40,662 nt of DNA. Origin: Minisyncoccota bacterium. Its GTDB lineage: Bacteria; Patescibacteriota; Minisyncoccia; Phycocordibacterales; CSBR16-193. Position numbers and translations under genes: made by a program. Each line of letters begins with the position of its first letter. Within the stretch, counting starts at the first letter, position 1. The stretch spans positions 1 to 40,662 of the forward strand of contig JBBDRA010000004.1 of the NCBI GenBank assembly GCA_040905715.1, in the 5' to 3' direction. The notes under the pieces were generated by a model. The model was not told where the DNA came from. It saw nothing but the letters and a program-made list of their open reading frames with translations, and did not search any database. This document shows positions 1-40,662 of the stretch, piece by piece.

Positions 1-129
1 TCGCTTCGCGATTGTTGTTCAAAAAAGGTTCGCGCAAAGGATACAATCTCACCGCATTTTGTTGATGATAGAATACTTTTGTACGGAAGTGATCGATATG
101 TGTCGATTTTCTTGTCTGCCGCATCGTAC

Positions 130-193
130 TAAACACTAAAGACCCCCCATGCTTCGCGTAAAGCTACGCAGGACAAGCGGTATTTAGTGTTTA
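130..193. repeat. Interrupted palindrome sharing its arms with the 40-nt palindrome at 32214-32253; a GC-rich ~40-nt module occupies the centre
   Basis: Arms TAAACACTAAA (130-140) and TTTAGTGTTTA (183-193). The 14-mer TAAACACTAAAGAC is identical to the left arm at 32218-32231. Centre is CCCCCCATGCTTCGCGTAAAGCTACGCAGGACAAGCGG. Confidence 0.7.
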
Positions 194-300
194 AAAGCTG
201 GTTTGTGAGCAGCGGGCGTATCCGTCCTCTCCGCAGACTAAAATTTTTTATCGGAGAGCCTCGATTGCCTAAAGGTTAATATCTAAGCTAAACTTAAGAC

Positions 301-819
301 ATGAATGTTATCTTATACATGGCAATATCGGCAAACGGATTTATCGCTCGAGAAAACGGCGACGAAGATTTCTTATCACACGAGAACTGGAATAGGTTCT
401 GTGATCTTGCCAATAAATACAACAACTTCATAGTCGGCAGAAAAACATACGAGGCGGTAAAGAACTGGAAGGATGGATATGGTTTCGACGATTTGAATAT
501 GGAGAAGATTGTTGTCTCTCAAGACGCTTCATATCCTCTCAGTGGTTCTTATTCTTTGGCTACATCTCCTCATGATGCCCTCGCAAAGCTTGCTGAGAAA
601 GGATTTCAAGAAACGTTACTGGCAGGCGGTTCAGCTTTAAATACCGCCTTTGCAAAAGCGGGACTCATCGACGAAATCGTACTGAATGTCGAGCCGGTTG
701 TTATCGGAAAAGGTATACCCCTTTTCTCTTCTGGAGGATTTGAACTACCGATTGAATTGCTAGACACTTCCAAAAGTGACACCGGCATCGCTACCCTTCG
801 CTACAAGGTGAAAAAGTAG
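301..819 (+). CDS. RibD C-terminal-domain / dihydrofolate-reductase-like reductase
   Basis: 172-aa ORF. MNVILYMAISANGFIA, VGRKTYE, LLAGGSALNTAF and LNVEPVVIGKGIPLF follow the DHFR-fold RibD_C pattern. TAG stop. Confidence 0.7.
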   Translation: MNVILYMAISANGFIARENGDEDFLSHENWNRFCDLANKYNNFIVGRKTYEAVKNWKDGYGFDDLNMEKIVVSQDASYPLSGSYSLATSPHDALAKLAEKGFQETLLAGGSALNTAFAKAGLIDEIVLNVEPVVIGKGIPLFSSGGFELPIELLDTSKSDTGIATLRYKVKK

Positions 820-890
820 ATGAGGGTCAAATACCTAGTGGCATGAATCTTGTCCATGACACAGGGAAGTCGGTCTGATAACATACTTGT

Positions 891-1193
891 ATGCCTACAT
901 ACAATAAACTTGTTCGGGACAAGATACCCGAGATTTTAGATCAGAAGAATATACCGTACGAGAAAAGAATTGCTGACGAGAGTGAGTTTAAAAATGAGTT
1001 GATTAAGAAGTTACTTGAAGAAGTAAATGAATTTTCTGAGACTCCCACCACGGAAGAACTTGCCGATATTGTAGAGGTGGTTGAGTTTCTTAAAAAACTC
1101 CCGGAGTATTCGAACGTAGAGAGTATTCGGTTAAATAAAAAAGAAGAACGGGGCGGTTTTGATGAAAAAATAATTTTGAGGGGAGAAAAATAG
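891..1193 (+). CDS. MazG-like all-alpha NTP pyrophosphohydrolase (house-cleaning type)
   Basis: 100-aa ORF starting MPTYNKLVRDKIPEIL. Acidic helix EELADIVEVVEFL is typical of the phosphoribosyl-ATP-PPase-like MazG superfamily. Confidence 0.65.
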   Translation: MPTYNKLVRDKIPEILDQKNIPYEKRIADESEFKNELIKKLLEEVNEFSETPTTEELADIVEVVEFLKKLPEYSNVESIRLNKKEERGGFDEKIILRGEK

Positions 1194-1324
1194 CCAATAG
1201 TAGAGTCTTTCTAAACACGCCACCCGGGTGGCGTATTGAAAAGAGTACTTTCGTTCTCTGCTTTTCCCTGGTTACTGTTTTTTAATGGGGTATACTGCAA
1301 ATAACATTTCATTAACGGCTAAAC

Positions 1325-2314
1325 GTGATTAACTCAAAATCTATGGAACAAGAATTTCAACAGCAACCTCAAGAGGTAGAACCAAAGAATAACGGCCAAA
1401 TCATTGTCGCTGTTGGCGTTAGTGTTTTACTGACGGCTCTCGTGGTCGGTTTTGGTGTTTACTTTGTAATGAGTAAGTTTGCTGACCCGCAAAAACAAAC
1501 CGGGAGTGATCTTGTTACGGAAACTGAAGGAGTTAATGATATTAGCGAGTTGGTTTTACAAGATGTGGTAGATGAGATCGTTTACGTAGAGCAAGAATCT
1601 GGAGAGTTGGCTCAACTGGATACAAATAAGCTCAAAAAAGCTGGTCGTTACTATTACGTAGATATCGAAGCACAAAAAATTTACTATCTCAAAAAGAATA
1701 TCGATGGAGATAGTGTTCAATTAGGGAATGCTACGACTATAGATTCCAAGAGCTTTTCGATTTATAAAAATGATAATCGTTATGCACATGATTTAATAAA
1801 TGTGTATGCGGTATTGTCAATTCCGTGGTCGTCAGATTACGAATTTGGCGTTATCGAAAAAGCTGATCCACTGACTTTCGAACCAAAAATTGTCGAACAA
1901 TTTGATGTGTCGCAAGGTAATACGTTTCAAGGATGGATCTCTAGAGACAAAAATAATGTCTATTATAAATATGAAATTTTTGAACACGCTGACCCAAAGA
2001 GCTTTGAGATTTCAGAGAATGTCTCAATCAATAAAGACAAAAATAATGTTTATCTGTGGAGAGAAATTTTGCCTAAGGCAGACCCTCAAACTTACGAAAT
2101 ATTATTAGATGAGAGTGCTGCGGGCCGCGGTACAGTGTATGGAAAAGACAAAAATAATCTTTTTGTTGATTACTGCACGTTGAGCGGAGTTGATACGGCA
2201 TCAGTTAATTTTGAATATGTTCCAAATAAGGGGCGTGTATTTTCTGACAAAAATGGTGTTTTCACAATCAAACATGATGAAGAATCAAATACGTGTTCGA
2301 TAGTTCGAGAATAG
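1325..2314 (+). CDS. Membrane-anchored DKNYY-repeat protein
   Basis: GTG at 1325, with an alternative ATG at 1343. TM helix IIVAVGVSVLLTALVVGFGVYFVM. Repeats are DKNNVYYKYEIFEHADPKSFE, DKNNVYLWREILPKADPQTYE, DKNNLFVDY and DKNGVF. Confidence 0.65.
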   Translation: MINSKSMEQEFQQQPQEVEPKNNGQIIVAVGVSVLLTALVVGFGVYFVMSKFADPQKQTGSDLVTETEGVNDISELVLQDVVDEIVYVEQESGELAQLDTNKLKKAGRYYYVDIEAQKIYYLKKNIDGDSVQLGNATTIDSKSFSIYKNDNRYAHDLINVYAVLSIPWSSDYEFGVIEKADPLTFEPKIVEQFDVSQGNTFQGWISRDKNNVYYKYEIFEHADPKSFEISENVSINKDKNNVYLWREILPKADPQTYEILLDESAAGRGTVYGKDKNNLFVDYCTLSGVDTASVNFEYVPNKGRVFSDKNGVFTIKHDEESNTCSIVRE

Positions 2315-2461
2315 AAGCTCTTCGTAACGGATACTTAATATATAATACGCCTATCGATAGCGTACGTGTAGTTCTGATATGCAAGCACCGCAAGGCTAAA
2401 GCAGGTCTTGTTGCTCGCACATCCACTAGATACAAAAAAAGAGATAGGCTATACTACACAT

Positions 2462-2884
2462 ATGCATTTTATGTCTCTTGATCTCGGTGTTGTCGCGCTC
2501 GCGGCGTTGGTTCCAATGGTGCTGGGAAGTTTCTGGTATTCACCGGTAGTATTTGGTAATCACTGGCTGACACTCTCTCGAATAAAAACGAGTAGCATTC
2601 AGCAGGCACGTCTTGAGATAGCTGTTGCGCTCTTCGGAAGTTTTCTTGCTTCGTTCATCATGAGTTTCGTGCTGGCAATGCTGATAGAGAATTTGTTTGT
2701 GATAACAGCAGTTGATGGCATGGTCCTTGGCTTCTGGATCTGGCTTGGGTTTGTGGCTACTACAATGATCCCGGAGTATCTATTCGGTGGCAGTGCCAAA
2801 CCGTACTTGCTGTATGTGCTGAATGCCGGTTACCACCTTCTTGCTCTGATAAGCATGGGCGGACTACTGGCTCTCTGGATGTAG
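2462..2884 (+). CDS. DUF1761-family integral membrane protein
   Basis: The ORF opens at TTG 2408, but ATG 2462 sits 6 nt after a TATACT box. LGSFWYSPVVFGNHW matches the DUF1761 signature. About 4 TM helices. Confidence 0.6.
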   Translation: MHFMSLDLGVVALAALVPMVLGSFWYSPVVFGNHWLTLSRIKTSSIQQARLEIAVALFGSFLASFIMSFVLAMLIENLFVITAVDGMVLGFWIWLGFVATTMIPEYLFGGSAKPYLLYVLNAGYHLLALISMGGLLALWM

Positions 2885-2908
2885 TCACCGTGAGCCATAG
2901 ATAGAGAT

Positions 2909-3409
2909 ATGCAAAAAAACTTTTTTATCGGTCTTGTCGGCGCCCTGGTTTTGCTCGTCGGTTTTTATGTGTATCAGTTTGCGTATCAGCAGGAGTCTTC
3001 GCCTTTGCCGGACCCTGAAGATCCGGATGCCGGTGAGGTTATTCGCTCGGTAGAGCTCGCGGGGGAGTGTGTTGACGTAGATGTTGCTCAAGAGCCTAGT
3101 GAGCGGGCACAGGGTCTCTCCGGGCGCACTGAGTTGCTTGATGGGACCGGCATGTTGTTTGTATTTGAGCAACCCGACCGTCATAGTTTTTGGATGAAAG
3201 AGATGAATTTTTCTATTGATATGCTGTGGTTCTCCGAAGATAAACGTGTCGTGCATATTGTTAAAAACGCCTCACCTGAGAGCTTTCCTGAGTCTTTTCG
3301 ACCCGATGAGCCTGCGCTGTATGTCTTGGAAGTTCCGGCTGGATTTTCACAGGAACAGGGTGTAGAGGCGGGGGATTCTATGGGCTTTCAGGCTCAAGCC
3401 TGTGGATAA
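2909..3409 (+). CDS. DUF192-domain protein with N-terminal membrane anchor
   Basis: 166 aa. Anchor FFIGLVGALVLLVGFYVY. Core GLSGRTELLDGTGMLFVFEQPDRHSFWMKEMNFSIDMLWF follows the DUF192 (COG1430) pattern. Confidence 0.65.
   Translation: MQKNFFIGLVGALVLLVGFYVYQFAYQQESSPLPDPEDPDAGEVIRSVELAGECVDVDVAQEPSERAQGLSGRTELLDGTGMLFVFEQPDRHSFWMKEMNFSIDMLWFSEDKRVVHIVKNASPESFPESFRPDEPALYVLEVPAGFSQEQGVEAGDSMGFQAQACG
3401..3409 (-). promoter_or_regulatory. Perfect DnaA-box 9-mer (TTATCCACA on the minus strand) at the start of the nrdJ upstream region
   Basis: TGTGGATAA is read directly at 3401-3409 and overlaps the TAA stop of the DUF192 gene. Function is not demonstrated. Confidence 0.35.
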
Positions 3410-3651
3410 CTTTTGGTCTTTATAGGTTCAATTCAGGGTGCTTTTTAGATCAGGTTACAAGAGAGTCCTGTTTGGGTCAGATAGTACAGGCGTTTCCACG
3501 TTTCTCGATTGACAGCCACTCATTTTTTATTTCGTGTATGGGCTGTGGGCTGACCTGGGTTGCATACGGGGGTAAAATAGGAGAAACAGATGCTCATCAT
3601 TACAAATATTAGTAGTAGTATCAGTAATACTTTTCGATAATCCACTTTACT

Positions 3652-6033
3652 ATGGCAAACGAGAAACGATCTACACGATCAAAGAAAAAAACAACCAAAT
3701 CATCGGCTCAAGCAAAAGAGAGCACGACAGCGAAGACGTCTCGATCAAAGAAGGCTAAGAGCGGCATGACAAGCGAGCAAGCCGGCGCATTCATCAAAGG
3801 TGTTCGCAAGCGTGACGGTTCGGTTGTTGGTTTCGATCTCGACAAAGTTGCCAACGCGATCTACAAAGCAATGCTTGCCACCAACACCGGTTCGGATGTA
3901 GAGGCAAGTATGGTCGCGAATAAAGTGTTTGCTGAGCTGGTAAAGATCTCTAAGAAACACAAAGATTTTGTGCCGACCGTGGAAGGTATTCAGGATACGG
4001 TCGAAAAGGAATTGATGCTTTCTGATTATGTTGAGGCCTCTAAGTCGTACATTTTGTACCGTCAGGAGCACGCGAAGCGACGCGAGCAAGGGATCAAGGT
4101 TCCTAAGAAGGTTCAAAAGTTGGCGAGTGAGAGTAAGGCGTATTTCCGAAATCCTCTTGCTGAATTTATTTACTACCGTTCGTACTCCCGTTGGATGCCG
4201 GAAGAGAACCGACGCGAGACCTGGATCGAGACAGTTGATCGCTACATGGACTTCATGAAAGAAAATGTGGGTAGCGCAATAAAAGCAAACGAATACGCTG
4301 AGATCCGAGAGCATATTCTTCATCAGTGGTCGATGCCATCGATGCGACTGATGTGGTCTGCCGGCGCTCCGGCACGCAAGACCAATGTCTGTGCGTACAA
4401 CTGCTCGTTCATTGCTCCAAGTCAGCTACAAGACCTTGGTGAGATCATGTACCTCTCGATGTGCGGCACCGGTGTTGGTTTCTCAGTCGAGAGTCAGACG
4501 ATCCAGCAGTTGCCGATCATCCAAAAGCAGTCCGGCCAGCATGTCGGCACGCACACTGTAGACGACAGCAAAGAAGGGTGGGCAGATGCGTTCGTCTACG
4601 CGATGCAGACCTGGTTTGACGGGAAGGATCTTGATTTTGATTATTCCCAGGTTCGCCCGCAAGGCGCACGGCTCAAGACAATGGGCGGTAAGGCGAGTGG
4701 CCCGGATCCATTAATGCAATTGATGGCGTTTGCAAAGCAACGAGTGCTTGCACGACAAGGTAAGCGGCTTTCAAACCTTGATGCGCACGACATTATCTGC
4801 AAGATCGGTGAGATCGTTGTGGCCGGTGGTGTGCGTCGAAGCGCTCTGATCTCTCTTTCTGATCTTGATGATGATGACATGCGAGACGCTAAGAAAGGCC
4901 AGTTCTTCTTGACCGATCCACAGCGCGGCATGTCGAACAACTCCGCTGTCTACGAAGAGAAGCCAAGCAACGAAGATTTTCTCGATGAATGGGTGGCATT
5001 GATGAAGTCCGGTTCAGGAGAGCGAGGTATCTTTAACCGTGGCGGACTTCAGAGTCAGCTTCCGGAGCGTCGATGGAAGGTGTTCGAGGATCATGCGCCA
5101 ACGAGCGGAACGAATCCGTGTGGTGAGATCATCCTCAGGAGCAAGCAGTTCTGTAACTTAAGCGAAGTAGTGGCACGTAAAGAAGATGACGAAGCTTCGC
5201 TTATTAAGAAGGCTCGCATTGCTGCTATCCTCGGCACGTATCAGTCAACGCTGACCCATTTCCCGTATCTTTCAAAAGAATGGAAAGAGAATTGTGAGGA
5301 AGAGCGCCTTCTGGGTGTTTCGATCACCGGTCAGTGGGACTGTCCGGCAGTACGCAACCCGGAGACGTTGGAGAAGATCAAGAAGGAGGCGGTCAAGGTT
5401 AACAAACAGTTTGCAAAGCGTCTTGGTGTTAAGGAGTCAACGTGTGTGACGTGTGTGAAGCCATCGGGAACGGTCTCTCAGTTGGTAGACGCAAGTTCGG
5501 GTATGCATCCGCGACACTCTAAGTATTATATTCGACGGGTTCGCATCACCGGCACCGACAGTCTGTTTCAGATGTTGAAAGATCAGGGTGTGCCGTACAA
5601 GCCGGAGAACGGTCAGAGTGAAGAGAATGCACACACATTCGTGCTGGAGTTTCCGGTCAAGGCACCCGACGCTTCGATCATGAAAGATGACATGACCGCA
5701 AATGAGCAGCTTGAGTACTGGAAAATGGTGAAGGAGAATTACACCGAACATAATCCGTCGACCACGATATCGGTCGGACCAACTGAATGGGTTGAGACAG
5801 CAAACTGGATCTATGAGAACTGGGATCAGGTTGGCGGTCTTTCATTCCTTCCGCGCTTCGATCATGTGTATCCGTTGGCGCCGTACGAAGAGTGTGATGA
5901 GAAAACCTATAAAGAGCTTCTCAAGCGGTTTAACGGTATCGATTTCTCGAAGATCGTGACGTATGAAGCACAGGACAACACGAAAGGAGCAAAAGAGCTG
6001 GCGTGTGTGTCGGGAACGTGTGAGATCATCTAG
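3652..6033 (+). CDS. nrdJ: Class II (adenosylcobalamin-dependent) ribonucleotide reductase with N-terminal ATP-cone and a K/S-rich leader
   Basis: 793 aa. ATP-cone VRKRDGSVVGFDLDKV...ILYRQEHAKRRE, thiyl-radical loop GTNPCGEIILRSKQFCNLSEV, KPSGTVSQL, and C-terminal redox pair CVSGTCEII. Confidence 0.9.
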   Translation: MANEKRSTRSKKKTTKSSAQAKESTTAKTSRSKKAKSGMTSEQAGAFIKGVRKRDGSVVGFDLDKVANAIYKAMLATNTGSDVEASMVANKVFAELVKISKKHKDFVPTVEGIQDTVEKELMLSDYVEASKSYILYRQEHAKRREQGIKVPKKVQKLASESKAYFRNPLAEFIYYRSYSRWMPEENRRETWIETVDRYMDFMKENVGSAIKANEYAEIREHILHQWSMPSMRLMWSAGAPARKTNVCAYNCSFIAPSQLQDLGEIMYLSMCGTGVGFSVESQTIQQLPIIQKQSGQHVGTHTVDDSKEGWADAFVYAMQTWFDGKDLDFDYSQVRPQGARLKTMGGKASGPDPLMQLMAFAKQRVLARQGKRLSNLDAHDIICKIGEIVVAGGVRRSALISLSDLDDDDMRDAKKGQFFLTDPQRGMSNNSAVYEEKPSNEDFLDEWVALMKSGSGERGIFNRGGLQSQLPERRWKVFEDHAPTSGTNPCGEIILRSKQFCNLSEVVARKEDDEASLIKKARIAAILGTYQSTLTHFPYLSKEWKENCEEERLLGVSITGQWDCPAVRNPETLEKIKKEAVKVNKQFAKRLGVKESTCVTCVKPSGTVSQLVDASSGMHPRHSKYYIRRVRITGTDSLFQMLKDQGVPYKPENGQSEENAHTFVLEFPVKAPDASIMKDDMTANEQLEYWKMVKENYTEHNPSTTISVGPTEWVETANWIYENWDQVGGLSFLPRFDHVYPLAPYEECDEKTYKELLKRFNGIDFSKIVTYEAQDNTKGAKELACVSGTCEII

Positions 6034-6066
6034 CTCTCTTCTAAACTAAGTTATAAGTTGCAGAAC

Positions 6067-6092
6067 ACAGGTCGCTTTTGGCGGCCTGTTTT
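6067..6092 (+). terminator. Rho-independent terminator after nrdJ
   Basis: ACAGGTCGC-TTTTG-GCGGCCTGT gives a 9-bp stem with one G-U pair, followed by TTT. Confidence 0.6.
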
Positions 6093-6175
6093 CATACTAT
6101 GAGCCGGTATGTAACTTGTGCACACGACGCAAGGATTACTCAGCTGATATACTACAGTTAATCAGTACACACACC

Positions 6176-8701
6176 ATGATTCATCCAAGAGTGTTATCAA
6201 GTATGCTCGGGGCGCTTGTCGTTAGTGTTGCTTTTTTGGTGTTTATACTGCCTGTGGATGCATCAGAAACGAACGGAACCATAGATGCTACGGACAAGTA
6301 CGCGAAATTTATTGATGGACATGGAAAGGTGAATTTCAAACCGGCAAACGGCACGGCGGTAAGTGTGACCGACTCGGCGCTTGCTGGCGATGTGTGGGGT
6401 GAGAAAGTGGGGTGGATAAATCTTCAGCCTACGAATGGAGGGGTAACGAATGATGCGGAAGGAAACCTGTCGGGATATGCTTGGGGAGAAAACACCGGCT
6501 GGATCAATTTCAACACAACAAATGCACAGGTAACGATCGATGATAATGGATATTTTGAAGGATACGCATGGAGCGAGAATTACGGCTGGCTTTCGTTTAA
6601 TTGTTCAGACGAGGGCGAGTGCGGCAGTGACGATTATAAAGTACGCACCGACTGGCGTCCTGAAAGCGTGCGTGATGACAGTGATCCGGAATGTAGCGAT
6701 GGAATTGATAATGATGGTGACGGCGATATTGATCACCCTGACGACGAAGGATGTTCCAGCTCGTCGGATGACTCTGAGGATTCCGATGATGGCGGGGACC
6801 CTGGTACGTCAAATAGTTCGCCGGAAATAACTCTTTTGGGCAATGATCCGACGGTGGTAGAGGAAGGGGAGGACTATATTGAACCGGGATACACAGCAAC
6901 AGACTCAGAAGACGGTGATCTGACTGATGATGTTACTGTGTCCGGTAGCGTAGATACATCCACTGTGGGTGAATACACGCTTACGTACGAGGTGTATGAT
7001 TCCGGCAATCGTCGGGCGCTCGTGCGACGTGATGTGCATGTGGTAGAGCCTAACGAAAGACCGATCATTACACTTGTTGGTGATGAGGCAATGAGTATTG
7101 AGCAGGGATCACTGTTTACTGATCCCGGTGCTACTGCATCCGATCCTGAAGACGGAGATATTACTGGCGATATTGACGTTACCGGCTCAGTTAATACATC
7201 TGTCACGGATACATATATTCTTTACTACGATGTTACTGATAGCGATGGTAAGTCAGCGGTTACTATTGTTCGCGAAGTTACCGTCACTCCGGAAGATCAG
7301 GTCGGAGAAGTGCCAACAATATCTCTGATAGGTCCGGCAATCATTGAGCTTAATGTGAACGATGCATTTGCTGATCCCGGAGCTACAGCGATGGATCCTG
7401 AGGACGGCGATCTCACTGATCAGATCGTTACAATCGGTAGTGTCGACACATCTGTCCCCGGTACTTACTTCCTCCGCTATGATGTTACCGACTCTGACGG
7501 CAACGCTGCGCCGGCTAGAGTCCGCCAGATCCGTGTGACGGAAGAAGACGACGAGCCTGATGATGATCCTGACAATGATCCTGATGGCGATCCGGATGAT
7601 CCGGATGATCCGGATGAACCTCGCGATGACCCTGATGATGATTCTGGCAGTGGAGGCCCTGATGATCCGGCTACAGATGATGAGACCGATGACGACGATG
7701 ATGTTATTACGACCACTGTTCGCGAAGTTGCAGAATTCTATAATAGCCCGGTCGGCTCGGTAACTACGAAGGTAGTTTCAACAGCTGGTCTGATCACCGG
7801 TAGTATAGGCGCAGCGGCAACGCTGTTCATGTCCCCGCTTGCTTTAGGTGAGCTGTTTCTTATTCCGTTGCGTCTGTGGGCACTTTTGTTGTCGTTGCTC
7901 GGATTAAAGAAAAGATATCGACCGTGGGGCACGGTCTACGACAGTGTTACCAAGCAGCCGCTTGATCCGGCCTACGTCATACTTGAGGACATGGATGGAA
8001 ATGAGCTTAAGACCTCGATCACTGATCTTGATGGTCGATTCGGTTTTCTTATTGGTCCGGGGCGCTATCGGATCAAGGCGCATAAAACTAATTACTCGTT
8101 CCCGTCAGAAAAACTAGCTGGTCAGACAGATGACGATCTACATCCGAATCTATACTTCGGAGAGCCGATCGATGTCACTGAAGAAGGTGGGGTAGTGGCA
8201 AAGAATATCCCGATGGATCCGGAGAAATTTGACTGGAATGAGTTTGCAAAGAATGATCAAAATTTGATGAAATTCTATTCCCGTTTTGACGTGATAAAAA
8301 GCAAGATCGTGAAATGGCTATTTTACCTCGGATTCGTAGTGACTCTCGTAGCGTTATTCTTTGCTCCGGAGCCGTACAATTACATCATTTTTGCTTTGTA
8401 TGTTGTTGTGGTCATTGTTTCGTTCGTTGGTTTGAAGCGAAAGAAGTCCGGCCGTGTTGTAGATGATGAAACCGGGGCGCCGCTTTCGTTCGCGATCGTA
8501 CGACTCTTCTCGCCGAACCTCGGTCGGGAGATCTCAAAGACCGTGTGCGACAAGTACGGACGATACTTTATGCTTATTTCAAATGGTGATTATTACGTGG
8601 TTATAGAGCGGAAGACAGGAGAGGACGAATACGAAAAAATATTCACCTCTGAGTCGTTTAAAGTAAAGAACGGTATTGTGAAAAAGAAATTTCGGGTATA
8701 G
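6176..8701 (+). CDS. Polytopic envelope protein: signal peptide, W-rich repeats, Ca-binding-type motif, 3 Ig-like repeats, acidic D/P linker, and two TM-pair plus CarboxypepD_reg-like modules
   Basis: The ORF opens at TTG 6116; ATG 6176 gives signal peptide MIHPRVLSSMLGALVVSVAFLVFILPVDA. Also seen: GDVWGEKVGWINL / GYAWGENTGWINF / GYAWSENYGWLSF, CSDGIDNDGDGDIDHPDDEGC, and three DPG.TA.D.EDGD(L/I)T repeats. Two domains of the type GTVYDSVTKQPLDPAYVILEDMDGNEL...GRYRIKAHK and GRVVDDETGAPLSFAIVRLF are each preceded by hydrophobic helices. Confidence 0.75.
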   Translation: MIHPRVLSSMLGALVVSVAFLVFILPVDASETNGTIDATDKYAKFIDGHGKVNFKPANGTAVSVTDSALAGDVWGEKVGWINLQPTNGGVTNDAEGNLSGYAWGENTGWINFNTTNAQVTIDDNGYFEGYAWSENYGWLSFNCSDEGECGSDDYKVRTDWRPESVRDDSDPECSDGIDNDGDGDIDHPDDEGCSSSSDDSEDSDDGGDPGTSNSSPEITLLGNDPTVVEEGEDYIEPGYTATDSEDGDLTDDVTVSGSVDTSTVGEYTLTYEVYDSGNRRALVRRDVHVVEPNERPIITLVGDEAMSIEQGSLFTDPGATASDPEDGDITGDIDVTGSVNTSVTDTYILYYDVTDSDGKSAVTIVREVTVTPEDQVGEVPTISLIGPAIIELNVNDAFADPGATAMDPEDGDLTDQIVTIGSVDTSVPGTYFLRYDVTDSDGNAAPARVRQIRVTEEDDEPDDDPDNDPDGDPDDPDDPDEPRDDPDDDSGSGGPDDPATDDETDDDDDVITTTVREVAEFYNSPVGSVTTKVVSTAGLITGSIGAAATLFMSPLALGELFLIPLRLWALLLSLLGLKKRYRPWGTVYDSVTKQPLDPAYVILEDMDGNELKTSITDLDGRFGFLIGPGRYRIKAHKTNYSFPSEKLAGQTDDDLHPNLYFGEPIDVTEEGGVVAKNIPMDPEKFDWNEFAKNDQNLMKFYSRFDVIKSKIVKWLFYLGFVVTLVALFFAPEPYNYIIFALYVVVVIVSFVGLKRKKSGRVVDDETGAPLSFAIVRLFSPNLGREISKTVCDKYGRYFMLISNGDYYVVIERKTGEDEYEKIFTSESFKVKNGIVKKKFRV
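6818..7540 (+). repeat. Three tandem ~80-aa (~245-nt) Ig-like coding repeats (DUF5011/HYR-like)
   Basis: Units start near 6818 (SPEITLLGNDP), 7059 (RPIITLVGDEA) and 7311 (VPTISLIGPAI). Each ends in Y.L.Y.V.DS.G. Confidence 0.7.
7589..7615 (+). repeat. Three perfect tandem copies of GATCCGGAT inside the D/P-rich linker
   Basis: Read directly; in frame (DPD DPD DPD). Confidence 0.9.
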
Positions 8702-8712
8702 AAAGAGGTTTT

Positions 8713-8737
8713 AAGATATTACAAAAATATCTTTCTT
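8713..8737 (+). terminator. AT-rich hairpin after the 861-aa gene (possible terminator)
   Basis: AAGATATT-ACAAA-AATATCTT followed by TCTT. Confidence 0.4.
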
Positions 8738-8829
8738 GGTTCTGAAATAGCAATGTAAACATCTTCTTTGAGAGGATCCTGTCCACATCAGTTCGCCTTT
8801 TTTATGCGCTATAATAAGGCTATATATAA

Positions 8830-11800
8830 ATGATCTTCGCTCACAAAATACGCTTTATTGTACGCAATTTTTTGGTACTGGCAGCGGTCCTTGCAGTCAG
8901 TGTTCTTGTTGTGGCAGTTATTACTCAAGCAGCAGCTCCGTCTGGTGGATATGCTCCAGGGGCAACGCTTGATCCGGATTGTTCACCGGGCGATGCGGAC
9001 TGTACAGTTGCTGTCGGACCGGATGGAGCAACGAGTACGTTGCAGTACAACGATGGTGGTGTTTTGGGTTCAATAGCAAATTTCTTCTATGATTCCGGGA
9101 CCGGAAACATCGGTATCGGTACCTCAACACCTTCTTCGCTGTTCACTGTTTCAGGTACGATCGTTGCTAATGGGATACACGCCACCTCTACCGGCTTTAC
9201 GTTTCCTGACGGCACCACACAGACCACTGCGGCAAGTGCCGGTGCTAGCTCTGCTTCCTCAACCGGCGCGATCCAGTACTCCGACGGGTCAGGTGGATTC
9301 CTGGCAGATGCAGACAATTTCTTTTGGGATTCTTCTACAAGTCGGTTAGGAGTGGGGACGAATACCCCGAGCAGTACATTTGAAGTTGTTGGTGATAGTG
9401 TGTTGCTTAATTTCCTCGAAGATTACTCGGATTACGGCATTAAAACAGGGGGAGGTATTCACTTCTCTCAATGGAGTGATGCAGATCCAAATGTCTATTT
9501 TAATGTCTTTGAAGATGCTGGGTATTCATTTTTTAATAATGATGCAACAAATGAGCTATTGCGCATTACCAGCGATGGTCTTGTTGGTATTGGTACCAGC
9601 ACTCCATCTACGGCCCTTTCGGTCAACGGCGAAACTCTCGCGTCGTACTTCACTGCAAGCTCAACAACTGCCACCTCAACCTTCGGCAATCTCAAGCTTC
9701 TCGGTACCGGCCTAACCTTCTCCGACGGCACTCAACAAACCACCGCAGCAAGTGCCGGCGCTTCAGCTGCCTCGTCCACCGGCGCGATCCAGTACTCCGA
9801 CGGGTCAGGCGGATTTGTGGCAGATGCGGGCAACTTCTTCTGGGACGCGACAAATGATCGACTCGGTGTTGGGACCAACTCGCCAACATCACCGTTCCAT
9901 GTTTTGGCGGATACAATCTATGGGCTTACCTTGCAGCGGGATCGGTCTAGCGTTTCCTCAAATCTTATCGGATTCAACTCGAGCAATGACAGTTCGTATC
10001 TTTCCGGGTATGTGGGGTCGAAGAGTGCGCCGGGGGACGGGGAGGTGTATGTATACTCCGGATCTCGAGATGATGAAGTTCACAAGGTTGATTCTTCTGG
10101 TAACAATGTATGGGAATACACTGGGCACAGTGATGATATAAATTTTGTTGCTGTTGATTCAGACGGTAATGTGTACTCCGCATCAAATGACGATGAAGTT
10201 CACAAGATAGACTCTGCCGGGAATAACATTTGGACGTATACGGGGCATACGGGGAATGTAAGTGCTGTTGCTGTTGATTCGGGCGGTAATGTCTACTCGG
10301 CTTCAAGTGATCAGGAAGTTCATAAGATCGATTCAAGCGGCAATCAGGTTTGGACATACACCGGACACAATAGCAGTGTGAATGCTGTTGCTGTTGATTC
10401 AGACGGAAACGCATATTCCGCCTCTGATGATGACGGAGTTCACAAAGTAGATTCGAGTGGTAATCAGGTTTGGACGTATACGGGGCATAGCGACAGGATT
10501 CTTGCTGTTACTGTTGATTCGGACGGTAACGTGTATTCAGGATCTTTTAATACAGATGAGGTTCACAAGGTAGACTCGAGCGGTAATCAGGTTTGGGTGT
10601 ATTCCGGTCACAGTGAAGGTATACGGGCTATTGCATCTGATGCGGACGGTAATGTGTACTCTGCGTCGAATGATAATAGTCTCCATAAGATCGACTCAAA
10701 TGGTGATCATGTTTGGACGTATGCAGGCTACGGTAGTGCTAATGCAGTATCTGTTGCTGTTGATTCTAACGGTAATGTCTACTCCGGAGGGAATGACGAT
10801 ATTCTTCACAAGATCGACTCAAACGGTGATCAGGTCTGGACGTATACAGATCATGCCGGTTTTGTTTTGGGTGCTGCTGTCGACCCTGGTACTGAGGGTG
10901 CCGGCTTCTGGAGCGAGGCCATCCCCGCAACCGGCCCCGCGGCACTTGTTTTTGGTACGAACGAAACACCGACAAACTCCGGATCGATAGCTGAGCGTAT
11001 GCGCATCACCGGCGAGGGCTTGGTTGGCATCGGCACTACTAACCCGGACGAACTTCTCCACGTAGCCGGCAACGGACTTTTTGATGATCAATTATCCGCA
11101 GACACTCTCTCAGTTTCAACCACCACTGGTACGAGTACGTTCGCAAATGCGCTTGGTGTTGGTTCTACTTCAACGTCACTCGCAAACATTTTCAACGTTG
11201 ATGGCTCTGCTTCGATCGGTTCCTCGTACGGAGTATTTAACGCACCAACCAACGGTCTCATTATTGAGGGTAGCGTCGGTATCGGCACTACTACTCCAAC
11301 CACCGCACTCTCCGTTAACGGCGAAACTCTCGCGTCGTACTTCACTGCAAGCTCAACAACTGCCACCTCAACCTTCGGCAATCTCAAACTTCTCGGTACC
11401 GGCCTAACCTTCTCTGACGGCACTCAGCAAACCACCGCAGCTAGTGCCGGCGCCAGCGCTGCTTCGTCCACTGGCGCGATTCAGTACTCTGATGGGTCTG
11501 GTGGATTTTTGGCGGATGCAGATAATTTCTTCTGGGATGCGACAAATGATCGGCTTGGTATTGGGACAAATTCACCAGCGTCACCGTTTCATATCTCAGT
11601 GGATACAGAGTACGGTTTTACCTTGCAGCGGGATCGGTCATCACAGGGTTCGAATCTACTTCGATTTACCTCGAGTGACAATAGCTCTCATTTATCTGGG
11701 TATATTGGGTCAAGAAGTACAGCGGAAGACCAGGCTGTCTATCATTACACTGGTGATACTTCTGGAAATGTTCGTAAACTTGATTCGAGTAGTAATGTCG

Positions 11801-14028
11801 AATGGACAAATTCAAACGGCACGGGGGAAGTTATTGATGTTGCGGTTGATTCGAACGGTAATGTATACGCAGCATACTACGATGAAGATAAAATTAAAAA
11901 AATCGATTCGACAGGAAATCTTCTTTGGCAATTTGATGTTACTGGACCGCGCTCGGTTGCAGTTGGTACAGATGGATACGTATATACTGCAGGTTATGAT
12001 GATTCTGTTAGAAAAATTGATTCTTCAGGAAATCAAGTTTGGGTGAACAGTGCTGATATTTCATCCAATAATGCTATGGGTGTTGCTGTAGATACAGACG
12101 GTAATGTGTATGTGGGTGATAGTGATGCTATTAAAAAGTTTGATTCTGACGGTACTCTTATACAGTCATTTGGACAGGTTACAATGAAACTAAAAGTTGA
12201 CACCTCCGGGAACATATACAGTGGAGGAAATTCATCTGAATATGTTCGCAAGTACGATTCTGATTTCAATCTGCTTTGGACGTACAGCGGATTCGAAGAT
12301 AGTAGCGGTCCAGGTCAGTTTGATGGTATTACTGATATAGCGGTTGATGATGATGGTAATGTATATGCTGTTTCGAGGAACGATGATTGGGTGGCGAAGA
12401 TAAATTCAAATGGTAGTGAGGTATGGACGTACGATCTTTCGTCTACAGGAAGCGGAGTAGATGTTGATACGTCAGGACTTGTTTACGTAAGAGAGAACGA
12501 CAAGGTTACTATACTTGACTCGAGCGGTAATTTGGTAAGCGTCTATTCCAATTCATCAATTAATAATGCTGGCGGTATGGCTGTCGATCCTGGTTCTCAA
12601 GGCGCTGGTTTTTGGGACACGGTTGATGCTACCGGTCCCGCAGCTTTGGTGTTCGGTACCAACGAAACACCAACCGCTGCCGGCGCGGTTACTGAACGTA
12701 TGCGCATCACCGGAGAGGGGTTGGTTGGTATCGGTACGACTGCTCCTGATGAACTCCTCCACGTTGACGGGAACACGAAGGTGGGTGGTGAGTTGAAGGT
12801 TGCCACTACCACCGGCACCTCCACGATCACCAATGCTTTGGCGGTTGGTACGAGCTCAACTGATACCGCAAACCTCTTCACGGTCAGTGGCTCGGCAGTG
12901 ATCGGGTCGTCGTACGCAACAACCTCCGCGCCGACCGATGGCCTCTTAGTGGAAGGGTGGGTCGGTATCGGCACAAGCACGCCGGCGCATCCGCTAGCAC
13001 TAGCCTCAGGCGCACATGTTACCGAAGGGGGAACGTGGACTGATGCATCCAGTCGCGAGTACAAGGAGAACTTTGAGAGCCTGAGTGCGTCTACAACACT
13101 TGCCAGCATCAGAGAGCTCGATATAAGTCGATGGAACTATAAAGTTGAGAGTGAAAGTGTTCAACACATCGGACCGGTAGCCGAAGAATTTCATAAACTG
13201 TTCGGTGTTGGAACAGATAGAACCATCGCGTCGCTTGATACCTCAGGTGTTGCCCTAAGAGGAGTGCAGATACTGGCAGATCAGCATGACTTGCTTTATA
13301 GCGTACTTGACCTCTCCATAGATGATATTACGGCGGACTCAGGAGAACTTGTGCCGGAGGGAAGCAGGTTTATCGAGCTTGTAAAAGAAGCGCTCACACA
13401 TCTAGGTATTCAGATCAAGGATGGTGTTGTTTCAATTGCTCAGATCGGTGTTGAGTTGTTGCAAACGGATCGAATTGAAACACAGGAATTCTGTACTGAC
13501 GGCATCTGTCTTAACCAAAGCGAATTGAAGGCACTGATCCGTGATTATGCTCAAGGTTCTGATTCAACAGGAGATGAGGAAGAAGAGGAAAGTAATGATG
13601 CTAATGAAGAAGATAGGGGTGACGACAAGGAGACTGATCCGGATGATCAGGAAGATACAGATGATTATCCTGATGATGGCAATGCGGATGATGCTGGTAA
13701 TGAAAATGAAGACGCAGACAATGATGAGACAGAAGAAGGAAGCGAAGAAGATAACAAAAAAGAAGAGGGGGAGAAGGATGACAGTGATGAAAATGAAACT
13801 GATGACGGAGAGGGTCAAGGAGATGGTCCTGATGGTGAAGAGGGCGATGAAAAAGAATCGGGTGATGGTAGTGATGAGGACGACGAGAAGGTTGACGATG
13901 AAGAGCAGGAAACCGGCGATGAAACAGATGAAAGCGACAACGAAGACACCGATGAATCGGAGGACGATACAAGTGATGGTCAGTCTGAGGAAACAGGATC
14001 TGACGAAGGAGGTAGTGAAGATGAATAG
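8830..14028 (+). CDS. Giant tail-fibre-like surface protein with two 7-bladed beta-propellers, an S74-type intramolecular chaperone domain and a polyacidic tail
   Basis: 1732 aa. Signal/anchor FLVLAAVLAVSVLVVAVITQAAA. Recurrent fibre motifs are IQYSDGSGGF(L/V)ADA.NFFWD...RLG(V/I)GTN.P and GIGT(S/T)(T/N)P. Two blocks of 7 x ~40-aa blades. SSREYKENF...IGPVAEEF...SLDTSGV resembles the Peptidase_S74 chaperone. The last 157 aa are D/E-rich. Confidence 0.8.
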   Translation: MIFAHKIRFIVRNFLVLAAVLAVSVLVVAVITQAAAPSGGYAPGATLDPDCSPGDADCTVAVGPDGATSTLQYNDGGVLGSIANFFYDSGTGNIGIGTSTPSSLFTVSGTIVANGIHATSTGFTFPDGTTQTTAASAGASSASSTGAIQYSDGSGGFLADADNFFWDSSTSRLGVGTNTPSSTFEVVGDSVLLNFLEDYSDYGIKTGGGIHFSQWSDADPNVYFNVFEDAGYSFFNNDATNELLRITSDGLVGIGTSTPSTALSVNGETLASYFTASSTTATSTFGNLKLLGTGLTFSDGTQQTTAASAGASAASSTGAIQYSDGSGGFVADAGNFFWDATNDRLGVGTNSPTSPFHVLADTIYGLTLQRDRSSVSSNLIGFNSSNDSSYLSGYVGSKSAPGDGEVYVYSGSRDDEVHKVDSSGNNVWEYTGHSDDINFVAVDSDGNVYSASNDDEVHKIDSAGNNIWTYTGHTGNVSAVAVDSGGNVYSASSDQEVHKIDSSGNQVWTYTGHNSSVNAVAVDSDGNAYSASDDDGVHKVDSSGNQVWTYTGHSDRILAVTVDSDGNVYSGSFNTDEVHKVDSSGNQVWVYSGHSEGIRAIASDADGNVYSASNDNSLHKIDSNGDHVWTYAGYGSANAVSVAVDSNGNVYSGGNDDILHKIDSNGDQVWTYTDHAGFVLGAAVDPGTEGAGFWSEAIPATGPAALVFGTNETPTNSGSIAERMRITGEGLVGIGTTNPDELLHVAGNGLFDDQLSADTLSVSTTTGTSTFANALGVGSTSTSLANIFNVDGSASIGSSYGVFNAPTNGLIIEGSVGIGTTTPTTALSVNGETLASYFTASSTTATSTFGNLKLLGTGLTFSDGTQQTTAASAGASAASSTGAIQYSDGSGGFLADADNFFWDATNDRLGIGTNSPASPFHISVDTEYGFTLQRDRSSQGSNLLRFTSSDNSSHLSGYIGSRSTAEDQAVYHYTGDTSGNVRKLDSSSNVEWTNSNGTGEVIDVAVDSNGNVYAAYYDEDKIKKIDSTGNLLWQFDVTGPRSVAVGTDGYVYTAGYDDSVRKIDSSGNQVWVNSADISSNNAMGVAVDTDGNVYVGDSDAIKKFDSDGTLIQSFGQVTMKLKVDTSGNIYSGGNSSEYVRKYDSDFNLLWTYSGFEDSSGPGQFDGITDIAVDDDGNVYAVSRNDDWVAKINSNGSEVWTYDLSSTGSGVDVDTSGLVYVRENDKVTILDSSGNLVSVYSNSSINNAGGMAVDPGSQGAGFWDTVDATGPAALVFGTNETPTAAGAVTERMRITGEGLVGIGTTAPDELLHVDGNTKVGGELKVATTTGTSTITNALAVGTSSTDTANLFTVSGSAVIGSSYATTSAPTDGLLVEGWVGIGTSTPAHPLALASGAHVTEGGTWTDASSREYKENFESLSASTTLASIRELDISRWNYKVESESVQHIGPVAEEFHKLFGVGTDRTIASLDTSGVALRGVQILADQHDLLYSVLDLSIDDITADSGELVPEGSRFIELVKEALTHLGIQIKDGVVSIAQIGVELLQTDRIETQEFCTDGICLNQSELKALIRDYAQGSDSTGDEEEEESNDANEEDRGDDKETDPDDQEDTDDYPDDGNADDAGNENEDADNDETEEGSEEDNKKEEGEKDDSDENETDDGEGQGDGPDGEEGDEKESGDGSDEDDEKVDDEEQETGDETDESDNEDTDESEDDTSDGQSEETGSDEGGSEDE
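9625..9761 (+). repeat. Intragenic near-identical segment, copy A (partner at 11317-11453)
   Basis: 137 nt with 4 mismatches versus copy B, including a 71-nt identical run (9625-9695 = 11317-11387). The offset of 1692 nt is in frame. Confidence 0.9.
10042..10890 (+). repeat. Seven tandem ~120-nt coding repeats (propeller 1, highly uniform blades)
   Basis: (E/G/S/I)(V/L)HK(V/I)DS.G(N/D).(V/I)W.Y.G(H/Y)...AV(A/T)VDS.GN(V/A)YS occurs 7 times. The DNA motif GCTGTTGCTGTTGATTC recurs at about 10146, 10266, 10386, 10503 and 10750. Confidence 0.85.
11317..11453 (+). repeat. Intragenic near-identical segment, copy B
   Basis: See copy A. Flanking homologous sequence drops to roughly three-quarters identity by eye. 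Confidence 0.9.
11734..12593 (+). repeat. Seven divergent ~40-aa blades (propeller 2)
   Basis: VRKLDSSSNVEW, IKKIDSTGNLLW, VRKIDSSGNQVW, IKKFDSDGTLIQ, VRKYDSDFNLLW, VAKINSNGSEVW, VTILDSSGNLVS. Confidence 0.75.
13030..13330 (+). other. Peptidase_S74-like intramolecular chaperone / autoproteolysis domain (within the CDS)
   Basis: GTWTDASSREYKENFESLSASTTLASIRELDISRWNYKVESESVQHIGPVAEEFHKLFGVGTDRTIASLDTSGVALRGVQIL fits the S-(D/S)-R-x-x-K-x-N ... GxIAQE ... D..g pattern of endosialidase and tail-fibre C-terminal chaperones. Confidence 0.6.
13555..14025 (+). repeat. 157-aa D/E-rich low-complexity tail (GAT/GAA-rich DNA)
   Basis: Read directly from the translation (GSDSTGDEEEEESNDANEEDRGDD...GGSEDE). 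Confidence 0.9.
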
Positions 14029-14161
14029 TGTTTTTTCTTGACCTTAAAAACTTTACGTCCTTGCGCTACCAAGCCCGTAATGTGTATATATTACTTATAC
14101 ACACACGCTCGGGTAACCAGGTGCTACAATAAAAACATACTAACCAGTAAGCATTTTCTCT

Positions 14162-15193
14162 ATGGCAACTCGAGTAGCAATTAACGGTGTGGGGCGGATC
14201 GGACGGGCGTTCATCAAAGCGGCGTGGGCGCGCGAGGAATTAGATGTTGTTGCGTTAAATGATCTGGGCGATATTCACACGCTCGCGTATCTCTTGAAGT
14301 ATGACAGTGTATACGGTCGCGCTCCTTTTTCAGTGGAGGTGAGCGAGGACCAAAAGCAACTTATTATTGATGGAAAACCGGTTAATTTTTACTCTGAAAA
14401 AGACCCCACACAGTTGCCATGGGCGGAGGACAGAGAGAATATTGATGTGGTGGTTGAAGCGACCGGTGTCTTTCGAAAGTTTGAGGATGCTAAAAAACAT
14501 CAGGGGGCGGGAGCTCGACGAGTGGTTATTTCGGCGCCAGCAAAGAGTGACCCGACCGATGATACTCAAGGCACGGTCCTCATGGGAGTAAACGACGGTT
14601 CACTGGCAACGTGCCGGATCAGTTCAAACGGCTCGTGTACAACCAATGCCGGAGCGCCGATTGTTCAGGTGCTTCACGAGGCGATCGGGATAGAGAAAGC
14701 GATGCTGAACACAACCCATAGTTACACCGCCACCCAGGCACTGGTGGACTCACCGGACAACAAAGATCCGCGCCGCGGTCGGGCTGCTGCTGAGAATATG
14801 ATACCGACCACAACCGGTGCGGCGATAGCGACCACTAAAGTGATCCCTGATCTTGTTGATAAATTTGACGGCATCGCGGTGCGAGTGCCAACACCGGCCG
14901 GCTCGATCGCTGACATTACATTTGTGGCGAGTCGCGACACGAGTGCTGAGGAGGTGAACGATATTTTGCGCAGTGCCGCTCGAGACGAAAGGTGGAGCAA
15001 GACGTTTACGGTCACTGAGGAGCCGCTTGTTTCAAGTGATATTGTCGGAATGAATTTTGGCGCGATAGCGGATCTTGCTATGACCCGTGTTACCGGCGGA
15101 AATCTGGTTAAAGTGATGAGTTGGTACGATAACGAAGCGGGGTACACGCACACGTTGGTTGAGCATGTAATTGCAACCGGGAGACATATTTAA
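14162..15193 (+). CDS. gap: Glyceraldehyde-3-phosphate dehydrogenase, type I
   Basis: 343 aa. INGVGRIGR Rossmann motif, active site SNGSCTTNAGAP, WYDNEAGY. Confidence 0.92.
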   Translation: MATRVAINGVGRIGRAFIKAAWAREELDVVALNDLGDIHTLAYLLKYDSVYGRAPFSVEVSEDQKQLIIDGKPVNFYSEKDPTQLPWAEDRENIDVVVEATGVFRKFEDAKKHQGAGARRVVISAPAKSDPTDDTQGTVLMGVNDGSLATCRISSNGSCTTNAGAPIVQVLHEAIGIEKAMLNTTHSYTATQALVDSPDNKDPRRGRAAAENMIPTTTGAAIATTKVIPDLVDKFDGIAVRVPTPAGSIADITFVASRDTSAEEVNDILRSAARDERWSKTFTVTEEPLVSSDIVGMNFGAIADLAMTRVTGGNLVKVMSWYDNEAGYTHTLVEHVIATGRHI

Positions 15194-15215
15194 GCTCATT
15201 TTAGATCGCTTTTGT

Positions 15216-15243
15216 TCAACGCCTCAACGCGTTGAGGCGTTGA
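15216..15243. repeat. 28-nt perfect palindrome after gap (hairpin with no U-tract)
   Basis: TCAACGCCTCAACG/CGTTGAGGCGTTGA. Confidence 0.8.
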
Positions 15244-15295
15244 GTCTCTAGGTTTGTTTTGATCGTTCGACCATCGGCGTAGAGTAGAGAGGGTA

Positions 15296-15304
15296 TGGTA
15301 GAAT
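15296..15304 (+). promoter_or_regulatory. Extended -10 (TGgTAGAAT) 6 nt upstream of the rpiB ATG
   Basis: Sequence read directly. The spacing implies a leaderless or near-leaderless mRNA. No SD. Confidence 0.4.
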
Positions 15305-15310
15305 GCAATA

Positions 15311-15823
15311 ATGAAAATCTACTTCGGAACAGATCATGCCGGGTTTGAGCTCAAGGAGCAACTTGTGCCTTTTGTGCGTGACGAGCTTGGACATGAGGTC
15401 GAGGATCTGGGTGCACACGAGTATAACGAAGAAGATGACTATCCTGATCTTATCGCGCCGGTGGCGCGGAAGGTGTCTGAGAGCGCCCTTCGACAGGCTC
15501 AGGGCGAGCACGATCTGGGGATCGTGCTCGGCGGGTCAGGCCAAGGCGAGGCGATCGTGGCAAATCGATTCCCGCATGTACGAGCAGTAGTGATAAACGA
15601 TGCTGTTGGGTCAAGAAAGGAAGCCGGTGAGCCCAACGAAGTTGCTCTTTCCCGGGAGCATAATCAGGCGAACGTGCTTTCTCTGGGTGCTCGGTTTTTA
15701 AATAACGATGAGGCAAAAAAAGTGGTTAAAGATTGGCTTGAAACACCGGCGGAAAGCGAGCCACGGCATCTGAGGAGATTGCAAAAGATCGAGGAAGTAA
15801 CAAAACACCTTCACAGTAATTAG
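15311..15823 (+). CDS. rpiB: Ribose-5-phosphate isomerase B
   Basis: 170 aa. MKIYFGTDHAGFELK, GIVLGGSGQGEAIVANR and REHNQANVLSLGARF fit the RpiB/LacAB family. Confidence 0.88.
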   Translation: MKIYFGTDHAGFELKEQLVPFVRDELGHEVEDLGAHEYNEEDDYPDLIAPVARKVSESALRQAQGEHDLGIVLGGSGQGEAIVANRFPHVRAVVINDAVGSRKEAGEPNEVALSREHNQANVLSLGARFLNNDEAKKVVKDWLETPAESEPRHLRRLQKIEEVTKHLHSN

Positions 15824-15843
15824 AAGGTAGTAACCTGCTGAAA

Positions 15844-16572
15844 ATGGAAATAATCCCCGCCGTTTTACCCGAAGATTTCAATGACCTACGAGAGCACCTT
15901 GTGCTTGTTCGCGGCATTGCGCCACTGGTTCAGATCGATGTGACCGATGGTGAGTTCGTCCCGGATGCATCCTGGCCATACGCTAATGATCCGGACCGGC
16001 TTTTTAAGCGTATCGCAAATGAGGAAGAGGAGATGCCGTACTGGCAAGAGTTTGATTTTGAAGTTGATCTTATGGTGCACCGAGCCGAGTTAGTGATCGC
16101 TGATTGGATCAATGCCGGCGCTCGACGGGTAGTGCCCCATATTGAGTCAAAGAGCGATATAGAAAAGATCATTGCGGATCTTCGCGCGATAACCCGGGAC
16201 AAGGATTCCGCTGCGTACACTGAGGTTGGCCTGGCTGTTAATACTACAACCCCACTAGAGAGGGTGACGCAGTGGATCGCTTCAAGTGATGAGGAAGACG
16301 GTATTGATTTTGTTCAGTGTATGGGAATAGAGCAGATCGGGTATCAGGGGCAGGATTTTGATGAGCGGGTGCTGAAGAAAATAACAGAACTTCGCTCTCA
16401 GTATCCGGAGCTGCCGATCAGTGTTGATGGCAGTGTGAATTTTGACACCGTCGCCGAGCTTACCGAGGCCGGAGCGACCCGACTCGTGGTCGGCTCGGCG
16501 TTGTTCGAAAGTCCGGATATCCACACCGCCATAGAACACCTTAAAGGTGGTACAATGGAAAGTATAGAGTAG
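15844..16572 (+). CDS. Ribulose-phosphate 3-epimerase-like TIM-barrel protein (divergent)
   Basis: 242 aa. IIPAVLPEDF, QIDVTDGEFVPD, VDLMV, VDGSVN and VVGSALF are collinear with RPE motifs, but with substitutions at the canonical His ligands. Confidence 0.6.
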   Translation: MEIIPAVLPEDFNDLREHLVLVRGIAPLVQIDVTDGEFVPDASWPYANDPDRLFKRIANEEEEMPYWQEFDFEVDLMVHRAELVIADWINAGARRVVPHIESKSDIEKIIADLRAITRDKDSAAYTEVGLAVNTTTPLERVTQWIASSDEEDGIDFVQCMGIEQIGYQGQDFDERVLKKITELRSQYPELPISVDGSVNFDTVAELTEAGATRLVVGSALFESPDIHTAIEHLKGGTMESIE

Positions 16573-16580
16573 ATTTTTTT

Positions 16581-16850
16581 ATGGTACAACGTAAACAATC
16601 ACAAAAAAAGACTTCCCGAAAAAAGACAGACATGACTGTCAGTGAGCTAGCAAAGGTTGTTTCAAAAGGGTTTAACGCACTTGAAGAGAGGATAGATGAA
16701 ACAGAAGTTCGGTTGAGCCAACAGATCAATGGAATCAATAATCGTCTTGATGACCTCGCTCTAAATCGCGCGACTCGTGATGAGCTTCAGACGGTTAATA
16801 AACGTGTAGATCGAGTTGAGAAGAAAGTTGGATTAAAGTCGAGGCGGTAA
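16581..16850 (+). CDS. Small basic coiled-coil protein, unknown function
   Basis: 89 aa. K/S-rich N-terminus MVQRKQSQKKTSRKK, then heptad-like helices. Embedded in the pentose-phosphate operon. Confidence 0.5.
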   Translation: MVQRKQSQKKTSRKKTDMTVSELAKVVSKGFNALEERIDETEVRLSQQINGINNRLDDLALNRATRDELQTVNKRVDRVEKKVGLKSRR

Positions 16851-16863
16851 TTAATTTTTCCTA

Positions 16864-17733
16864 ATGCACCTTACTGAAGAAAAAATAACCGGTCTTGAAT
16901 TGCAGGCAAACGAGATCCGTAAAGACCTCATTGAGATGCTTCTGGCTTCCGGTTCCGGGCACTCCGCCGGGCCGCTTGGCATGGCTGATATTTTTACAGC
17001 GCTGTACTTCCAGGTTCTCAAACACGACCCGAGTGACCCGGAATGGTCTGACCGTGATAGATTGATCCTTTCAAACGGTCACATTGCGCCTATTCGATAT
17101 GTCACGATGCACCATGCCGGCTACGACATAACAAAAGAAGAGCTCGGCACACTCCGAAAGATCGGTTCAAAACTCGAAGGACACCCTTCATATAAAAGAA
17201 TGCATGCGCTTGAGACTTCGAGTGGTCCGCTTGGAGAAGGTGTTTCACAAGCAGCCGGAATGGCTCACGCAGCGCAGATGGATGGTCGGGAGTACGATTT
17301 TCATGTGTGGTGTCTCACTTCCGACGGCGAGCACGAAGAAGGAATGACTTGGGAGGCGATCATGTACGCTGCGAAATATCGTTTGAATAATCTTACGGTC
17401 ATTATAGATCGAAACAATATTCAGATAGACGGCGTGACCGAGGATATCATGCCGCTTGAGTCGCTTAAGGAAAAATACGAATCGTTCAACTGGACGGTGC
17501 TTGAGATGAACGGGCACGATATGCACGAGATCGTCTCAACACTTGAAGAGGCGAAGGCGATCCAGCAGTCACCGGTGTGTATTATTGCAAATACCGTTCC
17601 AGGAAAAGGAGTGGACTTTATGGAGCAGGACTATAAATGGCACGGCAATCCACCGGACAAAGAGCAGGCTAAGGAGGCCCTGAAGCAGTTGCGCTCACTT
17701 GGAGACAAGATCGAGGCGGCGGATAGTGATTAA
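16864..17733 (+). CDS. Transketolase, N-terminal (TPP-binding) subunit
   Basis: 289 aa. GSGHSAGPLGMADIFTALYF, LSNGH, TSDGEHEEG, IIDRNNIQIDG. Confidence 0.9.
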   Translation: MHLTEEKITGLELQANEIRKDLIEMLLASGSGHSAGPLGMADIFTALYFQVLKHDPSDPEWSDRDRLILSNGHIAPIRYVTMHHAGYDITKEELGTLRKIGSKLEGHPSYKRMHALETSSGPLGEGVSQAAGMAHAAQMDGREYDFHVWCLTSDGEHEEGMTWEAIMYAAKYRLNNLTVIIDRNNIQIDGVTEDIMPLESLKEKYESFNWTVLEMNGHDMHEIVSTLEEAKAIQQSPVCIIANTVPGKGVDFMEQDYKWHGNPPDKEQAKEALKQLRSLGDKIEAADSD

Positions 17734-17746
17734 GAAGTTTTATACC

Positions 17747-18727
17747 ATGGATTACAAACTTGTAGACAATTTATATAGTACTGACATAGAAACCGCCAAA
17801 ATGCGCGACGGGGCCGGGAAGGGCGTGGCTGAGCTTGGTGCAGAGAAAGACGATGTGGTCGTACTTGGCGCCGATACGATGGGCTCGAGTCGGGCAAAGT
17901 ACTTTGCCGAGAAGTTTCCGGAGCGCACGGTGCAGGTCGGCGTTGCTGAACAGAACTTGATCGGGGTGACCGCCGGCTTCGCGTACTACGGCAAGGTGCC
18001 GTACGCTTTTACCTATGCGCCGTTTTTGATCGGCCGGCCGTGGGAGCCGATCCGCACGACACTGTGTTATCCGAATAATCATGCTGTGCTCGTTGCTTCC
18101 CACGCTGGTCTCGCCACCGGTCCGGACGGTCCGACTCATCAGATGACCGAGGACATTGCCTTGACTCGGTGTTTGCCGAACATGACCGTGCTGTGCCCGG
18201 CGGACTACGAGCAGGCTCGCAAGGCGGTCAAGGCGGCGTATGATCTCGAAGGTCCGGTGTACGTACGAACTGCCCGTGAGGGAACTGAAGCGTTCACTAC
18301 TGAAGATACACCGTTTGAGGTTGGCAAAGCCCAGGTTTTGCGTGAGGGAACCGATCTCACTGTTATTGGGAACGGTTATTTGGTGTATCGCTTGCTTCAG
18401 GCGGCTGAACAGCTTACAAGCGAGCTTTCTATAGAGGTTATTAATCTCCACACGATCAAGCCATTCGACAATGACACGGTCATCCGCTCGGCCCGGAAGA
18501 CCGGCAAAGTATTCACAGCAGAGGATCACAATGTAGTTGGTGGTATGGGTTCAGCTGTCGCTGAAGTACTTGCTCATCACGCACCGGTTCCGATCCAGCG
18601 TCACGGAGTCCTTGATATATTCGCTGAGTCAGGTTCAAGCAAAGATCTCTGGAAAAAGTACCAGCTTGATACAGAAGGAGTTGTGCACTCGATCCGTAAT
18701 TTTATTGAGCACGTGTCGCGTCTGTAA
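17747..18727 (+). CDS. Transketolase, C-terminal (pyrimidine-binding) subunit
   Basis: The ORF opens at TTG 17699; ATG 17747 gives MDYKLVD. Motifs: VGVAEQNLIGVTAGFA, SHAGLATGPDGPTHQ, IEVINLHTIKPFD. Confidence 0.9.
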   Translation: MDYKLVDNLYSTDIETAKMRDGAGKGVAELGAEKDDVVVLGADTMGSSRAKYFAEKFPERTVQVGVAEQNLIGVTAGFAYYGKVPYAFTYAPFLIGRPWEPIRTTLCYPNNHAVLVASHAGLATGPDGPTHQMTEDIALTRCLPNMTVLCPADYEQARKAVKAAYDLEGPVYVRTAREGTEAFTTEDTPFEVGKAQVLREGTDLTVIGNGYLVYRLLQAAEQLTSELSIEVINLHTIKPFDNDTVIRSARKTGKVFTAEDHNVVGGMGSAVAEVLAHHAPVPIQRHGVLDIFAESGSSKDLWKKYQLDTEGVVHSIRNFIEHVSRL

Positions 18728-18751
18728 CAGGTATCTTGCAATACAGTTGAG

Positions 18752-18784
18752 AAAAAAAGCACCGCTTTGATGGTGCTGTTTTTC
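18752..18784. terminator. Bidirectional terminator between convergent tkt and the PfkB kinase gene
   Basis: AAAAAAA-AGCACC-GCTTTGAT-GGTGCT-GTTTTT. Confidence 0.6.
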
Positions 18785-18796
18785 TCGTTGCTGAAG

Positions 18797-19810
18797 CTAC
18801 GCGATCTTTTTGGGTTTGTAGTCTTCAGGTGCATTTGCCAGGTGTTCCAGGAGCTGTTCGCGAGACAGGAGGCCTCGTTGCGCGCCGACGTACTGGACAA
18901 CCGACATCGAGTTGATCGGACCCCACTGGAGGGCGGTCGGAATATCGTTGCCAAGACCAAGCGCGGCAGTGAACGTTGAAGAGAATGCGTCACCGGCACC
19001 GGTTCGGTCGACCGGCGGTTTTGGGTCAGGATACATTGGTTGCCACCAGGCGTTTTTTCCATCATAGGCGTATGAGCCCTCCGGGCCGTCGGTGATAACC
19101 GCAATATCAGGACCTAGTTCATGCATTTTTTGAAGTAGGACGATCATTTCGTGTTTTTCGCTTTCCGGTATTTCAAGGATTCGCTTTGCTTCTTCGCGGT
19201 TACAGAAGAAGAGTTGGGAGCGCTCGTAGAGTCGCTTAAGCTTGTCTTTACCGAGTATCATCTGAAAGGTTCCCGGCTGGAACGAGAGATGGATCTCAGG
19301 ATGTTCATCAAGATAATCAGCGATCTTCTCATGGTACGGATAGGAATTTTCTGCCAGAGATGAAAGATACAGCCATTTAGGTGAGCCGATGTCGGGAAGT
19401 TTGTAATCGTACTCCTGGTGCTTTACCAGAATCGTTCGCTCAGCTTCGTACCAGAGGACGAAGTGGTAATTAGTCTCTTCGCCTTCGTGAACAGTGACGA
19501 ATGAGTCATCAACACCGTTACGTTTAAGGGTGGCGACACATTCATGACCGTTCGTGTCATCGCCGACGTCTGTAACGAGGCCTGAGTTCAAACCGAGACG
19601 TGTTGCAGATACCGCGGCGTTCGGGCTGTTGCCGACTGCTCGCAGGTCAGTCGTTGATTCGTACGGAACTTTGTCGCCAAAGTTAAAACAGAGCTTTTTA
19701 TGTTCTTTGCTAAAGCGCTCAGCGATGCTTTCGTTGGTGAGCTTGATGAAATTGTCAGTAACAATGTCGCCAAGGGCTAGAAAATCAAGTGTGTGAGGAG
19801 CTTCACTCAT
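18797..19810 (-). CDS. PfkB-family carbohydrate/nucleoside kinase
   Basis: The ORF opens at TTG 19816; the ATG is at 19810. Motifs: FLALGDIVTD, GNSPNAA, DRTGAGDAFSSTFTAAL. Confidence 0.75.
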   Translation of the reverse strand: MSEAPHTLDFLALGDIVTDNFIKLTNESIAERFSKEHKKLCFNFGDKVPYESTTDLRAVGNSPNAAVSATRLGLNSGLVTDVGDDTNGHECVATLKRNGVDDSFVTVHEGEETNYHFVLWYEAERTILVKHQEYDYKLPDIGSPKWLYLSSLAENSYPYHEKIADYLDEHPEIHLSFQPGTFQMILGKDKLKRLYERSQLFFCNREEAKRILEIPESEKHEMIVLLQKMHELGPDIAVITDGPEGSYAYDGKNAWWQPMYPDPKPPVDRTGAGDAFSSTFTAALGLGNDIPTALQWGPINSMSVVQYVGAQRGLLSREQLLEHLANAPEDYKPKKIA

Positions 19811-19974
19811 AAACAACTAATACGTTAAATTATTATTATTTCAGTATACCACTTCACCATTTTTTTGAGTGTGAATAGTGTGGCCGGTAGGATGGTGCGA
19901 CTGACCCTGAAGTTTTTTGGTCTGTTTCTGCTTGGTCATTGCCGGGTGGGTTGTGTTTTGTCCCAAGCTGTGTT

Positions 19975-19980
19975 TATAAT
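19975..19980 (+). promoter_or_regulatory. -10 box TATAAT 8 nt upstream of the rplY ATG
   Basis: Read directly. TTGTGT lies 18 nt upstream. No SD. Confidence 0.4.
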
Positions 19981-19988
19981 AGGCCTCT

Positions 19989-20675
19989 ATGATAACGCTT
20001 AAAACACAACTCCGGGACACGGCGAAAAATCCTGATTCATTTCGGGCACAAGGTTTAGTGCCGGCTGTATATTACGGAAAGAAAGAGAAGGCAACTCCCA
20101 TTATGATCGAGAAGTCAGAATTCATTCGTGCTTGGCGAGAAGCCGGAGAGTCAACAGTAGTTTCACTGGAAGATCCGGATAAAGGGGACAGTATCGATAC
20201 GCTGATCTACGATGTTCAGCTTGATCCGGTAACTGACGCGCCTATCCACGCTGATTTTTATGTATTCGAACGCGGAAAGCCGATCGAGGTCAGTGTGTCA
20301 CTCGAATTCGTTGGTGAGGCTCCTGCGGTCAAAGAGCTCGGCGGTATGATGGTGAAAGTACTTCACGAGCTAGAGATCAGTGCGCTACCCAAAAACCTGC
20401 CAAGTCATATTGATGTGGATGTTTCATTACTCAATGATTTTGAAAGCCAGATCGCCGCACAGGATATCGCGCTTCCGGAAGGAGTTGAGTTGGTAACTGA
20501 CCCTGAAGAGGTTGTTGTACTGGTTAATGAGCCGCGAGAGGAAGAGCCAGAAGAGCCGGCTGAGAGTGAGATGTCACTTGATGATATTGAGGTTGAAGGC
20601 AAGGGCAAGGAGGAGGAAGCTGATGGCGCCGAAGAAGGCGAAGAGAAGGGTGAGAAATCCGGAGACAAGGAGTAG
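19989..20675 (+). CDS. rplY: Ribosomal protein L25 (Ctc form) with acidic C-terminal tail
   Basis: 228 aa. GLVPAVYYG, DVQLDPVTDAPIHADF, VSLEFVGEAPAVKELGG; tail EEEPEEPAESE...EEGEEKGEKSGDKE. Confidence 0.85.
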   Translation: MITLKTQLRDTAKNPDSFRAQGLVPAVYYGKKEKATPIMIEKSEFIRAWREAGESTVVSLEDPDKGDSIDTLIYDVQLDPVTDAPIHADFYVFERGKPIEVSVSLEFVGEAPAVKELGGMMVKVLHELEISALPKNLPSHIDVDVSLLNDFESQIAAQDIALPEGVELVTDPEEVVVLVNEPREEEPEEPAESEMSLDDIEVEGKGKEEEADGAEEGEEKGEKSGDKE

Positions 20676-20684
20676 ACAGTTTCC

Positions 20685-20709
20685 GGTAGACCCTCTACCA
20701 AACTTTTTG
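20685..20709 (+). terminator. Small hairpin plus T-run after rplY
   Basis: GGTAGA-CCC-TCTACC then AAACTTTTTGG. Confidence 0.35.
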
Positions 20710-20796
20710 GCAGACTTTTGTCAGGAACTCGCTTTTTTTTCTTGCTATTTCTCTTGCTATTTTTTAGCATTCTCCTGTGGTATTATAGGCCGTGTA

Positions 20797-22170
20797 ATGA
20801 AGACACGGCCTTTGTTGTATTTGGGAGCATATCATTTAGCACTGCTCGGCATAGTCGCTGGTGCAGTTTTGGTTATAGGTGTAGCCGGCCAAACCTGGAT
20901 AAATGAAGTAAATGCTCAGGAAAGCATTGAGGAGCGCAAAGTGCGACTCCGTAATGAGCTGGATCAGGTTGAAAAGGAGATACAGCAGCAACAGCAAGCA
21001 CTCAATAAAACACGCGCTGAATCGTCGTCGATCGAGCGCGACATCTCTATTCTAGAAGGAGAGATCAATCAAGCACAGCTTGAGATCCGCCGGATGGAGA
21101 TCACGATCGAACAGCTTGGTAAGGATATAACGAATCGCACTCTTACGATCGAGGAACTTGATGAGAAGATCTCTCGGAGTAAAGAATCACTCGGGCAGCT
21201 CATGCGTGAGACGGATGAAATGGACAGCCTGTCGCTCATAGAAGTGCTTTTAGCGCACGAGAATTTGACTGATTTTTTTGTGCAGCTTGATGACTTTGAT
21301 TCGATCCGATCAGCATTAGATGTGTCGCTGGATGATATACGAGACCTCCAGCAGCAAAACAGGGAAGAGCGTCAACAGCTTTCAGGAGAACGTGACGAGG
21401 TCAGTAACGCACGGGCGGCTATCGAGGCGCAGAAAAATAAGATCCTGGCGAACCAGTCAGAGTTAGAGCGATTGTTGTCCATTAAACGAGGAGAAGAGCA
21501 AACCTATGAATCGGTCATCGCGGAAAGAGAAAGGCGGGCAAATGAGATCCGCAGCGCACTGTTCGCGCTTCGAGACTCGGCGGCTATACCGTTTGGCCGA
21601 GCACTGACACTTGCAAACCAGGCTCAGCAGGTGACCGGCGTTCGACCCGCGTTCCTGCTTGCGATCATTCAGCAGGAATCCGAGCTTGGTCAGAATGTAG
21701 GAACCTGCAATCGACCGGGTGATTCTCAAACGTGGCGTGATATTATGCCCGGGCCAAATGACAACTCATGGCGAGATGACCAAACGAACTTTCAGAAAAT
21801 AACGTCCGACCTAGGGATAAGTCCTGACGGCGTGCCACTTTCGTGTCCGTGGGGGAATGGTTGGGGTGGCGCGATGGGTCCGGCACAGTTCATACCGACC
21901 ACGTGGCTTGAGTACGCGCCACGTATTAGGGCGGCAACCGGTGCTACTCCTGACCCGTGGGAGCCCTCACACGCCTTTATGGCCTCCTCCCTTTACCTTA
22001 GTGATCTTGGCGCAGGAGCAGGGACGTACACCGCAGAGCGAACAGCTGCGCTTAAATACTATGCCGGAAGCAATTGGAATAATCCGAAAAATGCTTTTTA
22101 TGGAGATCAAGTAATGAATAAAGTGCAAGATATCCAGCAGAATATGATCGATCCGTTGCAAAATAACTAG
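20797..22170 (+). CDS. Membrane-anchored coiled-coil protein with C-terminal lytic-transglycosylase-like domain
   Basis: The ORF opens at 20512 overlapping rplY; ATG 20797 gives [32 protein letters not shown] long coiled coil follows, then [18 protein letters not shown] and [13 protein letters not shown]. Confidence 0.65.
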
Positions 22171-22214
22171 GTTTTGTTGCGATTGTAATAATAATGTGCT
22201 ACATTTTGAAAACT

Positions 22215-22571
22215 ATGAAAAATGAAATTCACCCAGACAACTACCGTCTCGTCATTTTCAAAGACACCTCAAGCGGTGAGCGTTTTTTGGTTGGTTCTAC
22301 AGTAGAGACGACCGAAACCGATACATGGGAAGATGGCAAAGAGTACCCATTCTACGAGATCGAGATCTCAAGCGCGTCACACCCTTTCTATACCGGACAG
22401 GACAAGGTTCTTGATACAACCGGACGAGTTGAACGGTTCAAGCAGCGCCGAGAAAAAGCGCAGGCTTCTGCCTCATCTGCAAAAAAGAAAGCTAAGAAAG
22501 AAGAGAAGAAAGAGGCAACATCAAGCAGCAGTGAAGGTAGTATCTCCATTGATGTTGACGCACAATCATAA
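22215..22571 (+). CDS. rpmE: Ribosomal protein L31, type B (no CxxC), with K-rich C-terminal tail
   Basis: [30 protein letters not shown]; tail [15 protein letters not shown]. Confidence 0.85.
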
Positions 22572-22643
22572 CGACCGCTAGCTCACAGCCGCTTTTCAGT
22601 ATATTAGGCGGTTGTATCAGGCTGTGCCTATACGATCTGACTT

Positions 22644-23600
22644 ATGGATCTTGCACCCTATAAAGACAATCACAAAACAAGTTATTTCGCCTCTATTTAT
22701 GAAAAGCTAGAGAAGGAAGAGAAAGAACTCATTGCAATGAGCGAAGGCGATGAATCCATGCGTGATCTTGCCAAAGAGGAACTCACCTCGATCCGTGAGC
22801 AAAAAGAACAGGTAAAGAAGCAGATGGATGAGATCCTCGAGGCAGACAAGAAGGAGGAAGATCTGCCGAACGAGTTAATGCTCGAGGTTCGTGCCGGTGC
22901 AGGTGGAGATGAAGCGTCTTTATTTGCGCGGGAATTGGCAGAAATGTATCAAGGATATGCGACACTACAGGGTTGGAAGGTGAACCCGATCGATATTTCT
23001 GAGAGCGCCCTTGGCGGATATAAAGAGGCGAGTTTTCAAATAAACGGCAAAGGGTGTTTCGAGGCACTTCGATTCGAGACCGGTGTGCATCGTGTTCAAC
23101 GTATACCAAGCACGGAGAAGAATGGGCGTACACACACATCTACCGCGTCGGTCGCAGTGCTGCCGATCCGGCCGAAGAAGACCGTTGAGATAAATCCGGC
23201 GGATCTTGAAATTGATTTCTCTCGCTCCGGCGGCGCCGGGGGTCAGAATGTAAACAAAGTAGAGACCGCTGTGCGAGTAGTGCATAAGCCGACTGGCATT
23301 ACTATCCGCTCGACCGCGGAGCGTAGCCAGGCTGCAAACCGCGAACGAGCCATGCAGGCACTTCAGGCGAAGCTCGAAGCCCAACAAGAAGAAGCTGAGG
23401 CCGAGTCTCTTTCCTCTGAGCGATCAGGTCAGATCGGTACCGGAGACCGTTCAGAGAAGATACGTACCTATAATATTCCGCAGGATCGCATTACTGACCA
23501 TCGAATCAAAAAAAGTTGGTCGAATGTCGAAGGTAAATTAAGCGGAGAGTATCTTTCAGAGATCATCGATGATGTTCAGCAGGGGTTTGACCAAGAATAA
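22644..23600 (+). CDS. prfA: Peptide chain release factor 1 (short N-terminal domain)
   Basis: 318 aa. [14 protein letters not shown] aligns to the RF1 PxT recognition loop. Also [17 protein letters not shown] (GGQ) and [13 protein letters not shown]. Confidence 0.88.
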
Positions 23601-23677
23601 TTAATTGACAGGTTGCAGGTTTTTCTAAGCTAATGAAGATTGCAAAGCTTTGCGATGTGTGATAACTTTTCTCTATT

Positions 23678-24457
23678 ATGACAGCTAAAACAGACACATC
23701 AACTGACGTGATCAAGGAGCTCTTTTCGGTCGGAGCTCATTTAGGATATCGGAAGGCACGTCGTCACCCGAGCATGAAGCGGTATGTTTATGGTGTAAAA
23801 GATAATCAAGAGATAATCAACCTTGAGCATACAAAGCAATCCATTGAGGACGCACAGGCATTCCTTAAAGATATTGCTGCCAAAGGAGGAATGATCCAAT
23901 TTCTTGGTGGAAAGAAAGAATCACAAGAAGCGGTAGAGCGTGTTGCCAAGGAGGTAGCCATGCCCTACGTACTTGGCCGTTGGATCGGTGGGACGTTTAC
24001 GAACTTTGCCCAGATCCGTCGTCAGGTTGATAAGCTTATACGTTTGCGTGATGAGCGCGAGAAGGGCGATCTGGAAAAATATACAAAACGAGAGCAGTTG
24101 ACGTTTGATCGTGAGATCGTTGATCTCGAAAAGTTTTACGGTGGAATGACCGAACTTACTAAATTACCGAGTGTTTTGGTCGTTATTGATCCAACCCAGG
24201 AACAAATAGCCGTCGACGAGGCGCTGCATGTAGGCGTGCCTATTGTTGCGCTTGCAAATACTGATTGCAATATCTCAGAAGTTGATCATGCTATTCCTTG
24301 CAACGACCATTCAAAATCAACTATTAACCTGATCATTGGTTTGCTCGGAGACGCCATAAAGGAAGGTCAGGCACAAGCTGCAGAGAATAACCCAAAGGCA
24401 AATGCAGATGAGGGCGAAAAGGCTCCGGCTAAGCGCCACAAAGTAGCAGCTGCCTAA
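23678..24457 (+). CDS. rpsB: Ribosomal protein S2
   Basis: 259 aa. GAHLGYRKARRHPSMKRYVYG, RWIGGTFTNF, PIVALANTDC. Confidence 0.92.
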   Translation: MTAKTDTSTDVIKELFSVGAHLGYRKARRHPSMKRYVYGVKDNQEIINLEHTKQSIEDAQAFLKDIAAKGGMIQFLGGKKESQEAVERVAKEVAMPYVLGRWIGGTFTNFAQIRRQVDKLIRLRDEREKGDLEKYTKREQLTFDREIVDLEKFYGGMTELTKLPSVLVVIDPTQEQIAVDEALHVGVPIVALANTDCNISEVDHAIPCNDHSKSTINLIIGLLGDAIKEGQAQAAENNPKANADEGEKAPAKRHKVAAA

Positions 24458-24512
24458 AGTAGGTTGCGCGAGAAAAAAGATCTTATCAGACGTCATAACG
24501 AATACGTACTTT

Positions 24513-25100
24513 ATGAGTGATATCAAGACAGAAGATGTAAAAGCACTTCGGATAGAAACCGGGGTATCTATCATGCAGTGTAAGAAGGCGCTTGAGGAGG
24601 CTGAAGGCGACGCAGAGAAGGCGAAAGTGATCCTTCAGAGAAAAAGTAAAGAAGCTGCGGCAAAGAAATCTGAGCGTGAACTTGCTGCGGGTGTGGTTCA
24701 GGCATACATTCACAACACGAACACGGTTGGCGCTATTGTTGAGTTGTCTTGCGAGACTGACTTTGTTGCAAACAACGAGGAATTCAAGCAGCTTGCATAC
24801 GATATTGCAATGCACATAACAGCTGAGAACCCGCAGTACATTAAGAAAGAGGAGATACCTGCAGAGGAGCGAACGCAAGTAGAGGAAGCGATCAAACCTG
24901 AGCTGGAGGGGACCCCGACCGAGAAGCATGAGCAGATCATGCAGGGTAAATTAGATGCACACTTCAAGGGAAGTGTTTTGATGGAGCAGCCATTTGTTAA
25001 GAATCCTGATCAAACGATCGGTAATCTTGTCGAGGCGGCGGTTCAGAAGTTCGGAGAGAATATTGACGTTACTCGCTTCACGCGCTTTTCGATCAAGTAG
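24513..25100 (+). CDS. tsf: Elongation factor Ts (short form)
   Basis: 195 aa. VKALRIETGVSIMQCKKALEEAEGDAEKA, ELSCETDFVANNEEF. Confidence 0.92.
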   Translation: MSDIKTEDVKALRIETGVSIMQCKKALEEAEGDAEKAKVILQRKSKEAAAKKSERELAAGVVQAYIHNTNTVGAIVELSCETDFVANNEEFKQLAYDIAMHITAENPQYIKKEEIPAEERTQVEEAIKPELEGTPTEKHEQIMQGKLDAHFKGSVLMEQPFVKNPDQTIGNLVEAAVQKFGENIDVTRFTRFSIK

Positions 25101-25160
25101 CAGTGTGCTGACAGGTGACGGCGTTGCCTGTATGAAGCGAGCAAGCATCACGATCTTGTT

Positions 25161-25553
25161 ATGACGACATTATCTCTTATATCCACAGTTCTCCTTTTTG
25201 TATCTATACTCGGTATTACCGGTATGATCTGGAGGCAGTGGCACGAAGCTCAACGTCTCCAGGAAAGAGGGCGTTTTAGAAGTTTAGTGGGTGTATTGGA
25301 TAATGCTGTGTTAACATGTCTTTACCGCTCAGGAAGACTCACTCATCGTTTGTCTCGGCGGGTAGAGAGAGGCGTGTTCGGGTATTTACCGGAGTTATTG
25401 CTTGAGTTTACGGTTACGGGATGTTACAAGTGTTATATTCAGTATATGCATTTAGTTGTGACCCTGCGTGGACACAAGGTGCGTCGTGAGCGACGGATGC
25501 AGAAAGAAGCTTCGCCGTATATGCGGGCACTGAATTCGAAGAGTTCGAAGTAA
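25161..25553 (+). CDS. Hypothetical membrane-anchored basic protein
   Basis: 130-aa ORF. N-terminal TM LSLISTVLLFVSILGITGMIW. No recognisable domain. Confidence 0.45.
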   Translation: MTTLSLISTVLLFVSILGITGMIWRQWHEAQRLQERGRFRSLVGVLDNAVLTCLYRSGRLTHRLSRRVERGVFGYLPELLLEFTVTGCYKCYIQYMHLVVTLRGHKVRRERRMQKEASPYMRALNSKSSK

Positions 25554-25560
25554 AAGATCA

Positions 25561-25633
25561 GCCACCTTAGCTCAGTTGGTAGAGCAACGGTTTTGTAAAC
25601 CGTAGGTCGTCAGTTCGAATCTGACAGGTGGCT
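25561..25633 (+). tRNA. tRNA-Thr (anticodon UGU), CCA not encoded
   Basis: Cloverleaf folded by hand: acceptor GCCACCT/AGGTGGC, D arm GCTC-AGTTGGTA-GAGC, anticodon arm ACGGT-TTTGTAA-ACCGT, variable AGGTC, T arm GTCAG-TTCGAAT-CTGAC. Confidence 0.9.
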
Positions 25634-25670
25634 CACGAGCTTAACAATTCAGTTAGTAAATAGTACAGAA

Positions 25671-25699
25671 ACCTATGCAACACCGGGTGTTGCATAGGT
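25671..25699. repeat. 29-nt perfect palindrome (REP-like), copy 1
   Basis: ACCTATGCAACACC-G-GGTGTTGCATAGGT. Confidence 0.95.
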
Positions 25700-25710
25700 T
25701 GGTGGATGCT

Positions 25711-26364
25711 TTATTCAAAGCCGGTTTTTGCAGGGCTCGTGTTTACAAAGTCGACGTAGTTAGTCGAATCTTTGAATTGATCAAGTAGTACAGCTTGATC
25801 CAACAAAGGTCCCCATCGGTTTAAAGATGTATAGTCAGGGAAACTCGACCATTCGTATCGATGCTCCTTTCCCGCCCATCCTTTTAGTTCTCTAGGGTTT
25901 CGGTGAATATATGCTGAGGCGTGAAGAAGTTGTGTGTTTGAGCTAATGTGTTGGGCTTGGAATTCTTTTTCAAATAGGTGGCCGGATCTATCATATTTCG
26001 TATTAAAGTATTTAGCATAACTGTTCAAAACTCGTTTCATATACTGGCTAATGCCACCGTCTTCCAGTTGTTGTAAAATCATGTGAAAATGGTTTGGCAT
26101 AATACAAAAGGCAACGAGACTCACAGCTCTGTTAGTGGCTATGTCATCTGCAATTGGTTGGGTAATGCCAAATGATCTTGTTTTGATGTATCGCAATGAT
26201 AGGAGAGAAGGATTAGAAATACGTTTAAGCGACTGGCTTGCCAGGATCGGCAGTAAGAATCTGGCTTTGTCTCCATTCAATTCAAATATGGGTTGTTTAT
26301 TGATGCCGCGTTGATATACGTGGTAGAACTCATGTGTCGCAAGAGGAACTTCTCGAATAGCCAT
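25711..26364 (-). CDS. REP-associated tyrosine transposase (RayT-like, Y1/HUH)
   Basis: 217 aa from ATG 26364. The track ORF extends to 26706, but that extension only translates the palindrome and antisense pheS. Motifs: FYHVYQRG, HUH motif IMPNHFHMIL, catalytic-Tyr region AYIHRNP, YEWSSFPDY. Confidence 0.8.
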   Translation of the reverse strand: MAIREVPLATHEFYHVYQRGINKQPIFELNGDKARFLLPILASQSLKRISNPSLLSLRYIKTRSFGITQPIADDIATNRAVSLVAFCIMPNHFHMILQQLEDGGISQYMKRVLNSYAKYFNTKYDRSGHLFEKEFQAQHISSNTQLLHASAYIHRNPRELKGWAGKEHRYEWSSFPDYTSLNRWGPLLDQAVLLDQFKDSTNYVDFVNTSPAKTGFE

Positions 26365-26391
26365 ATGTTTTTTAATTTTAACATCTTTGTC

Positions 26392-26420
26392 ACCTATGCA
26401 ACACCCGGTGTTGCATAGGT
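26392..26420. repeat. 29-nt perfect palindrome (REP-like), copy 2, inverted relative to copy 1
   Basis: ACCTATGCAACACC-C-GGTGTTGCATAGGT; the central base is the complement of copy 1. Confidence 0.95.
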
Positions 26421-26448
26421 ACAGGTACGCTCTATGCGATTCACCAAT

Positions 26449-26471
26449 GCGGTTCACCAAACCGCTTTTTT
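26449..26471 (+). terminator. Rho-independent terminator insulating pheS from the mobile unit
   Basis: GCGGTT-CACCA-AACCGC followed by TTTTTT. Confidence 0.6.
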
Positions 26472-26474
26472 CTG

Positions 26475-26480
26475 TATAAT
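26475..26480 (+). promoter_or_regulatory. -10 box TATAAT 10 nt upstream of the pheS ATG
   Basis: Read directly. No SD. Confidence 0.4.
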
Positions 26481-26490
26481 AAAGCCTATT

Positions 26491-27216
26491 ATGACCGAAG
26501 GACACTACCACCCCATTACGCGAATGAACCGACAGATCAACGATATTTTTTTTGATCTTGGGTTTGAAGTAGTCGACGGTCCCGAGGTAGAGGACGAGTG
26601 GCATAATTTTGACGCACTCAATATTCCACCACACCATCCGGCGCGAGATATGTGGGATACGTTTTGGTTGAAAGGAGAAAATCCGCGCAAGCTTCTTCGC
26701 ACGCACACGTCACCGATCCAGATTCGGCACATGGAGGAGCATGGTGCACCGGTGCGTATTATTGCCCCGGGTAAGACATTTCGAAATGAAGCAACCGATG
26801 CGACCCATGAGGCGCAGTTTTACCAGGTTGAGGGTCTGCTTATTGCCCAAGACATAACAATGGCGCATCTGAAAACAACACTTACGACTTTCTTTCAAAA
26901 ACTTTTTCATGCGGATATTCACGCACGACTGCGACCGAGTTATTTCCCGTTTGTTGAGCCCGGCGTGGAAATGGATATATCGTGTTTTCTCTGCGAGAGC
27001 AAGGGGTGCCGGGTTTGTAAGCAGACCGGCTGGATCGAGGTTTTGGGTGCAGGAATGGTGCATCCGAATGTGCTCACAAATGTGGGACTCGATTCGGCGA
27101 AATGGCAAGGCTTTGCGTTCGGTGGAGGAACCGATCGATTTGCAATGCTTAAGTACGGTATTGATGATGTGCGTAAGTTGTATACGGGAGATCTGAGGGT
27201 GGTAAATCAATTTTAG
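26491..27216 (+). CDS. pheS: Phenylalanyl-tRNA synthetase alpha subunit, catalytic core only
   Basis: 241 aa from ATG 26491. Motifs: HPITRMNRQINDIFFDLGFEVVDGPEVE, HPARDMWDTFW, FRNEATDATHEAQFYQVEG, GAGMVHPNV, FAFGGGTDR. No N-terminal coiled-coil domain is encoded. Confidence 0.85.
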   Translation: MTEGHYHPITRMNRQINDIFFDLGFEVVDGPEVEDEWHNFDALNIPPHHPARDMWDTFWLKGENPRKLLRTHTSPIQIRHMEEHGAPVRIIAPGKTFRNEATDATHEAQFYQVEGLLIAQDITMAHLKTTLTTFFQKLFHADIHARLRPSYFPFVEPGVEMDISCFLCESKGCRVCKQTGWIEVLGAGMVHPNVLTNVGLDSAKWQGFAFGGGTDRFAMLKYGIDDVRKLYTGDLRVVNQF

Positions 27217-27218
27217 CT

Positions 27219-29507
27219 ATGTTGGTAAGTTACGACTGGATACAGGATTTTATACAGGAACCGCTTCCTCCTGCCGATGAGATCGCTCGTGAGTTGACGA
27301 TGCGCGCCTTTGAAGTAGAAGGTATTGAAAAGGTCGGCAAGAAATACCCGGGAGTCATTGTGGGGCACGTTGTTCGCATCGAAGAGCATCCGAACGCAGA
27401 CCGGCTTCGGCTTATTATTGTAGATCTGGGCGACAGCGAAGAGCACAGAATAGTTTGTGGAGCTTCTAACTTCAGTGAGGGTGCGCTGGTGCCGGTGGCA
27501 ACCATTGGAACGGTCCTACCGAATGGAATGGAGATCAAAGTGGCAACCATCCGCGACGTGGAGTCTCGTGGTATGATCTGCTCAAAGGCAGAGCTCGGAC
27601 TTGAGAAAGAGTCAGACGGTATTTGGGTGCTCGATTCAGATGCAGCCCCGGGCACGCTTTTCGATGAGGTCGTAGAAGGGGGAGAGGTGGAGACCGTGTT
27701 CGATATTGATGTGTTGCCGAACCGGGCGCACGACTGCCTCTCGCACCGCGGTATTGCTCGAGAGATCGCGGTGTTGTTCGGTCTTACCTTTACTGACTAT
27801 GAATCGGACCTCGAATTTTCGGAAAGGGAGCCTTCAGAAAAGCCGGAAACACTCTCGGTATTGATCGATGAGCCGGAACGTTGTCGTCGGTATGTCGGTG
27901 TTCATCTTGACGGTCTTGTTTGCAAGGAGTCTCCGGCGTGGCTTCAGGACAGGTTGCGTTCGATCGGGCTTCGCCCAAAGAATGCAGTTGTCGATGCTGC
28001 AAACTATATTATGTTTTCAACCGGCCAGCCGCTCCACGCATTTGATGCGGCAAAGCTTGGTCAAACAAGCGGTTCGCATATGATCCAAGTTCGTGCTGGC
28101 AGAAAAGAAGAGTCAATGCGGGCGCTCGACGGTAAAAAGTACGATCTCCCTGAAGAGTCGACGGTTATCGCCGATGCTTCAGCAGACGGTATCGCTCTCG
28201 CGCTCGGAGGTGTTATCGGGGGTGAAGACAGCGCTGTTTCCGATAAGACAACTGAGGTGATACTCGAAGCGGCGAACTTTGACCCTGTGTTGACTCGCAA
28301 GACCTCGCAGGCATTGAAGCTGGCGACAGACTCAAGCAAGCGCTTCGAGAACGAAATATCACCGGTGTTAGCTCCGATGGCAATGAATGCTCTCATTGTA
28401 CTTCTGAAGGATATAGCCGGAACTGACAACACAGCAGTACGCAGCGTTGTTGATAGGTACCCGGACCCTGTTCAGCAGCAGAGTGTGTCTGTTACAGCGG
28501 ATAAAGTAAACAGGCTTTTAGGAACTGAGGTCACAGAGAAAGATATTGTGGATGTATTAACTCGACTATCGTTTCAGGTTGAGAAGGGTAATGATGCACT
28601 TTCGGTAACACCGCCGCTCGATCGACTTGATGTCACCACGGTGCCCGACGTCATAGAGGAAGTGGGGCGCATCTATGGTTACGAAACGATCACAGAGGTC
28701 GCTCCTCCTTCCCGTGACGGAGACGTGCCGATACATGAGCGCTTTTACTGGCTTAACGTTATTCGCGATGAGCTTGTGAAGGTCGGATTCAGTGAAGTGA
28801 TGACGTACGCTCTTCGTAAAAAGGGCGAGCTTGAGATCGAGAATCCGCTTGCAGAAGATAAGGCGTTTGTCCGCAACACTCTTGTCGACGGTGTTGCGCA
28901 GGCCCTAGAGCACAATGAACGCTACACTGACCTGCTTGGTATCAGTGAGGTTGCGTTGTTCGAGATCGGTAATGTGTACCGTGATGAAGAGGAGCGCACG
29001 ATGCTTTCTTTGGCGGCATCCCCAACAAAACGGTCAGCTTACAAGACCCAAGAGATACTTGATCGAGCACGGGTTGCTCTGACCGATACGCTTGGCGTAG
29101 AGGTAGTGCTTCCTAAGGATGTGCCGGTTGTCGAGATCAACATCGACAAAATACTTGAGAAACTACCGGCACCTGGTACATACGATAATTTGACAGATCT
29201 TTCCGGAGATATTACCTATCTATCAAGTTCGGTCTATCCGTACATGTTGCGTGACGTAGCTCTCTGGGTACCAAAGTCGGTTAGTAAAAGTGATGTCGAA
29301 AAAGTGCTTCTCGAAGAAACCGGCAAGCTTTTAGTGAATCATTATCTATTTGATGAATATGAACCGGTAGAAGGGGGAGAGAAGTCGTATGCGTTTCGGT
29401 TCGTGTTCCAGTCTTTTGAAAAAACGCTCTCCGACGAAGAGGTGAACGTTATAATGGACAGTGTATATAAAGCACTTGATGCAAAGAAAGGGTGGAAAAC
29501 CAGGTAG
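27219..29507 (+). CDS. pheT: Phenylalanyl-tRNA synthetase beta subunit
   Basis: 762 aa. MLVSYDWIQDF, tRNA-binding domain HPNADRLRLIIVDLG, B3/4 and B5 regions, C-terminal FDEYEP...YAFRFVFQS. Confidence 0.9.
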   Translation: MLVSYDWIQDFIQEPLPPADEIARELTMRAFEVEGIEKVGKKYPGVIVGHVVRIEEHPNADRLRLIIVDLGDSEEHRIVCGASNFSEGALVPVATIGTVLPNGMEIKVATIRDVESRGMICSKAELGLEKESDGIWVLDSDAAPGTLFDEVVEGGEVETVFDIDVLPNRAHDCLSHRGIAREIAVLFGLTFTDYESDLEFSEREPSEKPETLSVLIDEPERCRRYVGVHLDGLVCKESPAWLQDRLRSIGLRPKNAVVDAANYIMFSTGQPLHAFDAAKLGQTSGSHMIQVRAGRKEESMRALDGKKYDLPEESTVIADASADGIALALGGVIGGEDSAVSDKTTEVILEAANFDPVLTRKTSQALKLATDSSKRFENEISPVLAPMAMNALIVLLKDIAGTDNTAVRSVVDRYPDPVQQQSVSVTADKVNRLLGTEVTEKDIVDVLTRLSFQVEKGNDALSVTPPLDRLDVTTVPDVIEEVGRIYGYETITEVAPPSRDGDVPIHERFYWLNVIRDELVKVGFSEVMTYALRKKGELEIENPLAEDKAFVRNTLVDGVAQALEHNERYTDLLGISEVALFEIGNVYRDEEERTMLSLAASPTKRSAYKTQEILDRARVALTDTLGVEVVLPKDVPVVEINIDKILEKLPAPGTYDNLTDLSGDITYLSSSVYPYMLRDVALWVPKSVSKSDVEKVLLEETGKLLVNHYLFDEYEPVEGGEKSYAFRFVFQSFEKTLSDEEVNVIMDSVYKALDAKKGWKTR

Positions 29508-29527
29508 TGAATGTTAGGTATAGAAAA

Positions 29528-29560
29528 ACCCGTCGCGTATGCATCGCGCGGCGGGTTTTG
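29528..29560. terminator. Bidirectional terminator (pheT and the convergent small gene)
   Basis: AAAAA-ACCCGTCGCG-loop-CGCGGCGGGT-TTTG; 10-bp stem with one G-U pair. Confidence 0.6.
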
Positions 29561-29581
29561 TGCTGGGGGCAAGCGGGACGT

Positions 29582-29827
29582 TTAGTCGTCCTCATCCTCG
29601 CGCTCGTCGCGCTGATCGAGCATCTGTTCGATCAGCCGGGCGCCGGAATCATCGCATTCATCCGGCTCGAGATCATCAATCCCTCGGATCGGACGAGTGG
29701 ATCTGCCGCCGGTTCTCAGGTCGTGCGGTCGTCTGCCGCCAGGGCAGCATTTGAGCGACATCGAGCTGAGCACGTCGCAATCCCGTTCTGCCAAATCGTG
29801 AAATGAACCAGTAACCTGTCTGCACAT
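29582..29827 (-). CDS. Small Cys-containing protein with acidic C-terminus, unknown function
   Basis: 81 aa. GAGGG sits 7 nt upstream of the ATG. It has its own consensus promoter and terminator. The segment is visibly GC-richer than its neighbours. Five Cys, including a CC pair; tail QRDEREDEDD. Confidence 0.55.
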   Translation of the reverse strand: MCRQVTGSFHDLAERDCDVLSSMSLKCCPGGRRPHDLRTGGRSTRPIRGIDDLEPDECDDSGARLIEQMLDQRDEREDEDD

Positions 29828-29890
29828 GATAAAACCCTCAAAAAGGTGCCACTACGTAGATCACATCCATACGACCTACAACTGTCAATG

Positions 29891-29918
29891 ATTATAGACA
29901 CTTATCAAGCGGTGTCAA
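29891..29918 (-). promoter_or_regulatory. Consensus sigma70-type promoter: TTGACA, 16-nt spacer, TATAAT
   Basis: The reverse complement of 29891-29918 reads TTGACA CCGCTTGATAAGTGTC TATAAT. It lies about 57 nt upstream of the small ORF. Confidence 0.55.
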
Positions 29919-29935
29919 GAAGCTTATGTCAATAC

Positions 29936-29944
29936 TGTGGATAA
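29936..29944 (-). promoter_or_regulatory. Perfect DnaA-box 9-mer in the gyrB upstream region
   Basis: TGTGGATAA read directly. Confidence 0.35.
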
Positions 29945-29988
29945 TCCTTAAAATACCGCTACGTTTACGTTGTTTTTAGGTGGCTGTG

Positions 29989-29997
29989 TGATATAAT
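29989..29997 (+). promoter_or_regulatory. Extended -10 (TGaTATAAT) for gyrB
   Basis: Read directly. It is embedded in the imperfect inverted repeat GCTGTGTGAT...ATCACAGC. The ATG is 48 nt downstream. Confidence 0.45.
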
Positions 29998-30027
29998 GGA
30001 TGTACAAATCACAGCGATCATATCTGA

Positions 30028-32175
<2,148 letters not shown>

Positions 32176-32213
32176 GAGCGGTCAAAACGCGCGACTCTTC
32201 CAAAGCCAAATAA

Positions 32214-32253
32214 AAAATAAACACTAAAGACTGCAGTCTTTAGTGTTTATTTT
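32214..32253. terminator. 40-nt perfect palindrome (A-tract/T-tract flanked): bidirectional terminator and repeat-family member
   Basis: AAAATAAACACTAAAGACTG/CAGTCTTTAGTGTTTATTTT, checked base by base. Confidence 0.65.
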
Positions 32254-32268
32254 AATGAAAATGATGTT

Positions 32269-32298
32269 AAAAACCGATCTTGCGGTGATCGGTTTTTT
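32269..32298. terminator. Second bidirectional terminator between gyrB and thrS
   Basis: AAAAA-CCGATC-TTGCGGT-GATCGG-TTTTTT. Confidence 0.65.
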
Positions 32299-32309
32299 AG
32301 TTATGTTGT

Positions 32310-34064
32310 TTAGCCAATTTTCTCAACAAGTTCCGGTATATGCATTGCTCCCAGATCGCCGTCGTCTCGGCTTTCAGCACTTACAGTTTCGTTTTCTTTT
32401 TCTTTATCACCGACGACAAGTAGATACGGGATCTTTTCTTTTTTGGCATTTCGGATGCGCTTGCCGAGCGATTCGTTGCTATCGTCAACATCAACACGAA
32501 CGTTGCTTTGTTCAAGTGATGTTCCAACTGTCTTGGCGTACTCGCCATGCGCCTCGCTGTTAACCGGAATGACTCGTGTTTGTACCGGTGCAAGCCAGGT
32601 AGGGAAGGCGCCGGCAAAGTGTTCGATGATAACTGAGAGAAAACGCTCGAGCGATCCGGCGATCGCGCGATGGATCATAACCGGTGTCTTTTTGCTACCG
32701 TCCTCGGCAGTGTACTCAAGCTCAAATCGGCCCGGCATAACAAAATCAAGTTGAATGGTTGCGAGCTGCCACTCGCGTCCGATGGCGTCCTTGAACATAA
32801 AATCAAGTTTAGGACCGTAGAATGCCGCTTCACCTTCCTCAACAACGTACGGCAGCCCTCGTTTCTCGGCAATAGTTTTGAGGGTCTGTTCGGCTTCGTC
32901 CCATCGGGTAGGATCACCGAGATATTCATCGGGAGTCTTTGGGTCACGAACAGAGAGAAATACACGGTAGTTGCCTTCAGAATACATATCAAGTGACGTG
33001 TAGAATTGTTTAATGACATCGGCTATGTTGTCGATCTCACTCTCTACTTGTTCCGGAGTACAAAAGACGTGACCATCATCCTGGGTGAGGGAACGAACAC
33101 GTGATAAGCCGAGGAGCTCACCTGTTTGCTCATCACGGTAATTGGTCGTAGCTTCAGTAAAGCGTACAGGAAGGTCGCGATAGCTTTTAGCGCTACTGGC
33201 GTAGATCTGGGTGTGGTGCGGGCAGTTCATCGGCTTCATGACAAATTCAGATTCCTTGCCGTATACTTTAAATAATTCATCGCCGAACTTCTCCCAGTGA
33301 CCGCTGGTCTTGTAGAGTTCCGGCTTGGTGATGTGCGGTATCCAGACGTTCTGGTAACCATATGGCTTTTGGATCGCGTAGATCTTATCAATGATCGCGT
33401 TGCGCATTGTCGCTCCTTTTGGCGTAAAGAGGGGGAGTCCGGGTCCGACAAGATCGGAAAATGTAAAAAGGTTGAGTTCCTTCCCGAGTTTTCTGTGGTC
33501 TCGTTTCGCAGCTTCTTCAAGTTGCTTGAGATGGTCGGTGATTTCTTGTTTGGTATGAAAAGCAAGACCGTAAATGCGGGTGAGCATTTGGTTGTTCTCA
33601 TCGCCACGCCAGTAGGCGCCGGCAACCGAGGAAAGCTTGAAGGCTCGTGGGTCTATATTGGCTGCGCTTTCGACGTGTCCGCCACGGCATAGGTCAGTAA
33701 AGGTGCCTGAAGTATAGAAGGTGATCTTCTCTTTTGCGTCTGATATTTCGTCTATAAGTTCGAGTTTGTAAGGGTTGTTCTGGAAGCGCTCCTTGGCTTC
33801 TTCAACAGATACTTCTACGCCGTCGAAACTGTCCCAGGACTTGAGCACCTCCCGCATTTTCTCCTCGATCTTCGGGAGATCGTCTTCTGAGACCTGTTCG
33901 CCGTCGGCAAAATCGAAGTCATAATAAAAACCCGTTTCGGTGGCCGGTCCGATCGTTGGTTTGGCGTGTGGGTATAGTTCGATCACTGCGGCAGCGAGGG
34001 CGTGTGCGAGCGAGTGCCGAATATACTGGATATCTTCCTGTTGGTTATCGTGACTGTCTGACAT
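32310..34064 (-). CDS. thrS: Threonyl-tRNA synthetase lacking the N-terminal TGS domain
   Basis: 584 aa. Starts directly at the editing domain (IRHSLAHALAAAV, CRGGH). Also RDHRKLG, MNCPHH, GLSRVRSLTQDDGH, HRAIAGSLERF. Confidence 0.92.
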   Translation of the reverse strand: MSDSHDNQQEDIQYIRHSLAHALAAAVIELYPHAKPTIGPATETGFYYDFDFADGEQVSEDDLPKIEEKMREVLKSWDSFDGVEVSVEEAKERFQNNPYKLELIDEISDAKEKITFYTSGTFTDLCRGGHVESAANIDPRAFKLSSVAGAYWRGDENNQMLTRIYGLAFHTKQEITDHLKQLEEAAKRDHRKLGKELNLFTFSDLVGPGLPLFTPKGATMRNAIIDKIYAIQKPYGYQNVWIPHITKPELYKTSGHWEKFGDELFKVYGKESEFVMKPMNCPHHTQIYASSAKSYRDLPVRFTEATTNYRDEQTGELLGLSRVRSLTQDDGHVFCTPEQVESEIDNIADVIKQFYTSLDMYSEGNYRVFLSVRDPKTPDEYLGDPTRWDEAEQTLKTIAEKRGLPYVVEEGEAAFYGPKLDFMFKDAIGREWQLATIQLDFVMPGRFELEYTAEDGSKKTPVMIHRAIAGSLERFLSVIIEHFAGAFPTWLAPVQTRVIPVNSEAHGEYAKTVGTSLEQSNVRVDVDDSNESLGKRIRNAKKEKIPYLLVVGDKEKENETVSAESRDDGDLGAMHIPELVEKIG

Positions 34065-34182
34065 ATGAGAAAAGTATAGCGGATAGAGTGCATTCGCGCA
34101 AAGCAGGTCGGCAAAAGATGCTCGTAAACAAGGTTACAAATGAAAACGCACAAAGTTATACCCATACAGTGCGTGAACCTCG

Positions 34183-34191
34183 TGGTATAAT
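34183..34191 (+). promoter_or_regulatory. Extended -10 (TGgTATAAT) upstream of the orphan ORF
   Basis: Read directly, about 92 nt upstream of ATG 34283. Confidence 0.4.
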
Positions 34192-34282
34192 ACGTTTTTA
34201 GGAATGCTCCGTATAAATTACTAACAAACCACGTTACGATCATCTTTTTCGTGTTACCTCTTTGACAGGAAGGTGGGTGCGC

Positions 34283-34564
34283 ATGACTCACTCAGAGATC
34301 CATGTCTGTCTCGAGCAGGTCATTTCTACAGATCCTTATTTGCAAAGGGAGCTCAGCGCCCAGCGTAAATGTCGTGGTGTCGGAAAAAAAGACGGTGATG
34401 AGATCGACGACCGAGAACTTCTTGGTGTATGGGACACATGCTCCTGGAGGTGTGCGGAACTCATTGCCAGGAATTTGAGACCCCAGCTTCCTGTTGAAGA
34501 TATTCACCGCGATATCGTCGAATGGCGTAATTACTCATTCGAGCATATGGTCAGTCGTACGTGA
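34283..34564 (+). CDS. Orphan small protein (4 Cys), unknown function
   Basis: 93 aa from ATG 34283 (the ORF opens at TTG 34262). SD-like AGGAAGGTGG lies upstream, and a canonical terminator lies 30 nt downstream. TGA stop. Confidence 0.5.
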   Translation: MTHSEIHVCLEQVISTDPYLQRELSAQRKCRGVGKKDGDEIDDRELLGVWDTCSWRCAELIARNLRPQLPVEDIHRDIVEWRNYSFEHMVSRT

Positions 34565-34594
34565 ATTCGCACTATCTGAAAAGGATGATCTCAC

Positions 34595-34622
34595 AGCCGC
34601 AATGGTGCGGCTTTTCTTTTTT
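34595..34622 (+). terminator. Rho-independent terminator of the orphan ORF
   Basis: AGCCGCA-ATGG-TGCGGCT followed by TTTCTTTTTT. Confidence 0.65.
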
Positions 34623-34668
34623 CAGTACCGGACTCTTCCTTGGTCTTTAGTAGTTTCTAGCTCTGATC

Positions 34669-37600
34669 TTAGCTCGGAACTTCTTGGGGTATCGCACTTT
34701 CTTCGGCTTCTTCTTCCTTGTCTTTTGTGCGAAGTCGCTTTGCTTTATCTATTGCGATACTTGTCACACTGTCCCTTTTGGTAATGGTTCCTTTGATCAC
34801 TACACAGGTGTCAGGCTCTAGTTTGTCTCGAAGTTTCTCATACACGGAAGGGAAGGCGACCGCCTCTATGCTTCCGGTATAGTCACCTAGCTTGATGAAG
34901 GCCATGCGATCACCCTTTTTTGTAAATATTTCCTTTTTCTCTTCGATCAGTGCTCCCAGGATCACAGTTTCTTTTTTGACACCGCTTTCGATAATATCAG
35001 CGATGGAGGCTTTCTGTTTCTCAAGTTTATCTTTGAAGGAATCAAGAGGGTGACCGGAGATGTACAAACCGATCAGTTCTTTTTCCCAGGTCAATTGCTC
35101 TTGGAAGTCTGCCGGTTCGCTTTCTTCCAGCGTAAGACGGGGAACGCTTGCTTGGTCGCTCATTAAACCAAAAAGTGAATCTTGCCCTTCCGGCTGGTCC
35201 GAGGCTTCTTTGTGATATTTCAATAGATAATCAATGTTGGCTAGCATTTGGCCTCGTTCGCCGAGCTTATCAAGCGCACCGGCCTTAATAAGTGAATCGA
35301 GTGTTTTGCGGTTGAGGTTGCGGTCTTCAACGCGAGTGAGAAAGTCGGCAAGGGTTTCGAATTTGCCGCCTCGTTTGCGCTCAGCAATGATGGCATCCGA
35401 AATACCTTCGCCTACATTTTTGACCGTATAGAGTCCGAAGCGGATCTTCTCTCCGCCGGCTTTGTCCGTAACAACGGTAAAGTCACCGTAACTTTCATTA
35501 ATATCCGGAGGAAGTACTTCAAGACCCATCCGTGAACATTCAGCCACAATTGCAGCGATCTTTTCGGTGTCGCCTGATTCAGCGGTCATAACTGCTGACA
35601 TGAAGGCGGCCGGGTAGTTGGCTTTCATGTAGCCGGTCTGGTAGGCAACGCGGCCGTAACTGGCGGCGTGAGCTTTGTTAAAGCCGTAGCCAGCGAACGG
35701 TCCGATCAACTCCCAGAGTTTGTTTGCCTTCTTTTCGTCTAAGCCGTTCGCGAGAAGACCTTTCATCAATTTTTCACGCTGGGCTTCCATTTCCTCCGGA
35801 ATCTTCTTACCCATCGCTTTACGCAGTTTGTCCGCCTCAAGCCAGGAGTATCCACCCAGTTTGATGGCGATCATAAGCACGTCGTCCTGGTAGGTGATCA
35901 CTCCGTATGACTGGTCAAGAATATCTTTTAACCGCGGGTCGAGATAGGTAACCTTTTTTGGGTTATGCTTTCGCTCGATGTAGCTTGGAATAGATTCCAT
36001 CGGACCCGGACGGTACAGCGCAACCATAGCGTTGATGTCGTGAATAGTCGATGGCTTGAGTTCCATGAGGTATTGGGTCATCTGCTCCCCGTTGAGCTGG
36101 AAGAGTCCAATAGTCTCTCCTTTGGCAACGAGATCAAATGTTTTAGGGTCATCAAGCGGAATGTTCTCAATATCTATATCGATATTGTAAAGGTCTTTCA
36201 CGCGATGAACGGCGTTCGATAGGATAGCGAGGTTGCGGATACCCAGGAAGTCGAATTTCACCAGGCCGGCATCTTCTACTTCATGCATATCGAACTGAGT
36301 GATCAGCTTACCTCCCTTTGGGTCGTACTGAAGCGGGGTGTAGTCGGTGAGAGGCTTGGGTGAGATCACCACGCCGGCAGCGTGGACCGAAATGTGGCGG
36401 GCACAGCCTTCGATCTTTTGCGCCATATCAAGAATCTCTTTTGCCTCGGTGTCATTGGTGTACATTCTTTTAAGATCCGGTTCTTGTTCGAGTGCCTTTT
36501 GAATAGTCATCGGGAAACCTTGGGCACCGAAAGGGATCAGTTTGGAGATCTCGTCTCCTTTTGAATAAGGGAAGCCAAGCGCACGAGCGACATCACGCAC
36601 CGCACCGCGCGCCATCATCGTACCGAAGGTACCGATCTGGGCGACTTTATCGATCCCGTACTTTTCTCGAGCATAGTCCAGGATCTCGTCGCGACGATCA
36701 TCAGCAAAGTCCATATCGATATCCGGCGCTTTTGGACGCTCCGGGTTCAGGAATCGCTCGAAAGGAAGTTTATAAGCGAGCGGGTCTACATTGGTGATAC
36801 CGAGCAGGTAGGTTGTAAGGGAGCCGGCAACAGATCCGCGAATAGTGGTGTGAATACCTCGTTCGTGTGCTTCGCGTAAAAGATCGCCCACGATCAGGAA
36901 GTATACCGAGTACCCTTTGTCAGCAATAACTTTGAGCTCGTACTCAAGTCGATCTACCACTTCATTTGTTTGTTTGAGTTCACGGCGAGGAATCCCGGCG
37001 TAGGCCTGGTCCTTGAGCTCTTCGTCGTATGGTTTGCCGCTTTTCGTTTCAAATTCCGGGAAGACCCAGCCGCCTAACTCGAGGTCGAGGTTGCATTTAT
37101 CGACTATTTTCTGGGTATTTTCAACGGCGTCCGGCAGGTCGGCAAAACGCTTCTTGATCTCGGCTTGTGAGAGAAAGGAGAAATCATCTTCTTCTTCATC
37201 GAACCCGACTTGACCTCCGGTTCCCGATGACTGGACCGCAAGCAGTGTCTCGCGAGCCCGGCGATCGTCAGGCTTGAGGTAATACACGTCATGGGCGGCA
37301 ACGATCGGTGTGTTCGTCTCGCGTGCGAGTTTGACCAGCTGGTCCATTTTCTCGTCGTGACCTGAAAGTTCCGGATGCTTGGAGATCTCGATATAAAAAT
37401 CATCACCGAATATCTTGGTGTACCACTCGATCAACCCTTTTGCTTTTTGTGTGTCGCCATGCTCAAGCGCCTTAGCTATGTCACCTGAGAAAGACGGGGA
37501 GATGCAGACCAGATCCTTGTGGTACTTCTCGATCAATTCATAGTCGATGCGAGGTTTATAGTAAAAGCCTTCCAGAAATGAGTCGGTTACAAGCTTTACG

Positions 37601-37905
37601 AGGTTTTTGTAGCCTTCCTGGTTTTTAACGAGCAAAACAAGTCGGTGCCACCCTTTGTCCACTCCCGGCTGCTTGTCAGTGCGGGCACGAAGGGCAATGT
37701 GGGCATCCACACCAAGGATCGGCTTGATCTCGTTCTTCTCACATTCTTGGTAGAACTGGATGGCGCCGTACATGTTGCCGGCATCGGTGAGCGCTAAGGC
37801 TTTTTGTCCGTCTGCTTTGGCTGCCGCTACAAGCTCATACACCTTGGGCACGGCCTGAAGGAGAGAGTAGTGGGAGTGGACGTGGAGGTGAGCAAAATCT
37901 GACAT
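34669..37905 (-). CDS. dnaE: DNA polymerase III alpha subunit
   Basis: 1078 aa from ATG 37905 (MSDFAHLHVHSHYSLLQ, PHP domain). The track ORF extends to 38061, but that part overlaps rnhB. Also GFNKAHAASY and a C-terminal OB fold. Confidence 0.93.
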   Translation of the reverse strand: MSDFAHLHVHSHYSLLQAVPKVYELVAAAKADGQKALALTDAGNMYGAIQFYQECEKNEIKPILGVDAHIALRARTDKQPGVDKGWHRLVLLVKNQEGYKNLVKLVTDSFLEGFYYKPRIDYELIEKYHKDLVCISPSFSGDIAKALEHGDTQKAKGLIEWYTKIFGDDFYIEISKHPELSGHDEKMDQLVKLARETNTPIVAAHDVYYLKPDDRRARETLLAVQSSGTGGQVGFDEEEDDFSFLSQAEIKKRFADLPDAVENTQKIVDKCNLDLELGGWVFPEFETKSGKPYDEELKDQAYAGIPRRELKQTNEVVDRLEYELKVIADKGYSVYFLIVGDLLREAHERGIHTTIRGSVAGSLTTYLLGITNVDPLAYKLPFERFLNPERPKAPDIDMDFADDRRDEILDYAREKYGIDKVAQIGTFGTMMARGAVRDVARALGFPYSKGDEISKLIPFGAQGFPMTIQKALEQEPDLKRMYTNDTEAKEILDMAQKIEGCARHISVHAAGVVISPKPLTDYTPLQYDPKGGKLITQFDMHEVEDAGLVKFDFLGIRNLAILSNAVHRVKDLYNIDIDIENIPLDDPKTFDLVAKGETIGLFQLNGEQMTQYLMELKPSTIHDINAMVALYRPGPMESIPSYIERKHNPKKVTYLDPRLKDILDQSYGVITYQDDVLMIAIKLGGYSWLEADKLRKAMGKKIPEEMEAQREKLMKGLLANGLDEKKANKLWELIGPFAGYGFNKAHAASYGRVAYQTGYMKANYPAAFMSAVMTAESGDTEKIAAIVAECSRMGLEVLPPDINESYGDFTVVTDKAGGEKIRFGLYTVKNVGEGISDAIIAERKRGGKFETLADFLTRVEDRNLNRKTLDSLIKAGALDKLGERGQMLANIDYLLKYHKEASDQPEGQDSLFGLMSDQASVPRLTLEESEPADFQEQLTWEKELIGLYISGHPLDSFKDKLEKQKASIADIIESGVKKETVILGALIEEKKEIFTKKGDRMAFIKLGDYTGSIEAVAFPSVYEKLRDKLEPDTCVVIKGTITKRDSVTSIAIDKAKRLRTKDKEEEAEESAIPQEVPS

Positions 37906-37930
37906 GGCTGTATAATACCATATACATCTT

Positions 37931-38590
37931 ATGCCCAAATATCTTATAGGAATTGATGAAGCCGGCCGTGGCCCTCTTGCCGGACCGCTCTCGGTAGCGG
38001 CGGTGTGTGTGCCGGTAGGAGTGAATATTTTGGACATCTGTGAGGGGGTAACTGACTCCAAAAAGCTCTCGCCGGAACGTCGCGAGGAGATCTATCGCGT
38101 ACTTGAAAATGCCCAAATTAAAAATAGCAGACCCCGGAGTTCGGATAAGGCTATGCAACACCGGGTGTTGCATAGGGGCGGGGAGGTATGTATGTACGCG
38201 CATACGCACGTAATGCCGTCGACACTTGACCGGTGGGGTATGACCAAGTCGCTTCAGGTTGCGGTGGCTCGGGTGCTTGGGAAATTGCCGGTCGATCCGA
38301 AGGAAGTAAGAGTGTTGCTCGACGGCTCTTTGAAAGCACCGGCTGAATACGAGAACCAGGAGACGATCATTAAAGGTGACTGCTCTGAGTCGATCATCGG
38401 CGCGGCATCGATCATTGCCAAGGTACGCCGGGACCAGTCAATGGTGCGGTATGCTAAGCAGTATCCCGAATACGGTTTCGAGCAACATAAAGGGTATGGC
38501 ACAGTAGTGCACCGGGCTAGAATCAAAAAATATGGTCCATGTGTCATTCACCGGAAACGTTTTATCAAACGTTTGATCCGGGATCTATGA
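37931..38590 (+). CDS. rnhB: Ribonuclease HII carrying an in-frame palindrome-containing insertion
   Basis: 219 aa. GIDEAGRGPLAGP, DSKKLS, LLDG, IIGAASIIAKVRRD, HKGYG. About 24 extra residues lie between DSKKLS and the LD..G helix. TGA stop. Confidence 0.88.
   Translation: MPKYLIGIDEAGRGPLAGPLSVAAVCVPVGVNILDICEGVTDSKKLSPERREEIYRVLENAQIKNSRPRSSDKAMQHRVLHRGGEVCMYAHTHVMPSTLDRWGMTKSLQVAVARVLGKLPVDPKEVRVLLDGSLKAPAEYENQETIIKGDCSESIIGAASIIAKVRRDQSMVRYAKQYPEYGFEQHKGYGTVVHRARIKKYGPCVIHRKRFIKRLIRDL
38151..38175. repeat. REP-like palindrome, copy 3 (25-nt core) inside the rnhB coding sequence
   Basis: CTATGCAACACC-G-GGTGTTGCATAG is identical to the core of copies 1 and 2. It translates in frame as AMQHRVLHR. 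Confidence 0.95.
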
Positions 38591-38708
38591 AGTCGCCGAA
38601 GGCGGTTGAATTCTTACATCATAGATCGGGCTCTTAATATCTGAGAAAAAGGCTTTTTCCTCTACACAGGTTGCACAATTAGACATTTTAGGCTAAAGTG
38701 ACCGACGT

Positions 38709-38945
38709 ATGGTAGTACGAATGCGAACAACAAAATCGAAGACCGGCATGCGCCGATCTCACCACGCACTTGAAAAGCCGGCAACAACCGTTGACACTGA
38801 CGGTGTGATGCACTACAAGCACCGGGCTACAGCAGAGACCGGTAAGTATCGAGGTCGACAAGTGGTCGATGTTGAGAAAAAGCTTGAAAAAAAGCGGGTG
38901 AAGCAGCAGAAGAAACTTGAGGAGGCAGACTCCGCTTCGGAGTAA
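38709..38945 (+). CDS. rpmF: Ribosomal protein L32 (Cys-free form) with K/E-rich tail
   Basis: 78 aa. MVVRMRTTKSKTGMRRSHHAL and GKYRGRQVV fit the L32 pattern. Confidence 0.8.
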   Translation: MVVRMRTTKSKTGMRRSHHALEKPATTVDTDGVMHYKHRATAETGKYRGRQVVDVEKKLEKKRVKQQKKLEEADSASE

Positions 38946-38970
38946 TATTGTCCTTTCACATTGTTTTGGT

Positions 38971-39864
38971 ATGGCAAATCGGCATCTTTCACGATCAATC
39001 GTGTTGCAGTCTCTCTATGAATGGGATTTCGGCAACAAAAGCCCGGAGGAGGGTGTAGTAATTCTCGACCGTAACGTTGAGGAGTTCGCTCCAGGAATGG
39101 GCGATTATACGTTTATCAAAGCGCTTTTTTCAGGCGTGATAGAAAAACAAAAGGACCTTGATACCATCATTGAAAAGGCCGCGCCGGATTGGCCGATCGA
39201 CAAGATAGCGACCGTCGATCGCAATATTCTGCGCCTTGGCCTCTATGAACTCCTTTTTGGTGATCGTAGCGAGGTTCCCCCGAAAGTAGCTATTAATGAG
39301 GCGATCGAGCTTGCCAAAAGTTTTGGTGGTGATACGTCGAGTAAGTTCGTGAACGGTGTGCTTGGGGCGGTTTATAAAGAAATGGGTGAACCGGGAAAAG
39401 AAGAGACGTCCAAGCGTAAGAATATCGATCCAAATGCAAAGTTGCCGGAGAAAACTCTTTGTGGCGCTGTTGTGTATGCTCGAGATAACGACAAGCTGTA
39501 CTTAGCACTCGTTCACGATATCTTTGGTCACTGGACACTCAGTAAAGGCCGAATCCAGGAAGGAGAGGAGAAGGAAGACGGTGTAAAGCGTGAAGTGAAG
39601 GAAGAGATCGGTCTTGATGTTGATGTGCAGACCAAGCTCGGAGAAAACAGCTATGTTGCTTCTGATCCGGAGATAGGAAAACTGCGAAAGAACGTAACAT
39701 ACTTCCTCGCTGAGTCACCATACACTGAGGTTAAACTTGCCGAATCTGGCGGACTCGATGATGCCCGATGGTTTACGCTCGACGAAGTGGCCGACTTGAA
39801 CTTTTACGACGATATCGTGCCGCTTATCACCAAAGCAGTGAGCATACTCCAAGAAGATAAATAA
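38971..39864 (+). CDS. nusB: NusB antitermination factor fused to a C-terminal Nudix hydrolase domain
   Basis: 297 aa from ATG 38971. NusB part: RSIVLQSLYEWDF, DRNILRLGLYELLF, VAINEAIELAKSFGGDTSSKFVNGVLG. Nudix box: GRIQEGEEKEDGVKREVKEEIGL, which fits Gx5Ex7REUxEExGU exactly. Confidence 0.85.
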   Translation: MANRHLSRSIVLQSLYEWDFGNKSPEEGVVILDRNVEEFAPGMGDYTFIKALFSGVIEKQKDLDTIIEKAAPDWPIDKIATVDRNILRLGLYELLFGDRSEVPPKVAINEAIELAKSFGGDTSSKFVNGVLGAVYKEMGEPGKEETSKRKNIDPNAKLPEKTLCGAVVYARDNDKLYLALVHDIFGHWTLSKGRIQEGEEKEDGVKREVKEEIGLDVDVQTKLGENSYVASDPEIGKLRKNVTYFLAESPYTEVKLAESGGLDDARWFTLDEVADLNFYDDIVPLITKAVSILQEDK

Positions 39865-39898
39865 AACGAAGAGAAAGAAAATTTAATCATACTACGCC

Positions 39899-40594
39899 AT
39901 GGAACGAGATTTTACTCAGTTTGAGGAGAAGGCGGGAGTGACGTTTCAGGATAAATCGCTTCTTCAGCAGGCGTTCACACACCGCTCCTACATAAATGAG
40001 CACAAACGTTCAGGGGCCGCTCATAACGAGCGACTTGAATTTTTGGGTGACGCGGTTCTCGAGCTTGTGATCACTGATTTTTTGTACAAGAAATATCCGG
40101 ATAAGCCGGAAGGGGAGTTGACCTCTTACCGAGCGGCATTGGTGAACGCGCAGACCTGTTCGGATGTTGCCGGTGAGCTTAACTTGAATGACTTTCTTTT
40201 GCTCTCAAAAGGGGAGTCGAAAGACACCGGTCGAGCTCGACAGTATATTTTGGCTGACATGCTCGAGGCGGTTATTGGTGCGATCTATCTTGATCAGGGA
40301 TACGACAAGGCGCGTGATTTTATTGCAGCGCATCTTTCGCCACGCATTGATGAGATCGTAGAAAAAGGGAACTGGATCGATGCCAAGAGTCGTTTCCAGG
40401 AAATGGCCCAAGAGCATGCCGGGATTACACCGGTTTATCAGGTGGTAGAGGAAAGTGGTCCGGATCACGACAAGCGATTCGTGGTCGGTGTATTCCTTGC
40501 TGATGAGCAGGTTGCCCTTGGGGAAGGAAATTCAAAACAGGAGGCGGAGCAGAAGGCGGCAGAGCGAGGGTTGGAGGAGAAGGGGTGGAATTGA
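39899..40594 (+). CDS. rnc: Ribonuclease III
   Basis: 231 aa. HRSY, NERLEFLGDAVLELVI, EAVIGAIYLD, C-terminal dsRBD (KSRFQEMAQ...GEGNSKQEAEQKAA). TGA stop followed two codons later by TAA. Confidence 0.92.
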   Translation: MERDFTQFEEKAGVTFQDKSLLQQAFTHRSYINEHKRSGAAHNERLEFLGDAVLELVITDFLYKKYPDKPEGELTSYRAALVNAQTCSDVAGELNLNDFLLLSKGESKDTGRARQYILADMLEAVIGAIYLDQGYDKARDFIAAHLSPRIDEIVEKGNWIDAKSRFQEMAQEHAGITPVYQVVEESGPDHDKRFVVGVFLADEQVALGEGNSKQEAEQKAAERGLEEKGWN

Positions 40595-40639
40595 GTTTAA
40601 TGTGTAGGGTTAGGTGGTAGTGGATAGTTAGTGAAATCC

Positions 40640-40662
40640 CGCCGTTCGCACAGCGAACGGCG
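40640..40662. repeat. GC-rich hairpin at the window edge (terminator-like; downstream sequence not visible)
   Basis: CGCCGTTCGC-ACA-GCGAACGGCG, a perfect 10-bp stem. Confidence 0.6.

Follow-up and report, generated by a model that had tools for sequence, protein, structure and literature searches.

What is a gene that reads like a phage tail fibre doing in the chromosome of a tiny, uncultured Paceibacterota (CPR) bacterium, and what does its product do there? How CPR/Patescibacteria recognize their partners and stay attached to them is largely unknown beyond a few cultured Saccharibacteria, which cannot do without type IV pili and certain unnamed adhesins (PMC10633639, PMC11665869, PMC12206443). 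We analysed the window, the whole 40,662-nucleotide stretch of a contig from such a bacterium, around one long open reading frame (Table 1). NCBI already lists the encoded protein, with the generic names "PQQ-binding-like beta-propeller repeat protein" and "tail fiber domain-containing protein", so that the value of this work lies in interpretation and not in new sequence. Our preferred reading, to which we assign a probability of roughly 0.7, is that the protein is a Sec-exported, homotrimeric, phage-tail-fibre-like surface fibre of this Paceibacteria (CPR) bacterium and a counterpart of the MAT (mosaic adhesive trimeric) fibres of Bdellovibrio bacteriovorus, which are published chromosomal S74 fibres for prey recognition (Caulton et al. 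2024, PMC10769870).

The chain consists of a signal peptide, a Cys-loop head, stalk repeats with two inserted propellers, a Peptidase_S74 domain, a Cys hairpin and a tail rich in Asp and Glu. The sequence-only reading of this locus had proposed the same 1732-AA ORF, a duplicated ~564-AA supermodule, fibre-like stalk repeats, two 7-bladed propellers inserted in the shaft, an S74-like domain and an acidic tail, and each of these elements was borne out by the analyses below; the Cys hairpin that follows the S74 domain and precedes the acidic tail was absent from that description. The supermodule was recovered as a self-match between residues 267-829 and 831-1391 (57% identity, 579 columns, E=0). 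An assembly artefact was rejected as the source of this duplication, the two copies sharing just 57% of their protein residues and a 1732-AA ORF of 99.25% identity having been assembled independently in another MAG. A whole-protein scan of GTDB genomes gave one distant match, and a scan for promoters and terminators gave signal at background level.

Table 1. Features of the fibre gene and its upstream neighbour (window positions; AA, residues of the encoded protein).
Feature	AA	Position	Strand	Basis or remarks
Upstream neighbour, Ig-like surface protein	861 in total	6116..8701	+	domain search
Whole ORF, fibre protein	1732 plus stop	8830..14028	+	ATG start
Sec-type signal peptide	1-~35	8830..8934	+	read from sequence; putative cleavage
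Cys-loop head APSGGYAPGATLDPDCSPGDADCTVAV	~36-62	8935..9015	+	alignment A4
N-terminal stalk repeats	~63-404	9016..10041	+	IQYSDG...NFFWD...RLGVGTNxP; ...LRITSDGLVGIGTSTP
Propeller 1	~405-690	10042..10899	+	Pfam PQQ_2/WD40; AF2; Foldseek
Connector, further stalk repeats and start of supermodule 2	~691-960	10900..11709	+	GAGFW...GPAALVFGTNETP...ERMRITGEGLVGIGT
Propeller 2	~961-1258	11710..12603	+	Pfam; duplication; blade layout
Second connector and distal stalk	~1259-1406	12604..13047	+	repeats; Foldseek
Peptidase_S74 intramolecular chaperone domain	1407-~1500	13048..13329	+	Pfam, profile, AF2/Foldseek
Putative nucleophile	S1407	13048-13050	+	invariant column
Putative general base	K1412	13063-13065	+	invariant column
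Post-S74 helices and Cys hairpin CTDGICLNQSELKALI	hairpin 1555-1570	13330..13560	+	AF2 to AA 1545; motif comparison
Acidic low-complexity tail	~1578-1732 (155)	13561..14025	+	composition

Predicted export and retention at the N-terminus

By inspection, the N-terminus has the three parts of a signal peptide, namely an n-region with K6, R8 and R12, a 19-residue h-region (residues 13-31) and a c-region reading TQAAA. The segment had previously been described as a signal or anchor; the signal peptide part of that description stands, whereas the anchor part is disfavoured by AxA-like sites, present in family members immediately ahead of the head motif, and by the conserved Cys-loop head that follows. 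Its sequence makes removal of the hydrophobic segment as a signal peptide likelier than its persistence as a membrane anchor, and retention on the cell would then depend on the head. This ~25-AA module has the consensus YAPGATLDPxCxPxDxxC, with P, G, T, P, C, P, D, C, and V invariant in alignment A4. The head family was gathered by a degenerate-pattern scan of GTDB genomes, which located the motif at 30 loci, every one of them in a Patescibacteria genome; a word-indexed search with the first 147 residues returned one partial protein and missed the query itself.

A protein of this kind could also leave the cell and act on other cells or environmental polymers as a trimeric lectin or bacteriocin-like fibre, which would suit the cleavable-looking signal peptide, the family-wide AxA-type sites with no stable anchor, a head of just ~25 AA, and a 1732-residue sequence in which inspection found no LPXTG motif, lipobox or C-terminal TM segment. 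We consider release unlikely, because a conserved, lineage-specific head that recurs on many different fibres makes most sense as a shared means of attachment, as was argued for the MATs from their conserved N-terminal domain (PMC10769870), because the 19-residue h-region could by its length serve as a signal anchor, and because the fibre could dock on the adjoining Ig-like protein, which is embedded in the membrane. That protein carries a signal peptide, three PF16403 Ig-like domains, acidic linkers, and a multi-TM C-terminus with CarboxypepD_reg. Its gene directly adjoins the fibre gene, a place that had been given to nrdJ, which in fact precedes the Ig-like gene. The Ig-like and fibre genes are likewise adjacent at locus L168, and in three relatives (P0011, P0027, and P0040) PF16403 and S74 are found on one polypeptide; the Ig-like protein is thus a possible partner of the fibre.

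Propellers, stalk and S74 domain

Propeller 1 is made of seven blades of ~40 AA with a mean blade-to-blade identity of 62%, seven HK[IV]DS-type blades being found at residues 418-660. The propeller region matched Pfam PQQ_2 at 8e-30, AF2 modelled residues ~408-684 as 28 strands (seven blades of four) at pLDDT >90, and Foldseek placed the model on the 7-bladed WD40-type structure 7bid with a TMt of 0.95 and an rmsd of 1.2 A. Propeller 2 was recognized by its blade layout, with seven blade units of 37% mean identity, and its best phage match was the tail fibre protein of Nitratiruptor phage NrS-2. The propellers resemble generic scaffolds, a point against the preferred reading. The first strand of propeller 1 (residues ~408-411) is of the fourth-strand type and its last repeat is without a fourth strand, a pattern that suggests velcro closure with the entry and exit strands side by side. 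Each propeller interrupts a stalk repeat of ~120 AA: once the two sides flanking a propeller were joined, they aligned over the full length of the unbroken stalk module (z=22).

If these propellers were catalytic, as in the endosialidases, the protein would be a fibre-borne depolymerase that degrades a host surface polymer and not an adhesin. Endosialidases do join a catalytic propeller, a stalk and S74 (PMC12632334), and members of the present family carry enzymatic cargo (GDSL esterase, GH32-like, matrixin). The propellers of the window protein, in contrast, matched solely the non-catalytic repeat families PQQ_2, WD40, and SBBP in Pfam, with no sialidase/BNR, glycoside hydrolase or lyase match; they are 7-bladed and WD40/PQQ-like, unlike the catalytic propeller of GH58, their nearest structures are designer or prokaryotic WD40-type 7-bladed scaffolds, and the 62% identity among blades suggests a recently amplified binding scaffold. 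A depolymerase is on these grounds decidedly improbable.

The stalk is built from recurring motifs, with four copies of [IL]QY[SN]DG...NFF[WY]D, nine of G[IV]GTxxP and two GAGFW...ERMRIT connectors. Its N-terminal part holds one unbroken ~120-AA module (residues 141-270) followed by the N-terminal half of the module that propeller 1 splits. All nine G[IV]GTxxP...L.V.G motifs have the form of the MAT capping loop (V-G-G/N-pi-x-x-P-x-x-x-L). Sequence comparison of the stalk with the MAT crystal structures Bd2133, Bd1334, and Bd3182 gave E values of 0.0025-0.024, each of them weak; the stalk stretch ERMRITGEGLVGIGT aligned with SERMRITGSGLVGIGT of Bd1334, the connector and stalk of residues ~691-960 matched the same three proteins and cyanophage tail fibres, and the distal stalk gave local Foldseek matches to MAT fibres (probability 1.00, 44-47% identity, ~50 columns). 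The three Bdellovibrio proteins were crystallised as trimers (PMC10769870). On these alignments we read the stalk repeats as homologous to trimeric fibre β-helices of known structure, with a trimeric state predicted for the window protein as well. The AF2 monomer gave the stalk at low confidence, and such monomer models are uninformative on the stalk and on the geometry of propeller insertion.

For the S74 domain, PF13884 matched residues 1407-1458 with a modest 31.0 bits against a gathering cut-off of 22. The putative S-x4-K dyad of S1407 and K1412 was invariant in alignments A1 (8 sequences) and A2 (65 sequences), an SDxxxK motif being described for S74 in PMC10769870. While a single-sequence phmmer search of the region against PDB sequences gave nothing relevant, a profile built from relatives reached the MyRF ICA domain 7dc3 and the phage L-shaped tail-fibre protein 8hqz_d; the dyad aligned with the S and K of 8hqz_d and, in 7dc3, with the equivalent position plus a K. 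The AF2 model of the core (residues ~1376-1495) had pLDDT >=90, and its best Foldseek match was 7dc3 (E=1.3e-4, probability 1.00, a moderate TMt of 0.51), followed by Bdellovibrio fibres, 3gud, and 3gw6. Sequence and model together establish a genuine S74 domain, for which we infer autocleavage and trimerization. The Cys hairpin beyond it is common to seven head-family ORFs and missing from 67 short S74 proteins of other bacteria. The 162 residues past the hairpin (1571-1732) are 28% Asp, 25% Glu, and 12% Gly, and relatives have S/T/P-rich tails in this position.

The modest score of 31 bits, the poor modelling of the stalk as a monomer, and an S74 under the Pfam threshold in relative P0010 could be taken as signs of a repeat-rich surface protein that stays monomeric and uncleaved, its S74-like segment having decayed to a relic. 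We find this very hard to reconcile with the strict conservation of the catalytic Ser and Lys, with an S74 core modelled at high confidence and matching ICA structures, and with stalk motifs that match obligate-trimer β-helices.

If the protein is a cell-surface fibre, as we favour, its unfolded precursor would be exported and the signal peptide removed near A34-A36. Three C-terminal S74 domains would then associate and template the folding of an interdigitated β-helical stalk from the C- to the N-terminus, after which S1407/K1412 would cut the chain, freeing a 326-AA piece made up of chaperone, Cys hairpin and acidic tail and leaving a mature fibre of ~1370 AA per chain with residues ~1259-1406 as its C-terminal tip. 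The two propellers of each chain would be looped out of the stalk repeats, with entry and exit strands in the same blade, so that the trimer, with six propellers, would show two tiers of three, serving as lateral ligand-binding modules. The Cys-loop head would keep the fibre on the cell envelope, and its likely role would be to bind surface structures of a host or partner cell.

Genomic setting

The fibre gene is surrounded by housekeeping genes and has the same G+C content as its surroundings. Among 20 large ORFs scanned over the 40.6 kb of the contig, none was a phage gene for structure, packaging or lysis. Looking up the exact sequences of cluster members revealed the order nrdJ - Ig-like protein - fibre - gap again in a second MAG and a conserved gap-side flank in a third, whose contig stops within the fibre gene. 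Given the housekeeping context and the identical synteny in other MAGs, a prophage origin was rejected, in agreement with what had been proposed from the sequence. The gene is thus, like those of the MATs, chromosomal and outside a phage module, with an N-terminal export signal (the signal peptide by inspection only), and the extreme N-terminus consists of signal peptide and Cys head in place of a virion-attachment (adaptor) domain. Significant PHROG matches had their best-scoring stretches in propeller, connector and stalk, with a weak match at residues 153-189 of the N-terminal stalk. Downstream, 11.7 kb from where the fibre gene ends, there is an IS200-like transposase.

That the gene is a phage or tailocin tail-fibre gene, surviving as a remnant or carried as mobile-element cargo, is barely credible: matches to PHROG "tail fiber" families and phage propeller proteins, an S74 domain typical of phage fibres, the transposase, and the mobile-element-like setting of relative P0005 (amid primase-like, Fic, ParE, and PIN genes) are outweighed by the scanned ORFs, the synteny, the G+C content, and a Sec signal peptide with a cellular, lineage-specific head where a virion component would have its attachment domain.

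Known fibres and a provisional patescibacterial family

MAT fibres of the S74 subgroup (e.g. Bd3182) are chromosomal, secreted, multi-copy proteins with a conserved N-terminal module and a mosaic of swappable domains, and the window protein resembles them in these respects as well as in its long β-helical stalk with ...ERMRI..G.VGIGT..P...L.V.G capping-loop repeats, its C-terminal S74 with the S-x4-K dyad, and its direct sequence and Foldseek matches to Bd1334, Bd2133, Bd2439, and Bd3182. It differs in phylum, coming from the Patescibacteria, which are presumed to lack an outer membrane, in having two propellers per chain in mid-shaft where the MAT functional domain is the C-terminal tip, and in the Cys hairpin and long acidic tail past S74. 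A ~130-AA β-rich N-terminal domain is common to all 21 Bdellovibrio MATs (PMC10769870); the window protein has instead the Patescibacteria-only ~25-AA head, and for this reason is best treated as belonging to an analogous family and not to the Bdellovibrio MAT family proper. The table of MAT-like proteins in the same paper holds no CPR member and no propeller cargo. A producer that lives on other bacteria may be listed as a further similarity, but episymbiont status is not established for Paceibacteria of this clade (PMC11665869), which counts against the attachment reading.

Other proteins share single parts with the window protein. Among the S74 tail fibres of phages, such as the L-shaped one of the T5 type (pb1), its S74 domain aligned to PDB 8hqz_d; its connector and stalk repeats had matches in the tail fibres of the cyanophages S-CBP1 and S-TIM5. 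All of these are virion components without a signal peptide, and no propeller was seen in those matches. MyRF ICA (7dc3) was the best profile and fold match for the S74 region and is preceded by a β-helical stalk with the same capping-loop motif (PMC10769870), but MyRF is a eukaryotic membrane-tethered transcription factor in which cleavage frees the N-terminal part from a C-terminal membrane anchor. The 7-bladed fold, with near-identical blades, recurs at a TMt of 0.95 in highly repetitive prokaryotic WD40-type propellers (2ymu; the designer WRAP-T 7bid), and sequence similarity of up to 46% was seen with propeller proteins of phages (PHROG 8401, Salicola phage SCTP-2; gp61, the tail fibre of Nitratiruptor phage NrS-2), but both kinds are free-standing or in tandem and were not found with stalk repeats or S74. 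The propeller of endosialidases (K1F/endoNF; GH58) is 6-bladed, lies N-terminal to the stalk and is a catalytic sialidase with an active site, whereas the two of the window protein are 7-bladed, WD40-like, without a catalytic signature and inside stalk repeats; endosialidases are also phage-encoded, with the N-terminus attached to the virion in place of a signal peptide. The likeness lies in endosialidase tailspikes uniting in one protein a propeller (one per chain), a trimeric β-helix stalk and, at the C-terminus, an S74 chaperone lost by cleavage (PMC12632334).

The sequence-only reading knew of no described fibre with propellers inserted in the shaft. The mid-shaft placement is indeed new, while chromosomal S74 fibres (PMC10769870) and the combination of propeller and S74 (PMC12632334) have precedents. 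New besides the non-catalytic propellers in mid-shaft are the Patescibacteria as the lineage, and a multi-copy, lineage-specific family with head, S74, Cys hairpin and varying cargo. Globular domains can thus sit inside a fibre shaft and not just at its tip, and the MAT concept, in which cells living on other bacteria borrow phage receptor-binding architecture, is extended to an unrelated phylum.

The window protein is, by these sequence comparisons, a member of a provisional family of such fibres, not described before, which extends across the CPR and has exchangeable cargo. Head-bearing ORFs occurred in several copies per genome and in Patescibacteria only, at least nine of them ending in S74 (7 by Pfam, 2 by a purpose-built S74 profile). 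The family layout runs from signal peptide and head through a stalk with variable cargo to S74, Cys hairpin and a low-complexity tail, every element of which the window protein has. Cargo across the family includes WD40-like, LVIVD, and FG-GAP propellers, GDSL esterase and GH32-like domains, and also a matrixin; other proteins that combine propeller and S74 are P0010, P0171, P0190, and L190. The family's fibres are good candidates for the means by which these bacteria hold on to other cells, and the gene and its family are concrete candidate determinants of host specificity in the Paceibacteria, which have been studied far less. Sequence alone is enough to recognize them, the chassis of an S74-matured trimeric β-helix is well understood, and the cargo can be expressed and screened for ligands.

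A broader reading, which we put forward tentatively as possible but somewhat less than probable, is that the Patescibacteria, or at least the class Paceibacteria, hold a lineage-wide, multi-copy arsenal of phage-RBP-like trimeric fibres that sets episymbiont host range and diversifies by cassette exchange and intragenic recombination. The shared ends would be the Cys-loop docking head and the S74/Cys-hairpin/tail maturation module, with exchangeable cassettes between them, and the fibres would decide which hosts an episymbiont attaches to. This mode of diversification is suggested by tandem paralogues that have a 90%-identical chassis and differing cargo, and by a 1.8-kb tract (nt 1944-3756 of the gene) that is 4.2% divergent in an otherwise nearly identical background, although this tract could be an assembler mosaic. 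A diversity-generating retroelement was rejected as the origin of the polymorphic tract, 56 of its 69 changed codons being synonymous and the scanned ORFs containing no reverse transcriptase. Within the sets of homologues, propeller-only proteins and stalk/S74 proteins formed disjoint classes.

Architecture of the fibre protein

The duplicated supermodule of about 564 residues proposed in the sequence-only reading was recovered by self-comparison of the fibre protein, its two copies being 57% identical over 579 columns (E=0). A motif search likewise found all of the claimed stalk and connector motifs, with four copies of [IL]QY[SN]DG...NFF[WY]D, nine of G[IV]GTxxP, and two of the GAGFW...ERMRIT connector. 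The two seven-bladed propellers could both be laid out, with seven HK[IV]DS-type blades identified by motif search in propeller 1 and seven blade units in propeller 2 (blade-to-blade identities of 62% and 37%, respectively). Searches against Pfam returned both expected kinds of model, PQQ_2 at 8e-30 with additional matches to WD40 and SBBP for the propellers, and Peptidase_S74 (S74) at 31.0 bits, where the gathering cut-off is 22. The acidic tail was also evident, as Asp (28%) and Glu (25%) together dominate the final 162 residues. The N-terminus had been described as a signal or anchor, of which the signal stands and the anchor is the less good reading; from its sequence, this region more probably comprises a cleavable signal peptide and, after it, a conserved Cys-loop head. 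To the first description we add a conserved Cys hairpin between the S74 domain and the acidic tail.

Coordinates of the fibre features and of other genes and tracts in the window
Feature	Window position (strand)	Residues	Remarks
Ig-like upstream gene	6116-8701 (+)	861 aa	envelope protein
Fibre ORF	8830-14028 (+)	1732 codons	ATG start
Cys-loop head, YAPGATLDPxCxPxDxxC[TG]V	8935-9015	aa ~36-62	directly after signal peptide
Intact stalk module		aa 141-270
Supermodule copies		aa 267-829; aa 831-1391
Divergent tract	10773-12585	aa 648-1252	gene nt 1944-3756
Peptidase_S74		aa 1407-1458
Cys hairpin, C-x2-9-C-[ILV]-[TN]-xx-[QE]-L-xx-[LI]-[LI]	13492-13539	aa 1555-1570	after S74
Split transketolase	16864-18727		two ORFs
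IS200-like Y1 transposase ORF	25561-26706 (-)	331 aa	Y1_Tnp in C-terminal half only
NusB-NUDIX fusion, then RNase III	38917-39864 (+)

The phage-fibre character of the stalk motifs was borne out by direct sequence alignment of the stalk repeats with the crystallised mosaic adhesive trimeric (MAT) fibres of Bdellovibrio (window protein, ERMRITGEGLVGIGTTNPDELLHVA; Bd1334, SERMRITGSGLVGIGTPAPAVPLQVA; Bd2133, SERMRIDTSGNLGLGTAAPTSALHVE), in which the aligned motifs serve as capping loops in a trimeric β-helix (PMC10769870), and by the similarity of the same connector and stalk stretch to cyanophage tail fibres. An AF2 model of residues 300-760 contained 28 strands forming seven four-stranded blades, with pLDDT >90 for residues ~408-684, and the closest solved structures to propeller 1 in Foldseek were seven-bladed WD40-type propellers, including 7bid (TMt 0.95, rmsd 1.2 Å), 2ymu, annotated as a 'highly repetitive propeller', and 5yzv, a prokaryotic WD40 domain. 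When the two flanks of a propeller were joined, the intact stalk module could be aligned with them over its whole length, for each of the two propellers and at 22 standard deviations over shuffled controls, so each propeller is an insertion within a single stalk repeat of ~120 residues, as the claim of propellers inserted in the shaft had held. The propeller opens with a strand of the fourth-strand type, and its last repeat is without a fourth strand, from which we infer velcro closure, with chain entry and exit in one blade; such an arrangement fits a domain that loops out from a fibre.

Searched as a single sequence against those of the PDB, the S74 region gave no relevant match. A profile built from eight fibre relatives matched the intramolecular chaperone (ICA) domain of MyRF (7dc3, E=3e-5) and a phage L-shaped tail-fibre protein (8hqz_d, E=5e-4), with the invariant Ser and Lys of the family aligned onto the catalytic positions. 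In an alignment of 65 sequences the only invariant columns were S152, K157, and G193 of the query, corresponding to S1407, K1412, and G1448. The AF2 model of residues 1256-1545 reached pLDDT >=90 over roughly residues 1376-1495, and its top Foldseek match was again the MyRF ICA domain (E=1.3e-4, probability 1.00), followed by four crystal structures of Bdellovibrio fibres, with the phage chaperones 3gud and 3gw6 further down the list. Taken with the Pfam score, these results uphold the proposed S74-like chaperone: the domain has all of the defining features that computation can address, with cleavage and trimerisation being predicted only.

A family of head-bearing fibres

Homologues of the fibre protein (56 word-indexed matches, plus 148 representatives taken from a 1.84 billion-protein library) split into propeller-only and stalk/S74 proteins, and the two were rarely found together. 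The pairing recurs with other propeller families. P0010 carries an LVIVD propeller behind a nearly identical N-terminal head (65% across the head plus the first stalk unit), and locus L190 combines LVIVD with the Cys head and S74. P0171 has FG-GAP repeats between stalk motifs and matches the query S74 region without a Pfam S74 hit, and P0190, an NHL protein, has an S74 region found with that segment of the window protein. The shafts of other relatives contain a phage tail-collar domain, YadA-head-like repeats, or matrixin.

Scanning for the head pattern revealed 30 loci (L169-L198), up to four per genome, and all of those with a taxon name were from Patescibacteria. The motif, YAPGATLDPxCxPxDxxC, starts 1-8 residues after an AxA-type signal-peptidase site in proteins of 300-2257 residues with very different downstream domains, and at least nine of the ORFs found by the scan end in S74. 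Their cargo includes GDSL esterase, GH32-like, and glycine-rich domains. Because the named loci are limited to Patescibacteria and the downstream domains vary, the Cys-loop head has the look of an N-terminal module for docking or sorting that is specific to this lineage; we found no published description of it. The Cys hairpin and low-complexity tail were common to the window protein and seven head-bearing ORFs and were found in none of 67 short S74 proteins from other bacteria.

On a related Paceibacteria contig (L001, 2-5915), two fibre genes lie in tandem. The stalk, S74-like domain, and tail that make up their C-terminal chassis show 90% identity over 502 residues, long stretches being fully identical, yet the two genes differ in N-terminal cargo, which suggests that a cassette was swapped or that gene conversion took place recently. 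P0005, a 2423-residue stalk/S74 relative at locus L166, lies amid genes of primase-like, RPA, Fic, ParE, and PIN type, and another S74 protein is encoded 4 kb downstream; this neighbourhood suggests that some fibres of the wider family travel on mobile elements or phages. Judged by these comparisons, the fibre protein is a member of a large family and not a singleton.

Proposed assembly and comparison with known systems

Going beyond the observed domain content, Ser/Lys dyad, homologies, propeller insertion, and context, the best-supported reading is a trimeric, partner-binding fibre. The protein would be exported by the Sec route, three C-terminal S74 domains would nucleate the trimeric β-helix, and S74 would then cut at S1407 to free 326 residues comprising the chaperone, the hairpin, and the acidic tail, so that the Cys hairpin would leave with the released chaperone. 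The remaining fibre would present two tiers of three propellers each; the Cys-loop head would keep it on the cell, and it would bind some surface structure on a partner cell. The rival explanations are a lectin-like protein that is released; an enzyme borne on the fibre, with no catalytic families among the structure matches listed for the propeller; a component of a phage or tailocin; and, lastly, a decayed, monomeric protein.

The closest characterised system to this putative partner-binding fibre is the Bdellovibrio MAT family, in which 13 of 21 members have S74 (PMC10769870), and its layout of conserved N-terminal module, mosaic middle or tip, and S74 is mirrored by the head-bearing fibres. 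The MAT-like proteins of other predators listed in that paper include none from Patescibacteria and none with propeller cargo (PMC10769870). Our literature search found 'mosaic adhesive trimers' only for Bdellovibrio-like predators, and the full-text literature yielded no paper tying Peptidase_S74 or the endosialidase chaperone to Patescibacteria/CPR. For cultured Saccharibacteria, type IV pili and unnamed adhesins have been reported (PMC10633639, PMC11665869, PMC12206443). The sequence-only reading knew of no described fibre with propellers in its shaft, and the mid-shaft, non-catalytic placement is indeed new; the combination of propeller, stalk, and S74 was already known, with endosialidase tailspikes as the precedent (PMC12632334). 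The fibre chassis and concept are therefore known. What is new is the lineage, the siting of non-catalytic propellers in mid-shaft, and the head and hairpin modules, specific to the lineage, by which a large family is defined.

Chromosomal setting and allelic variation

When 20 large ORFs on the contig, which the window spans in full (40,662 bases), were searched against Pfam, the matches were cellular genes, including class II RNR, GAPDH, RpiB, Rpe, a split transketolase, PfkB, RF, S2, EF-Ts, PheT, GyrB, ThrS, DnaE, a NusB-NUDIX fusion, and RNase III, together with one tRNA-Thr and an IS200-like transposase. GyrB shared 92% identity with its counterpart in a Candidatus Paceibacterota MAG and 72-74% with those of other Paceibacteria and Zambryskibacteria MAGs, a related contig was collinear with the window, and G+C content was even over the fibre gene and its neighbours. 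The 90%-identity cluster of the fibre protein included a 1732-residue copy at 99.25% identity, named by NCBI 'PQQ-binding-like beta-propeller repeat protein [Candidatus Paceibacterota bacterium]', and contig-truncated copies, one named 'tail fiber domain-containing protein, partial'. GCA_040876875.1 shares with the window the gene order nrdJ, Ig-like protein, fibre, gap, and in GCA_040879545.1, where the contig stops within the fibre gene, the gap-side flank matches. The fibre gene is thus a stable chromosomal gene, and a prophage remnant, already doubted in the sequence-only reading, was rejected on the cellular neighbours and this shared order.

nrdJ, named in the sequence-only reading as the upstream flank, is not directly upstream, since the gene for an Ig-like surface protein comes between it and the fibre gene. 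This protein combines a signal peptide with three repeats of GWINF type, three Ig-like domains (PF16403), and Asp/Pro-rich linkers, and its C-terminal region is multi-TM, interleaved with CarboxypepD_reg domains. The presence of PF16403 and S74 on one polypeptide in three fibre homologues (P0011, P0027, and P0040) hints at a functional link between the two neighbours.

Compared with the 99.25% allele (L168), the window had no nucleotide differences in the 8.8 kb upstream and 14 in the following 10 kb, and a 1.8-kb tract within the fibre gene had 76 (4.2%), with 56 of 69 changed codons synonymous. At 61 of 74 variant sites, one allele agreed with the base at the paralogous position in the other internal repeat, and such sites often came in runs; the repeats are 82% identical at the DNA level in their first 400 nt. 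One partial contig breaks exactly at residue 648, the start of the tract, and a third MAG has the window allele. The tract may reflect recombination with a diverged allele or patchy gene conversion, or the assembler may have made a mosaic from co-existing strains.

Elsewhere in the window, the transketolase belongs to a pentose-phosphate cluster with rpiB and rpe and is split between two ORFs, the first for the N-terminal part and the second for the pyrimidine-binding and C-terminal portions; the ORFs overlap by 35 nt as listed, and in L167 and L168 the second is called from a later start with no overlap. The transposase ORF adjoins the sole tRNA gene, tRNA-Thr(TGT), and the order of NusB-NUDIX fusion and RNase III is repeated in a related CPR contig (L001, 6983-7882).

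Follow-up and report, generated by a model that had tools for sequence, protein, structure and literature searches.

We propose that a unit of about 750 bp in a Minisyncoccota genome, made up of a single Y1 transposase-like gene and two palindromes that flank it, forms an atypical REP/RAYT-like ('REPtron'-like) system of low copy number in the Patescibacteria (Paceibacteria), a reading that we hold to be probable, if some way from assured. The unit lies in a stretch of 40,662 nucleotides of contig JBBDRA010000004.1 (assembly GCA_040905715.1), which was analysed as a whole and is called the window here. REP/RAYT systems, in which a domesticated transposase has a population of non-autonomous repeats of its own, are the textbook example of such an arrangement in bacteria. 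Most descriptions of them come from proteobacteria and from other bacteria whose genomes are of medium to large size. A literature search for RAYT, TnpA_REP or IS200 together with Patescibacteria, CPR or Parcubacteria returned nothing relevant.

The 3'-flanking palindrome lies 10-11 nt beyond the stop codon of the Y1 gene and 36 nt beyond a tRNA-Thr(TGT) gene (25561-25634, + strand; ARAGORN; Rfam tRNA, 74.8 bits), which adjoins the unit on its 3' side and is given for context only. Its 29-mer, ACCTATGCAACACC-G-GGTGTTGCATAGGT at 25671-25699, is extended by one extra pair to a perfect 31-nt palindrome at 25670-25700 with G at its centre on the plus strand (the palindromes themselves are assigned to no strand). 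The 5'-flanking palindrome, perfect over 29 nt (26392-26420) and centred on C on the plus strand, occupies the intergenic region between the divergent Y1 and pheS genes, 27 nt ahead of the ATG. Because the central base, G in the 3' copy and C in the 5' copy, is the only one that differs, the flanking copies are inverted relative to each other. A third copy, which carries no Y1 gene, is a perfect 25-nt core centred on G at 38151-38175, and matches the 29-mer at 26 of 29 positions over 38149-38177. The positions, spacing and inversion of the flanking copies, the third copy and the adjoining tRNA-Thr had all been described in a sequence-only reading of the window and were confirmed; that reading had overlooked that the third copy lies in frame within rnhB. 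The 11-mer arm, with up to one mismatch, occurs at these three sites only, and the window is therefore without further degenerate copies.

As single-stranded DNA the 3', 5' and rnhB copies have computed folding energies of -14.7, -14.2 and -10.9 kcal/mol, with z-scores of -6.8, -5.6 and -4.4, respectively. The palindromes have a centre of 1-3 nt, a perfect stem with an AT-rich base, and unconserved flanks. In this they differ from the canonical REP, an imperfect, GC-rich stem-loop with GT(A/G)G as a head at its foot (PMC2817692, PMC6006769); no GT(A/G)G (GTAG) head is present here. REPIN-like doublets, which the sequence-only reading had suggested looking for, were not found: the window holds no REPIN or BIME doublet, and no two palindromes lie within 1 kb of each other apart from the pair around the gene. 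The palindromes were not called as terminators in a consensus promoter and terminator scan, tRNA was the only RNA family matched in an Rfam scan of the window, and PADLOC gave no defence-system match.

At palindromes, de Bruijn assemblies can go astray or break off, and the unitigs of one sequencing run (X4) do end at them, which raises the question of whether the sequences arose by chance or as an assembly artefact. We consider this next to impossible. No palindrome match was obtained in 100 dinucleotide-preserving shuffles of the window, and the arrangement is found again in a second species and in seven further genomes. The explanation is refuted by independent assemblies: the palindromes of the window, the rnhB copy among them, recur in six, two NCBI MAGs and four Logan assemblies.

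The Y1 gene (25711-26364, minus strand; ATG at 26364-26362, TAA at 25713-25711) encodes a protein of 217 aa plus the stop codon. The protein carries the motifs from which its nature had been read, namely MPNHFHMIL, with the HUH codons H92-F-H94 at 26083-26091, and YIHRNP, where the putative catalytic Tyr152 (codon at 25909-25911) lies within SAYIHRNPRE; all 15 aligned family members keep H92, H94 and Y152. Profile searches upheld the proposed Y1 homology, with Pfam Y1_Tnp (PF01797) scoring 41.1 bits against a cut-off of 23, and they favoured a RAYT model over an IS200 model. The NCBIfam RAYT equivalog NF047646 matched at 46.3 bits (E 3.7e-12, profile positions 41-146), below its cut-off of 80, and was likewise matched by 15/15 family members (best E 1e-12), all under the cut-off. 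The NCBIfam IS200 model NF033573, on the other hand, did not match the window protein at E<=1 and gave weak matches in only two of the 15 relatives, at E ~1e-3 (about 1.6e-3). An AlphaFold2 model of the protein (pLDDT 86) was searched with Foldseek; the first-ranked match was 4ER8_A, the E. coli TnpA_REP with bound REP hairpin (E 1.7e-5, target-normalised TM 0.69), with the TnpA proteins of IS608 and ISDra2 below it at a TM of 0.5-0.59. PDB sequence searches, at E 0.01-0.15 for both ISDra2 TnpA and 4ER8, were nearly uninformative. The dN/dS of the gene against its orthologue is 0.10, and the gene is under purifying selection.

These features place the unit close to the REP/RAYT systems of Gammaproteobacteria, such as E. 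coli YafM/RayT (4ER8). The two share the HUH motif, Y-x-x-x-N-P and a C-terminal W-S-S; the gene lies between two inverted cognate palindromes, near the stop codon; changes in the protein are matched by changes in the palindrome from genome to genome, and gene-less copies occur elsewhere; there is apparently a single gene per genome, at a conserved site; and both the top structural match and the top sequence-model match fall on this group. The differences lie in the palindromes, as described above, and in the protein and its host. The RAYT-specific motif NP(L/V)(R/K)xG beside the catalytic Tyr (Nunvar 2010, PMC2817692) is replaced by NPRELK in Y152-I-H-R-N-P-R-E-L-K-G-W, which keeps Y-x-x-x-N-P; the protein has an extra helical segment of ~30-40 aa between beta1 and the HUH strand; and the host genome is well under 1 Mb. 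In the survey of Quentin et al. (2018, PMC6006769), whose data set contains no Patescibacteria, non-IS tnpAY1 genes were reported to be over-represented in large genomes, and none of 35 Mollicutes had one.

The same anatomy can be read as an ordinary autonomous IS200-like insertion sequence, in which the ~750-bp unit is mobile, the palindromes are its end hairpins, and a single copy is found since the genome is tiny. We regard this as unlikely, though it deserves serious weighing. One Y1 gene in a unit of ~0.7 kb with hairpin-forming ends and an HUH/Tyr core is what the IS200/IS605 TnpA elements (IS608, ISDra2; 2A6M, 2XM3) also present, and the single-strand mechanism expected is the same. However, IS200/IS605 elements have two different end hairpins (LE, RE), which are subterminal and imperfect and lie on one strand, whereas those of the unit are identical, perfect and inverted; the protein has 217 aa rather than about 130-150 aa; its fold is closest to TnpA_REP; and the IS200 model misses it.

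Copy number and position bear on the same choice. A scan of genome contigs with the 23-nt core matched one other genome, a related MAG that represents a second species. A metagenome-contig match (L004) proved to be an unrelated high-GC contig with the core inside a longer palindrome, and was judged a chance hit. In the second species the Y1 gene occupies the same tRNA-Thr/pheS site and is likewise flanked by inverted palindromes; at this orthologous locus (L002) the 5' palindrome is identical to that of the window, and the 3' palindrome carries a compensatory change from A.T to C.G in its outer stem. The related MAG as a whole contains four exact copies, two of them gene-less and both of these intergenic, downstream of recR (L001) and at a secD/aminopeptidase site (L003); when it was scanned for the exact pattern, a single palindrome-bracketed unit came up. 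The genome studied here has three copies in 48.6 kb, the only gene-less one being intragenic, and ~165 kb of related loci yielded three gene-less copies, with one near the homologue in each of L013 and L020. A RAYT typically has its flanking repeat in excess throughout the extragenic DNA of its genome, with flanking 16-mers more frequent than at housekeeping genes. The gene-less copies here are far above chance, but at a handful rather than tens to hundreds they are far below the 57-140 repeat copies of RAYT groups 2 and 3 and probably below the 12-14 of groups 1 and 4 (Bertels 2017, PMC5581495).

Gene-less palindromes, a single bracketed unit in the related MAG by exact pattern, and a chromosomal position conserved within clades (one site is common to two species, and three genomes have the gene at one site in the ribosomal operon) all speak against an insertion sequence. 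Other observations lean towards one. RAYT genes are as a rule single-copy and mostly inherited vertically. The Y1 genes of the two species, which co-occur, are 88-90% identical at the nucleotide level and their housekeeping neighbours about 55-85%, and this lower divergence is more in keeping with recent lateral exchange than with vertical inheritance alone; it is also the opposite of what Nunvar 2010 (PMC2817692) observed, in that the gene here evolves more slowly than its neighbours. Homologues of different lineages stand in different genomic contexts. One Logan contig of run X4 joins tRNA-Thr-like to pheS-like sequence, skipping 998 nt (25636 to 26635); this could be an empty site, its spacing being ambiguous. 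Logan contigs (not reads) covering the locus and the relative's solo site held no clean empty site or excision junction. At that solo site (L001) the intergenic DNA has diverged too far for the palindrome to be scored as present or absent in the window's species. A profile search of viral contigs returned one distant homologue, 27% identical (L026).

Since Y1 homology is present and no pattern of several whole units without solo palindromes was seen, the REP/RAYT assignment made by the sequence-only reading survives in a weakened form. The Y1 homology, the 4ER8 fold, the inverted palindromes, the gene-less copies and the shared site in the second species stand on its side; the small number of copies, the intragenic position of the window's sole solo copy, the lack of REPIN doublets and of a GT(A/G)G head, and the missed NF047646 cut-off stand against it. 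That reading had gone further and assumed a functional REP-dispersal system. Gene-less copies do exist here and in the related MAG, but they do not amount to a REP population, and dispersal is something that we infer.

The architecture extends well beyond these two species. The protein family comprises 17,044 clusters at 50% identity (E<=1e-3), and its members are named only 'transposase' at NCBI. Nine further genomes with homologues 45-91% identical to the window protein were examined. Eight of the nine have genome-specific palindromes around the Y1 homologue with an invariant AACAC...GTGTT core, and the ninth contig ends after the gene. These palindromes stand 14-28 nt ahead of the start codon and 1-64 nt beyond the stop codon; they are mostly perfect (degenerate in L016 and L024), and the flanking copies are inverted in 5/6 other informative loci. 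Among 17 palindromes from seven of these genomes, compensatory changes occur in 8/13 stem pairs and 90.7% of cells pair, values reached by none of 500 shuffles, and the inner five pairs are invariant; such covariation is expected equally of a single-strand hairpin and of a dyad-symmetric double-strand binding site. The genomic settings recur as well. A homologue that is 50% identical also adjoins pheS, and in two genomes the homologue lies between rpsS and rplB, with a third having it directly after rpsS on a contig that ends after the gene.

Five of the relatives' genes contain a further in-frame copy at ~nt 171-175, a perfect palindrome in four of them. This internal copy (nt 171-193) has a fixed position upstream of the HUH codons and is decayed in the window's own gene. 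Across 121 proteins its centre encodes Ser (TCG) or Arg (CGA) at a ratio of 24:24, and K pairs with F (32 proteins) and Q with L (12), with five mixed. The even split between Ser and Arg fits inversion of the hairpin loop. By description, subclass 2.4 and subclass 2.6/class 3 of TnpAY1 (PMC6006769) are among the closest known systems. Subclass 2.4 also has REP copies in frame within tnpA_REP, and its REPs can insert into loops of unrelated genes without apparent harm; the insertions of subclass 2.4 lie between HUH and Tyr, whereas those seen here lie upstream of HUH at a fixed point.

The third palindrome of the window provides a comparable case in an unrelated gene. Its host, rnhB (37931-38590, + strand), encodes an RNase HII of 219 aa (Pfam RNase_HII, 118 bits, with matches in PDB sequence searches), and the palindrome falls in an insertion loop at about residues 64-83 (38120-38179, + strand), where codons 74-82 (38150-38176) encode A-M-Q-H-R-V-L-H-R. 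Residues 62-94 of the query correspond to only 7 residues of 3O3G, and the insertion is absent in 9/12 aligned RNase HII homologues; most such enzymes of Patescibacteria, and the T. maritima one, likewise lack it. AlphaFold2 models residues 64-83 as coil with a pLDDT <50, most other residue blocks being at ~85-97, and the insertion is thus predicted to be a disordered loop. The centre of the rnhB copy is G here and C in the orthologue of L005; with the G and C centres of the flanking copies, this appears to be a signature of loop inversion and would point to rearrangement at the DNA level. The copy is common to two or three lineages and is therefore old, which counts against the REP/RAYT-like reading. 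A clean empty rnhB site was sought in L006 (69-72% aa identity, according to the alignment), where only a decayed, shorter version was found, and none of the lineages compared showed a recent insertion or an empty site.

Palindromic repeats tolerated as in-frame surface-loop insertions of a housekeeping enzyme have a parallel in the Rickettsia palindromic elements (RPE), which are about 100-150 bp long, numerous, and inserted in frame into coding genes. We know of no cognate transposase for the RPEs, whereas the 25-nt element in rnhB has a cognate Y1 gene.

The palindromes could also be immobile sites that serve a domesticated DNA-binding protein, either as dyad-symmetric operators in double-stranded DNA or as hairpins in the mRNA, with autoregulation and a few extra sites, and kept alike by co-evolution with the protein. 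The constancy of position before the start across the family, and at ~nt 171-175 in several genes, would suit such a role, as would perfect dyad symmetry and very low copy number, and the covariation fits a dimer-bound site as well as a hairpin. Even so, the HUH and Tyr residues of the catalytic site do not vary, and the gene is under purifying selection, which implies that chemistry and not mere binding has been retained. The inversion signatures, both in the G and C centres and in the 24:24 split between Ser and Arg, point to DNA rearrangement; the in-frame copy in rnhB is hard to explain as an operator; and the terminator scan does not call the palindromes. We consider this explanation very unlikely.

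For the REP/RAYT-like reading that we prefer, we propose the following course of events. The 217-aa protein would be a Y1 HUH single-strand DNA endonuclease/transferase with H92 and H94 as metal ligands and Y152 as the nucleophile, and it may recognise the single-stranded DNA hairpin of its cognate palindrome. The likely recognition element is the invariant AACAC/GTGTT top of the stem together with the loop, in which case the outer stem need only pair. With two inverted copies bracketing the gene, occasional cleavage and strand transfer at the hairpins could copy, replace or flip the palindromes. We infer that binding and cleavage of this kind, and the dispersal or homogenisation driven by the enzyme, would keep the palindromes of one genome identical and seed rare gene-less copies, one of which may persist as the in-frame loop insertion in rnhB.

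A more specific and quite speculative proposal, which we think more apt to fail than to hold by a wide measure, is that the Patescibacteria Y1 family forms a self-maintaining module of three hairpins, in which the enzyme keeps the 5', in-ORF and 3' copies identical, replacing or flipping them time and again by cleaving and rejoining single strands. If this were true, a flip of the in-ORF copy would toggle one residue of the enzyme between Ser and Arg, giving a DNA-level switch or autoregulatory device within a domesticated transposase. Such a module would have been retained, often within clusters of ribosomal-protein or aminoacyl-tRNA-synthetase genes, by genomes that have otherwise lost their mobile DNA.

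Taken together, our data suggest that REP/RAYT logic exists in the ultra-small genomes of Patescibacteria, as a very large uncharacterised family marked by a conserved recognition core, very low copy number and in-frame copies in coding genes, including that of the enzyme itself. For annotation it is useful that the genes of this family are probably not active insertion sequences, and that their palindromes break short-read assemblies. The family may offer a compact and tractable model of the co-evolution of a Y1 enzyme with its hairpin, and it raises the question of what benefit keeps a Y1 gene under purifying selection in a streamlined genome.

The Y1 gene (26364..25711, minus strand, 217 aa) has housekeeping neighbours, arranged as rpsB, tsf, 130-aa ORF, tRNA-Thr, [palindrome, Y1 gene, palindrome], pheS, pheT; the tRNA neighbour named in the sequence-only reading was found as tRNA-Thr(TGT) at 25561-25634. 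GC skew is positive throughout the window and the plus strand holds most genes, with the Y1 gene opposite to them. The three palindrome copies lie exactly where that reading placed them, the two flanking ones with the same centre bases and distances to the gene. The 3' palindrome (25671-25699, the 29-mer ACCTATGCAACACC-G-GGTGTTGCATAGGT) is 11 nt from the stop and extends by one pair to a perfect 31-nt palindrome at 25670-25700; the 5' palindrome (26392-26420) is the same 29-mer with centre C, 27 nt from the ATG. The third copy (38149-38177) is identical at 26 of 29 positions and contains a perfect 25-nt palindrome at 38151-38175. As ssDNA the three fold at -14.7, -14.2 and -10.9 kcal/mol (z-scores -6.8 to -4.4). 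No palindrome matches occurred in 100 dinucleotide-preserving shuffles, and the 11-nt arm, allowing one mismatch, has no further places in the 40.7-kb window.

The window sequence is present in two MAGs, including GCA_040879545.1 (JBBDKD010000007.1, 121,914 bp; sediment metagenome), and in four Logan assemblies. In one Logan contig of run X4 (depth 10), a 35-nt match resembling tRNA-Thr is linked to sequence resembling pheS (25636 / 26635) with 998 nt of the window skipped; this could represent a relative without the Y1 unit. On the 5' side of pheS, at 26449-26480, a 6-bp stem (GCGGTT...AACCGC) precedes TTTTTTCTGT and a TATAAT box, which may together form a promoter or leader element of pheS; the CTTTTTCTGTATAAT part is kept in the related species (LejiaA, below). 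The window also carries a second, unrelated palindrome family with arms TAAACACTAAAGAC (four arm matches against 0.29 expected), seen as a perfect 40-nt palindrome between the convergent gyrB and thrS (32214-32253) and as two arms with a 36-nt spacer at 130-193. Its outer part (ATAAACAC...GTGTTTAT) is similar to palindromes of the form ATTAAACAC...GTGTTTAAT that accompany distant Y1 homologues. A perfect 28-nt palindrome at 15216-15243, TCAACGCCTCAACG/CGTTGAGGCGTTGA (14-nt arms, zero spacer), is unrelated to the Y1 palindromes.

The identification of the protein as a Y1 transposase with HUH and tyrosine motifs is borne out by a Pfam Y1_Tnp score of 41.1 bits against a cut-off of 23; H92, H94, Y152, N156 and W172-S173-S174 are invariant in the family. 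The NCBIfam RAYT equivalog NF047646 matches residues 75-173, taking in the HUH, tyrosine and W-S-S motifs, at 46.3 bits (E 3.7e-12), under its cut-off of 80, and the IS200 model has zero matches to this protein. Among 15 family members, the RAYT model matched all 15 and the IS200 model two, weakly. The structure closest to the AlphaFold2 model (pLDDT 86, pTM 0.87) is 4ER8, E. coli TnpA_REP with its REP hairpin (E 1.7e-5, TM 0.69 on target), followed by the TnpA proteins of ISDra2 and IS608 (TM 0.5-0.59); a PDB search by sequence alone did not separate TnpA_REP from IS200-type TnpA. All named entries among 278 word-sharing matches are Patescibacteria/Parcubacteria proteins labelled 'transposase', and an exhaustive search of 50%-identity clusters returned 17,044 (E<=1e-3), 5,642 (E<=1e-10) and 93 (E<=1e-30). 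A distant relative, 27% identical, lies on a viral-classified contig (IMGVR_UViG_3300033553_000531, 3001-3522).

Within the GTDB representative set, the 23-nt palindrome core occurs in a sole genome, the MAG Candidatus Paceibacterota LejiaA_56_15. Its Y1 protein is 91% identical to that of the window, and the gene has the same surroundings (rpsB, tsf, ORF, tRNA, [palindrome, gene, palindrome], pheS), with the same palindrome centres (3' G, 5' C). The 5' palindromes show no difference, and the 3' palindromes are set apart by a compensatory change, A.T to C.G, in their outer stem (AACC...GGTT versus ACCC...GGGT). The flanks beyond the palindromes are unconserved, and the repeat unit is therefore the palindrome alone. 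Two further copies, both intergenic, lie downstream of recR (centre A) and between secD and an aminopeptidase gene, giving four exact copies in the whole MAG. The core was also found within a longer palindrome, GGAGATATGCAACACCCGGTGTTGCATATCTCC, on an unrelated high-GC metagenome contig (Ga0207703_10000630, 3585-3619); the ORFs listed for the 3.5 kb around it include no Y1 gene, and we judged this copy a coincidence.

The genomic context of the Y1 gene is constant inside clades and different between them. In the window and LejiaA it occupies the same tRNA-Thr/pheS site, divergent from pheS; a 50%-identical homologue is also divergent from pheS. In two of the L013, L014 and L021 genomes (about 9800-11400) the homologue separates rpsS from rplB, in reverse orientation, within an otherwise contiguous S10 operon; that of L021 lies just after rpsS, and its contig stops past the gene. 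Between the window and LejiaA, Y1 dN/dS is 0.10. Unexpectedly, no other DNA of the syntenic region is as well conserved as this gene (window 25749-26348): its nucleotide identity is 88-90%, versus about 55-85% for tsf, pheS and pheT, and its pS (synonymous difference) is 0.34, versus 0.77 for tsf. Such low divergence points to one of two causes, a recent exchange of the unit among co-occurring relatives or an additional constraint on the DNA.

We took nine further loci with homologues 45-55% identical, eight of which had a contig reaching past the gene. Seven of these eight carry palindromes, mostly perfect, 14-28 nt before the start and 1-64 nt after the stop. The arms vary between genomes and are usually the same within one (TGGTCAACAC, TGTTAAACAC, ATTAAACAC, TGTCCAACAC), and the inner AACAC...GTGTT is constant apart from L021, where one palindrome common to both sides is missing this core, and L014, where the two sides differ and the downstream palindrome is without it. 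L024 follows the same plan with imperfect palindromes; near its Y1 homologue, at 11709-12735, is an epimerase gene with intein and LAGLIDADG domains. When 17 palindromes of seven of these genomes are aligned, 90.7% of cells pair (29-43% in slid registers), two-sided changes occur in eight of 13 pairs, pairing is complete (100%) at four pairs, each with 2-3 pair types, and the five inner pairs are invariant. Neither the observed pairing nor the covariation score was reached in any of 500 shuffles. Gene-less copies lie 9.7 kb (L013) and 4.2 kb (L020) from the Y1 gene. An ordinary IS200-like insertion sequence is an unlikely description of the unit, given the gene-less palindromes, the identical inverted ends, the conserved positions of the gene and the model matches.

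A palindrome of the genome's own type also lies within the Y1 gene (nt 171-193) in L015, L016-19, L020 and L022, and in imperfect form at about nt 175 in L024, encoding V/I-K/Q-H-S/R-V-F/L-N/D. The motif [KQ]H[RSP]V[FL] occupies this site in 49 of 121 family proteins: 32 proteins combine K with F (AAA/TTT), 12 combine Q with L (CAA/TTG) and five are mixed, and at the centre 24 have Ser (TCG) and 24 have Arg (CGA), codons that are each other's reverse complement. A loop-flipping DNA palindrome would produce this pattern, rather than a protein-level constraint. At this position the window gene and the orthologue in LejiaA encode Y-I-K-T-R-S-F-G, both having lost the palindrome. There is precedent in Quentin et al. 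(PMC6006769), who describe REP copies inserted in frame both into tnpA_REP genes of subclass 2.4 and into genes unrelated to them.

The third window copy lies in frame within rnhB (RNase HII, 37931-38590; Pfam RNase_HII 118 bits), where codons 74-82 (38150-38176) read A-M-Q-H-R-V-L-H-R. T. maritima RNase HII has only seven residues opposite residues 62-94 of this protein, the segment is absent from nine of 12 Patescibacteria homologues, and residues 64-83, which follow helix 48-63 and precede strand 88-94, are modelled by AlphaFold2 as coil (pLDDT <50), with a pLDDT of about 85-97 for most other residue blocks; the palindrome is therefore a tolerated loop insertion. Comparison of relatives indicates that it is old. 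The L005 homologue, about 75% identical, has the same insertion with a perfect palindrome and centre C (H-P-V versus H-R-V), and since an adjacent dnaE fragment is 93% identical, L005 is about as diverged as LejiaA; in the L006 homologue, about 70% identical, the insertion is shorter and decayed. None of the homologues compared offered a clean empty site. L005 rnhB also contains an in-frame 12-nt tandem duplication (ACTGTCAGACCC twice, about 600-640) just 5' of the palindrome, and a second, different in-frame 21-nt palindrome, GTCAGACCCCGGGGGTCTGAC. Purely regulatory, non-mobile palindromes are improbable in view of the rnhB copy, the inversion signatures and the conserved catalytic residues, and both alternatives are less likely than a RAYT-like system.

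Taken together, the anatomy is like that of a REPtron, with a Y1 enzyme whose catalytic residues are intact, a cognate hairpin in inverted orientation on either side of its gene, enzyme and hairpin that co-vary between genomes, and a few gene-less copies. In this system the enzyme would bind and cleave its hairpin, and may drive copying or flipping of the palindromes. To this extent the original REP/RAYT interpretation stands; however, unlike canonical REP/RAYT systems, it misses the curated RAYT model cut-off, has no GT(A/G)G head on an imperfect GC-rich stem, does not show the NP(L/V)(R/K)xG motif, and has neither a high copy number nor REPIN doublets. We therefore call the Patescibacteria Y1 gene and its palindromes a RAYT-like system, a new variant outside the described RAYT groups.

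The REP/RAYT concept is already known, as are in-frame REP insertions. In agreement with the earlier suggestion that such systems are uncharacterised in these lineages, we found no paper joining RAYT, TnpA_REP or IS200 palindromes to Patescibacteria or CPR. Non-IS Y1 genes were reported to be commoner in large genomes and to be missing from 35 Mollicutes (PMC6006769); it is therefore a mild surprise to find a large, conserved Y1 family in genomes far smaller than 1 Mb, frequently within core gene clusters.
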